DNA of 45,090 bases, the filler included, from Jimgerdemannia flammicorona (Eukaryota), in NCBI GenBank assembly GCA_003990765.1. It is 2 parts of 2 records of this genome, joined end to end, with 100 filler letters (N's around TTAATTAATTAA, not from the genome) between each part and the next. Parts side by side here need not be neighbours in the genome. Positions count along the whole stretch, not along the records: positions 1 to 22,496 come from RBNJ01001264.1; 1 more part is not named here. One strand, written 5' to 3'. The notes below the pieces were generated by a model. The model was not told the origin of the DNA, did no database searches, and saw only the letters and a program-made list of their open reading frames with translations. The position numbers and the translations under genes are program-made. Below, in pieces: positions 1 through 45,090 of this stretch (positions within the stretch are counted from its first letter, which is position 1; the number at the start of each line of letters is the position of its first letter).

Positions 1-805
1 ATTCTGAGAACAAGATAACCTAGAGCAACGGATTGCTCGGAAGTTTGAGTTAAAGAATTTTCTCTTGCCACGGAAAGAAAGAAAACGTTCAAGACCCGCC
101 GCTAAGGAAAGCCGCACTAGACTGCCAATTTTGCCGCCACGAAAAGTATTCAAGACCAGACTGCCATTCGAGACCCAAGTTACCCAGCCAAGGATTCAAG
201 ACCACGGACCGCCCGAATTTCAAGTTTTGCCGCCACGAAAAGGATTCAAGACCAGACCGCCGTGCATTCAGACCGCCATTCGGACCGCGCATTCGAGATT
301 CAAGACCCAGAAACCCAAGGATACCCAGCCAAAGAATACAAGACACCCACCAAGATACTCGAACGACCGCCAAAGACTCAAGTTATCCCGCCCTCTCAAG
401 CTAAACAAGATGGACGAGCGAGCTGTCGACCGTTTTTCCGACCTACTGCGCCACGAACTGCTTAAAGACCATCGCCTGCTTTAATTGACCGCATAAAAGA
501 GCAAGCCCGTCGTCGCCACATAAATTCAAGTTTGCCGTCAAGTTAATCACCGCCAGGAAACTTAGCCAGCATAATCGCCGCCCTTATCTACTAAACAATC
601 GAGCCACCATCGACATCCTGAGCCATCGTTGAAAGATCTCCCGCTATTATCAGTTATCGCACGAATCGAACAAGCCGATCACGTGACCAACAACCCGTAA
701 CCGTCGCGAACGTCACCAATGCACTCAGTTATACATCGCGCACTTCACCAAGTAGCATACATTGAGCCATGAAGTCGAAGTTCATCATACATAACCAACG
801 TCACA
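1..805. mobile_element. Probable end of a young, CpG-intact LTR or repeat element (cut by window start)
   Basis: Internal imperfect repeats (TTTTGCCGCCACGAAAAG.ATTCAAGACCAGAC.GCC at ~130 and ~224; many ATTCAAGACC). Ends in ...CGTCACA at 805 (TGTGACG on minus, LTR-like terminus) against a (TA)n(GA)n tract. No recognisable protein in the ORFs. Confidence 0.4.
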
Positions 806-899
806 ATATATATAGAGAGAGAGAGAGATATATATATTATTTTTATATAAGTCTTTTCTATTTGCCAAACAGAATACTAGCTAAAAATTCCACCCTTGC

Positions 900-1800
900 T
901 TTTTTATCAGCTTGCTTACCTTCTTCTTCTAGTCTTATAGCTATAAGATTGTCTGAACTAAGGTTATCTATAGTGGGTAAATACCATCTATTAGATAGTA
1001 TTTTATATTATATTTCTGATTATTGATAGTGAATTTTATAGCAGAAGTTTATCTATTGCTCAAGTTAGCAAAAAGATATGAATAATCTAGGATATTGATA
1101 TCATTATATAATCTGAGTATTCCAAAGAATACATGCTAGATCCAGAGATCATATGAGACAATAGTATCTAAAACAAGTGTTGGCTCCTTCTCTTTTCCAG
1201 TATACTGTCTCACTCAAGCTGATGAATAATTCTTTTTAGTCTAATATATATAATCCAAAGAACTCAATATTTCTGAAAACTCTCTTACTTTACCTACTAT
1301 CAGAAGTCACTCAGTATTAGCAATAGTTGAGTTGTAAAGATACTCTTCTCTATAAATCTTATTTACTACTATACAAAAATATTTTAAGTACTTAAGGGCA
1401 GTACTTTTAGCAATTCAGATATATTCATCAATAGCATCTACAGACATACTATAAGCTAGCTGATGAATGACTGCTATTGTCTTCTGAATAGCTAAAAGGC
1501 CAGGCTTTCTAACTATATTAGGCTTTTAGATAAAGTAAGAGTTGTGAGCTTTAATAGTGATGAAAACTTTTATAAATAATAATTATTATATTTAAAACTA
1601 ATAGTAAAAGAGCTTATAACTATAGATAGGCTATAGTCTTTGATAATATAATCATGTCCAGCTTGTCTTTTATAGTTAATATTAGAGCTTCTATCTAAAC
1701 AAGAGTCTCTATAAGCAACTAGAGTACTTATACTTTCAGCAAAATTGATAAGAAACTGCTGTTATAAGAGCTATATATATTTCTCTTCATTTTCATCAAC
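900..1800 (-). pseudogene. PIF/Harbinger DDE transposase remnant, hypermutated
   Basis: Minus strand reads QLAYSMSVDAIDEYI*IAKSTAL...FSEILSSLDYIY*TKKNYSSA*VRQYTGKEKEPTLVLDTIVSYDLWI*HVFFGILRLYNDINILD...YYLIDGIYPL*. This matches Harbinger motifs (FPGMLGSLDCMHWxWKNCP, DLWIWHAFFG..GSxNDINVL, YYLADGIYP) after reversing G>A/C>T changes. Confidence 0.85.
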
Positions 1801-1984
1801 TAATAAGTTAATGAGGGTATTGATATTTATTTTAGTATTATGAATAGAGTAGGCAGTATAGATATATAACAGATATAGAGTAATTGCATAGTGTAGATAA
1901 CTGCTCTCTAGTAGTATAAATTAAATTTAGTATTGTGATTTCTAGTTATATTTAGCTAAAATTTAGCATGGTATAGTAGAGATA

Positions 1985-4583
1985 CTCATATTACTATTAC
2001 TTTATCAGAAACTTCTCTAAAATTACTAAGCCTCTCATAAACCTAATAAAGAAAATATTATACTCAGAACTTATATATTTTATATCTAAAGTTTCTTTTA
2101 TTAATAAGTATTCTAAGAACTTAAGAACTATCTGACTTATGTTTTAGTCTTACAAAATTCTTATTCAAATCTAAAATTCACAGTTACTACTAATATCTCT
2201 AATTTTGCTATTTAAGTAGTTCTATTATAAGATGATGAAAAAGAATACTGCTCTATTACCTTTGAGTTATAAACTTATCATTAATAAATAGAAGTAAGTT
2301 ATCTATAAGAAAGTAATTATACATATCTTAGACTACTGAAGATATTATCTAAAAGTGTTGAGTTTAATATTATTACTGACTATCAATCTCTCAAATATAT
2401 TAATACTCAATCTACTCTATTATATTAATAAGCCAAGTAGAGTCAAAAGTTTCAAACCTTCAATCTAATAATTATTTATAAGTCTGATAAGATACTTATA
2501 GTACTAGATATCTTATTAAGATATCAACTTTATTATAATAATATATATAAGTTACCTTAGTATTAAAATCTCTAGATCAAATCAAATAAGTCTATAAGAA
2601 AAATACTATTACTATTAGAGTTTTCTTAAATAAGTTTAAGGATATGTATATATATTATTAAAGATAATCTGATCTACTATTAAGATAAATTATATCTAGT
2701 AAGTAATATAGAACTCTCTTATAAGATATTGTAAGAATATTATAACTTCTTATTTACTATTTATTTTAAAATTGAGCAAATTATAAAAATCTCTAATAAT
2801 ACTACTACTGACTCAATATAATTAAGAAAATTATGAATTCTTTATATATTACTAGTTATGATCTATACTAGTATAATAAGTTTAATAATTAAATATTAGC
2901 TAGTTTCCTTTAGTCTTTATCAATTTCTATATAGACTTTATAATATAACTCTATTAAACTAAGTCTGATATTGATACTATAGTTATATTTATTAACTGTC
3001 TAATTAAGACTATAGTTGCTGAACTTACTACAACTAATATCACTACTCTTAAGATTGTAAGAATTATCTTTAAGTCAATTTTCTATTATTATAATCTACT
3101 ATAAATTATTATTAGTAACTGAGATCTCAAGTTTACTAATTATTTTTAGCAAGCTCTTTTCAAGACTCTTAGAATCCAAATTGCTATATCTACTGCCTTT
3201 TACTCTCAAACTGATAAACAAATTAAGTATATGAATAAAACTTTTAAACAGATACTCAGAAACTATATTTCTTATAAGTAAGATAATAAAAACTACTATT
3301 TGATCTATATATAATAATAGAGTCTAATCATCTACTAGTCTTTTTTATTTTTAACTACTTTATAGTTAAGACTCTAAAATCTTTATAAGTCTAATCTCCT
3401 TTTAAAAAAATAGTTAAACATAAGTCTCTACTATAGAATCTCATTGATAAGATAGATAAACTACTCAGAAAACTCGATAATATCAAGCTAAATATGCTGA
3501 AAAGAAATACTATAATATTATTTATACTATTAGTAATTAAGTTCTTTTATTTACTGAGAACTTTAAGATATAATCTCAAGTTAACTACTTATCAAATAAT
3601 TTCTAACTCAAGTTTATTAAATTCTTTAAAATTATAAACAAGTTTTTATATTCTCCTACTATCTCAAGCTATTTGAAACTATATAAGTATATCTAATCTT
3701 TTATATATCTCATCTTAAGATCTGAAACTAGTCTCTACTTTACTTTAGTTAAATTTTCAAGCTATCTATTACTATAATTATTAAAGACTATATTGAGTAT
3801 AAGGTTGAGAAAATTCTTTATCTAATTAAATAGAAGATCTATTCTAAATATAATACTATCTGGAAAATACTAGTTAATCTTAAGAATATATAAGATCTCA
3901 TTTAAAACTTTAAAGTAAAATACATATTTCTGCTTCTACTTACTAGCTTAATGTACTTTTATATATATTACTACTAATAAGTTTACTCAGAATAGTAAGA
4001 GTCTTCTTCTATATAGTTCAAACTACTAACTACTAAATCTTTAGTTTTTATCTTATATAAAGTTAGTCAACTCTTTATAGTAGTATCTTCAAGTTTGAGA
4101 AATTTTGATTAAGTATAGTTATTTTTATATAATCTTAAAAATTTAATAAGAATATTAATTCTTAAGAAGAGAAAAATATAACAATTTCTTAGTTATAATA
4201 TATTTACATCATTTCTCTGGTTTTTTTTTATCTTTTCTTAAATATTTCACATTTTTCAAATACTTAAAAATTCTCTCTTAGTATTAAAACTTTACTAAAA
4301 CATTCTTATCTTTTCTCAATACTAAGTATTTTATCTTAGCTAGTTATAAAACCTTTTAAAATATTGTATTAAAAACTACTTTTTTGATCTTTCTTTTTAT
4401 TTCTAAGATTTTTTTAGATCTTTCTTTTTATTTCTAAGATTTTTTTAGATCTTTCTTTTAGATCTTATATAAATATTCTCTTTCTCTATTTGAATAAAGC
4501 TTAGAATATTTTTTTTAAAATTACTTAAATCTAGAATTATCTAAATTTAACTACTTCCTCTTAAAAAAACTAGAATTATTATA
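1985..4583 (+). mobile_element. Heavily degraded 3' half of a chromovirus-type Ty3/Gypsy element (RNase H-integrase-chromodomain, PPT, 3' LTR 4177-4583)
   Basis: Collinear by eye with 28300-31048 (e.g. 3181 TTGCTATATCTACTGCCTTTTACTCTCAAACTGAT vs ~29515 TTGCTATATCTACTGCCTTCTATCCTCAAACTGAT). Purine tract before TATAAC at 4177; LTR end ...AACTAGAATTATTATA at 4583 matches ...AACTAGAACTATTACA. Confidence 0.85.
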
Positions 4584-4936
4584 AAAACTAAAAATTTAAG
4601 ATAAAGAAATCTGCTATACTTTCTAAGTTAAATATATCTACTATATTATAATAATAATAATTTATAAATATTAATATAATATTAATATCTATATTAGTTT
4701 CAAAAATATATTAATTTTAAAAAATAAACTTTAATACAAAAGCTGATATACTTGAGCAAACAGCACTAACTGACAATGATAATTTGATATATCATCTAAT
4801 AAAGTACCTACAATGTAACACTTTTGATCTTTGATCATTATGTTTCTATTTCTGAACTATTCTCCATCTCTACTGTTCCCGAAATCTTACTCATCTCAAT
4901 ACGGCCTGCAGTCCAACTTTCCTTTGATATTTGATA

Positions 4937-5492
4937 TCACTGGTTAAGACAAACATACATTCAATTATATGGCAGATTGATGTTGTAAAGAGATAGACAT
5001 GCACACTTGGTGCAGCACAATGCCAGCATTCACACAACACAACACACTCCTTTCGGCGCGCTTGAGTCTTACCTCTTTTTTCATGTCCCTGGGCCTCCAC
5101 ACCCTAAAAATCGACACAGTTTCCTTCCAGAACCCGTCCTCGCGTGCCAAGTCCCCGGGCGGTACGGCCTCGTGCTCGAACCCGATGCGGTTCAACTCGG
5201 CGAAGAGGCGCGCGTCGACACGTGTCGAGCGCGTCTGGTGAGCAAGGAGGATCTGCGTCGCGGACGTACGGGCGAGGGCTGGCGGGAGGGGGGAGAAGGC
5301 GCGTTTGTGAAAATTTTCAAGAATGGTAGGCGGAACAGATGCCACGATAGATGTTCAGAATTAGTTTCCGAACCTGACAGGGTGGCCACGAGGGGCTCGA
5401 TGAGGTATTCGACCCACACGACGTCCGCACAGAGGATGAGGTCGAAGAGTTCCTCAGTGGGAGGGAGGATCGTGAGGAGGTACTGGTCTCTG

Positions 5493-5523
<31 letters not shown>

Positions 5524-6358
5524 CCACATAGCGCACAGGTCGAGTGAGTTAAATATAAATATCGCTATACAGGAAAAATCGTCTAGAACGCAAAATACGT
5601 ACCTTTCAATCCAATCCAATGCCTCCACCCTCTCTACCGCCCCTACTTCAGGCCCTCTCAACTGCGCGTCGAGCCCATTCAGCGCGACGATACGGCGTAT
5701 CAACGGGACGACGCCCGGCGCGTCTGTGAGCGTCACGCGAGCTCCCAGAATGGCAGCAGAGAGACCCGGGAGGGATTTGCCGGCGCCCTAGTCGTGGGAG
5801 GTTACTGAAGCTTGACTTATGTTTGATTAGGTAAAATAGGAAGTATGGGAAAGATGAATGCTCACGAGCTCGATGATGCGGCGGCCACGAAGTAATAGTG
5901 TGGTGGCTTGTTTCTCGAGGTATTTCGATAGGATGATTCCCTGGGATTTATGCATCGTGGCAGTCATGAGTGTTGATGAAAAGCCCACCCAAGAAAGCCA
6001 ATAAATGGAGTTTGAGACTCACGCAATCCCAAATAGATTCAGCCGTCCGCACCGTATGCTCCTCGTCCTTAAGCTCCCATTTCGCACCATCCTCTCCGTT
6101 ATCCACAAGATACACCGGTCTCCCATCAATTTCAAATGACACACCACCCGCCGCCGATGCAGCACCCTTGCGCCTCGCAAAATCGAACGCTGGGAACCGC
6201 GCGCCCTCGATGAGCAGGATGGGCCGCTCTGGCTCCACGTCTTGCTGCTGCAGCCGCTGCTGTCGGTGGAGCAGGATGCGAGCTTCGGGCGAGGCAATGG
6301 AGACAGTGGACATGGCGAAAACGAGCAGGAGGAAGACGAGTCGGAGACCCAGGAGCAT
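4937..6358 (-). CDS. METTL21-family (Methyltransf_16) SAM-dependent protein-lysine methyltransferase, ~306 aa, spliced
   Basis: GT-AG exons 6358-6023, 5940-5866, 5787-5603, 5489-5374, 5278-5073 and TGA at 4939-4937 join in frame (918 nt). Motifs: IWDCGIILSKYL, IIELGAGKSLPGL (motif I), VTLTD, LDW, FDLILCADVVW (DxxY-like). Confidence 0.88.
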
Positions 6359-6605
6359 AATAATGGGTTTGATTGAGAGGCGCGAGCTGTCGATTGTATT
6401 CGGCGGTGGCTTAGACGCGTCTACAAAGAAATTTGATTGCCCAGGTCCTTTCTCCGCTACCATATCAGCCACAAGGTTTTGGTAGACAACCTTTCAAGTT
6501 CTTTTTTTACAACTTACTCCCCCTCTACCTTGGGTTGGTTTACTGTACCTGTTGCAGGGCAGTGGAAGGAAGATAATGGTGAGTTATCTCTTTATTAATG
6601 TCAGA

Positions 6606-6830
6606 TAGTACTCTGATCAAGTCAGGGAAATTCGAATTTGCCAACCACATGATTGATTCGGGTCAGTTCGAATTTGTTACATGACGGGTTCAGGTCGATT
6701 TGAACCCAAATTGAACCAGCTTAAATTCACCTCAGGAGCTGGAATCCTAGTAAATTCTTCAGATGACAAACCAAACTGAATTAGGAGTCAACTAGTACAA
6801 ATTAACAAATCCACCAAAAAGGACCTGAAA
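6606..6830 (+). mobile_element. DNA-transposon left end (TIR plus subterminal TTCGAA/TTTGAA repeats), hAT-like
   Basis: TAGTACTCTGATCAAGTCAG at 6606 is an imperfect inverse of the end at 17741 (rc TAGTACTCCAAATAAGTCAG). Both ends are followed internally by clustered TTCGAA-type motifs. Marks the switch from genic to mutated DNA. Confidence 0.6.
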
Positions 6831-7344
6831 AAAGGATACTATATTTGCCAAACTTCTACCAAATATTCAAAAACTAAGATATAACATAAAAATCAGTTAC
6901 CAAATATACAAAATATCTACAGATTTTTTTGCTCTCCTAAGTTTCCAAAAAATTTATTATAGTGACACATAGCTTCTAAGGTTCTGTGACAAATATTTAG
7001 AAATAAACTGTTCAAAATTTTCCCATCTCTAATAACTATTGAACTATATAATTGATTTGAGTAAAACACTATTATCATATTAGACTCCAGCAGAACTCGA
7101 ATACTATAAGCCAAATTATAAAATAAGTCCATAGATTTTAAGATATACTGTCCTTTATATTTGATAATATAGAGTAAAATAGATAAAAAATATATTATTG
7201 ATTTTTGCTACATTTTGCTCAAACTGAAATCCTTCAAGTCTAAAATGTATCCTAGATTGACCTAAATTCATCTGACCTCCATCTATTCTAGATAATTTCA
7301 AAGCTGATAAAGATACTAGTACCAAAGTTGAAAACTCTAATATT

Positions 7345-7490
7345 GAAGTTGAGGATATCAAGAATGCTAAGAATGCTGAAGTTGGGAATACTGTGGATGC
7401 TGGAGATATCAAGAATACCAGGAATACCAGAGATACTGGGAATGCTGAGAATACCAAGGATGCTGAGAATACTGAGAATATTGAGATATC
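7345..7490. repeat. Degenerate 9-bp tandem repeat (GAGAATACT/GGGAATGCT)
   Basis: Direct reading; on minus it encodes PGI/PSI-like triplets at the end of a decayed reading frame. Confidence 0.6.
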
Positions 7491-8310
7491 CTTTGAAATT
7501 TCCTTGAGAGATAAATAATAAAGAGTATTGAATTAGTCAAAAATTAGATAAAGTAGGGGAATTTGTTACTATATCTAGCAAGAAGTATTGAAAAAAAGTA
7601 AAGCTATCTCTATAATAGTTATTTTATATTCCTCTTATTTATCTTATCTAATTTTTGGTTTAAAATTATTAAAAAGTATAATATAATAATATATCTCTTC
7701 AGTATAGGTCAAAGTATAGTTAGCTGATATATAAGATCTAGTTCTAGCTCAAGCTTTGCCATATAATCCAGCTTTCTGAACTTTAAATATCTTCTTATAA
7801 ATATCCATTAAAATCTGGCTTACTTGATTTTCTAATATTCTCCTCCAAATAGCAAGAACAACTTCCTCTATATTAGTATCTAAGATAATATAATTGTAGT
7901 ATAAATTTAGAATACCAGCTGGCAAAATGAAGAACTCTAAAAATATTACATTTTGAAACTGATTTTGGTGACCTTTTTCAGAAGACTTGACAGAATATTA
8001 TTATCCTATTTCTTCCAAATTTTATATATAAAGTATTATTATCTGGTCTTCTAGAAGATCAAGCCAGTATTTTGAAATTCTGTAGACTTGGGATATAGAA
8101 CTGAGTCTGAATAAATTTGGTCTTGAGATTTTGTTGATCTACCTAATATTATTGTTATTGGTCTAAAAAATCTACTAACTATACTTTATATTAATCCTTC
8201 TTCACTTTCTAAAAATTAAAATAAAAAGCAAAATAATCTTATAAATAATCCAGATTGAATAAGCACCTCCACACCTCCTTTTCTCAAAAAAAAAAAAAAA
8301 AAAAAAAAAA

Positions 8311-8342
<32 letters not shown>

Positions 8343-8355
8343 CCCCACCCCCCCT

Positions 8356-8392
<37 letters not shown>

Positions 8393-9399
8393 TAGTAATT
8401 TTGGGAATTTCCAGAAACTTACTTGAATAGTAGAAAGATATTGAAAAATTCAATCATATATTTTCTGACCCATCAGAGGAGGGCTCTTAGGAAAATGAAA
8501 ATACTATAGCTCAGATAATCTCTCACAGTAGGGGCTTCTAAATATCTCCTAAAGTATATCAATTTCTTACTATATATTGATCATATAAGCTAGTGAGCCC
8601 AAAAACTTTTCCAAAATATCACATTTCAGAGGATTTCCAAAATCTAATCCTAGACTAACTCTATCAGATAGAAGAGTTAAGAGAATTGCCAAAGTAGTCT
8701 CTAACTCTTATCTTAAAGCAGTTAGCAATTTACTTAAGTTGAAATTAGTAGAGATAAAATCAGCTTCTATTTCACAATAATGCATTAAAAGAACCTAACA
8801 ATAGTGAGTGTAAAGAGAGGGATTGTTAGAACAGAAAAAAAAAATACAACTAATAAGAGATACTGAGAGATATAGAAGGATACTAGAGAATATTAGAGAT
8901 TAGCTATAAGAGATACTTTACTAAAGAGAGAGGATATCATTAGCACAGATTGGGAGTCACTCTTTCAACCAGTCTTCAGTTATCCTCATGATATTCTTGC
9001 CATAGTGAGACAGACAAGCCCAGTTACCAGAAGTCTTTCTCTTGAGAGTGAATACTGGAGGTCAGCTAGAAGAGGTCTTCTATCAAAGCAAGAGTATGTA
9101 GTCAGTGCAAATTAGGAGACACTCTTCTTATTGGTCTCCTTGAGATGCTGAAGACTAGCCATGAGAAGTCCTCCTCTAGAGAGAGAGTATATAATCAGTA
9201 TAAATCAAGAGATACTCCTATAAATAGCCTTCTGGATGAAGCATTGAAGACAAACCACATATAAGAGAGTTACTTATTAAGATAACCATTATATAGTTCT
9301 GGAAGAGTTTTCTAGAAGTTTTGAATATTCTGGAAAACTGTTTTCTTTAAGGTTAAGATCAATTTCATATAGAGTATGTTCTCTATACTTATTGATTTT

Positions 9400-10780
9400 A
9401 AGATTGGGTTGATGTCTCAACCAAAGTTCTTTTTTTAAATTAGTTCTAGATGTTTAGTATTTTCAATATTTAGAAGTAGAACCTAATAGAGTATAGATTT
9501 ACTTAAGAGTAGTTTGTGGATTATTAAATAAGTTTATTTACTATTCATGATATTGCTATACTAGGAGTAGTTGTGTGAAGAAATATTGTGGAAAAGTGTT
9601 CAGGAGTTGTTCTTATCTATTTGAGTCTGAGATTCTGAGGTCTGAGGGAGGGGGTATTTATACTAATGGGAGGCTATCTGGACTAGACTAAATATGGATG
9701 TAGTACTTAGTATCTTACTGAGTCAGAATATAGTCATATAGTATAAGTATGAAGTGATATATCAAGAGATTATCTGACTGCTGAGTCAGTTTACAGTTAT
9801 ATTATATGAGACTAATCTAACTATACTAATGACTACTAAGCTATCTATAGATTTAGATACTATCTGGATAGTCTTTGATGATATCACTATCAATGATATC
9901 ATCTCTAATAAAGTACTCATCTAGGAAAAGTGGTTCTTGGATTACTTCTCTCTATTTGCTCAGGTAATAATATATTGAGATCTTATTACTATTCTATAAG
10001 ATAGTATCATCTGTCTCATATACTAGATATGGAGTTGATGGATAAAAGAGAGATACATTATCTTCACTTTTATTAGATTCACTGTCTGCATACCTTCTAT
10101 AGGTTACAGTACTATATATTGCTGGGTTATAGTAAGCTAGTAGCTATAGTTTATATCACTTATACTTAAGTGGTGAAGTTATTGATTCAATCTCAAAGGT
10201 TGTCTAAAGGTACAGGTTATGTTCTCTAGTCTCTTTGTTGTAGTTGAAGTAATCAAGAGTAAATATAGGTTAGTACACATACCAGTAGTCATTATCTCAA
10301 TAGGTCTTATAGATAGTTATATAAGTCTATTAATAAGGTTAGCAGAGTGATCAAGACTAGTAGGGATCCTTGACTTGAGGTCATATCAGTATTGAAGGGA
10401 TTATTATCTTCTACTTCATCATTATTAAACTAAATTATATTATAGATATCTTTCATGGTATATCCAACTTAGAGTATTTGCAAGATATAGTCATTGAGAT
10501 ATAGAAAGGTTCTGTCTGTGGTTTGAATATACTTGATATATTTATGGTTGAGTTTTTGTATCATATTGTTGATTTGGTCATAGGATAGAGTTGCAACCAT
10601 TTCAGTAGTAGTAACTTAGAGATGGAAAATAAAGGAGCTATACTCATAAAAGAGTTCTCAGTATTTGTATGTGATGAGTTTTTGATATTGAGACATCTGG
10701 ATAATGTTTATATCATGATAGTATTCAACTATATCTTCTAGGAGATGATTGATCTAATAGTAGCTTGAGATTTATCTAAT
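9400..10780 (-). mobile_element. Degraded long LTR of a third Gypsy family with a remnant U3 ORF
   Basis: Same TATA context as 15996-16010 (plus strand GGGGTATTTATAC at 9651-9663). Upstream minus frame INHLLED...QMSQYQKLITYKY*ELFYEYSSFIFHL*VTTTEMVATLSYDQINNM...FNNDEVED, later DDIIDSDII, parallels the LTR ORF at 20208-21011. Boundaries approximate. Confidence 0.55.
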
Positions 10781-11534
10781 TCAGTGGACCTCACTAAGTA
10801 TATTCAGAGTATTCTATTAGGCTTCTATGAAGTAGAGGAGTATCAGGCTATAGATATTCATAAGAGGACCTCCACATCTTTTAGACTCTTCAAAAACTTC
10901 ACTGATATGGCTCCAGCCACCTACTTAGTGATTAGCCCCAGTACCATTTTCACCATCACTGCTAAGCCCTGGAAGCACAGTGTAACCATAAATGCTGAGA
11001 TCAATTTCTTGAGTAACAGGGTCACCGCCAGGCCCATCATACCATCCACCAAATTCTCTTGTCTTTCAAGCCTCAGCTGCTCAGCCTCACCAACAGCCAT
11101 CACATCTGGATTTTTTTCCAGATTAGCAGTCCCATTGCTATCAGCAGTTACACTCCCCCTAGCTGCTACTCCCCCAGCTCCACTGCCCCCCCTTCTAAGG
11201 GCTACTCCTCCATGTGCCTCCACCTTCTTGGTCTCCTTGCCCCTCCTCAGCCAGCCCTTCAGCCCTGATGCCTGCTGCCTCCTCTTCACCATCTCTACAA
11301 AGCTCGCTCTCCCAGACCCTTGTCCACCACCAATACTGCCACTTCTTCTGTGTCCTCCTGCCAGCAGCCCTCTCATACCCCCCCCCAGGCCTGGGCCCCT
11401 CCCCACCTACTGCCATTCAAAAGTGCTTGGGCCACCCTACCCAGTATGCACCTCAGATTACCTGTCAGTCACCATGTTATTAGTCTCTTTTCTCCAAAAA
11501 CAATGTTGTAAGTGCCTTCCAAAGGTCATGTAAC
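10781..11534 (-). mobile_element. Probable LINE 5'/ORF1 fragment
   Basis: G-rich, essentially CpG-free, composition like the LINE pieces at 22607 and 32780. Gly-rich frame with RASFVEMVK (SYA-type motif common in LINE ORF1). It truncates the flanking Gypsy integrase. Confidence 0.4.
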
Positions 11535-13149
11535 CTGAATGGTACTGGAGAAAGATACCCAGATGCCTGGTCTTGCTGATCTTGTTTTTGTTTTTGGCAC
11601 TTATCATACTCTTTGACAAATTGGTGTAGGTCTTCTTCTATCTTGGACCACCATATAGTTCTTCTTGCTTTATCATATATGTTGGTTTCTTCTACTTCAT
11701 TACTTAATACTTCTTGTGTTCAGGTATTACTAGCTTTCCTCCTTTTCTGAGTATAGTGTTGTCTAGTTAACTGTTTCCAAGTCTGGTTGATGATGGTGAT
11801 TGTCCAGGGTTTGAGGTGGTTGGACATCTTCCACTGCCTAAGATAGCTGATTAATCCATAGTATAGCTCCTTATTCATATTGAATAGTTTTGATGAGGGT
11901 GTTTCAGGGTATCTTTAAGAGTGTATCAGCATTGGTATTGGTCTTTCCTGAGTAGTACTTGATAGTACAGTCATACTCTTGCAGCCTGTAGATCTATCTG
12001 GCATATATTCCTTTGGGGTTCAGAGTGTGGAATAGTCAGGCAAGAGCAGAATAGTCTATTTGAATGGTGAAGTGTTTCCTAGCTAGGTAGTAGTGGAACT
12101 TGTCTACTGCCCAAACTACTGCTAAGCATTTAAGCTTACATGACTCATAGTTCTGTTCTGCTCCACAGGTACCTCAGCTTGCATAGGAGATAATATATTC
12201 ATGTTCATCTTTCTTCTAAGCTAGGACTGCTCCAAGTCCTATAGTACTCGCATCTGTCTGCAGGATGAATTCTAGGTTCCAGTCTGGTCTTCTGAGAATA
12301 GGTGCTTGGGTCAACCTGGTCTTGAGTTCATTGAAGGTTTCTTGGTGCTGCTTGGTCTATTTGAATTTGGTTTCCTTCTTCAGTAGCTCGTAGATAGGTG
12401 CTGCAATGTTGGAATATCATTTGATGAATTTTCTGTAGTAGCTGGCCAGTCCAAGGAAGGCATAGACTTCTGTGGTTATTCTGGGTCTCAGGTAGGCTGT
12501 AATAGTCTCAATCTTCATGGGGTCTGTGTGGATTCCAGTCTGGTTGATGAGGTGTTCTAGGTAGGCAATTTCTTGAGCTGCAAACTTGCATTTCTTGGGC
12601 TTGATGTAAAGGCCATGCTCCTTGAGCTTCTTGAGGGCTAGCTGTATGTAATTGATATGTTCCCATACAGTATTGCTGAAGATGATCACATCATCAACAT
12701 AGATAAAGAGCTATTTTCCAATCATGTTGCTGAAGACTCTATTCATCATTCACTGAAAACTTGCTGGGGCATTGCATATTCCAAATGTGATGAAAGCTGA
12801 TTTCTCACTAACATCTTGAGTGAGACCAATCTGATGGAAGCCTGAGAACAGATCCAAGGTGGTGTATTTCCTTGAGTTCTGCTCACAGCCACTCTCTGTA
12901 AGCAGGTAGTATGGGTCTGACTTTCTGGTAGATAGGCTTGGTATCACTAGTGTCAACTTCATGGTAGTACTTGGGTTCTTGATTGTGGATATCTCTGAAG
13001 TCTGTAGTAAGTACTTCTTTGTTTTGGTGCAGAATCTTAAGAAGTTGTTCCTCTAGAGGAAAGTTTTCTCCAATGGTATATGTGTGCTTGTTCTGGTCCT
13101 TGTCTTTCTTATGCTCAAGTTCAGTAATCTTGGTGGTGGCATAGGCTCC

Positions 13150-13560
13150 TCTTCCAGTAGATCCAAAGCCTTGTTCTCCTCTCTTGGTCTTGATGAGTTC
13201 AATGGCTTCTATAATCTTGAGCTTTTTGATTTCATGGATCAGCATCTGACCAATCCTATCATGCTTCTTGACTTCAAATGGGGTGGTGGGGTTGTGATTC
13301 CTGACTATGAGAAAGATTTCACCAGTATAATTGGGGTCAATTACTCCTCCTTTAACTGAGATTTCGCTTTTGGCCAGATTGCTCCTGGTCTTGATAATTC
13401 CAGTATAGTTCTCTGGTAACTTGACTCCAATTCCAGTGCCAAGTAGGGTGGTGGTCTGTGGTTCAAGGGTAGCATCTTGAATACTGGCAAGGTTCATTCC
13501 TATGGCTTCTTCAGTCTTGTATTCTGGGATCTTAGCTTCAGGGTGAAACTTCTTGACCTT
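13150..13560 (-). pseudogene. dUTPase domain between protease and RT
   Basis: Trimeric dUTPase motifs: GMNL (I, mutated), TRSNLA (II), GGVIDPNYTGEI (III), DRIGQM (IV), RGEQGFGSTG (V). Confidence 0.92.
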
Positions 13561-15976
13561 AAGAGTGATGTCTGATTCTTGTTCCTCCTTATCATCACTG
13601 TCAGCCTGAAGCTCTGGGGGCTAGTCATCTTCTTCAGCTTTCCTTTTTGCTTCAGCGGCTTCTTGCTCATATTTCTGTTGGCAGATTTTCCTGACTTCAC
13701 TGATATAGGACCAGCAGTTATTCAGGTGTTCAGAGTAGTACATCCTAGTACCATGGTTGAGGGGCATAGCCATTGATGATCTTGTTGTACCACTGCTCAT
13801 CTGTGAGCTTGGGTATCTTGTTCTTGTTCTTGTTCACCAAGTGCATGAAGACCTCTGTGTTCTCTTCATCTCCTTCCTCTATGTCTGGTAGAACTCCTTT
13901 GTGGACATTGATAGAGACTTGTACCTTTCTTCTTCTATAGTTGATCTGCATCTTCTGGGCATTGAGTTCAATGATAGCCTTGGCCTTGTGAAGCTATTGG
14001 TTGCCAATGAGGATGTCATAGTTGGTGGTACTTGTGACAATCACATCTACTGGGATGGTAGCTCCTCCTATCTTGATGGGGACTTTTCAGATTTTGCCAA
14101 GAGGGGTAGCTCATATACCATCTGCTATGACATAGACCATCTTGGTAGACTCTTCAATATTCCAACCTAGGTGGTCAATTGCCTTCTTGCTCATGAGATA
14201 TCCTCCAGCACCAGTATCAATGATGACATTAAAGATATAGTTTTCAATCTGACATAGAGTATAGGTTGATGTCTTGTGCTGGTCTTTGGATTCTTCACCT
14301 GAGTTCTCAGATTCTTCCTGTGCATTGTGAGCTTCTACAATCTTGTACTCTTGATTCTTGACAATAGTTGCAAGTTCTACTCTCAACTACTGTCTAAAGG
14401 CAGGGACTTCAGCTAGTTATCCAAAAGTAGCATTGACCTTCTGTTCCTTAAGGTCCTTATAGATATCATACTGATGGATCTTGGTCTTGTACAGCTTCTG
14501 TTCCTTCTTGCTTTTGCTTTCTCCTGAGACTGGAGTAGTGCTTTCAATAATTTAGTGAGTAGCTTCATCTAACTTCATGTTTTGATCAATCTTCTCAGGT
14601 TGGATCTTGCTTTGAATAGTAATAGCTGGGATCTTATTTGATCTTCCAACTGGCTTGCTGTTGCTCTTCTTGTTATAGGGCTTGGACCAGGTTCTGGTAC
14701 CTTCAGTAGCAGGGTAGAATTCAAGCTCCTCATAGTATTCTTCATCATCAGTGTCACCAATCTCCTCAATGACTACTGCATTAGTTTGTTCTCTGGTTCT
14801 GCTAGTATTGCTTAGTTGGGCTTTGCATCTTGTTTTGGTTATGCAACTCTTTGTATAGTGGCCTTCTTCTCCACATCTGAAGTATGTGATATTGTATTCT
14901 TCTGTAGTAGCTGCAAATCTCTGCACTGGTCTCCTGTTGATGCTTCAGACTTCTCTAACAATATCACCAAGGTGTGCAGTCATCTTGGTGAACTGCTTGG
15001 CAAGTTCTTCCACTGGGTCAGCTTTGGCTGTCTTGGGGGTAGGTGGGGATGGTTGTCTGTTTACAACTGTGGCAGGTATGATACTAGTTGGCTTTGATGG
15101 CTCTATCTTGATGCCAGTTATTTTCTTCATTGAGTGTTCAGCAGGGTGTCTGGCAGTCCAATATCTCTATACAAAGACCACTTTCTGATCAAGGGTCAGT
15201 ATAGCTGGGTTAGACCAGATTGCTAGAGCAATTTCAGGGTGAACTCCTTTGAGGAAGGTTGAATCCGCTATTTGTTCCTTAAGGGCATCATCATAGCCAG
15301 CTAAGACAATCTGGTGGCAGATTCAGATATAGAATGAGTTGGGATCTTCACTGCGTCCCTGGCAGATAGTATTGAGTTGATCCTTGAGAGCTTGCTTGAT
15401 CTCTTCAGTATAATATATTGTTCTGAGGAAGGCCTTCATGTTGGCAAGTTTGGCTGCACCAGTATCAGCAATGGTAGCTACATTGAACTTGTCTCTGGCA
15501 GGTCCTTTGAGGCTGACTGGTAGAAGGGCCAATTGAGCATCCACACCAAGGGCTCATATGACAGTGAATTGTTCAAAGTCTTCAATAAAGGTCAGGATTG
15601 ACTCTTTAGTAGTATGTATATCCATAGAATGTGGGGGGATGTATTTCTATCTTGTCTTGAATTCTTGCAGGGGTGACTCTTATAGTCAGGGTAGTTATTG
15701 TGGAGGTTGTTTATTTTTCAGCTTGAAAGTTAGTAATTCATCTTGAATCACCAGCCAATGGGCACCAAGTTGTCATGTAGTGGTCGCTGAGTTCTTCAAA
15801 TATATCAGACTCCCTTCAAGGTATATCTCTTAGACTAACTCAAGTTTGTTATAAGCAAGTTCTTATTGGAGTGCCTTCCCAAGGTCTTATAGTCCTCAAA
15901 CTTCTTATCTTAAACTGTCTTATTATCTCTTAGATTGCTTGCAAGGAAGTATGTAAGTGAACTAGATAGAACTGAC

Positions 15977-16009
15977 TTTATTTCAGAGGAAATAAGAGGG
16001 GTATTTATA
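15977..16009 (-). promoter_or_regulatory. LTR TATA box (TATAAATA, 16009-16002) and downstream AATAAA (15982-15977)
   Basis: Both motifs are in element orientation ~210-240 bp from the PBS-proximal LTR end, and are identical in the second LTR copy (~19936-19968). Confidence 0.6.
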
Positions 16010-16130
16010 CAAAATATAATTCAATAGTTGCTAAGATATAAAGCTAAATATAAATTCTAATAACTAAAACTACTAAGTTTCAGGATCAGTACTGATGGTT
16101 GTACAGGTTCAGGATGCTGGTATAATTTAG

Positions 16131-16240
16131 TGTAATATCAAAATACCAGTACTGGCATTATTCAGTATTACATCAAAATACCAGTGCTGGCATTATTTAG
16201 TATTACATCAAAATACCAGTGCTGGCATTATTCAGTGTTA
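16131..16240. repeat. Three 35-bp tandem repeats with palindromic core (CCAGTRCTGG) in LTR U3
   Basis: CATCAAAATACCAGTGCTGGCATTATT recurs at 16171 and 16206 (period 35) with a variant at ~16136. A more diverged array is at ~20090-20200. Confidence 0.85.
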
Positions 16241-16248
16241 CAAAGAGC

Positions 16249-17087
16249 TTAGAGCAGAAAGTTCAGGATCATGGGGGCTTCATTCTTGTCATCACTGAAG
16301 GAGATGAGATTTATGAATTCATCATCATCATCATACAGGTCATATATCTCGTGTATGTCATGTGTTTCATGTACTTTGATGTTACACAGGATGATGTCAT
16401 TGCCAATGACATCATTACATTTAGCAGCAATGGGAATAAGAAGATCTGGAGCTCTCCAGTCTATGAGGTTCTCTTCCACAAAATAGGGGACAAATATGGG
16501 GTCTTGGGAGGTCTAACCTGGATGCTTGGGTCTTAGAATACTGAGATCAATCCTTGCAGAAATTGGTCTGGGTTGTCCTGGAGGATGGGATGCCAGAAGT
16601 CTTCTACTTCATCACTATTGAGGGTGATAGTGGACTGGGTCTCTGTAGCCACCCTGGCTTCTGGTACATTGATACAGCAGGATGACAGATCTCTGAAATC
16701 TGAGGCTCTAACATACTCTAAGTTGGGAATTGACTATGGTATATGCCTGAAGATCTGATGGATCTTCTTAGCTGTCCTCATTTCACATATATTCATAAGA
16801 GTGGTATCTTATAGCTCTTGAGTGCTGGCCTGTGAGAACTCTCAGCAGAGGAGATTTCCTATTTCATACTCCTGTCACATTTGGAGGCATTTGGTAGCAA
16901 TAGTGATCCTTGTTTCCATTTTATAGCAGTAGAGGATATAATGATAAGGATTACTAGTACTCAGGTTGACACTAGGAGTCCTTCTTGAGTGGGTCCTCAT
17001 AGCTCTTCTGATGTCTTGGAACATCCTTTCTTTAACTGAGGTGCCTTGATGATTCCTTGACCTTGAGATTTGGCAGATAGTAGACAT
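16249..17087 (-). pseudogene. LTR-encoded ORF of unknown function, copy A (disrupted)
   Basis: Joins track ORFs 16875-17087 and 16249-16479 through transition-type stops and one 1-bp indel near 16507; homologous to 20208-21011. Confidence 0.8.
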
Positions 17088-17439
17088 TTCATTTATAGTA
17101 AGTCTTTGAGCTATTTTGGGATTGGTGGGTCTTGTTGGTTACTGCTACTGCAGTTCTTTGATTCTTTTTTTATATTCTTCAAGATACTTGTGCTGTGATT
17201 ACAATGACTCACAGTTAGTCATCATTGCTCATCTCATATGCTGTATAATCTTCTTGTACTCTGATCTGGTGGCTTGCAAGGAAAGGCTGTCTCCTGTATT
17301 GATGTCATCATTCTGGGGTCACCATTACAGTATATATATTCATATTTGTATTTGTAAATATGCCCAAGAATATTTTTCTCTTACATTCTTCTGTTTATAT
17401 ATATGTATAAGTAAATTACATGATAAGCTTCATTTGTTC

Positions 17440-17741
17440 ACTAGATTTAAATCAGATAATTCAAATTTAGTAATTTAAATCTGATGATTCAAATCTGATA
17501 ATTTGAATTCAGAGATTTGAATTTAGTGATTTGAATTCAGTATTTCAAATTTAGTAATTCAAATCATTAGTTTGGAGATTTGGATCAGAGTAGTTATAAT
17601 TCGAACTAATTTGAATAAATCATATAATGAATTTAAACTGATTCTGATCAGTTTGAATTGATCATGTAATTAATTTGAATTAGTTTGAATCAGAAATAGT
17701 TACAATTTGAACTGATTTGAACTGACTTATTTGGAGTACTA
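17440..17741 (+). mobile_element. DNA-transposon right end (subterminal TTTGAA/TTCAAA repeats plus TIR)
   Basis: Dense TTTGAA/TTCAAA/TTCGAA motifs ending CTGACTTATTTGGAGTACTA, the inverse of 6606-6625. Confidence 0.6.
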
Positions 17742-19729
17742 TTGGGGAGTACTTCTTTATTAATATTGATGAGAATTTACATCTTCTGACCTTGGTAGAT
17801 GATCTGTATCTTCTAGGCATTGAGGTCAATTATTGCTCTGACTTTATGAAGCCACTGGTTGCTGATGAGGATGTCATAGTTGGTAGTATTGGTTATGATC
17901 ACATCTACTGGGATTATTGCTCCTTCAAACTTAATAGAAATATCTAGGATCTTTCTTAGAAGTGTGGCTCTTATATTATCTACTGTAATGAATACCAATT
18001 TAGTTTCTTCTTCAATCTCCCAACCTAGGTAGTCTGCTACTTTCTTACTGAGAAAATATTCTCCTGCTCTAGTATCAATGATGATCTCAAAGATTCTATC
18101 TTCAATTTGATAGATTATATAGGCAGATGTCTTATGATTATCTTTACTCTCTTCTCCAGAACAGAGTCTTCTTGAACATTGTTGGTCTTGGTTATTTTCT
18201 ATCCTTATTCCTTGGTTATCTCAGTAAGTCTATATCTCATTTGCTATCTAAATGTAAGTATTTCTGTCAGCTGGCCAAAGGTTGTATTGACCTTTTGTTA
18301 ACTGAGGTCCTTGAAGATACATATTATATTTGAAAGTTTTGGTCTTGTGAAGCTTCTTCTCCTTTTCTCCTTCACTAGCTGGAGTAGTTCCTCAAATGAT
18401 ATCTTGAACAGTCTGTTCCAGCTCTATATCTTGATCTATTTCTTTACCTTGACTTTCTATAGTAGTTTTCATCTGTTTATCTACAGAGTTCTTCTTAGGT
18501 CTTCCTAGTGGTTTCTTATAGGATTGTTTGTAAACATCCTTCTTGATAGTCTTGGCAGAGTAGGTTTCTCATTCTTCTATATCTGATTCCTCAATCTTCT
18601 CAAAGATAATGATATTGGCCTGTTTCTTATTTTAAGTAGTATTGCTTGACTGGGCCTTGCATTTAGTTTTGCTCATACATTTATATATATAATAGTCTTC
18701 TTTTCCACAGGTGTAGCAGATATCTCTCTTCTTGTCTAAGATGGTAGTAAACTTCTGAACTAAGTAGTGGTCTCTTCCTCTAATTTCTTTTATTATATCT
18801 CCTAGATGGGCTGTCATTTTGGTAGACTTCTTGGCAAGTTCTTCTATTGAGTCACTATTTCTCTACTATTCAGTAGCTCTTGGCTGAGATGTATTTTAAT
18901 TGATTACTATGATAGAGATTATGATAGTTGCCTTAAGTACTTCAATTCTAACTCTAGTAACTCTTTTTATTGTATAATCTTGTAGATATCTGGCTATCTA
19001 ATATCACTGGGCATAGATAACCTTTTGTACTAGATTCAGAACTACAGGTAATAAGTGGATGGCCAGAGCTATCTCTAGGTAGACTCTCTTCATAAAGGTT
19101 ACCTTCACTACTTGATCTCAGATAGTGGCAGCATAATCTATAAAGATTATCTAATATTAGATTCTGGTATAGAATGTGTTTGGATTCTTGCTAATTTCTT
19201 AATAAGTTATATTGAGCTGATCCTTCAGGGCTTACTTGATCTCATCTGTATAGCAGGTAATTTAGAGCCAGGTCTTCTGTACTATCAGTATAGTATTAGT
19301 ATTATTTTCTATATAGATTATAGCTGTGAATGCTACTCTTGTAGAACCTTATAGACTAAAGGATATGAGAGCTACTTACTGTACTACTGTCAGAGTTCTT
19401 ATAGCAGTATACTGCTCAAAATTATTAATGAAGATGATAATTGATTCATCTGAAGTATATCTATAGAATACTGATAGTCTCATATCTATCATGTCTGAAT
19501 GTCTTGATTTAATTTATATAGTTATTCAGATAGTAGTAATTGTTTGTTATTTAGCTTAAAAGTGAGGGATTCATCTTGAATCACTAGCCAATAGATACCA
19601 AGTTATAATATAGCAGACATACATATAACTGTGTAAGTATATCAGATTTCTGTATCTTAAAAACTTGATCTTCTTTAACTTCACAGAGTTCTCAAAATAT
19701 AGAGGTGGGTGAGTTTGAAGTATATCTGC

Positions 19730-21253
19730 TGCCATATAGTGGTCACTGAGTCCTTCAAATATGCCAGATTCTCTTCAAGGTATATCTCTTAGACTAACTC
19801 AAGTTTGTTATAAGCAAGTTCTTATTAGAGTGCCTTCCCAAGGTCTTATAGTCCTCAAACTTCTTATCTTTAACTATCTTGTTATCTCTTAGATTGCTTG
19901 CAAGGAAGTGTGTATATTGCACTGAGAAGACTGACTTTATTTCAGAGGAAATAAGAGGGGTATTTATACAAAATATAATTTAATGGTTACTAAGATATAA
20001 AGCTAAATATAAATTCCAATAACTAAAACTACTAAGTTCCAGAGTCGGCACTGATGGTTGTATAGGTTCATGATGCTGGTATAATTTGGTGTCACATCAG
20101 AATGCTAGTGCTGGAACAATTTTGCATCACCTCAGAATGCCAGTGCTGATATTATCCAGTATTACATCAAAATACTGGTGCTGGCATTATTCAGTATAAC
20201 AAAGAACTTAGAGCAGAAAGTTCAGGACCATGGGGGCTTCATCCTCATCATCAGAGGTCAGAATATCTTTAAAGGAGATGAGATCCATGAATTCATCATT
20301 TTTACATGCTTCAATGTCATGTGGGATGATGTCATTGCCAATAATATCATCACATTCAGTGGGGAAATTGGGGGCTCTCCAATCTATGAGGTTCTCTTCC
20401 ACAAAATAAGGAGCAAATATGGGGTCTTGGGGAGGTCTAACCTGGATGCTTGGGCCTTGGAATACTGAGATCAATCCTTGCAGAAATTGGTCTGAGTTGT
20501 TCTGAAGGATGGGATGCCAGAAGTCTTCTACTTCATCACTGTTGAGGGTGATAGTGGATGGAGCTTCTGTGGCCACCCTGGCTTCTAATACATTGATATG
20601 GCAGGATGACAGATCTCTGAAATCTGAGACTTTAACATACTCTAAGTTGGGAATTGACCATGGTGCATGCCTGAAGATCTGATGGATCTTCTTAGCTGTC
20701 CTTGCCTCACATATGTCCATGGGAGTAGCATCTTATAGCTCTTGAGGGCTGGCCTGTGGGAACTCCTGGCAGAGGAGATTTCCTATTTCATACTTCTGCC
20801 ACATTTGGAGGCATTCAGTAGCAATAGTGATCCTTGTTTCCATTTCATGATAGTAGAGAATAAAGTAATAGGGATCTGTAGTACCCAGGTTGACACTAGG
20901 AGTTCTTTTTGAGTAAGTCCTCATGGCTCTTCTGATGTCTTGGAATATCCTTTCCTCGACTGAGATGCCTTGGTAATTTCTTGACCTTGAGGTTTGGTGG
21001 GCAGTAGACATTTTATTTGTAGTAAGTCTTTGAGCTATTTTGGGATTGGTAGTTCTTATTGGTTGCTGCTACTGCAGTTCCTTCATCCTTCTTTTATATT
21101 CTTCAGAATGCTTGTACTGTGGTCACAATAACTCACAGTTGGTCATCATTGCTTATCTCGTATATTATATAATCTCCTTGTGCTCCAATCTGGTGGCTTG
21201 TGAGGAAAGGCTGTCTCCTGTACTGATGTCATCATTCCGGGATCACCATTATA
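19730..21253 (-). mobile_element. Solo long LTR of the 11535-17329 family, nested in the sister element's LTR
   Basis: End-to-end homologue of 15771-17329 (TGCCATATAGTGGTCACTGAG...CACCATTATA). Flanks CTGC (19726-19729) and CTAC (21254-21257) fit a 4-bp TSD with one G>A. Confidence 0.88.
20208..21011 (-). pseudogene. LTR-encoded ORF of unknown function, copy B (~267 codons, one internal TAA)
   Basis: Track ORFs 20733-21011 and 20208-20720 are in the same frame, separated by one TAA (20735-20733) explicable as CAA/CGA>TAA. Confidence 0.85.
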
Positions 21254-21639
21254 CTACTTATAGGCTTACTAGTTCCTTTACTTTCTCTTTACTTTGAAAT
21301 ATTTTGATCTTAGGTTTATTTACTCTCTATACTGGGAATATTTATATAAGTTTACTAGTTATAAGGTACTAAGTTATGACTATGTTTCCTGTGAGTCATT
21401 CTTTATAAGTATTAATTTCTGATATCTGTTAAGTCTTTAATAATCATCAAAACTTTAACATCTGTAAAATCTTGATATTTGTGAAGAGTTTAACATTTAT
21501 AAAAACTTTAATATTTGTAAAATGGCTGCTATTTGTAAGACTATACTATATTTGGGAATCAGATTTAGATACTACAATCAAATGTCTATTCTTCTAATTT
21601 ATATTCCTGATTTGAATCAACTATCATAATATATATAAA

Positions 21640-22375
21640 GAGCTTATCAATTTAATCTCATATTCAATAAATAGAATTTAGCAGGTAGAATTTTATTTAT
21701 GATTGATATATAGATATCCCCTAATGTAATTTTATTTCTGAGTATTACTAGTTATTAGATTGATCTTGATTAATAACTTAAATCTCTTACTTTTGACTTT
21801 ATTAAACTTACTGGTCCTCATTCTAAAGAAAATATTTCAGATATTTTTATTAGTTATATCTGAGAGCTTAAGATTACAAATAAGATAAAAATAGAGGACT
21901 TACTATCTGATTAGTATTTTGAAAGAAGTCTTAAAATAAAATAGATTTTAATAGTTATTTATTTTCATATAAATTTGCTAACTGAAAATTTCAAATATAG
22001 ATTTTGACCATTATAATAGACAATGCCATAAATAATATAACATTTTTCTGAATTTTAATAGTCAACTTTCAATAGAAAAATATGGCCTTTGGTACAAAAA
22101 ACTACTGGGTATATTGTTAGATCTATATACTGAATCTTACTATTCAGAATTATCTTATATATATAAATAAATCATCTGAAAGTAAAGGAACTCTGAGTAT
22201 TATTTCTAAGCTATACAAACTAGTTATATTGGTTCAATCATCTCTACAATAATAAGATAAATTTACTATATAGTACAGAGCAATCAGTTTAGTTCTAAAA
22301 GAGCTGATATTGAATGTCTATATATATTGAAATTTGATATTTGCAATGATCCAATATATACTAGAGTTTGCTATA
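21640..22375 (+). pseudogene. hAT (Ac-like) transposase remnant, hypermutated
   Basis: Reads IDI*ISPN, FLSITSY*ID, LTFDFIKLTGPHSKENIS, IIIDNAINN, IYILNLTIQ, ISKLYKLV..VQSSLQ, LILNVYIY*NLIFAMIQ = hAT motifs DxWTS, GPHSGENI, TDNA.NN, CxAHILNL, DVxTRWNST after reversing transitions. Confidence 0.88.
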
Positions 22376-22463
22376 TAGCATGTGCTCTTTTTTGATTGGC
22401 TGAAGTAAATTGTTTTGGATGACTGAGGATTATTAATTAATTTCAAAATAATTTTTTTTTTTT

Positions 22464-22496
<33 letters not shown>

Positions 22497-22596
22497 NNNN
22501 NNNNNNNNNNNNNNNNNNNNNNNNNNNNNNNNNNNNNNNNTTAATTAATTAANNNNNNNNNNNNNNNNNNNNNNNNNNNNNNNNNNNNNNNNNNNN
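22497..22596. other. Artificial scaffold gap: 44 N + TTAATTAATTAA + 44 N
   Basis: Exactly 100 bp, with a palindromic six-frame-stop linker between N runs, flanked by homopolymer contig ends. Confidence 0.95.
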
Positions 22597-22606
22597 AAAA
22601 AAAAAA

Positions 22607-23566
22607 TTCTGGTGGGGGGTGGTAGAGGGGGCACACTACATTGAAATTTGTTGACAAAGAAATGAAGGAGAGGAGGCTTAGGACCTGGTGATATAGAGAT
22701 GGGACCAGGTGTTGCTGGGCAGTATTCCCTTACTAGAGTTTGACCTTAGTAATGGGATAGAATGCCAGAGGGGACTGGGCTAGGATTTGTGGTCCAGTGG
22801 TTGGTAAGGTATAGGGATTGGTGAAGAGTAGGACTAGTATAGCATTTGGGCCTAGAGTACTGAGGTGAGATGATGGATTCTGCTGAAGTACTGAGTGACT
22901 TGGTGGTACATACTGAGGAGGAATATAATGCTCAACTACTGCTTGGGTCACCTTATTGAGGGAGGTTGCTTTGACTATAAGGAGTGCTATAATGTAGGAC
23001 AGGAAGGGGAATATATACAGATGCCTGAACATTAGCTAAGAGAGTGCAAGGTACTTAGTGACTTTTAGTAGACTATTAGGGATCATTTGAGGGTAGGGTG
23101 CAGAAGAGTTAGCATGCAGGGGCGGTGAGAGGATTTGAGGGATAGACTGATGGGGGGGGTGGGAAAGGATGGCTCACACTAGACTGGGCTCTGGCCATTT
23201 AGGTGGGGTTAGCCAGCCACTGGTTATTTGTTTTTGAGAATGGGAGGAGGCTAGGCTTAGGGGTCTGGCTGCTGCAGTGGCATAGTCTTATGGAAGACAC
23301 CCTGATAGACTGGTGGCTTGGTTGGGGGTTGCAGAGTGGTTGGAGGCATTGATTGGTAGAAAAAATCTGTAGGCAGAGTGGGGGAAGGGTTGAAGTAGTA
23401 GGTGAGAAGGTAGTCTTTGTTTAGGAGAGGATGGGGAGAGGCTCCCCCATGGGGATCGGGTAGTAGGAGAAAGTACTGTGTAATTATTAATAGATTGATA
23501 ATAAATGGCAGAGTCCAAGTGACTATAAAAAAATAAAAATAAAAAAATAAAAAAAAAAAAAAAAAA
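22607..23566 (+). mobile_element. 3' end of an L1/Tx1-type LINE with poly(A) tail
   Basis: WDQVLLGSIPLLEFDLS is homologous to WDRLLLGGIPLTELDIS at ~35570; a zinc-finger-like segment GCFDYKEC...PEH*LREC...DF* follows; A-rich tail at 23525-23566. Confidence 0.75.
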
Positions 23567-24230
23567 GATCTCAGTAAAGAAGATCTCAGTGAAAATAGCA
23601 AAAGAGATCTCTGTAAAGGAGATCTCAGTGAAGATATATATATATATATATATATATTTCTATCTTTATAGTAGAAGAGATAGAGAGCAAAGAGGATAGT
23701 TGTAATCTATAAGTAATAGAGAGAAGGACAAAATGGTGAGTGATTGAGTAAAATACAATATAGTGGGTAATTGAGCAAAATATAATATAATGGACAATTG
23801 AGCAAAGTGTAATATAATGAGTAATTGAGCAAAGTGGAATATAGTGGGATATTCATAACTTCTTATATATTATCTTTATATACTTTTAGAGATTGTAAAG
23901 ATGATAAAGCAGATCTTGGTAAAGATAATAAATTAGTAAAGATTGTAAATCAATAAAGATAGTAAATTAGTAATCTTAGCAAATATAATCTTAGTAAAGA
24001 GGGTCTTAGTGAAGATAGTGAAGAGAATTCCAGTGAAGAGAATCTCAGTAAAAGAGATCTCAGTGAAGGGGATCTTAGCAAAGGAAATCTCAGTAAAGAG
24101 GTAGATTTTTTTTTTTTTCTATCTTTACAGTAGGAGAGATAGAGAGTGAAGAGGATAGTTATAATCTATAGATAATAGAGAGAAGTATAAAATAGTGAGT
24201 GAGCAAAGTACAATATAGTAGGCAAGTTAT
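23567..24230. repeat. Compound degenerate repeats (15-bp GATCTCAGTRAAG units, 27-bp ATTGAGCAAAGT units, duplicated ~110-bp block)
   Basis: Block ~23656-23770 recurs at ~24116-24225, differing nearly only by transitions; short units visible directly. Confidence 0.75.
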
Positions 24231-24976
24231 TTATTTTATTTTAAATTTCAATATATATATAAACTAACTTACTATTAACTATTACTGACAAATATTATAT
24301 AATTACTTAGAATATTGTCTGTTATAAATACTAGTATATATAAGAATCAAGATGATACTCACTCAAGAGGTAATATTATTAGATATATATTATTAAGTTA
24401 TACAATTAGAAATTATAGAGATTTAATATTATTATTCTGTTAGAATCTTTCTTTCATTTAGAATCAATGCTTATAAAGTCTTTTCTGGGCAGCATAGAAC
24501 TAGAGATATTACTACTCTATTTTAGCTTTTCTTAGATCTTTTAGCTTTTCTTCAATAATTTGAATATAGTTGAGATAAATATCAAATCTAGACTCTATAA
24601 ATATATGTTCAATATTTATCAGTAAGAAAATCTTAATTGATATTATAGTAGAAGAGATACTGGTATAGGAGTATATACTTATGAAAAAACTGATAATGAT
24701 ATTTAGAATATTTATGTTCAGATTGTAGCTTTTTGTTTTTTTAGATATTTCTCAAATTTATGAATCTTTTCAAGAATAAGATTTTGAATAAAATTTGAAA
24801 AACCAACTAAGTAAGGATAAGTTTCAGCTTCAGTGATTGATTTGGTCTAAAAATCTAGCTAAATTTATTGATTATATTCAAAATAGTTTTAATCTACTTT
24901 ATGAATAATCTTAGTTATACTAATAAGACTAAAGTTTGCATGACTTTTTTTCTTCAATATAGTATAATAAGATTCT

Positions 24977-25380
24977 TGTAATATTTTAGTATAGTTTATT
25001 TTTTTTCTTTGTCTTTCCTCAATATTCTACAACCTTCTAGTACTTTCTGAACACTTAGAAATCCTTTCTTGATACTGAGCATCTACTAGTACTTATTTAG
25101 CTAGTCACTGAATATCCTGGAAACTTGTAGAACTTTATTTGTCATCATTTGTCATCCTTACTAAGAACTTTCCTCTTGGCATTTTCCTTTGATTTCTCAG
25201 ATCCTTCTGGATCCTTCTTTCAGATCTTGTATAAATATCTCCTTTGTTCTCATGAATAAAGTCTCAGAATATTTTCTCTCAGAAATCCTTCAAGAATACT
25301 TAAATCCTTAAGTATCTCTTCAAGCTACTTAGAACTACCAGAACTAGTCGCTTCCTCATTTAGAAACTAGAACTATTACA
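24977..25380 (+). repeat. 5' LTR
   Basis: TGTAAT...ATTACA; ungapped match to 30645-31048. Confidence 0.97.
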
Positions 25381-26529
25381 CTTAGTAGTAGTAGTTAAGT
25401 TATACCTAGCCTTATCAAGACACCTCTCAAGATATGTACCAGTTACAACACTATGGAGGACAATACCTCTCAAGATATGTATCAGTCACAACACTATGGA
25501 GGACAACAAGTGGAATTCTTTATACAGTACCTATAGCCCAGGCAATATCTCATACAATCAGCAAGAAGAAGAGGAATAGCAAAACCCTACTCAGTCAACC
25601 AAGGCCATCAAGAGTCTTTTGCAGACTGCATTAGCTCAGATTGCTCAACTTCAAGAACATATAAAAAGAAAGAAAAGCAAGGCCTCTGCTCATACATACC
25701 TCTGCACCCCCACCGATATCAATACATCCAACAGCAGTCACTATCGAGCCTCAGAAGCCTGACACTTTTGATGGTCAAAAAGGAGGACTGTCTACCGATG
25801 CCTGACTTTTCCAATTAGAGCAATATGGAGAACTGACTAATTTGGAAGAAGCAACACTAGTCTAATTTACCACCATACTCCTCCAAGAGAATACTGCAAT
25901 CTGGTGGTGAAACCATGTCTAGAATACCAGATTTGCTGGCCAGATTAGGACCTGAAATGAATTCTCTAATGCTGTTTAAGGCCAATTCAAACTAGTCAAC
26001 AGCACTAAGGCTACATGAGACCATCTGGCAAATGTCAAACAACTCAAGTCTGTACAAGCATATAATGCATAATTTCTATCAATTCTATTAGAATTACTAC
26101 ATGTCACTGAAGACAAGAAGGTTGATATGTACATTTGAGGCCTGAAAGGTCAAACCTGAGTTTGTATCAAGCTAGAAGAACCCAAGGACCTAGATATAGT
26201 AATGAAGATTGCTGATAGATTTGATATCATCATCTATGGTCACCGCTTTGAACAGAAGAGACCACCTTTCAACAACAACTACAAAAGGGAGGAACCCAAA
26301 GTCAGAACTATTAGACCTGCTCCCATGGACCTAGACACCATTGATAAGAGCAAGAAAGGCAAGCTTATATCTGAGAAAAAGGAGTATCTAAAGAAGGCTA
26401 GAGTCTGCTTCTTTTGCTATTAGCCTGGTCATATTATAACTAAATATCTCAAGAAAACCACTGAACCAAAAAGGATTCTGGTCCTATCCAAAGACACTCA
26501 AGGTCAACCAGTTGAAAAAGAAGTTGTAC

Positions 26530-26937
26530 TCAATTTTATGTGAGTTAACCCCAAGGTTCAGATCCCTCAAGTATAGTCAAAAAGAGCCATTGGTTTAGAC
26601 CTTCAAGCAGTATAACAAGTCACTATTCCAGCACATGAAAGAAGGCTTATTCCAACTGGCCTTTCAGTCAAAATCCCCAAGGAACATTATGCAAGAATTG
26701 CACCAAGATCTGGCCTCAGTTTCAAGCACTCATTAGATATTGGTGCTGGAGTTATTGACTCTGACTTCTGAGGTGAAATGCAAGTTCTGCTAGTCAACCA
26801 TAAGAATCAACCATATCATCAATGAAGGTGACAGAATTGTGCAGCTCATTCTGGAGCAAGCCACCCTACCAGTTATTAAAGAAGTCACCAAGCTGTCTCC
26901 AACCAAGCAAGATCAGAAAGGCTTTGGCAGTACTGAT
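26530..26937 (+). pseudogene. dUTPase domain between Gag zinc knuckle and protease
   Basis: [38 protein letters not shown]. In frame with gag upstream; one frameshift at ~26820, then in frame with the protease. Confidence 0.95.
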
Positions 26938-29900
26938 AAAGTTACAAGCATAGTCGAGAACTGAGCCAATTCAATACTCATTTTCAAAGGTCTAGTCAAG
27001 GAATAAGAGCTAGATGTTCTCATAGACAGTGGAACTGTTGGGAACTTCATCAATAAGAACCTCATTGATAAGCTTAAGATTCTTACCAAACTAGCTGGCA
27101 AGAATTGTAGAGTTATCACTGTAGATGGTACCATCTTACCAATCAACTCAATTGCCGCTAAACTCTCTCTCAAGATCCAGAAGTACTGGGAACATTTAGA
27201 TTTCGAGATAGCACTACTAGGAGACCATGACCTGATCCTAGGCAAACCCTAACTTATATGATACAACTCTCAGATTGATTGGACCAAGAATGAAGTTACC
27301 TTGATTTAGGATAGAGCTAACATTACTATCAAGTCAGACAAGACTCAGACAAGAACCCCAATTGCTACCCTTTCAGCAATTCAGTTCAAGAAGGCCCTCA
27401 AGAAAGCTATCTGTGCCTTTGTAGCACTGATCCGACTAAAGAAAGAAGACAAGAAGCTATCAATTAGTGAAAGTGTCAAGTTACTACTGAACAAGTAAAA
27501 GGATGTCTTCCCAAACAAACTACCTGGTCTACTACCTTCAAGAGACCATAACCATGAAATTAAGCTGGTACCTGATGTAGCTATACCTAAGAAGAAAGTG
27601 TACAATATGTCTCCACTCAAAATTGAAGCAGTCAAGAAAGAACTCAATGAACTCATTGAGTAAGGAGCCATCTAACCAAGCAAGTCACCCTTTGGCTCCC
27701 CAGTCCTATTCATTAAGAAAAAGGATGATACTCTGCAAATATGCATAGACTACCAAGCACTCAACAAGATTACAGTCAAGAACCATTATCTGCTACCACT
27801 CATAGATCAAATCTTTGATGCTCTTAAAAATGCAAAGTACTTCACCAAGATTGATCTCACCTCTGGATATCACTAAATTTGAATCAAGCCAGAAGACATA
27901 CCCAAGACTGCCTTCATGATATCCTTTGGACTCTATGAATTTCTAGTCATGGTCTTTGGTCTCACCAATGTGCTAGCAATCTTTCAAAATCTCATATAAA
28001 CTGTCTTCAAGGATCAGCTCTATATCTTTGTACTTGTATATATTGATGACATCCTGATCTTCAGTAGCACTGAAGAAGAACACCTCAAGCACATTGAACA
28101 AGTCCTCAAGATCCTCTGTGAGAACAAGCTCTATGTAAAGCTCAAGAAATGTGAATTCTTCAAAGATCAAGTTGAATACCTTAGACACATTGTATCAGCC
28201 AAAGGAATTCAAGTAGACCCAAGGAAAATACAAGCCATTGAACAGTAGTCTGTACCAGCAAACCTCACTGAACTCAGGTCCTTCCTTGGTCTGGCTGGAT
28301 ACTACTATCGATTTGTTAAGAACTTCTCTGATATTGCAGAATCTTTGACAAATCTCCTGTAAAAGGAACCCAACTCTGACCTCTGTATCCCCTACATCTG
28401 GGATACTTTCTGTCAACAAGCTTTTCAAGAACTCAAGAACCACCTGACCCATGCACCTGTCCTTAGAAATATGGACCCAAACTTGAAGTTCATAGTTACT
28501 ACAGATACATCTAACTTTGCCATTGATGCAGTCATTTCTCAAGATAATGATCAAGGATACTGACCTATTGCCTTTGAGTCAAGAAAATTGTCCCCCATAG
28601 AACAAAAGCTAGCTACTCATGAAAAGGAACTCTTGGCAATCATGTATACCCTCAAGACTTAGTGATACTACTTAGAAGGAGTTGAGTTTGACATGATCAC
28701 CAATCACAGGTCTCTTCAGTATATCAACACTCAACCAACCCTTTCTTGCCAACAAGCCAAGTAGAGTTAACTACTTCAGACCTTTACCCCAAACATCATC
28801 TACAAGCCTGGCAAAACTCTAGTTGTATCAGATGTACTTTCAAGAAGACCTGACCTTGCTGCAATTTTACAAGTCACCATGGCATCAGAATTCCTCAATC
28901 AGATCAAGAAGGCATATAAACAAGACTCTCTGGTTCTATAAAGAAATACTAAGGAATTCAAGAAAAAGTATACCATCAAGGACAATCTCATATACTATCA
29001 AAACAAAGTATATATTCCTACCAACCCTGAACTATGGTATAGATTCTTCATAAACATCATGACTCCCCACTAGCTGGTTATCTTGGAACTGAGAAGACTA
29101 TCAAGAATATCCAATGAGACTACTACTGGCCAAATATGCTCAAGGAAATCAAGGATTATATCCAAAGCTATGACCTTTGTCAAAGAAATAAGTCAAGTAA
29201 TCAAGTATCTGCTGGTCTTCTACAACTCTTGCCAATTCCAACCAAGAAGTTTGAACAAGTCATAATGGACTTCATTGTGCAACTCCCATGAACCAAAATA
29301 GGCTATGATGCTATTGTTGTGTTTGTGGACCATCTCACCAAGATTACAATTGCTGAGCCAACTACAACCAATATCACTACCCCAGAAATTGCAAGAATCT
29401 TCTTCAAGACTATCTTTCACCATTATGGACTTCTCTAAGTAATTATCAGTGACTGTAACCCCAAGTTTACAAGCTACTTCAAGCAAGCACTCTTCAAGAC
29501 CCTTGAAACCCAAATTGCTATATCTACTGCCTTCTATCCTCAAACTGATGGACAGACTGAGCAAATGAATAGAACACTTGAACAAATGCTCAGAAACTAT
29601 GTGTCTTATGAGTAAGATGATTGGGACCACTATCTGACCTATGCTGAGTTCACCTATAATAATGTCACCCAATTATCAACTAGTCTTTCTCCATTTCAGC
29701 TACTTTATGGTCAAAACCCTGAGACCTCTGCAAGCCTAGTCCCATTCCAGCAATCCAGTCACACACAAGTCCCCACAGCCCAGAACCTTATTGACAAAAT
29801 GGATTCCCTTCTCAAGATTGCCACTATGAATCTGCAGAAGGCTCAGCAATATCAAGCTAAGTATACAGATAAGAAGTAGCAAGATGTCATATATAATATT

Positions 29901-30644
29901 GGTGATATGGTTCTACTCCAAGCTGACAATATCAAGGCTCAATCTCAAGTCAACTGTCAGTTAGCCAAATTCCAGCCCAAGTACCTTGGACTCTTCGAAA
30001 TAACCAAGCAAGTCTCTACCTAGTCTTACTGCCTCAACTTATCAACAACCATACATATACACCCAGTATTTCATATGTCACAACTCAAGGCCTGGAACCA
30101 GTCACCTCTATATCCTGGCCAAATTCCAACACCATCAGCACCAGTGATAGTTGAAGACCACATCGAGTATAAATTCAAGAAAATCTTAAACAAACAAGTC
30201 TAATACTGTCACACAGAATACCTAGTCAAGTAGATGGGTTATCCTGAATATGATGCCACCTGGGAATCTGCTGCCAATCTCAAGAACTCTCAAGACCTCA
30301 ACTAAGAGTTCAAGCAAAAAGGAACTCATTGACAGCCTGTGAGGTTCTCCTCTTAGATAGTAGATGACATACTATACTGATCAGGCACATTAAGTATTGG
30401 GGCACTCTAAAGGATATAGTATCAGAAATAAGAGATATAGGAGAACTCTATAAATCCTGCAACCAATGAGGTTTGAACCAGTTCTTATCCAATTAAGATG
30501 ATACTTTGGCCCTTGCCTTATATAAGGATGGTCAATCCTTACCAATGAGCTAACATATTTTATTTGAAGTTTCTTTTAGTCTTATTGTTTATTATATATA
30601 ACTTTGAGAATTCAATAAGGATGTTGATTCTTAAGGAGGGGAGA

Positions 30645-31048
30645 TATAACATTTTAGTATAGTTTATTTCTTTTCTTTATCTTTCCTCAATATTCTACAA
30701 CCTTCCAGTACTTTTTGAACACTTAGAAATCCTTTCTTAGTGCTGAGCATCTACTAGTACTTATTTAGCTAGTCACTGAATGTCCTAGAAACTTGTAGAA
30801 CTTTATTTATCATCATTTGTCATCCTTGCCAAGAACTTTCCTCTTGGCATTTTCCTTTGATTTCTCAGATCCTTCTAGATCCTTCTTTTAGATCTTGTAT
30901 AAATATCCCCTTTGTTCTCATAAATAAAGTCTCAGAATATTTTCTCCCAGAAATCCTTTGAGAATACTTGAATCCTTAAGTATCTCTTTGAGCTACTTAG
31001 AACCACCAGAACTAGTCACTTCCTCATTTAGAAACTAGAACTATTACA
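30645..31048 (+). repeat. 3' LTR
   Basis: TATAAC (mutated TGTAAC)...ATTACA directly after the PPT and followed by TSD ATTCT. Confidence 0.97.
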
Positions 31049-32779
31049 ATTCTACTAAACTGATAGTAGTTATTTAGAGAAGAATTAGAGAATGTTATTA
31101 ACTCTATATTACTCATTTAAGATATTTGAAAGCCAATAATGATAAATATAATCTTTATTCATAGGAAGCCTAGTAATAGCTTATTGAATTATCATTTTAT
31201 AACTAGGACAGAGAGCCTATATATAGCTTGAAGTATTAATATATAGTTTTTTTTTTTAAAAGCTACTAAGTCTTCTTTATAAAGTCTATTAAATATATCA
31301 GATATAATAAAGAATATTAACAACTTATTTATCTACTGCAAGTTTACAAAATATATTATTGATAGCACTCTCTTCAATTGCTGATTGATCAATTAAAAAA
31401 TAGTAAGATTGTTAGATTTTAGCTTAATGTTTAATTGCTTGAAGTCTTGAAGTAATAATATATTATTCTTCACTACTGATAAAGAAGTAACTATTAGGAA
31501 GCCAAGAGCTAAAGGAGTTTTATTCTATAATTGTATAGAGTTTTTAGTCATATTTGTTTATTTTATAGATAGAATCTATACATAATAGTAAAATAGCTAC
31601 TGTATTTTTGAAAGATACTCAAATTGTTAGTAGTAGTAAATATAAAGCTTTGATATTTGCTCTTACTAAATAATTCTGTTTAGTAATCTTAATATTGAAG
31701 CTATATAATTATATCATCAATGTTAATCTCTAAGTTTTCAGTACTAATAAAAGATATATATATTCAATTCTTTATAGAAGTTATATTGATTGTTGAGAAT
31801 TATCTTAGACTAAAGATATTAAATACTAACTTATTTATTCTTAAAGATATCAATTACAGTATCTTTGACTACTGATATACAATATCTCTTCTTAACTTCT
31901 ATCTTTACAAAATCAATAACTATACTTAGTAGTTTTCTAATATTACTTACTTTAAGATCATAAGTATAATCAGGAGTATTATTACTATATATCTTGTAAA
32001 TAGTAATAATATTGTCTTTGAGTATAATAGTAATCATAGTCTCATAAAGATTTAATTACTATATATTAGTATTTTGTTATTTCTCAACTTATAGACTAGA
32101 ATTTTTTATAAATAAGTTATAGTGCTTTTTGAAATAACAATTATAAGTCTTAGTCTACCTACTGCTTTTTTTCAATAATTTTATCTATCTAACTTATACT
32201 CAGATATTGTCAACTTATAGTTAGTTTGTTTTAAAAACTTCTTTAAATATGTATAGTGAATAGCTTATCTATATTGAAATATCTAAGATAATTACTATTA
32301 TAGTTAAGAGTTTGCTCTATTATCATTATCAGTTTTATTGATTGATAAGTAGACATATTTATTATAAATATATTTCAAAATTTGATACAGTATCCTATAT
32401 TTAAGAAAATTAGTTTATTTTGATCATTTTTTTTATATCTATATTAACTTAGTTAGCCTAGATTCAGTCAAATATATATCAGTCTCAGTATATGAGCAAG
32501 TATCTCTTTATATAATATTCAAATTATTTATTATAAAGTAAATTAATAATATAATGATAAATATAGTATAAAATAGAGTTAATGAGTTTGACTATATAGA
32601 AGACACTTTTAAGACTCACTATTTATATTCATATGTGGAAGTTATTTATTATATCTTAAGACTAAAATAAATAGATAAGAGAGATATACAAACTATAGAT
32701 ATAAAATTATTAACTACTAATAGTATATAACTAAATACTAAGTAAAAATGAAATGATAAATTTATAAAGAAGATCTATA

Positions 32780-35710
32780 GGCTTGAGTAGTGGAGTATTG
32801 AGGGTTTCCTCTCACCTTATGTATAAGTTCTCTACTCACCTCATCTAGGAGAACCAGGTCCTATCTACTATGATATACTTTGATGAAAGGGGGGTATCAG
32901 GAGCTAGAAAGACCATTTGATATGGGGAGAATAGAATTGACCTGAGTGGGAGCTAGTGAAAGTTGGCTCTTGCTACTGCCCTATAGCTAGAAGTGAGAGA
33001 ATTGTATGGATTAAGGGACTTTTGGAGAAGGGTGTGCTATTGGAGGATAGCATCTATGTGCTGGGAGGTGACTTTAATATAGTGTGAAATCTGGAGTTAG
33101 ATAGAACTAATAGAGGGAGGAGTGTAGGTAGGAGGAGTGGTGGGTTGGATGCTTGGGAGGAGGTTGAGAATCTTAGCTCCTTAGGAGATGTAGGCTGTAT
33201 AGAGTGGGGTAAAAAGAGGATCTACATATACTGGATAAATGGCCTTGAGATAAGGATAGATTGGATTCTGATAGCTAAATACTAGGGTGTGGATATCTGG
33301 AGAACTCTAGAGATAGAGTGGTGCCTATGATCTGATCACTGGGGTCTGTTGAGGCAGGGGCAGTTTGGGAGGAGTGGAGATAGATCTGGACATTGGTGTC
33401 TTAACTCCTCTCTACTGGCTGAGAAGGTTTTGTGAGACCCATGGATGGAGGACATCTAAGTGAAGATTGCTGACTGGACACACAAGGGTTTACCAGTGGG
33501 TGTCTGATGGATAAAGTTGAAAGAGACTGCATGAGTTTACTAGAGAGAGGCTGGTAGAGAGACAGGAAAGCAGAGAAGGAAAAGAGTGAGAAATGCTTCC
33601 AATCAGTTGGTTAGACTGTAGATGGAATGGGCAGATTTGTTAAATGCTAGTATGGTCGATGATTGGAGGTTAGAGCATGCAAAATTGGAGATAATAGAGC
33701 TGCAATAGATGCTGAGAGAGGAGGAGGAGATCTGTATGAAAGGAATGACAGTCAGGCTGAGGTGGCAGAGACTTGAGGAGGAGGAGAGGTCTACTAGGTA
33801 CTTGTCATAGCTCCTCCAGGCCAGAAGGGTATAGCATCGATAGGATGGGGTCCTGGATATAGAGGGGGAAATGGTATATAGCATACAACAGATCTTGGGG
33901 GTACTGAAGGAGAGGTGGAGATGTCTGTGGAGTGAGGAGGAAGGGGGTGAGGGTAAGGAGAAAGAGAGTAAGGGTGAGGAGACTATTGGAGAAATGCTGG
34001 AGAAATGGGAACCACTGCAGATAGAGAGCCTTAGTGACTTGATCCTTCCAGTCCAAGAGGAGGAGATCCAAAGAGTTCTTGTAGCCACTAAGCTTGGGAT
34101 AGTATTAGGAGAGGATGAGTTACCTTGGGACTTTTGGAAGAAGATAGTGAAGGTTTCTGGAGTTTTAGGAGAGATAGCAGTCTTTTGTGATCATATTTTT
34201 CTGAATAGTGAGTGGGTTGGAGAGCAGGACTTGGAGTTGGTGGCCTTGTTGTATAAAGATAAGAGAAGGAGGGAGGACTGAAAGAACTGAAGACTGATCA
34301 TACTTCTAGATATAGACAGAAAGATGGTAACCAAGGTGATTGTTGTAAGGCTATAGAAGATTATCCAACAGATACTGGGTGAGGAGTAGCAGGGCTTTAT
34401 TAGTAGTAGGCTTATTAGAGATGGGACAGCCTGGGTTCATGGCATTATTGAAAGGGCACAGGCTTGTGGATTGGATGGAAGACTGGTCTTTCTGGATCAG
34501 GAGAAGACCTATGACTGTATCCAGTAAGTGTGGCTAGATAAAGTGCTGGATAGAATTGGTGTTCCCTCATGATTTTGAGCTTCTATGTTGAATCTATTAG
34601 AGAGCAGTAGGGCAGCACTAATGTGTAATAGCCACCAGAGTCTAGTATTCCTCTTGAGAAGAGGAGTTCCTCAGGGGGATCCACTGTCTTCTATCCTTTA
34701 TGTTCTTTCTTTAGAACCATTGATGGATAGAATATGACAGAAGATGGTAGAACTCTCTATATATGGTGTAGTATGAAAGGTGGGAGCTTTTGCAGATGAT
34801 ATAGTAGTTGGACTTGGCTTGGTAGCAGATGTTGAGGTACTTAAGGAGATGGTTGAATGGTATGAGGCATATTCTGGAGTGAAACTCAACTGGCATAAGT
34901 GTGAGATGATGGTGCTGGGAAACAGGCTTATAGGAGAGAATATCATTAGAACAATTGTCTCTATAGGAGAGGTGGTGAGATATTTGGGTATCTTTCTTTC
35001 TATATATAGTTCTATCTTGCTACAGTTATAGTGAGAAAGGAGAGTGGCCATTTGGGGAGGGGCTCTAAGAGGTTGGGGAGGTCACTATATCTCCCTAGCA
35101 GGCTGGGTTTTAATCCTGAATATCTACTGGTTCTCTAAGCTATGATATGTTATGTATTATTTAGACTTTCCAGCTTAGGTAGTAAAGAGACTGATAAAGC
35201 TGGCTAGAGACTAGATTTGGGCAGAGAAGTGGTCTCAGATAAGTTGGGACACTCTGGCAACACCAGTGATTTGAGGAGGGCTAGGTCTAGTGGACTTTCC
35301 TAAGAGACTATACTGCTTGTGAGCATGGTGGTTGAAAAGGGCTGTTGATTTGCAGAGACAGAGTTGGGTGCTACTGATGCAGAAGGTATAGGAGATGAGA
35401 TTCTCCCCACAAGGGTCCTCAGGTAATTTGCTCTCTCAAGTGAATCTGGATGGAAGCCAACAGCTATGGTATAAGGGCTTTTGGTGGGAGGTAGTAGATA
35501 GAGTATACTGAATCAGCCTGCACTGATGAAGTAATGAGGGGGAGATGCTGTAGGACCCAGCTATGTGGCAATGGGACAGACTGCTTCTGGGGGGTATTCC
35601 ACTTACTGAGTTGGATATTAGTGATGAAGTAGAATATCAGTGGAGTCTTGGCCAGGATCTTTGGCCAAGTAGTTGGCAGGTAGTGAGGATTCACTTCTAA
35701 GAAATGGAGA
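32780..35710 (+). mobile_element. L1/Tx1-clade LINE ORF2 remnant (AP endonuclease + RT)
   Basis: APE motifs VLGGDFN (~33060), RIDWILI, SDH, WCLNSSLL; RT motifs KN*RLIILLDIDRK, FLDQEKTYD, RGVPQGDPLS, AFADD, RYLG; many TGG/CAG/CGA-derived stops. Confidence 0.93.
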
Positions 35711-36449
35711 GCTTTTTTATATTCATTTATAACTATATCATCTACCATATATATATATTTTATATATATATTATGTACAGTCTATCTGATTTTGTAAATT
35801 TCTTCCATAGAGCATATTAAAGAATACATATAGGAATACCCCTATATATGATACATACTTATAATATTCTACTCTTCAGAGGTTTTTCTTTTTTTTCTAG
35901 GCTCTTAAGATATTTCTGGTAATTCTCGCTTCTTAGAATTTAATTCCTACTGACTTCATTCAGAAATATCTTCTTGGTAAATGATATTTATGTTTCTATT
36001 AGAATCATTAGAATTGACATATAATTGTTGATAAATTTCATAAATAATTCTTTCTTTATCCAAATATTCTTGAATAGCTTTGGTATCAAATAATTTAAAA
36101 ATATAAGGAGCAATTTTCTCACCTTATTGTCTTTTCAAAATACTTCAGATGGTGCTGTAATTTTTCAGTTCCATAGTGAACTTGATATAAATTAATTTCA
36201 TATTGATATTTTTATATAGGGATAGTCTTATGTATTCAAAGGTCACTATAGTAGTTCATATTTCGCAGATATGCGAATACATCAAAAAGAATCCATAGAA
36301 TGTGGTAACGGGATCATCGGCGGCGGCGTGGTGCAGCCACTAATGATTTCTTGCAAAAAGGAATCCTCGTCATCAGCTTTTTCGTCTACGACTTCTTTGC
36401 ATTCCATAATTATCATCTGAATTCGGCATTGATAAATGTGTAAATATCA

Positions 36450-36852
36450 CGTGTAAGTCCTTTACTCATCTCGACTGGGAGAACCAGGCCCTACCCACCA
36501 TGTTGTGCTTTGATGAGGGTTTTTCTTTGCCTGTCATTCTCTTTGGGGTGGCAGGGGCTATTCTATTCGGCTCGGGTGTGGCCTTGTACATACGTTGGGT
36601 TCTCAGGCATGCGCTTTTGGTCATTGGCGTATGGTTGGGTTTCCCCTGGTGGTAGGGAGAGCATGGTGCGCAGAATGAGGTGCAGGCCAACATAGGCCCT
36701 GCTGTGCCTGGCATGGTTGAGCTGCTGGACAATAGCTAGCCTAGGTTAATGGGGGGGCAGTGCTTGGTGGGTGGTGGGAGAGGGTTTTGGCCTATATAGT
36801 CTAAGTTCCCTTCCAATAAAATTCCGCGGAACATGAGTCCATTAAAAAAAAA

Positions 36853-36883
<31 letters not shown>
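36450..36883 (+). mobile_element. 434-bp poly(A)-tailed retroposed insert in the last intron, 16-bp TSD
   Basis: AAATGTGTAAATATCA at 36434-36449 and 36884-36899; AATAAA then ~40-nt A tail; T/AAA target typical of L1-type endonuclease. Confidence 0.92.
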
Positions 36884-36888
<5 letters not shown>

Positions 36889-38949
36889 TGTAAATATCAT
36901 TTCTCCATCACAAATACTCGTACATCATAGCAACATATACCTTTGCTCTGCATACGCATGAGTAAATTTCTGATTTGCGAGACGATTGTTGGCACTTCGT
37001 TTGGTTCTTCTTGCACCAAAACAGAAACATAGCCCTTTGGGCTATTCAGTCGCAACAGTTGCATCACAAGACCTGCATCATCATTAAAGCGTTAAGTTTC
37101 GTACTCATATAATTTATATGTTCAGTTCTACCTACCCGAGTGAAGCAAGCCCACAACCTGTAGCTTTTTCACTTTCACTTCTTCATTCTTGACATATCGA
37201 CCCAACGAAACGAGCATATCGTGCATGACTTTGGCTAATTTGTGGTAATCATTGAGTCGCTTCGTTCCAGCCGTGCCATCGAACATCTTGCCAACCTCGA
37301 TTGCCCCGAACTCAAGATTGTTGACCGGCGAACGAAAAATGACATCTATCCGGCGGCCCATCTTCTTACGTTCAGACCGCGACCTTGCGCGATTCTTCCG
37401 CGCCGAGGTGGAAACACTTGCGGATTCCTTTCTGCGGTTAACAGAAACATAAAATGTGAAATACAAAAGAGAAGAGAGAGAATAAATAGCGAAAGAACCT
37501 CTTACCTAACCAATTCTATATCGTGCAGATTTCCAAATGCACGATCTATGATGGATGCCCAAACATTCGCGTCAAACCACCCTTCCAGGTGGGCCTTTTG
37601 CAGTCTTTGGGCCGGATCTCCCACATCCATTAAACTGCAAATGAATGTCTATGTAAATGTATATGTCATTATAAGGTTTACGTGCGCAGGGAGATAAGAT
37701 ACTTACAAGTTTCGCACTACGTTTTCTGCCCATTCAGCGTCAAAATGTTTTTCGCGGTCATAGGCTTCGTCCTCAGGTCGAAACGACGTTGTTTCCATTA
37801 TATGCCTCAATTCGTCAGCGGTCCTGGCCTGAAGTGACAATAAAACATAAGCGTTATGATTGCAAAGAATACAAAAGCAGCATCACCACCTCAACTTACT
37901 TGGGCAAAGCGTATCAACGATTGCGCGTAGCCTCGGCTCACTTCAGGGACTTTCCGGATAGTGGCTCGAATTTCCCCCTGTTCTGCGGAGGTAAATAAGT
38001 TTGTTGTTTCTGCATCATTCAAATCGATGATCCATGAATGCATCAACGATTCGGTTGACAGCTTCTGGCCATGATTGAAGATAATGTCTTCAACGTATGA
38101 GCCAGAAGATAGAAGCCACTTGCCCGACTGGTGCATTTTTTCAAATGATTCTCGAAAATTCTTAAGCTGCAATGTTGGCAGCCCTTTCCGTTCAGTGTCA
38201 CTCAAGCTGGTAAAAAAAAAAAAAAAAATTAGGATGAAAGATTGAAACACACCATATCAAACACGGGCATACCTTTGGTTGTACTCCGATCCAGATTCAG
38301 TATCTGATTCCGAAATGCTTGTCTAAAAATAATAGCAGCACGTTGTTAGCGTTGGAAATAATTTGTGGCAGAAATACAATCATACCTTGTCCAACTTACC
38401 TGCAATTCAACTGGCATTCTTTTTAGTTGGGTCTTGTAAGGCCCACGAGCCGATCGTTTTTTCGCTGACTCACACGGTGATTCGTCGCTGTCGCTTTCGT
38501 CGTTCTCATCACCATGGAGCGTGCCATGAGGCCTTTTTTGTCCCAAACTGATGTCATGGTCCTTGTGGACGTTGCCCTGCGAAGGAGAATGTAAATTAGT
38601 CACATCTTGTTTTTGAGTCTTGGCAATATGCACCCGCTCCGATTTTACCTCTGATTTCCTTAATAATTCAGTACCACCGTTAATTGTTCCGATTTCATGA
38701 AAGGAGCTGCCATGAAATCTTGGTCGGTATAAGCGTACAGAACTAGTGGTGTTTTTGCGATTATTTTCCCATTCTCTTGCCAACTGACGGTCGGCCCGAT
38801 TTCCCTAGGTATGGAATATAAAGAAATCAGTAAAATATTCTACTAATATCATTTCTTGTTTGATTTGCCATCCCACTAAGTTACCAGCGTTGGGCCCCCC
38901 GCCCGAAGGCTCTTTTAAACACAGGCAAACTCGAAGGTCGCCTGCCCCA

Positions 38950-39100
38950 ACGCAAACAAACTTAGAGATTGCTGGGCCTAGTGGGCTAGTGGAAGGTCGA
39001 CTTAGAGACTTGAACGCCAAACAAACTTAGAGATTGCTCGCGCCCTACCACTAGTTTCGTGGCTCGACTTAGAGACTTGAATGGCGGGAAACTTAGAGAT
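38950..39100. repeat. Intronic repeat array with CTTAGAGA cores
   Basis: CTTAGAGA at 38961, 39001, 39026, 39068 and 39092. Confidence 0.8.
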
Positions 39101-41046
39101 CCCACGCCACGCCACCATTTCAAAACAAAACAGGGGAAAAAAAGGTAGACTCGCCTATTTATATTGGTCGAACAGCTGTTTTGCCTGTTTCTGCCTTTGA
39201 CCTTTTTCAGTTTCAGAGATAATCTCGAGGGACGTAAGGTAAAGCGCTACCTTGACTTGAAATGGTTCCTCATCACATTCATCCAAAAAGCCAAGAATAC
39301 TCCACTTCGAAGGCCTGCGTCCGAAATATTGGTGTACTTTGCGTCCGGACATAACTGAGAGAAACATAAAAGTCGTCAGTGTTCGCGTGAGAGAAACTTT
39401 GACGCGTCCGAATAGTGCAATTTGCACCGGAAGATCACGTGTTTCTGTGACATATCCCTATCAATATCAAATCACATCCTTGGTTTGCTTTTAACATTTT
39501 ATTTGGTGGATATTAAAAATTAAAAGGTTACAGGCAAAAATAAAACTTTCGAACCTAATGATGCTCACTTTGTCTGGTTTTGTTGCAGCACGCCCCATAT
39601 AATATATATTTTTATCTATAATAATATTTTTACTTATTATAGACTTTTGTATTATAATTTATACTTTATAAATATTAAGACATATATCAAACTCACACTT
39701 ATATAATTTTGATAAATATAAATAGAGCTATTATATAAAGCTACTATATTATACTTAGTAGAATTAACAAATTCTATATATATCTGAAATTGTATACAAG
39801 CTACTCTCTATTTCTCACCTCTTGCAAAACTTCATGTCCCAGCCAAAGTGTAAAGATTGACTAGCTGAGTTTGACTGAACCAACTCGTGCTTTTGATTAC
39901 AAATGTTCGCGAGCCTTATAGAAGGAATGTGTTGAGGTAGGGGTTGTGTTTGGTATACCTCGTTTCACAATTTGCGGAGAGTTGACTTCACATTTCATAA
40001 TCGAGCTTTGTGCAATTGAAGCGGAACTTGATGACACTAATGGACATGAGCTGCTGTGGGGGGGGGGGGCGGGGGCTACCTGGTAACTCTGCCATACATC
40101 CACCAAAAAGAACCTTGCGTTGTCTAGTCGGGACAAGGAAGGGAGAGGAGAAGGATTACGGTACCGATGATGTTGCAGCAGCCCCACCCGCGATCTATAA
40201 ATAAATGAATAATATTCAAGGAAATGTAATACGAAGCTGGCTTGACGGGCTTGAGGGGAGCAGATTTGGTGGTAGATGGTAGGTAGTATTGCGACAACGT
40301 GCATGAAAGTAGATTAATAGCAGCTTCACATGGTATTGGGGGGGCTGATGACGAGTTATAAATAAAATTGATACAAATAAAGAAATGTAGTCAATTTAGT
40401 GCAATTGGGTAGAAGACAGATGGCAAGACGACGACGAGAAGGACTAGGTTGGGAGCAGGCCTGTGTGTCGAAAGGGCTCGGACGGTCGAAAATTGGGGAC
40501 CACCTCGCAACGGGTAGGAACGGGTAAGGATGGGCAGCAAGTCGGCCGCACAAGGGCGGATGAAATAGCGCCGGGGCCTGATACTCTGGGCGTATGATGA
40601 CGCCACGGGTTCGCCGATTCGGAGGAGAGTCATGCGGTCGGACAATGGGACCCGCTATCCCCCGTCCAAATTTTCTTGGCGCCCCCTTTCCCTCGTTCAT
40701 TGCTCTCTCCGTGACAAGCCGCACCCCCCGGAAACCTCGTCCCGCACCGGCCTTTTCTCAACCCGTAAGTATCGGCCACAGAACCATACGCCCTCGCACA
40801 CAGACCATCCCTCCCTCCCAACGCCCTTCCCTCCCGTCTCAATATTTTCCTGCCCTTTGCGCAAAAGACCCATTTCATTTTTTGTCCCGGACAACCAACC
40901 CCCCCCACCCCCTGCCGGACAATTAACCTATTCGCAATGTCGCTTCATGACAGACACCAAGGTCTTGATCACAACTCGCCCAAACTTGGTCCACCATTTA
41001 CTGCCACCGCTCACAACAAAAAAAAATAGTCACCACACTGTTGTCA

Positions 41047-42533
41047 ATGGCCTCCTCCTCGTCCCCTGCCAACGGCGTTGTTGGCATGAACCCTAATGGC
41101 GTAGGCCCAGCTGCTGCGCAGCAGGCGCCACACCACCACCCCCCAGTCACCCCTAACGGAGAATACAACCAGCTGCAACCAAACCTCGCCGACATTCTCA
41201 ATGACGATAAGATTCTGCGCCTCTACCAGTCCGTTAAGGAAATCAAGTCGCAGCAATCGCCCAAGCAGACCGGACAAATGTTCTTCGCCATTTGTCACGC
41301 TCTGGGGGACTCTGTTTACTTCCTCAAGATCCCCGACGTCAACAAAATTCTGTTCCGCCAGGACTCGCAGTATTTCGCTGTCAACCTTGCCGGCGCCCAG
41401 AGCGACGAGCGTGCCGGCGCGGACCCAGCCTCCGGCGGGCTCGGTGTCGGCGTCGGCGCTGGCGCCGTGGCGTTCGCCAACCCTGGCGCAGCGGCGACTC
41501 CTGACGGGTCGTTCCCACTAGACGGTATGAAACTTGAGCATACAACTTTTGCGGTCCAGCCACCTACCGCCGCGCCGGCAAGGATGGGCGAACAGACCAT
41601 GTTCTTCTCGAACCCACCCGTCGCGGGCACAGGAAAGAGGAAGAGCACGGATGATGGGAAGGAGCAAGGGAAGAGGGGAAGGAAACCTGGACCGAGGGAT
41701 AAGGATTACAATGCCAGACGTATGTTTTTTCATATTTTATATCGGTTATTTTTTATTTATTTATTTTATTTATTTTATTTTATTTTTCCCACGAGTTAAA
41801 TCTAGGCAACTGTAACTGTGAACTTATTTTTATTTTTATTTTTTTCGATGCAGGTGGTGATCTAATTCAAGATCTTCTCAACGTCACCGACGCTGACCTG
41901 CTTAACCACTCTGCCACCCTACCCGATGACGTCAAACTTTTGATACAAGGCCTCGACCATGGCTCCCACTCGTCCCTCGCACCTCCAACCTCTGCTCTTA
42001 CACGGCTCGCGCAGTACGCTAATCAGCAACCCCACGTGGACTGCGATTATGCGCCCAAGAACTCGGGCGTCTACTTTAACTATGAATACCACCAACTCTA
42101 CCTTGCGTTCCGTGACTTTGAGCGCGAGCAGCTGGCACGCACAGGTCAGACCCCTAACGAGGCCAAACCCACCATCGTCCAATTCCGGGCTGAGGTCGAG
42201 AAGCTTCTCGTCAGCACCAACTGGGAGGCGTTCCGGCGCCGGTTGACAATCGGGGAGCGCATCTATCAGCTGACCAACGTGTTGGGCAAAGGGTTCCTCC
42301 TCCTGTCCAAGGAGATCAGCGGACGTAAGTTGCTCCACGGTTTCAACACGACTGAGTGGGCCGACTTCGTCAAAGATTTTTCGAGACCAGAACACAAGGA
42401 TCTGGCGCAGAGGTTGCAGGCTAAGTTTGCGAGCGATAAGTATTTCTCGCTGGGGCCGAGCGTGCTGCAAGTACAAGGACATCCGCAGGCGCAGGCGCAG
42501 CCACAGCCAGTGGCGACATATCGGTACGCCTAA
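41047..42533 (+). CDS. Hypothetical protein, ~450 aa, two exons, possibly nuclear
   Basis: Exons 41047-41719 and 41854-42533 join in frame over a GT-AG intron (YNAR-RGDLIQD). GC-rich codons; basic GKRKS...KRGRKPGP segment; helical C-terminal region. No family recognised. Confidence 0.8.
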
Positions 42534-43207
42534 GGAAACGATAGATTGAAGGGAATAGAACGTAATTGTGCGTTCATTTGTTGATATAAACAAAAAATTG
42601 ATCACGAAGCGGAGTTTGATTTGCAGCTCCAGCGTGTTGTGTGGTGTCTCTGTGACCGCCTTACTTGTCTATAGCGTTTCGCAAGGTATTTCCTTTGTCT
42701 CACGTCGTTTGTTTCCAGATTTGGAGGATTTTGTCTTCTGCACATTGTATTATTACCTTGCTCTTGCGTCTCCATTTGCGGTACCTGATTGCCCGTATCT
42801 TTGCATATATATTACTCATGTATATGTTTTCCATCCATTTGTATAAACACTTTGTGTTGTTAAAAAAGAAAATACTGCGTTTTCATCAATGATGAGTTTC
42901 TGTGATTGCAATATATCATATAGATATCATCACTGTTCTGGACAAGCGCAATTTCAGCTCTCTATGATGTATCTTCATATGTGTGTATTGATTTCGATAG
43001 AGACATAAATGGCTATATTGAGCGCTGTTTTCTTCCAATGGAAGTAGGTTTGCCAAATGCATGGATGTATTCGAAACGAATCAAGATAAGGGGGAAATGG
43101 GGGCGTGTGACGTCACCATGTCCTTTATTTAATTGACAGTCAGATGAATTGCTTGTTTGGAGAAAGAGAACTCCTTCCATTCCCTCACATCCCTCCCAAA
43201 TAATGCA

Positions 43208-45027
43208 ATGGAATACAAACTAGAGTGTGACCAAGACATTCAATTTCACGACTGCAGCGATGACTTCCACGTCGTTCCTTCACTCGAGTCCCAGTTTGCC
43301 GAGGTCTCGCTCGATGGTCACAACCATAACCATACAGTACGCCACAACCACGAGGAAGACTACGACGATGTCCTTCACGGTCTAGAGCTTGAGGACGAAC
43401 TTCACAATAGAACTACATCACCCGCCATCGCCATCACCTCACCACTTGCGCCACAGGACCTTCCATCCCCTTCTCCACCAAGCTCGCTCCTCTCCTCCTT
43501 GCCAAGAAGCTCGACCGACGAGGCAACCATATTCGCCGCTGATCGTCTTCTTGCCGAGCTCGCATCCGACTCCCCCATTGGCGGTTCCCCTCGTACCCTC
43601 CCGATCCCCACGCCGCATTCCGACTACCACCTCAGCCCCTCCCCACACACGGCGCGTATGACCTCGCACAGTCCCTACTCTTCCTCCCCAACACACTATG
43701 ACCAGTTTTTTGAGGAGGTCTCGCTCGACCTGCCGCGCGACCACCTCACGCTCCCTTCTGCTGCCCCACCGACCGGTGGTGCGAAACTGTTCGGCTTCTC
43801 GCTCCGCAAATCAAGTTCTAACACCGTGACGGGCACTCTTGCAGGCTCTCCAACCGGCTCGGATAGCGCTATTTACTCGGCCCGAGGGAAGTTCTCCGCC
43901 AGCGCCGTCGACGTATCCGGGCCGTATTGGTCCATCTCCGACGTGCTCAACGACACGGGTGCTGCAACGGTCAGCAGTGCAGCTGCCATGGCCGCGAGCA
44001 TCTCCATGTCGCCGTCCGCGTCATTCAAGGGCAGGGAGGACCAGCTGTCGATGGTAAAGCGAAGCCAGTCGGTTGGGAAGCGGTCGAGTATGGTAGAAGT
44101 GAAGGCGCTGGGAGGAGGGTCGAAGAATAGGTTGGCACGCAGGCCGAGGTATGTTTGGTTGTGCAATGGTTTGCGAAAGGGAATATACATTTCTAGAAGA
44201 TGCGATCATTTCTAATGCATCTGATCGTTGTAACGCAGCGCTGGGGCAATCCTGAATCCGTTTAGTAAATCTCATCACCAGCTGCACCCACTGGATGCTA
44301 ATATCTCCAAAACCAGGCCGAGGTAATGATGATGTTGATGGTCTTCTTATTTGCGAGCGTAGATTACTCTGGACTTACGGTGCCGAGGTAGAGTTCTTTG
44401 GTTATTATCGTTAATTCCGTTTGCTTTCAACAGAATGCTTCCACCAAAGAATCCGGTGGAGGAGAAGCGGCATCTACAGGAGCACGAGGCCATGATGAAG
44501 AAGGCTAAGGCGTTAGGTGTGTTTGCTGTCGGAACCGGTCCCTCGCATCGCCAGTTGATATCTCAATATTATTATATCTGAAATCTTAAAATGCTTTCCG
44601 TTACGCGTGCCCCATCGTCACTCAGAGGAAAAACGGGCAAAGGAAACGCAGAAAAAGAAGGAAGAGCGCGACAGGCATTTTCAAAGCGCCCTTCACACAT
44701 GGGAGGCGGATATTTTGCCGCATTGGAGGACAAAGTATGTAAATGACACAGTGGGATTGGGATAACGATGATAATGAAGTAGAGGGAGAAAGTAATTAAG
44801 CGTGTTCGGTACCGGTGTGGTGGAAAGACAGCGTGCAAAATCGGACAATGGTTTTTAGCATTGCATTTGCAGCGTATAATTTCTCAATTTCTTGAAACAC
44901 CATATTCTGAACCCTTGTAGACGATATGATAAGAAAACACGGGAATTGTGGCTCAAAGGCGTGCCACCGCGCTGTCGTGGCAAAGTATGGACGCTCTGCA
45001 TTGGCAACTCGCTTGGTGTATCCAAAG
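43208..45027 (+). CDS. TBC1D12/TBC1D14-like Rab GTPase-activating protein, 5' part (continues past window)
   Basis: Exons 43208-44148, 44239-44322, 44434-44516, 44626-44734, 44921-45027. Ser/Pro-rich N-terminus, then TRPRMLPPKNPVEEKRHLQEHEAMM, WEADILPHW, TRELWLKGVPPRCRGKVWTLCIGNSL (start of TBC domain). Confidence 0.88.
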
Positions 45028-45090
45028 GTAGGATTAGACAAGGAAGACCAATGATTAGTTTTTATGATGCATATACTGATTTTTTTTTTT

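Follow-up and report, generated by a model that had tools for sequence, protein, structure and literature searches.

A conserved protein gene within the long terminal repeat of a Ty3/gypsy family of the fungus Jimgerdemannia flammicorona

Can a retrotransposon carry a whole gene within its long terminal repeats (LTRs)? This question is raised by a locus of Jimgerdemannia flammicorona, a mycorrhizal soil fungus of the Endogonales (Mucoromycota), in which two copies of a 1.5-kb repeat hold the same open reading frame (ORF). The original prediction interpreted them as Gypsy LTRs with an accessory gene in U3 and knew of no such gene in fungal Metaviridae; likewise, our literature search for LTR-internal ORFs found mouse mammary tumour virus (MMTV) alone. 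Alignment, ORF mapping and LTR-end mapping within the window, i.e. the whole 45,090-nt stretch of DNA analysed, confirm the ORF-bearing pair (Table 1). This Ty3/gypsy family has a conserved protein gene wholly within its LTR, a layout known otherwise mainly from MMTV. We assign a probability of about 0.7 to the full reading, in which a dUTPase-bearing family has the 1.5-kb unit as its LTR, and purifying selection has maintained in it, across LTR lineages, an entire accessory gene 267-323 codons long. A second conserved TATA box, 5' of the ORF, and the Mucoromycota host go beyond the earlier description.

Table 1. Features of the two LTRs, element A and the older element B', in window positions
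Feature	Position	Strand	Remark
LTR A, 5' LTR of element A	17329->15771	minus	1559 nt; end-to-end alignment with LTR B
TATA1 of LTR A (TATAAAAA)	17167..17174	minus	87 nt 5' of ORF ATG
ORF copy A	16249..17087	minus	ATG 17087, stop 16251-16249; degenerate
35-bp tandem repeats, LTR A	16115..16242	minus	TRF, 3.7 copies; between ORF and TATA2
TATA2 (TATAAATA) and AATAAA, LTR A	16009-16002; 15982-15977	minus	presumed promoter and poly(A) signal
PBS-like TGGTGCCCATTGGCTGG	15751..15767	minus	2 nt (ac) past LTR A end at 15771; starts TGG
Element A internal region	11500..15750	minus	truncated near 11500
Element A gag	Met ~15625; Zn knuckle 14884-14843	minus	
Element A PR	14272-13940	minus	Pfam 6e-08
Element A dUTPase	13539-13153	minus	Pfam 9.7e-25
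Element A RT	12878-12558	minus	Pfam RVT_1 1.3e-17
Element A RNase H	12356-11973	minus	Pfam RT_RNaseH_2 4.4e-30
Element A integrase H2C2	11683-11582	minus	Pfam Integrase_H2C2 1.1e-4
LTR B, solo LTR	21253->19730	minus	1524 nt; sits in U5 of older related LTR
TSD, upstream copy GTAG	21254..21257	minus	flanks LTR B
TSD, downstream copy GCAG	19726..19729	minus	one T/C transition from upstream copy
TATA1 of LTR B (TATAAAAG)	21091..21098	minus	87 nt 5' of ORF ATG
ORF copy B	20208..21011	minus	ATG 21011, stop 20210-20208; 267 codons; family HMM E 4e-134
35-bp repeats, LTR B	20074..20182	minus	TRF 2.1 copies (20074-20148), third motif copy 20167-20182
TATA2 (TATAAATA) and AATAAA, LTR B	19968-19961; 19941-19936	minus	presumed promoter and poly(A) signal
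Older related element B'	17745..19729	minus	truncated at ~17745; gag and PR
B' own 5' LTR end	19729-19604	minus	resumes upstream of solo LTR B from 21254
B' LTR signals	TATAAATA 21346-21339; AATAAA 21320-21315	minus	
B' PBS	19600-19584	minus	
B' gag knuckle	18718-18677	minus	

The two repeats are 84.7% identical and can be aligned end to end; the window holds no further copy. On the minus strand, LTR A has the termini TG...CA and LTR B has TA...CA, where TA is one transition from TG. The repeat behaves like a terminal one, to judge by the primer-binding site (PBS) next to LTR A and the solo state of LTR B. Contigs with other copies part from LTR A exactly at 17329, and in one contig (run X3) the purine run AGGAGGAAGA abuts the LTR start on its upstream side. 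No tRNA gene was found in the window, and no tRNA was matched to the PBS-like sequence. Copy B had been labelled a solo LTR, which is borne out by its 4-bp target-site duplication (TSD) and by empty-site joints: soil-metagenome contigs without LTR B join 19729 to 21260 and 19730 to 21262. The same TSD and joints rule out LTR B as the 5' LTR of the adjoining gag.

LTR A is followed by the PBS, gag, PR, dUTPase, RT, RNase H and the start of IN, as detected with Pfam on translations whose stops had been turned to X, and the element is a member of the Ty3/gypsy family. Its integrase core and 3' LTR are absent from the window, the element being cut near 11500, and no full-length element with two LTRs was seen among the sequences analysed. 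The older element B' is ~63% identical to the internal region of element A and encodes a protease (Pfam RVP_2, 2e-06).

In both LTRs, the ORF lies on the sense strand, 5' of the 35-bp repeats, TATA box and AATAAA, and closes with ...EAPM(V/I)LNFLL*, all as predicted. ORF B is interrupted by a single in-frame TAA at codon 93 (20735-20733), where its relatives have Q. ORF A has five stops, at codons 71 (TGA), 82 (TGA), 93 (TAA), 118 (TAG) and 185 (TAA), as well as a 1-nt deletion near 16509, and the family profile HMM matches it over two frames (E 1.6e-94 and 5.7e-17). The stops had been described as transition-derived, and each indeed differs by a single transition from the other copy's codon or from the residue of intact relatives (TGG, CAG/CGA, CAA). 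RIP-like C>T/G>A transitions have thus turned both window copies into dead relics; the original prediction rightly placed the ORF in a solo LTR as well, but the copy there is no working gene. Because the TAA at codon 93 is shared and both copies are dead, their common progenitor may already have been broken, in which case the ORF would not be required in cis. The three frame-preserving indels noted between the copies measure 12, 39 and 15 nt and all fall in the acidic tail; besides these, the whole-LTR alignment contains only the 1-nt indel and a 2-column artefact from two extra flank bases. Between ORF A and ORF B, dN/dS is only 0.45, compared with 0.63 and 0.68 in shifted frames, a value that weighs against our main explanation.

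Could this be no gene at all, but a frame in a long LTR that happens to be open? Stops in both window copies and the lack of a known domain or fold might suggest so. However, base composition predicts 14.3 stops across the span of ORF B, compared with 1 observed in the sense frame; the remaining five frames have 9-25 stops each, and P(<=1 stop) is ~1e-5. A chance explanation of the openness of ORF B is therefore excluded. Moreover, the ORF is matched by 14 proteins from environmental samples and by two metagenome loci, at 29-82% identity, with the family motifs kept down to 29-34%. A word-indexed search yielded 5 relatives, an exhaustive phmmer search 7 matches, of which 5 were accepted, and a profile search 2 additional relatives; the 2 remaining phmmer matches (E ~5e-4) were dropped by eye as repetitive proteins. 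All relatives are short orphan contigs without Pfam domains; that the family is represented by few, short environmental contigs weighs against our main explanation.

Both metagenome loci fetched as DNA, L001 and L002, have intact frames, with lengths of 291 and 323 codons. In-frame dN/dS is 0.22 for window B against L002 (pN 0.278, pS 0.662) and 0.18 for L001 against L002, as opposed to 0.77-1.30 in frame-shifted controls. Together with the in-phase indels, the diverged homologs, intact loci and dN/dS values refute the chance-frame explanation: what the LTR carries is a real family of protein-coding genes under selection. L002 and the window LTR are furthermore colinear, both running from TATA1 over the ORF to an identical TGTATAAATACCCCTC...AATAAA module; in L001, the module is absent from the 285 nt past the stop.

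The order of signals suggests how such a gene might be expressed. From its TG, the LTR runs through ~150 nt to TATA1 (TATAAAAG), then 65-87 nt with the leader AGACTYACYACAAAYAAA to the ATG and ORF, the 35-bp repeats (core motif AGCACTGGYATTYTGA), TATA2 (TATAAATA), AATAAA 27 nt on, ~200 nt of R/U5, CA and the PBS. In all four aligned DNA copies (window A, window B, L001 and L002), TATAAAA is invariant, the distance from TATA1 to the ATG stays within 65-87 nt and the leader is kept, though the ORFs diverge down to ~40% identity. Since an in-frame stop precedes the ATG, the ORF is not read on from pol. This conservation suggests that TATA1 is a putative promoter of the ORF's own, making each LTR a transcription unit. 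TATA2 would fire genomic RNA just at or past AATAAA; the ORF would then lie in U3 and be found in genomic RNA at the 3' end only, while a separate mRNA of ~1.1-1.2 kb would start from TATA1 and end at the LTR's own poly(A) signal. Each LTR, be it 5', 3' or solo, would act as an autonomous gene. Of the earlier interpretation, a selected gene within the Ty3/gypsy LTR, upstream of TATAAATA/AATAAA and present in a solo and a 5' LTR, stands.

Alternatively, the ORF could be in R, which we consider unlikely. Genomic RNA would then start at TATA1, the ORF, as the first cistron, would precede gag as an 'ORF0' and recur at the 3' end, and TATAAATA...AATAAA would be a 3'-end formation signal only, read through in the 5' LTR. 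TATA1 is in fact the conserved TATA box closest to the LTR start, and in fungi, UA-rich elements 5' of AAUAAA typically serve as poly(A) efficiency elements. Retrosat2-type plant elements also place an extra ORF0 5' of gag-pol, according to passages of PMC3485330. Yet R would measure ~1.2 kb, and a strong AATAAA 1.2 kb from the cap would need to be ignored in the 5' LTR. The 27-nt gap is instead the classic layout that keeps a poly(A) signal off 5' transcripts, and the TATA2 module is kept both in L002, after the ORF, and in the older LTR B' (21346-21315).

The product itself is basic at its N-terminus (net +1 to +8 over 45 residues), where it is followed by an acidic helical core and a tail that is likewise acidic (21-31% D/E) and varies in length; it has no hydrophobic segment. 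Most members have DLIxF motifs in the tail and P-x-VLNF at its C-terminal end, both of which are missing from P0012 and P0027. AF2 models the core as all-helical with a small hairpin (pLDDT 69.7, pTM 0.61). Searches with Pfam (no family at E<=10), PDB sequences and four fold searches gave zero matches, and no resemblance to gag or other element proteins was found. Such a build would fit a nuclear regulator whose acidic tail serves for activation or as an adaptor. The original prediction offered a transactivator or an anti-silencing factor, both of them conjectural. Our best guess, a tentative one drawn from composition and well short of even odds, is that the protein acts in trans through the 35-bp repeats to boost the LTR promoters of its own family.

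The identical anatomy would also suit a self-limiting (copy-number control) or dominant-negative factor, whose dose grows with the number of LTRs and solo LTRs and which damps transposition. Ty1 p22 is a precedent, and in run X1 the summed contig depth, which is not a copy number, was 47-1151 on the LTR and 1.1-1.4 on unique spacer. We nevertheless regard this as decidedly unlikely: the protein does not resemble an element protein, activation or adaptor regions more typically have such an acidic tail with bulky hydrophobics, and the host genome, with >77% repeats according to PMC10386755, hardly speaks for effective restraint.

It is more improbable still that the gene is a passenger, captured with its promoter from a host or foreign genome and without a role in the element's life cycle. 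Its TATA box and leader do recall a transduced cassette, and no ORF remnant was detected in the LTR of B', although the TATA2 module is present there, so that the gene may be dispensable. However, searches of 1.84 billion representatives and 5.8 billion clusters yielded no cellular homolog, purifying selection extends over lineages 60-70% apart in protein with LTR colinearity kept, and a useless gene would decay under error-prone RT replication.

Several known systems invite comparison. MMTV also encodes a dUTPase in its pol region, and its Sag, the product of a vertebrate virus, is a type II membrane glycoprotein. The LTR-borne protein, by contrast, is acidic, helical and unrelated to Sag by sequence or fold, its ORF has its own conserved TATA box, and it belongs to a Metaviridae retrotransposon without env in a fungal host. 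The likeness lies in the layout: in the MMTV literature, as far as the available excerpts go, a whole ~300-codon ORF is inside an LTR of >1.2 kb, 5' of the TATA box and hence in each LTR.

Accessory coding sequence also shares DNA with U3 in lentiviral nef and in spumavirus bel2/bet, the latter alongside the transactivator tas, and HTLV-1 Tax acts on three 21-bp U3 repeats. In such systems, a transactivator with an acidic activation region works on U3 tandem repeats; the counterpart here would be the 35-bp repeats between ORF and TATA2. Nef, bel2 and bet overlap the LTR only partially and start in unique sequence, whereas here the LTR encloses the start, stop and putative promoter alike. No homology to accessory genes of these types was found.

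Among dUTPase-bearing elements, PosPlaTy3-5 (Postia placenta), the Phanerochaete elements, Tuber Tmt1 and bdelloid Juno/Vesta/TelKA likewise place the domain between PR and RT. The parts of PMC2864245 and PMC5408684 that treat these elements report no LTR-internal ORF; a figure legend of the former mentions an 'add. ORF' without its location.

Lastly, lineage-restricted orphan ORFs in Ty3/gypsy elements with long LTRs are found in plants (Retrosat2/RIRE3/RIRE8 ORF0, Ogre ORF1, and the 3' ORFs of Tat/Athila). In the portions of PMC3485330 and PMC7264820 that cover them, these additional ORFs evolve faster than pol, yet with Ka<Ks. The phrases 'within the LTR', 'in the LTR', 'inside the LTR' and 'LTR region' have 0 occurrences in the review text on these plant ORFs, which lie in the internal region, 5' of gag or past pol. 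The J. flammicorona ORF, unlike them, lies in the terminal repeat, and is hence duplicated and left in solo LTRs.

The ~1.5-kb repeat occurs in the window in two copies, both on the minus strand and alignable end to end at 84.7% identity. The two long terminal repeats (LTRs) of the original prediction are both present, and there is no third copy within the window. LTR A, the 5' LTR of element A, has TG...CA ends (TGTAATGG...CATGACA), and LTR B, a solo LTR, begins with TATAATGG, one transition away from the start of LTR A. Direct terminal repeats with such ends are characteristic of Ty3/gypsy elements (Metaviridae). A sequence resembling a primer-binding site (PBS), TGGTGCCCATTGGCTGG, begins 2 nt past the end of LTR A and is kept, with transitions, in B', an older related element that is split by LTR B; the window contains no tRNA genes and thus offers no tRNA match for it. 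The domains of element A follow the Ty3/gypsy order gag(CCHC)-PR-RT-RNase H-IN, with a dUTPase after the protease (PR). Passages of PMC2864245 and PMC5408684 describe a dUTPase between PR and reverse transcriptase (RT) in fungal gypsy and bdelloid elements, and the placement seen in element A is known from a handful of elements in basidiomycetes, Tuber and bdelloids. Element A stops near position 11500, ahead of the integrase core, and because of this truncation its 3' LTR is missing; the window holds a 5'-type and a solo copy, and no 5'/3' LTR pair of one element. Metagenome contigs derived from other copies part from the window exactly at 17329, and in a single one of them AGGAGGAAGA, made up of unmatched letters, stands immediately before the LTR start; it looks like a polypurine tract, though one contig is weak evidence for it. 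Element A ends in a block of 46% GC (10769-11533) with a plus-strand open frame of 254 codons, for which no Pfam match was found.

Features of the two LTRs, element A and the older element B' (positions along the window)
Feature	Position	Strand	Remarks
LTR A	17329->15771	minus	
ORF copy A		minus	stops at codons 71, 82, 93, 118, 185; 1 base missing near 16509
gag zinc knuckle, element A	14884-14843	minus	upstream of protease; first Cys now Tyr
Aspartic protease, element A internal region		minus	Pfam 6e-08
dUTPase, element A	13153-13539	minus	Pfam 9.7e-25; lies after PR and before RT
RVT_1, element A		minus	Pfam 1.3e-17
RNase H, element A		minus	Pfam 4.4e-30
Integrase zinc-binding domain (Integrase_H2C2), element A		minus	Pfam 1.1e-4
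LTR B	21253->19730	minus	
ORF copy B	21011-20211	minus	267 codons, one TAA at codon 93
B' gag-PR remnant	19603->17745	minus	~63% identical to element A internal region
B' LTR end	19604	minus	
B' PBS	19600-19584	minus	
B' TATAAATA...AATAAA module	21346-21315	minus	upstream of LTR B

We considered LTR B as the 5' LTR of the adjoining gag-PR remnant and rejected this assignment, as B' carries an LTR end and a PBS of its own. Three further observations argue against it: the TATAAATA...AATAAA module of B' lies upstream of LTR B, a 4-bp target-site duplication typical of Ty3/gypsy insertion flanks LTR B (GTAG / GCAG, one transition apart), and metagenome contigs bridge the insertion site with one copy of the target sequence and without the LTR. 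In these soil-metagenome contigs, 19729 is joined to 21260 and 19730 to 21262, and three more join 19662-19680 to 21259-21262; their reliability is moderate, the sides of the joins being 28-36 letters at 80% likeness. The label of a solo LTR, which had been attached to this copy from the sequence, was therefore right, and a solo LTR with its target duplication in turn supports the 1.5-kb unit as a terminal repeat. B' itself (17745-19729 and 21254 to ~21346, minus strand) is heavily transition-mutated and truncated at ~17745. Its LTR retains the TATAAATA...AATAAA module without any trace of the ORF, and neither tblastn nor a six-frame search with the family HMM detected ORF remnants in the window beyond copies A and B, the LTR of B' included. 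A purine/pyrimidine-recoded blastn, chosen for its blindness to transitions, was swamped by noise (20 shuffles gave 5,618 hits) and revealed no matches other than the known ones of A and B. Between B' and LTR A lies a low-depth spacer of AT-rich tandem repeats (17444-17725; periods 14/28/42 and 22).

The ORF starts and stops inside the repeat, and the solo LTR carries it too. Since a stop stands in frame 19 codons upstream of the ATG, the ORF does not extend pol. At its 3' end, the ORF stops ~240 nt ahead of TATAAATA, which bears out the predicted layout of an ORF upstream of the 35-bp repeats, TATA box and AATAAA. Given its base composition, the span of ORF B should contain 14.3 stops; there is 1 in the sense frame, and there are 9-25 in the other five. 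Each stop in either copy lies one transition from a sense codon, judged by the other copy or by the residue found in relatives, just as the stops had been read. Likewise, the single 1-bp indel ascribed to copy A is real. The two copies differ by 177 transitions and 22 transversions, and their ORF indels, which had been described as frame-preserving and C-terminal, measure 12, 39 and 15 nt and all lie within the C-terminal tail; the remainder of the LTR alignment is free of indels save for the 1-nt deletion in A.

This ORF belongs to a real, selected gene family that resides in the LTR. A word-indexed protein search yielded, among 96 candidates, five relatives of 60-78% identity. Exhaustive phmmer against 1.84 billion representatives gave seven matches at E<=1e-3, of which five (P0002, P0009, P0010, P0011, P0012) were accepted, with identities down to 33%; the other two, long repetitive matches at E ~5e-4, were excluded by eye. 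P0026 and P0027 came in addition from a profile search. Including cluster members, the relatives amount to 14 proteins, all encoded on environmental contigs from JGI or ENA (0.7-4.8 kb; e.g. 4,848 nt for P0011 and 2,375 nt for P0007), and all 14 are without Pfam domains or informative names. P0003 is an intact full-length homolog of 271 residues, and P0002, P0003 and P0004 have a Q at the site of the window's TAA. This protein set consists of called genes and therefore favors open frames, a bias from which the second metagenome scan is free, since tblastn runs on DNA. It recovered two loci, L001 and L002, and the frames are intact in both (291 and 323 codons), which speaks for the original prediction on the point of openness. 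The first metagenome scan, with the close-family alignment, confirmed 0 of 280 pattern matches, and a scan of viral_contigs 0 of 32.

The proposed dN/dS check likewise points to selection on the protein. Between window copy B and L002, dN/dS is 0.22 (pN 0.278, pS 0.662), and between L001 and L002 it is 0.18 (pN 0.400, pS 0.738), versus 0.77-1.30 when the same alignments are shifted by one or two bases; the ratios are rough because synonymous sites are near saturation, but the contrast with the shifted frames holds. The comparison of A with B (dN/dS 0.45; shifted frames 0.63 and 0.68) is too weak to use, because transition decay after insertion accounts for most of the differences.

The window LTR and L002 are colinear; L002 comprises TATAAAAG, the leader, the ORF, a ~180-nt spacer, the downstream module and a U5-like sequence. 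Its module, TGTATAAATACCCCTC...AATAAA, is identical to that of the window, and the locus extends to neither LTR end. The LTR layout is thus evident in one distant relative. L001 possesses the upstream TATA and leader, and no second TATA/AATAAA module is found in the 285 nt past its ORF stop. L001 also contains a 33-nt motif twice (170-202 and 1481-1513; copies 82% identical, 1311 nt apart), ~95 nt upstream of the first TATA and ~230 nt downstream of the ORF, a placement that recalls the repeat motif found near both TATA boxes of the window.

In all four DNA copies (window A, window B, L001 and L002), TATAAAA(G/A) is found 65-87 nt ahead of the ATG and is followed by a conserved leader, AGACTYACYACAAAYAAA(G)ATG. 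Both have been kept while the proteins diverged to ~40% identity, which suggests a promoter dedicated to the ORF within the LTR, together with use of the LTR poly(A) signal. Each LTR would constitute an autonomous transcription unit of ~1.1-1.2 kb. The downstream module has TATAAATA 27 nt before AATAAA. A TATA box this close before AATAAA is the usual device by which RNA initiated in the 5' LTR comes to lack the poly(A) signal, and given this spacing we take the downstream TATA (TATA2) as the probable promoter of the element itself, which would place the ORF in U3. Alternatively, the RNA of the element could start at the conserved upstream TATA (TATA1), and the ORF would then lie in an R region of 1.2 kb; in view of the 27-nt spacing downstream, we regard this as improbable. 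Of the predicted U3 gene, then, the real, LTR-resident gene stands as observed, while its U3 placement and its function are what we infer. Three to four 35-bp repeats with the core CCAGCACTGG lie between the ORF and TATA2. With 3 mismatches, a 16-nt motif of these repeats is also found immediately ahead of TATA1 in LTR A and LTR B alike; ~3 chance matches are expected in the window at this stringency, so that it serves as a lead only.

The encoded protein is built as had been described, with a basic N-terminal part (net +1 to +8 over 45 residues in the members) and an acidic tail (55-126 residues, 21-31% Asp/Glu, net charge -13 to -25). Its acidic, helical core (residues ~15-215) has invariant or near-invariant positions in motifs such as HQ(I/V)FRH.P, WNP(I/L)LQDNPDQ and F(Q/E)GPPI. 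DLIxF, once or twice, and a P-x-VLNF close to the C-terminus are present in most tails and absent from those of P0012 and P0027. Of all parts of the LTR, the tail has the lowest coverage in metagenome contigs (depth 46.7 in metagenome run X1, vs 278-1151 elsewhere on LTR A). AlphaFold2 reached a pLDDT of 50.4 for the whole protein, and for the core alone, with 16 sequences, a pLDDT of 69.7 and a pTM of 0.61, predicting eight to nine helices and a small hairpin. Ten members scanned at E<=10 gave no Pfam family, apart from two chance-level matches, and there was no PDB sequence match at E<=10. Structural searches remained at noise level (VIA with the whole-protein model, best Z 4.8; the core model against PDB and BFVD with Foldseek, best E 1.2 and 0.16, and VIA-wide, best Z 4.9), the best ESM Atlas score of 0.83 was uninformative, and no DNA-binding fold was recognized. 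By these Pfam, PDB and fold searches, the family has no detectable relatives outside itself and no known fold.

With its basic N-terminus and acidic, motif-bearing tail, the protein fits in composition the class of transcription activators with an acidic activation domain, which is a functional class and not a homology family. A basic head, a helical body and an acidic tail with bulky hydrophobics would be the build of a nuclear regulator or adaptor. Together with the 35-bp repeats before TATA2, this build leads us to propose, quite tentatively, that the protein may be a trans-activator of the family's own LTR. Alternatively, it could be a self-limiting factor, or simply a passenger gene. Returning to the trans-acting role, the fuller reading, to which we assign a probability of about 0.3, is that every LTR, with the many solo LTRs that recombination left included, could be a self-contained gene (TATA1, leader, ORF and poly(A) signal) making the family's trans-acting factor.

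The closest known layout is that of MMTV sag, an ORF wholly within U3 and upstream of the promoter for the genomic RNA; this is an analogy of layout only, without homology. Sag is a type II membrane glycoprotein, whereas the LTR protein is acidic and helical, has no hydrophobic segment and shows no relation to Sag in sequence or fold. Unlike the Sag-type U3 gene, the ORF also has a second TATA upstream of it. The additional ORFs of LTR retrotransposons (aORF/ORF0/ORF3) differ in that the two LTRs enclose them, ahead of gag or behind pol; passages of PMC3485330 place such extra ORFs in the internal region, and the text of a plant review (PMC7264820) has none of the phrases looked for that would denote an LTR-internal position. 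The LTRs of Crapaud, a fungal element whose U3 is diversified, measure only 339-443 bp according to passages of PMC10787394. In the literature searched (with few subscription journals), LTR-internal ORFs are described for MMTV only and for no fungal or other non-vertebrate element; within this scope, an LTR-resident gene thus appears to be undescribed among non-vertebrate retroelements.

Retrotransposon LTRs are treated as non-coding promoter/terminator modules, which are masked in annotation pipelines and whose divergence serves as a neutral clock. For this Ty3/gypsy family, a selected gene in the LTR undercuts both the masking and the clock. The ORF would be a fungal counterpart to MMTV sag, the sole textbook case, and its retention in solo LTRs would be a way to leave expressed coding capacity behind after the element is lost. 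If the fuller reading is true, an accessory gene has multiplied and spread along with the LTR and persists after its source elements are gone, as a 'public-good' or dose-sensing gene with a copy number that reflects the past activity of the family; it would also be the first LTR-resident gene of a non-vertebrate retroelement and represent a new protein fold family. An LTR-borne regulator is, moreover, a testable candidate for the family's escape from control in Endogonales.

The genomes of Endogonales are among the most repeat-inflated in Mucoromycota. That of J. flammicorona is given as ~240 Mb with >77% repeats in passages of PMC10386755. In the window, a host ORF (41847-42530, plus strand) matches a hypothetical protein of J. 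flammicorona at 100% identity and Mucorales proteins at 48-56%. The differences between LTR A and LTR B are RIP-like, here in a Mucoromycota fungus: where C/T mismatches have a conserved next base, this base is A in 40/70 cases, and there is no conserved CpG anywhere in the 1.5-kb alignment. Similarly, the metagenome contigs of X1 have 692 transition and 75 transversion places. According to passages of bioRxiv 10.1101/2023.09.13.557621, RIP is established in Dikarya only. Elsewhere in the window, a stretch on the minus strand (5317-5787) belongs to a host gene and appears by eye to be a methyltransferase exon. On the plus strand, a separate LTR retrotransposon (24979-30946) has 300-nt LTR stretches that are 94% identical at a spacing of 5668 nt, and matches to protease, RT and RNase H at 27007-28560.

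Follow-up and report, generated by a model that had tools for sequence, protein, structure and literature searches.

RIP and RIP-like mutagenesis are regarded as belonging to Dikarya and, in essence, to ascomycetes. The context order of RIP in Neurospora is CpA >> CpT > CpG > CpC, and the index thresholds in use are TpA/ApT >= 0.89 and (CpA+TpG)/(ApC+GpT) <= 1.03. RID-1 has been reported as exclusive to Pezizomycotina (PMC9963178) and RID as confined to Ascomycota (PMC13297926), and a 2025 kingdom-wide screen, which scored Jimgerdemannia flammicorona as "no_rip", concluded that the RIP signature is unique to Ascomycota (PMC12543289). In the ascomycete Zymoseptoria tritici, which also has RID, Dim2 is reported to methylate transposons with a preference for CG, then CA and CC, and almost no CT, and to raise their C-to-T mutation; more than 95% of mutations there are C-to-T, of which more than 98% fall at CA, with CG spared (Moeller et al. 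2021, PMC8016269). Within Mucoromycota, Phycomyces blakesleeanus, a member of Mucorales with DNMT1 and a DIM-2 homologue, is described as carrying 5mC that is limited to repeats, occurs in CG and non-CG (CHH) contexts, and is strongest on LTR elements (PMC11258239, PMC13297926). Our literature searches returned no report of RIP-like mutation in Mucoromycota.

We analyzed a single 45-kb window of J. flammicorona DNA (the whole stretch, 45,090 nucleotides), which constitutes the entire data set. One gene in the flank matches a J. flammicorona protein (Endogonales) at 100% identity, bearing out the Mucoromycota host supposed in the preliminary description. The window contains a dead, dUTPase-bearing Ty3/gypsy retrotransposon of this fungus, composed as follows:

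24972..24976, + strand: left target-site duplication, 5 bp, ATTCT, the same letters as 31049-31053
24977..25380, + strand: 5' LTR, 404 bp, TG..CA ends, with 14 of the 26 changes inferred as C-to-T/G-to-A
25381..30644, + strand: Ty3/gypsy internal region, the source of the Pfam domains, translation, and polarised changes
30634..30644, + strand: polypurine tract AGGAGGGGAGA, abutting the 3' LTR on its upstream side
30645..31048, + strand: 3' LTR, 404 bp, bearing 12 of the 26 inferred changes, its start now TA
31049..31053, + strand: right copy of the ATTCT duplication

The Ty3/gypsy hallmarks are present: the LTRs have TG..CA ends, a short target-site duplication flanks the pair, and a polypurine tract, by its position, places the element on the + strand. 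Because the 5-bp ATTCT duplication matches at both ends, both LTRs derive from one insertion; they align without gaps (24977-25380 versus 30645-31048) at an offset of 5668. Pfam domains in the interior comprise dUTPase (26616-26961), protease (RVP_2; 27007-27249), reverse transcriptase (RVT_1; 27676-28245), RNase H (RT_RNaseH_2; 28363-28560), the integrase zinc domain (Integrase_H2C2; 29118-29288), and SH3_Tf2 (SH3_Tf2-1; 30024-30200), in the order PR-RT-RNase H-INT with the dUTPase preceding PR. Translation of 833 codons (26794-29292) meets 21 in-frame stops, 16 of them TAA or TAG, and no frameshift. LTR transcripts are plentiful among the RNA contigs.

Since insertion, the changes have been almost exclusively C-to-T (G-to-A) transitions, and they affect both strands and both LTRs. 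Our count reproduces the 26 transition-only LTR differences of the preliminary description (26 of 404 columns, with no transversion and no indel) as well as its contexts, 16 CpA/TpG, 5 CpG, 3 CpC, and 2 CpT, with C/G taken as ancestral. They are divided between the 5' LTR (14) and the 3' LTR (12) and between the strands (11 C>T and 15 G>A as read on the + strand), and 21 of the 26 lie outside CpG. The inferred ancestor has 142 C/G sites, 41 of them CpA, which gives a chance probability of 5e-4 for at least 16 of 26 changes falling at CpA.

The direction of change, hitherto a premise, is confirmed by an intact sister-copy protein (P0006), from which the window copy differs at 66 amino acids; 58 of these are classifiable, as 51 C/G-to-T/A changes, 4 reverse transitions, and 3 transversions. 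P0108 also spans 164 of these codons, and there the window copy alone differs in 18 of 21 cases. On the + strand, the 51 polarised changes read as C>T in 28 cases and as G>A in 23, and 42 are outside CpG. An older copy of the same family has moved further in the same direction:

1990..4620, + strand: heavily decayed copy of the gypsy family (RNase H to part of the 3' LTR), used for comparison with the younger element

This relic has a GC content of 20% and a CpG observed/expected ratio of 0.04; at 462 sites it has T/A where the element has C/G, against 90 sites with the opposite arrangement. No clustering of changes into strand runs was detected (P = 0.14, 0.62, and 0.65), which fits independent events.

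We further examined context preference per available site in the LTRs, in the coding region, and in a replicate data set from a repeat pair of a different family:

15707..17338, unstranded: second repeat pair, copy 1
19540..21262, unstranded: second repeat pair, partner copy

In the LTRs, with C/G presupposed ancestral, the changed copy-sites are 5/12 for CpG, 16/82 for CpA, 3/50 for CpC, and 2/140 for CpT, a CpA rate 14-fold that of CpT. In the coding region they are 9/17, 26/136, 11/89, and 5/120, respectively (CpA versus CpT, P = 2e-4), where the denominators are protein-altering sites only, synonymous changes are invisible, and neighboring bases may themselves have mutated. The second repeat pair, with 186 transitions and 27 transversions over 1577 aligned columns, has the same order under the same C/G-ancestral presupposition, with rates per copy of 0.44, 0.15, 0.14, and 0.05. 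Across the three data sets, the order is thus CpG (0.42-0.53) > CpA (0.15-0.20) >= CpC (0.06-0.14) > CpT (0.01-0.05). The CpA dominance proposed earlier therefore stands for raw counts (16 of 26 LTR changes), but per available site the CpG rate is about twice that of CpA, and a strong CpA preference over every other context was not seen in the three samples, where CpG leads.

The C-to-T process is limited to repeats. Every 1-kb bin of 1001-5000 and 7001-36000 has a CpG observed/expected ratio of 0-0.12, compared with 0.85-1.23 in bins 1-1000, 5001-7000, and 37001-45000 (0.69 in the boundary bin 36001-37000), in agreement with the earlier contrast between nearly CpG-free repeats and CpG-rich genes; near 36.4 kb the ratio jumps from 0.03-0.11 to about 1 inside one 1-kb bin. 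The unique-DNA control lies beyond this boundary:

36450..45090, unstranded: expressed, spliced host genes, CpG observed/expected 0.91-0.99

Pooled introns (1059 bp) have a GC content of 39.5% and a CpG observed/expected ratio of 1.07, and the unique spacer at 38950-40050 has 37.6% and 0.95; this control of introns plus spacer totals about 2.2 kb and adjoins genes, where selection or biased gene conversion could keep GC high. Relics stand at 20-23% GC, against 38-40% in unique noncoding DNA. The same C-to-T pattern occurs in relic DNA that does not code for transposon proteins and in the second repeat family. Over long stretches, the nongenic DNA of the window is 20-33% GC and lacks recognizable transposon proteins.

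The RIP indices differ with the age of the copy. The element interior gives TpA/ApT 0.89 and (CpA+TpG)/(ApC+GpT) 1.38, missing the second threshold, and the LTRs give 1.18 and 0.97-1.03. Young copies, at 1.38-1.48 for the second index, are non-RIP; the old relic at 1990-4620, at 1.31 and 0.53, is within both thresholds.

These observations are most likely explained by methylation-linked C-to-T decay of transposons through a DIM-2-like enzyme, not by RID-type RIP, and we favor this account with moderate confidence. Transposon DNA, and not genes, would be cytosine-methylated by at least one DIM-2-like methyltransferase (DNMT1 superfamily, BAH domain) with a preference of CG > CA > CC >> CT, an order that fits the mutation rates in all three samples; targeting would presumably run through heterochromatin rather than homology. 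Methylated cytosines would then become thymine by spontaneous deamination of 5mC or by enzyme-promoted deamination. Given that preference and the conversion of methylated C to T, copies would lose CpG first and CpA/TpG next, gaining nonsense codons while GC falls from about 39% to about 20%. A published supplement assigns three proteins of J. flammicorona AD002 to the DIM2 class (JGI 471264, 479070, and 483080; PMC9963178), and Phycomyces offers reported precedent within Mucoromycota for 5mC on repeats in CG and CHH contexts (PMC11258239); what is described there is methylation, with a mutational footprint described here, and Phycomyces belongs to another fungal order (PMC11258239, PMC13297926).

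The likeness to Dim2 of Z. tritici lies in the confinement to transposons, the predominance of C-to-T, the DIM-2-class enzyme reported for the host, and a reported 5mC order equal to that of our mutation rates (PMC8016269). Two reports count against the methylation account: 5mC is described in a 2026 review as generally near-undetectable in early-diverging fungi (PMC13297926), and the Dim2-dependent mutator of Z. tritici targeted CA and spared CG (PMC8016269), whereas CpG is the most mutable context here. The analogy is therefore one of methylation preference, not of mutator spectrum.

Decay of the type seen in Basidiomycota (CpG-directed hypermutation or 5mCpG decay, DNMT1/DNMT5 type) shares with our locus the near disappearance of CpG from repeats, with CpG at expectation in genes, and the CpA/TpG excess of young copies (observed/expected 1.24-1.30) that CpG decay predicts. 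Jimgerdemannia differs in having most changes outside CpG (21 of 26 in the LTRs, 42 of 51 polarised ones in the coding region) and in relics that lose CpA/TpG too, down to 20% GC. CpG-only 5mC decay does not account for the non-CpG LTR changes or for the 14-fold higher rate at CpA than at CpT. The earlier argument that passive 5mCpG decay would not give CpA dominance is valid for CpG-only methylation; it does not extend to methylation of the DIM-2 type, where CA and CC are marked as well.

The main alternative is an active, DIM-2-like-dependent C-to-T mutator in Endogonales, triggered by homology or heterochromatin and mutating repeats in bursts, which may be likened to the "mitotic RIP" of Zymoseptoria or, in Neurospora, to the DIM-2 pathway that works without RID. 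Such a mutator would suit the excess of C-to-T over everything else (26 versus 0 in the LTRs, 51 versus 7 in the coding region), the nonsense codons unaccompanied by frameshifts, the near-equal burden of the two LTRs, and the RIP-type indices of old relics; DIM-2-like genes are listed for the host (PMC9963178), and RIP in Neurospora is reportedly mediated by DIM-2 (bioRxiv 10.1101/115501). We nevertheless consider it unlikely: the most mutable context is CpG, not CpA, young copies have non-RIP indices, strand-coordinated clusters are absent, and LTR transcripts are abundant. The genome is reported to measure 231 Mb, of which LTR elements make up 77.5 Mb and LINE elements 62.3 Mb, and to score "no_rip" in a k-mer screen (PMC12543289), likewise a poor fit to an efficient defense. 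It is a tentative possibility, somewhat doubtful in our view, that Endogonales have such a RID-independent, RIP-like defense acting on repeated or heterochromatic DNA, that it reflects a pre-Dikarya ancestral capacity of the DNMT1/DIM-2/RID superfamily, and that it escapes k-mer screens, CpG being mutated first and noncoding DNA being mostly decayed repeat already.

The window holds a C-to-T footprint that is clean, polarised, limited to repeats, and far from restricted to CpG, in a member of Mucoromycota with three reported DIM-2-like genes. The preliminary suggestion of a repeat-directed mutational defense outside the established lineages survives in part, as directional C-to-T change confined to repeats and reaching well beyond CpG in Mucoromycota, without the CpA lead and without RIP indices in young copies. 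If genome-wide, the process would offer a natural setting in which to ask if DIM-2-type enzymes can by themselves drive mutational transposon decay, would help account for the AT-rich, CpG-free blocks of very large Endogonales genomes, and would inflate LTR-divergence dating of insertions in them.

Less probable still is an untargeted, genome-wide G:C-to-A:T transition bias with neighbor effects, in which genes, introns, and spacers are held GC- and CpG-rich by selection or GC-biased gene conversion. The long AT-rich nongenic stretches lacking recognizable transposon proteins and the small gene-adjoining control are compatible with it, and strain differences in genes (0-2 in each listed piece of ~120-980 nt) are too few for a background spectrum. 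Against it stand the jump of CpG observed/expected within one 1-kb bin, introns and spacer at 0.95-1.07, where selection at every CpG is unlikely, a relic GC far under that of unique noncoding DNA, and the absence of transversions among the 26 LTR changes.

RIP of the classical Pezizomycotina kind, in which duplication triggers RID-dependent CpA-to-TpA mutation before meiosis, is very improbable, the host being a Mucoromycota fungus and RID being reported from Pezizomycotina or Ascomycota only (PMC9963178, PMC13297926). Shared features are C:G-to-T:A transitions in repeated DNA, which make up all 26 LTR changes and 51 of the 58 polarised changes, the sparing of genes, effects on both copies and both strands, CpA-rich raw counts, inactivation by nonsense codons that are mostly TAA or TAG, and, in old relics, a high TpA/ApT together with a low (CpA+TpG)/(ApC+GpT). 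After normalization, however, CpG leads and CpC does not fall under CpT, unlike the Neurospora order, and young copies fail the RIP indices (1.38 for the second index in the element interior) in a genome reported to be more than 70% repeats.

Preintegration editing, in which an AID/APOBEC-like deaminase would act on the retrotransposon cDNA and yield C-to-T/G-to-A hypermutation of retroelements with a dinucleotide preference, is the most improbable reading of all. It is largely refuted by strand symmetry (28 C>T versus 23 G>A in the coding region, 11 versus 15 in the LTRs), since such editing is strand-specific. Changes private to each LTR of one insertion, which point to mutation after integration, also count against it, as does the same pattern in the second family and in relic DNA that does not code for transposon proteins.

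We find that the interval 24977-31048, bounded by a 404-bp direct repeat, is a single retrotransposon insertion whose two LTRs started out identical, as implied by the shared target-site duplication, the LTR ends, and the polypurine tract. The domain order dUTPase, protease, reverse transcriptase, RNase H, integrase, and SH3_Tf2 (Pfam matches on stop-to-stop ORFs) identifies it as a Ty3/gypsy element, and the intervals compared here are as follows.

24977-25380: 5' LTR, with ends TG..CA
30645-31048: 3' LTR, with ends TG..CA and the polypurine tract immediately upstream
Both ends of the element: identical 5-bp target-site duplications, ATTCT
26794-29292: 833 codons in register in one frame, with 21 stops inside (11 TAA, 5 TAG, and 5 TGA)
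1990-4620: old relic of the same family
15707-17338 and 19540-21262: second repeat pair, unrelated to the element

Because the frame stays in register across its 21 stops, the element is dead through point mutation and not through indels. The gapless alignment of the two LTRs, read base by base, differs at 26/404 positions, all 26 of them transitions, and with C/G taken as ancestral we obtain the same contexts as the preliminary description (16 CpA/TpG, 5 CpG, 3 CpC, and 2 CpT), whose account of the LTR pair as a whole is thus confirmed. The changes are divided between the 5' LTR (14) and the 3' LTR (12), and read on the + strand they are 11 C>T and 15 G>A. Editing of the cDNA was considered and rejected: the strands are hit symmetrically, and the LTRs of one insertion differ, which points to mutation after integration.

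Since two copies by themselves cannot polarize the changes, we sought intact relatives. A database search with the reverse transcriptase fragment retrieved P0006, an intact sister-copy protein of 445 aa that aligns without gaps to window positions 26974-28305 at 85% identity. Of the 66 amino acid differences, a single base change accounts unequivocally for 58 (28 C>T, 23 G>A, 3 A>G, 1 T>C, and 3 transversions), leaving 8 that are multistep (3) or ambiguous (5); 51 of the 58 are therefore C>T or G>A, in agreement with the direction previously proposed. A further intact fragment, P0108, spans 164 of the same codons, which hold 21 of the differences between the window and P0006: the window alone departs at 18 of them, P0006 alone at 2, and all three differ at 1. 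The old relic (family D8) still has C or G at 25240 and 25254, both informative LTR positions, and an RNA contig of another copy has G at 25072 and 25074 (among the 40 of 712 positions with another letter that were listed). Together, these four comparisons indicate that the window copy changed C/G to T/A. Metagenome contigs scanned for sister-copy DNA gave 63 loci, the best at 59% amino acid identity, none close enough to polarize.

The inferred LTR ancestor contains 41 CpA-type, 6 CpG-type, 25 CpC-type, and 70 CpT-type cytosines, from which rates per site can be obtained and set beside those of the coding region and the second repeat pair.

Table. C-to-T change by sequence context. LTRs: changed/copy-sites (rate); coding region: changed/sites where C-to-T alters the protein (rate); second repeat pair: per-copy rate.
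Context; LTRs; coding region; second repeat pair
CpG; 5/12 (0.42); 9/17 (0.53); 0.44
CpA; 16/82 (0.195); 26/136 (0.19); 0.15
CpC; 3/50 (0.06); 11/89 (0.12); 0.14
CpT; 2/140 (0.014); 5/120 (0.04); 0.05

The claimed dominance of CpA holds as a significant excess of raw counts over its share of LTR sites (P = 5e-4; 2e-5 with CpG left out), but per site it is CpG that mutates most readily. At the former CpGs 25291/2 and 25321/2, one LTR has CA and the other TG, as expected from independent opposite-strand deamination of an ancestral CG. The coding region and the second repeat pair repeat the LTR order, CpG > CpA >= CpC > CpT; in the coding region, CpA differs from CpT (P = 2e-4) and not significantly from CpC (P = 0.20). 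The second pair comprises 1577 columns at 86.5% identity with 186 transitions and 27 transversions, leaving out its low-identity half (66%; 271 transitions and 199 transversions), which is too diverged to interpret, and a third pair, which at 81 columns is too small. Transitions also outnumber transversions between the window and paralogue RNA contigs of at least 80% likeness (414/88 and 291/25 in RNA runs X1 and X2, respectively, summing the kinds listed). The surrounding interval, 11400-21300, holds a minus-strand second gypsy element followed by a partial direct duplication of ~3.4 kb (13938-17338 vs. 17796-21262; 69-85% identity), which suggests a tandem or nested arrangement.

The contrast reported between CpG-poor repeats and CpG-rich genes is borne out, with CpG observed/expected ratios of 0-0.12 in all 1-kb bins of 1001-5000 and 7001-36000 vs. 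0.85-1.23 in gene bins (1-1000, 5001-7000, and 37001-45000) and 0.69 in the boundary bin 36001-37000. Noncoding unique DNA also has normal CpG: 11 introns delimited by splice joints in RNA (1059 bp together; coordinates +/- 1-2 nt) have 39.5% GC and a ratio of 1.07, and the unique spacer 38950-40050 has 37.6% GC and a ratio of 0.95. Young transposon copies (GC 39-41%) have no CpG and CpA/TpG observed/expected of 1.24-1.30, which is the signature of CpG decay. The old relic has fallen to 20% GC, with CpA/TpG observed/expected of 0.52, TpA/ApT of 1.31, and (CpA+TpG)/(ApC+GpT) of 0.53; in a comparison with the younger element, 462 differences run from C/G to T/A and 90 the other way (2312 filtered columns; 500 and 111 in 2536 unfiltered columns). 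Relic and young copies thus indicate that decay runs beyond CpG to CpA and that repeats end well below the GC of unique noncoding DNA.

In this Mucoromycota host, the process is most likely a C-to-T decay of transposons linked to methylation, with a strong non-CpG part, as observed in one 45-kb window. The simplest reading of its mechanism, and in our judgment the likeliest, is that methylation of DIM-2 type is followed by deamination, which we favor with some confidence. Dim2 of Zymoseptoria tritici is reported to favor CG, then CA and CC, with hardly any methylation at CT, and also to raise mitotic C-to-T mutation in transposons (PMC8016269). By analogy, DIM-2-like enzymes would methylate transposon DNA in CG, CA, and CC contexts, and the methylated cytosines would then deaminate, passively or promoted by an enzyme. 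The analogy has a limit: the Z. tritici mutator hit CA and spared CG, whereas in the window CG is hit hardest. Clustering into strand runs, a sign of processive deamination, is not significant, and with rates proportional to a methylation-like preference this leans toward independent events. The text and supplementary table of Navarro-Mendoza et al. 2023 (PMC9963178) describe DIM-2-like homologues in Endogonales and Glomeromycota, including three DIM2-class proteins in J. flammicorona AD002, each with BAH and C5-methyltransferase domains, and RID-1 as exclusive to Pezizomycotina. Phycomyces, a member of Mucoromycota with a DIM-2 homologue, has 5mC in CG and CHH contexts and in repeats only, according to PMC11258239 and PMC13297926.

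An active RIP-like mutator, dependent on DIM-2 and triggered by homology or heterochromatin, is possible, its main support being the extreme excess of C-to-T over every other change. Against such a mutator stand the abundance of LTR transcripts, the non-RIP indices of young copies, and the reported genome size of 231 Mb, of which LTR elements make up 77.5 Mb and LINE elements 62.3 Mb (PMC12543289). RIP of the RID type is very unlikely, and the order of contexts in the window differs from that of Neurospora RIP, where CpA is far ahead and CpG and CpC are low. An untargeted mutation bias, acting within and outside repeats alike, conflicts with the sharp CpG boundary and the CpG-normal introns, although the unique-DNA control is small and the differences of X1 and X2 in genes are too sparse to yield a background spectrum.

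For Endogonales and Mucoromycota, the literature searched (subscription papers and bioRxiv supplements lying outside it) contained no account of C-to-T hypermutation that is RIP-like or non-CpG. Badet and Croll 2025 (PMC12543289) describe RIP-like signatures as unique to ascomycetes, score this species as negative ("Jimflamm 23 0 0 23 ... no_rip"), and give TATA as 4.0-fold enriched in its noncoding DNA; given that score, the footprint in the window reflects a process that their screen missed. The interpretation proposed earlier is partly supported: the Mucoromycota host, the C>T direction, and the restriction to repeats stand, but per site CpA does not lead.

The host is secured by ORF 40969-41796, 82% of which aligns at 100% identity with [quoted passage not shown] (Endogonales). 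Spliced contigs of X1 and X2, which come from this strain or one almost identical to it (0-2 differences in each of the listed gene pieces of ~120-980 nt), cover the neighboring genes with GT..AG splices, showing that the genes at 36.4-45 kb are real, expressed, and of the host. As to the marker genes named previously, METTL21 is weakly backed by Methyltransf_16 (lysine methyltransferase, METTL21-like) Pfam matches in two adjacent ORFs at 5195-5787(-), in a GC-rich gene adjoining the 20%-GC relic (a Protein Atlas search with the methyltransferase ORF being taxonomically uninformative), but TBC has no Pfam match, taking ORFs singly, in 299 ORFs of at least 50 aa (E <= 1e-3) or 40 selected ORFs (E <= 1). 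Root metatranscriptome runs X3 and X4 contain 7-8% of the sampled words of gene region 37000-45000, which is no evidence of habitat.

RNA contigs of X1 and X2 stack on the LTRs (24900-25566 and 30903-31569; summed word depth ~1400-2000 in X1 and ~115-2000 in X2) and are almost absent from the element interior, suggesting that the family gives abundant LTR-derived or read-through transcripts. A dUTPase domain, reported in work on basidiomycetes to be uncommon in fungal gypsy elements, lies upstream of the protease in two distinct Ty3/gypsy families of the window, at 26616-26961 and at 12886-13620(-), the latter within an open frame of 245 aa (E = 8e-26). Two 44-N runs (22497-22540 and 22553-22596) amid the AT-rich repeat block are the filler joining the two records. 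Long poly(A)-rich tracts at 8277-8420, 23516-23590, and 36831-36906, the last where the CpG-free block meets the genes, may be tails of non-LTR retroelements.
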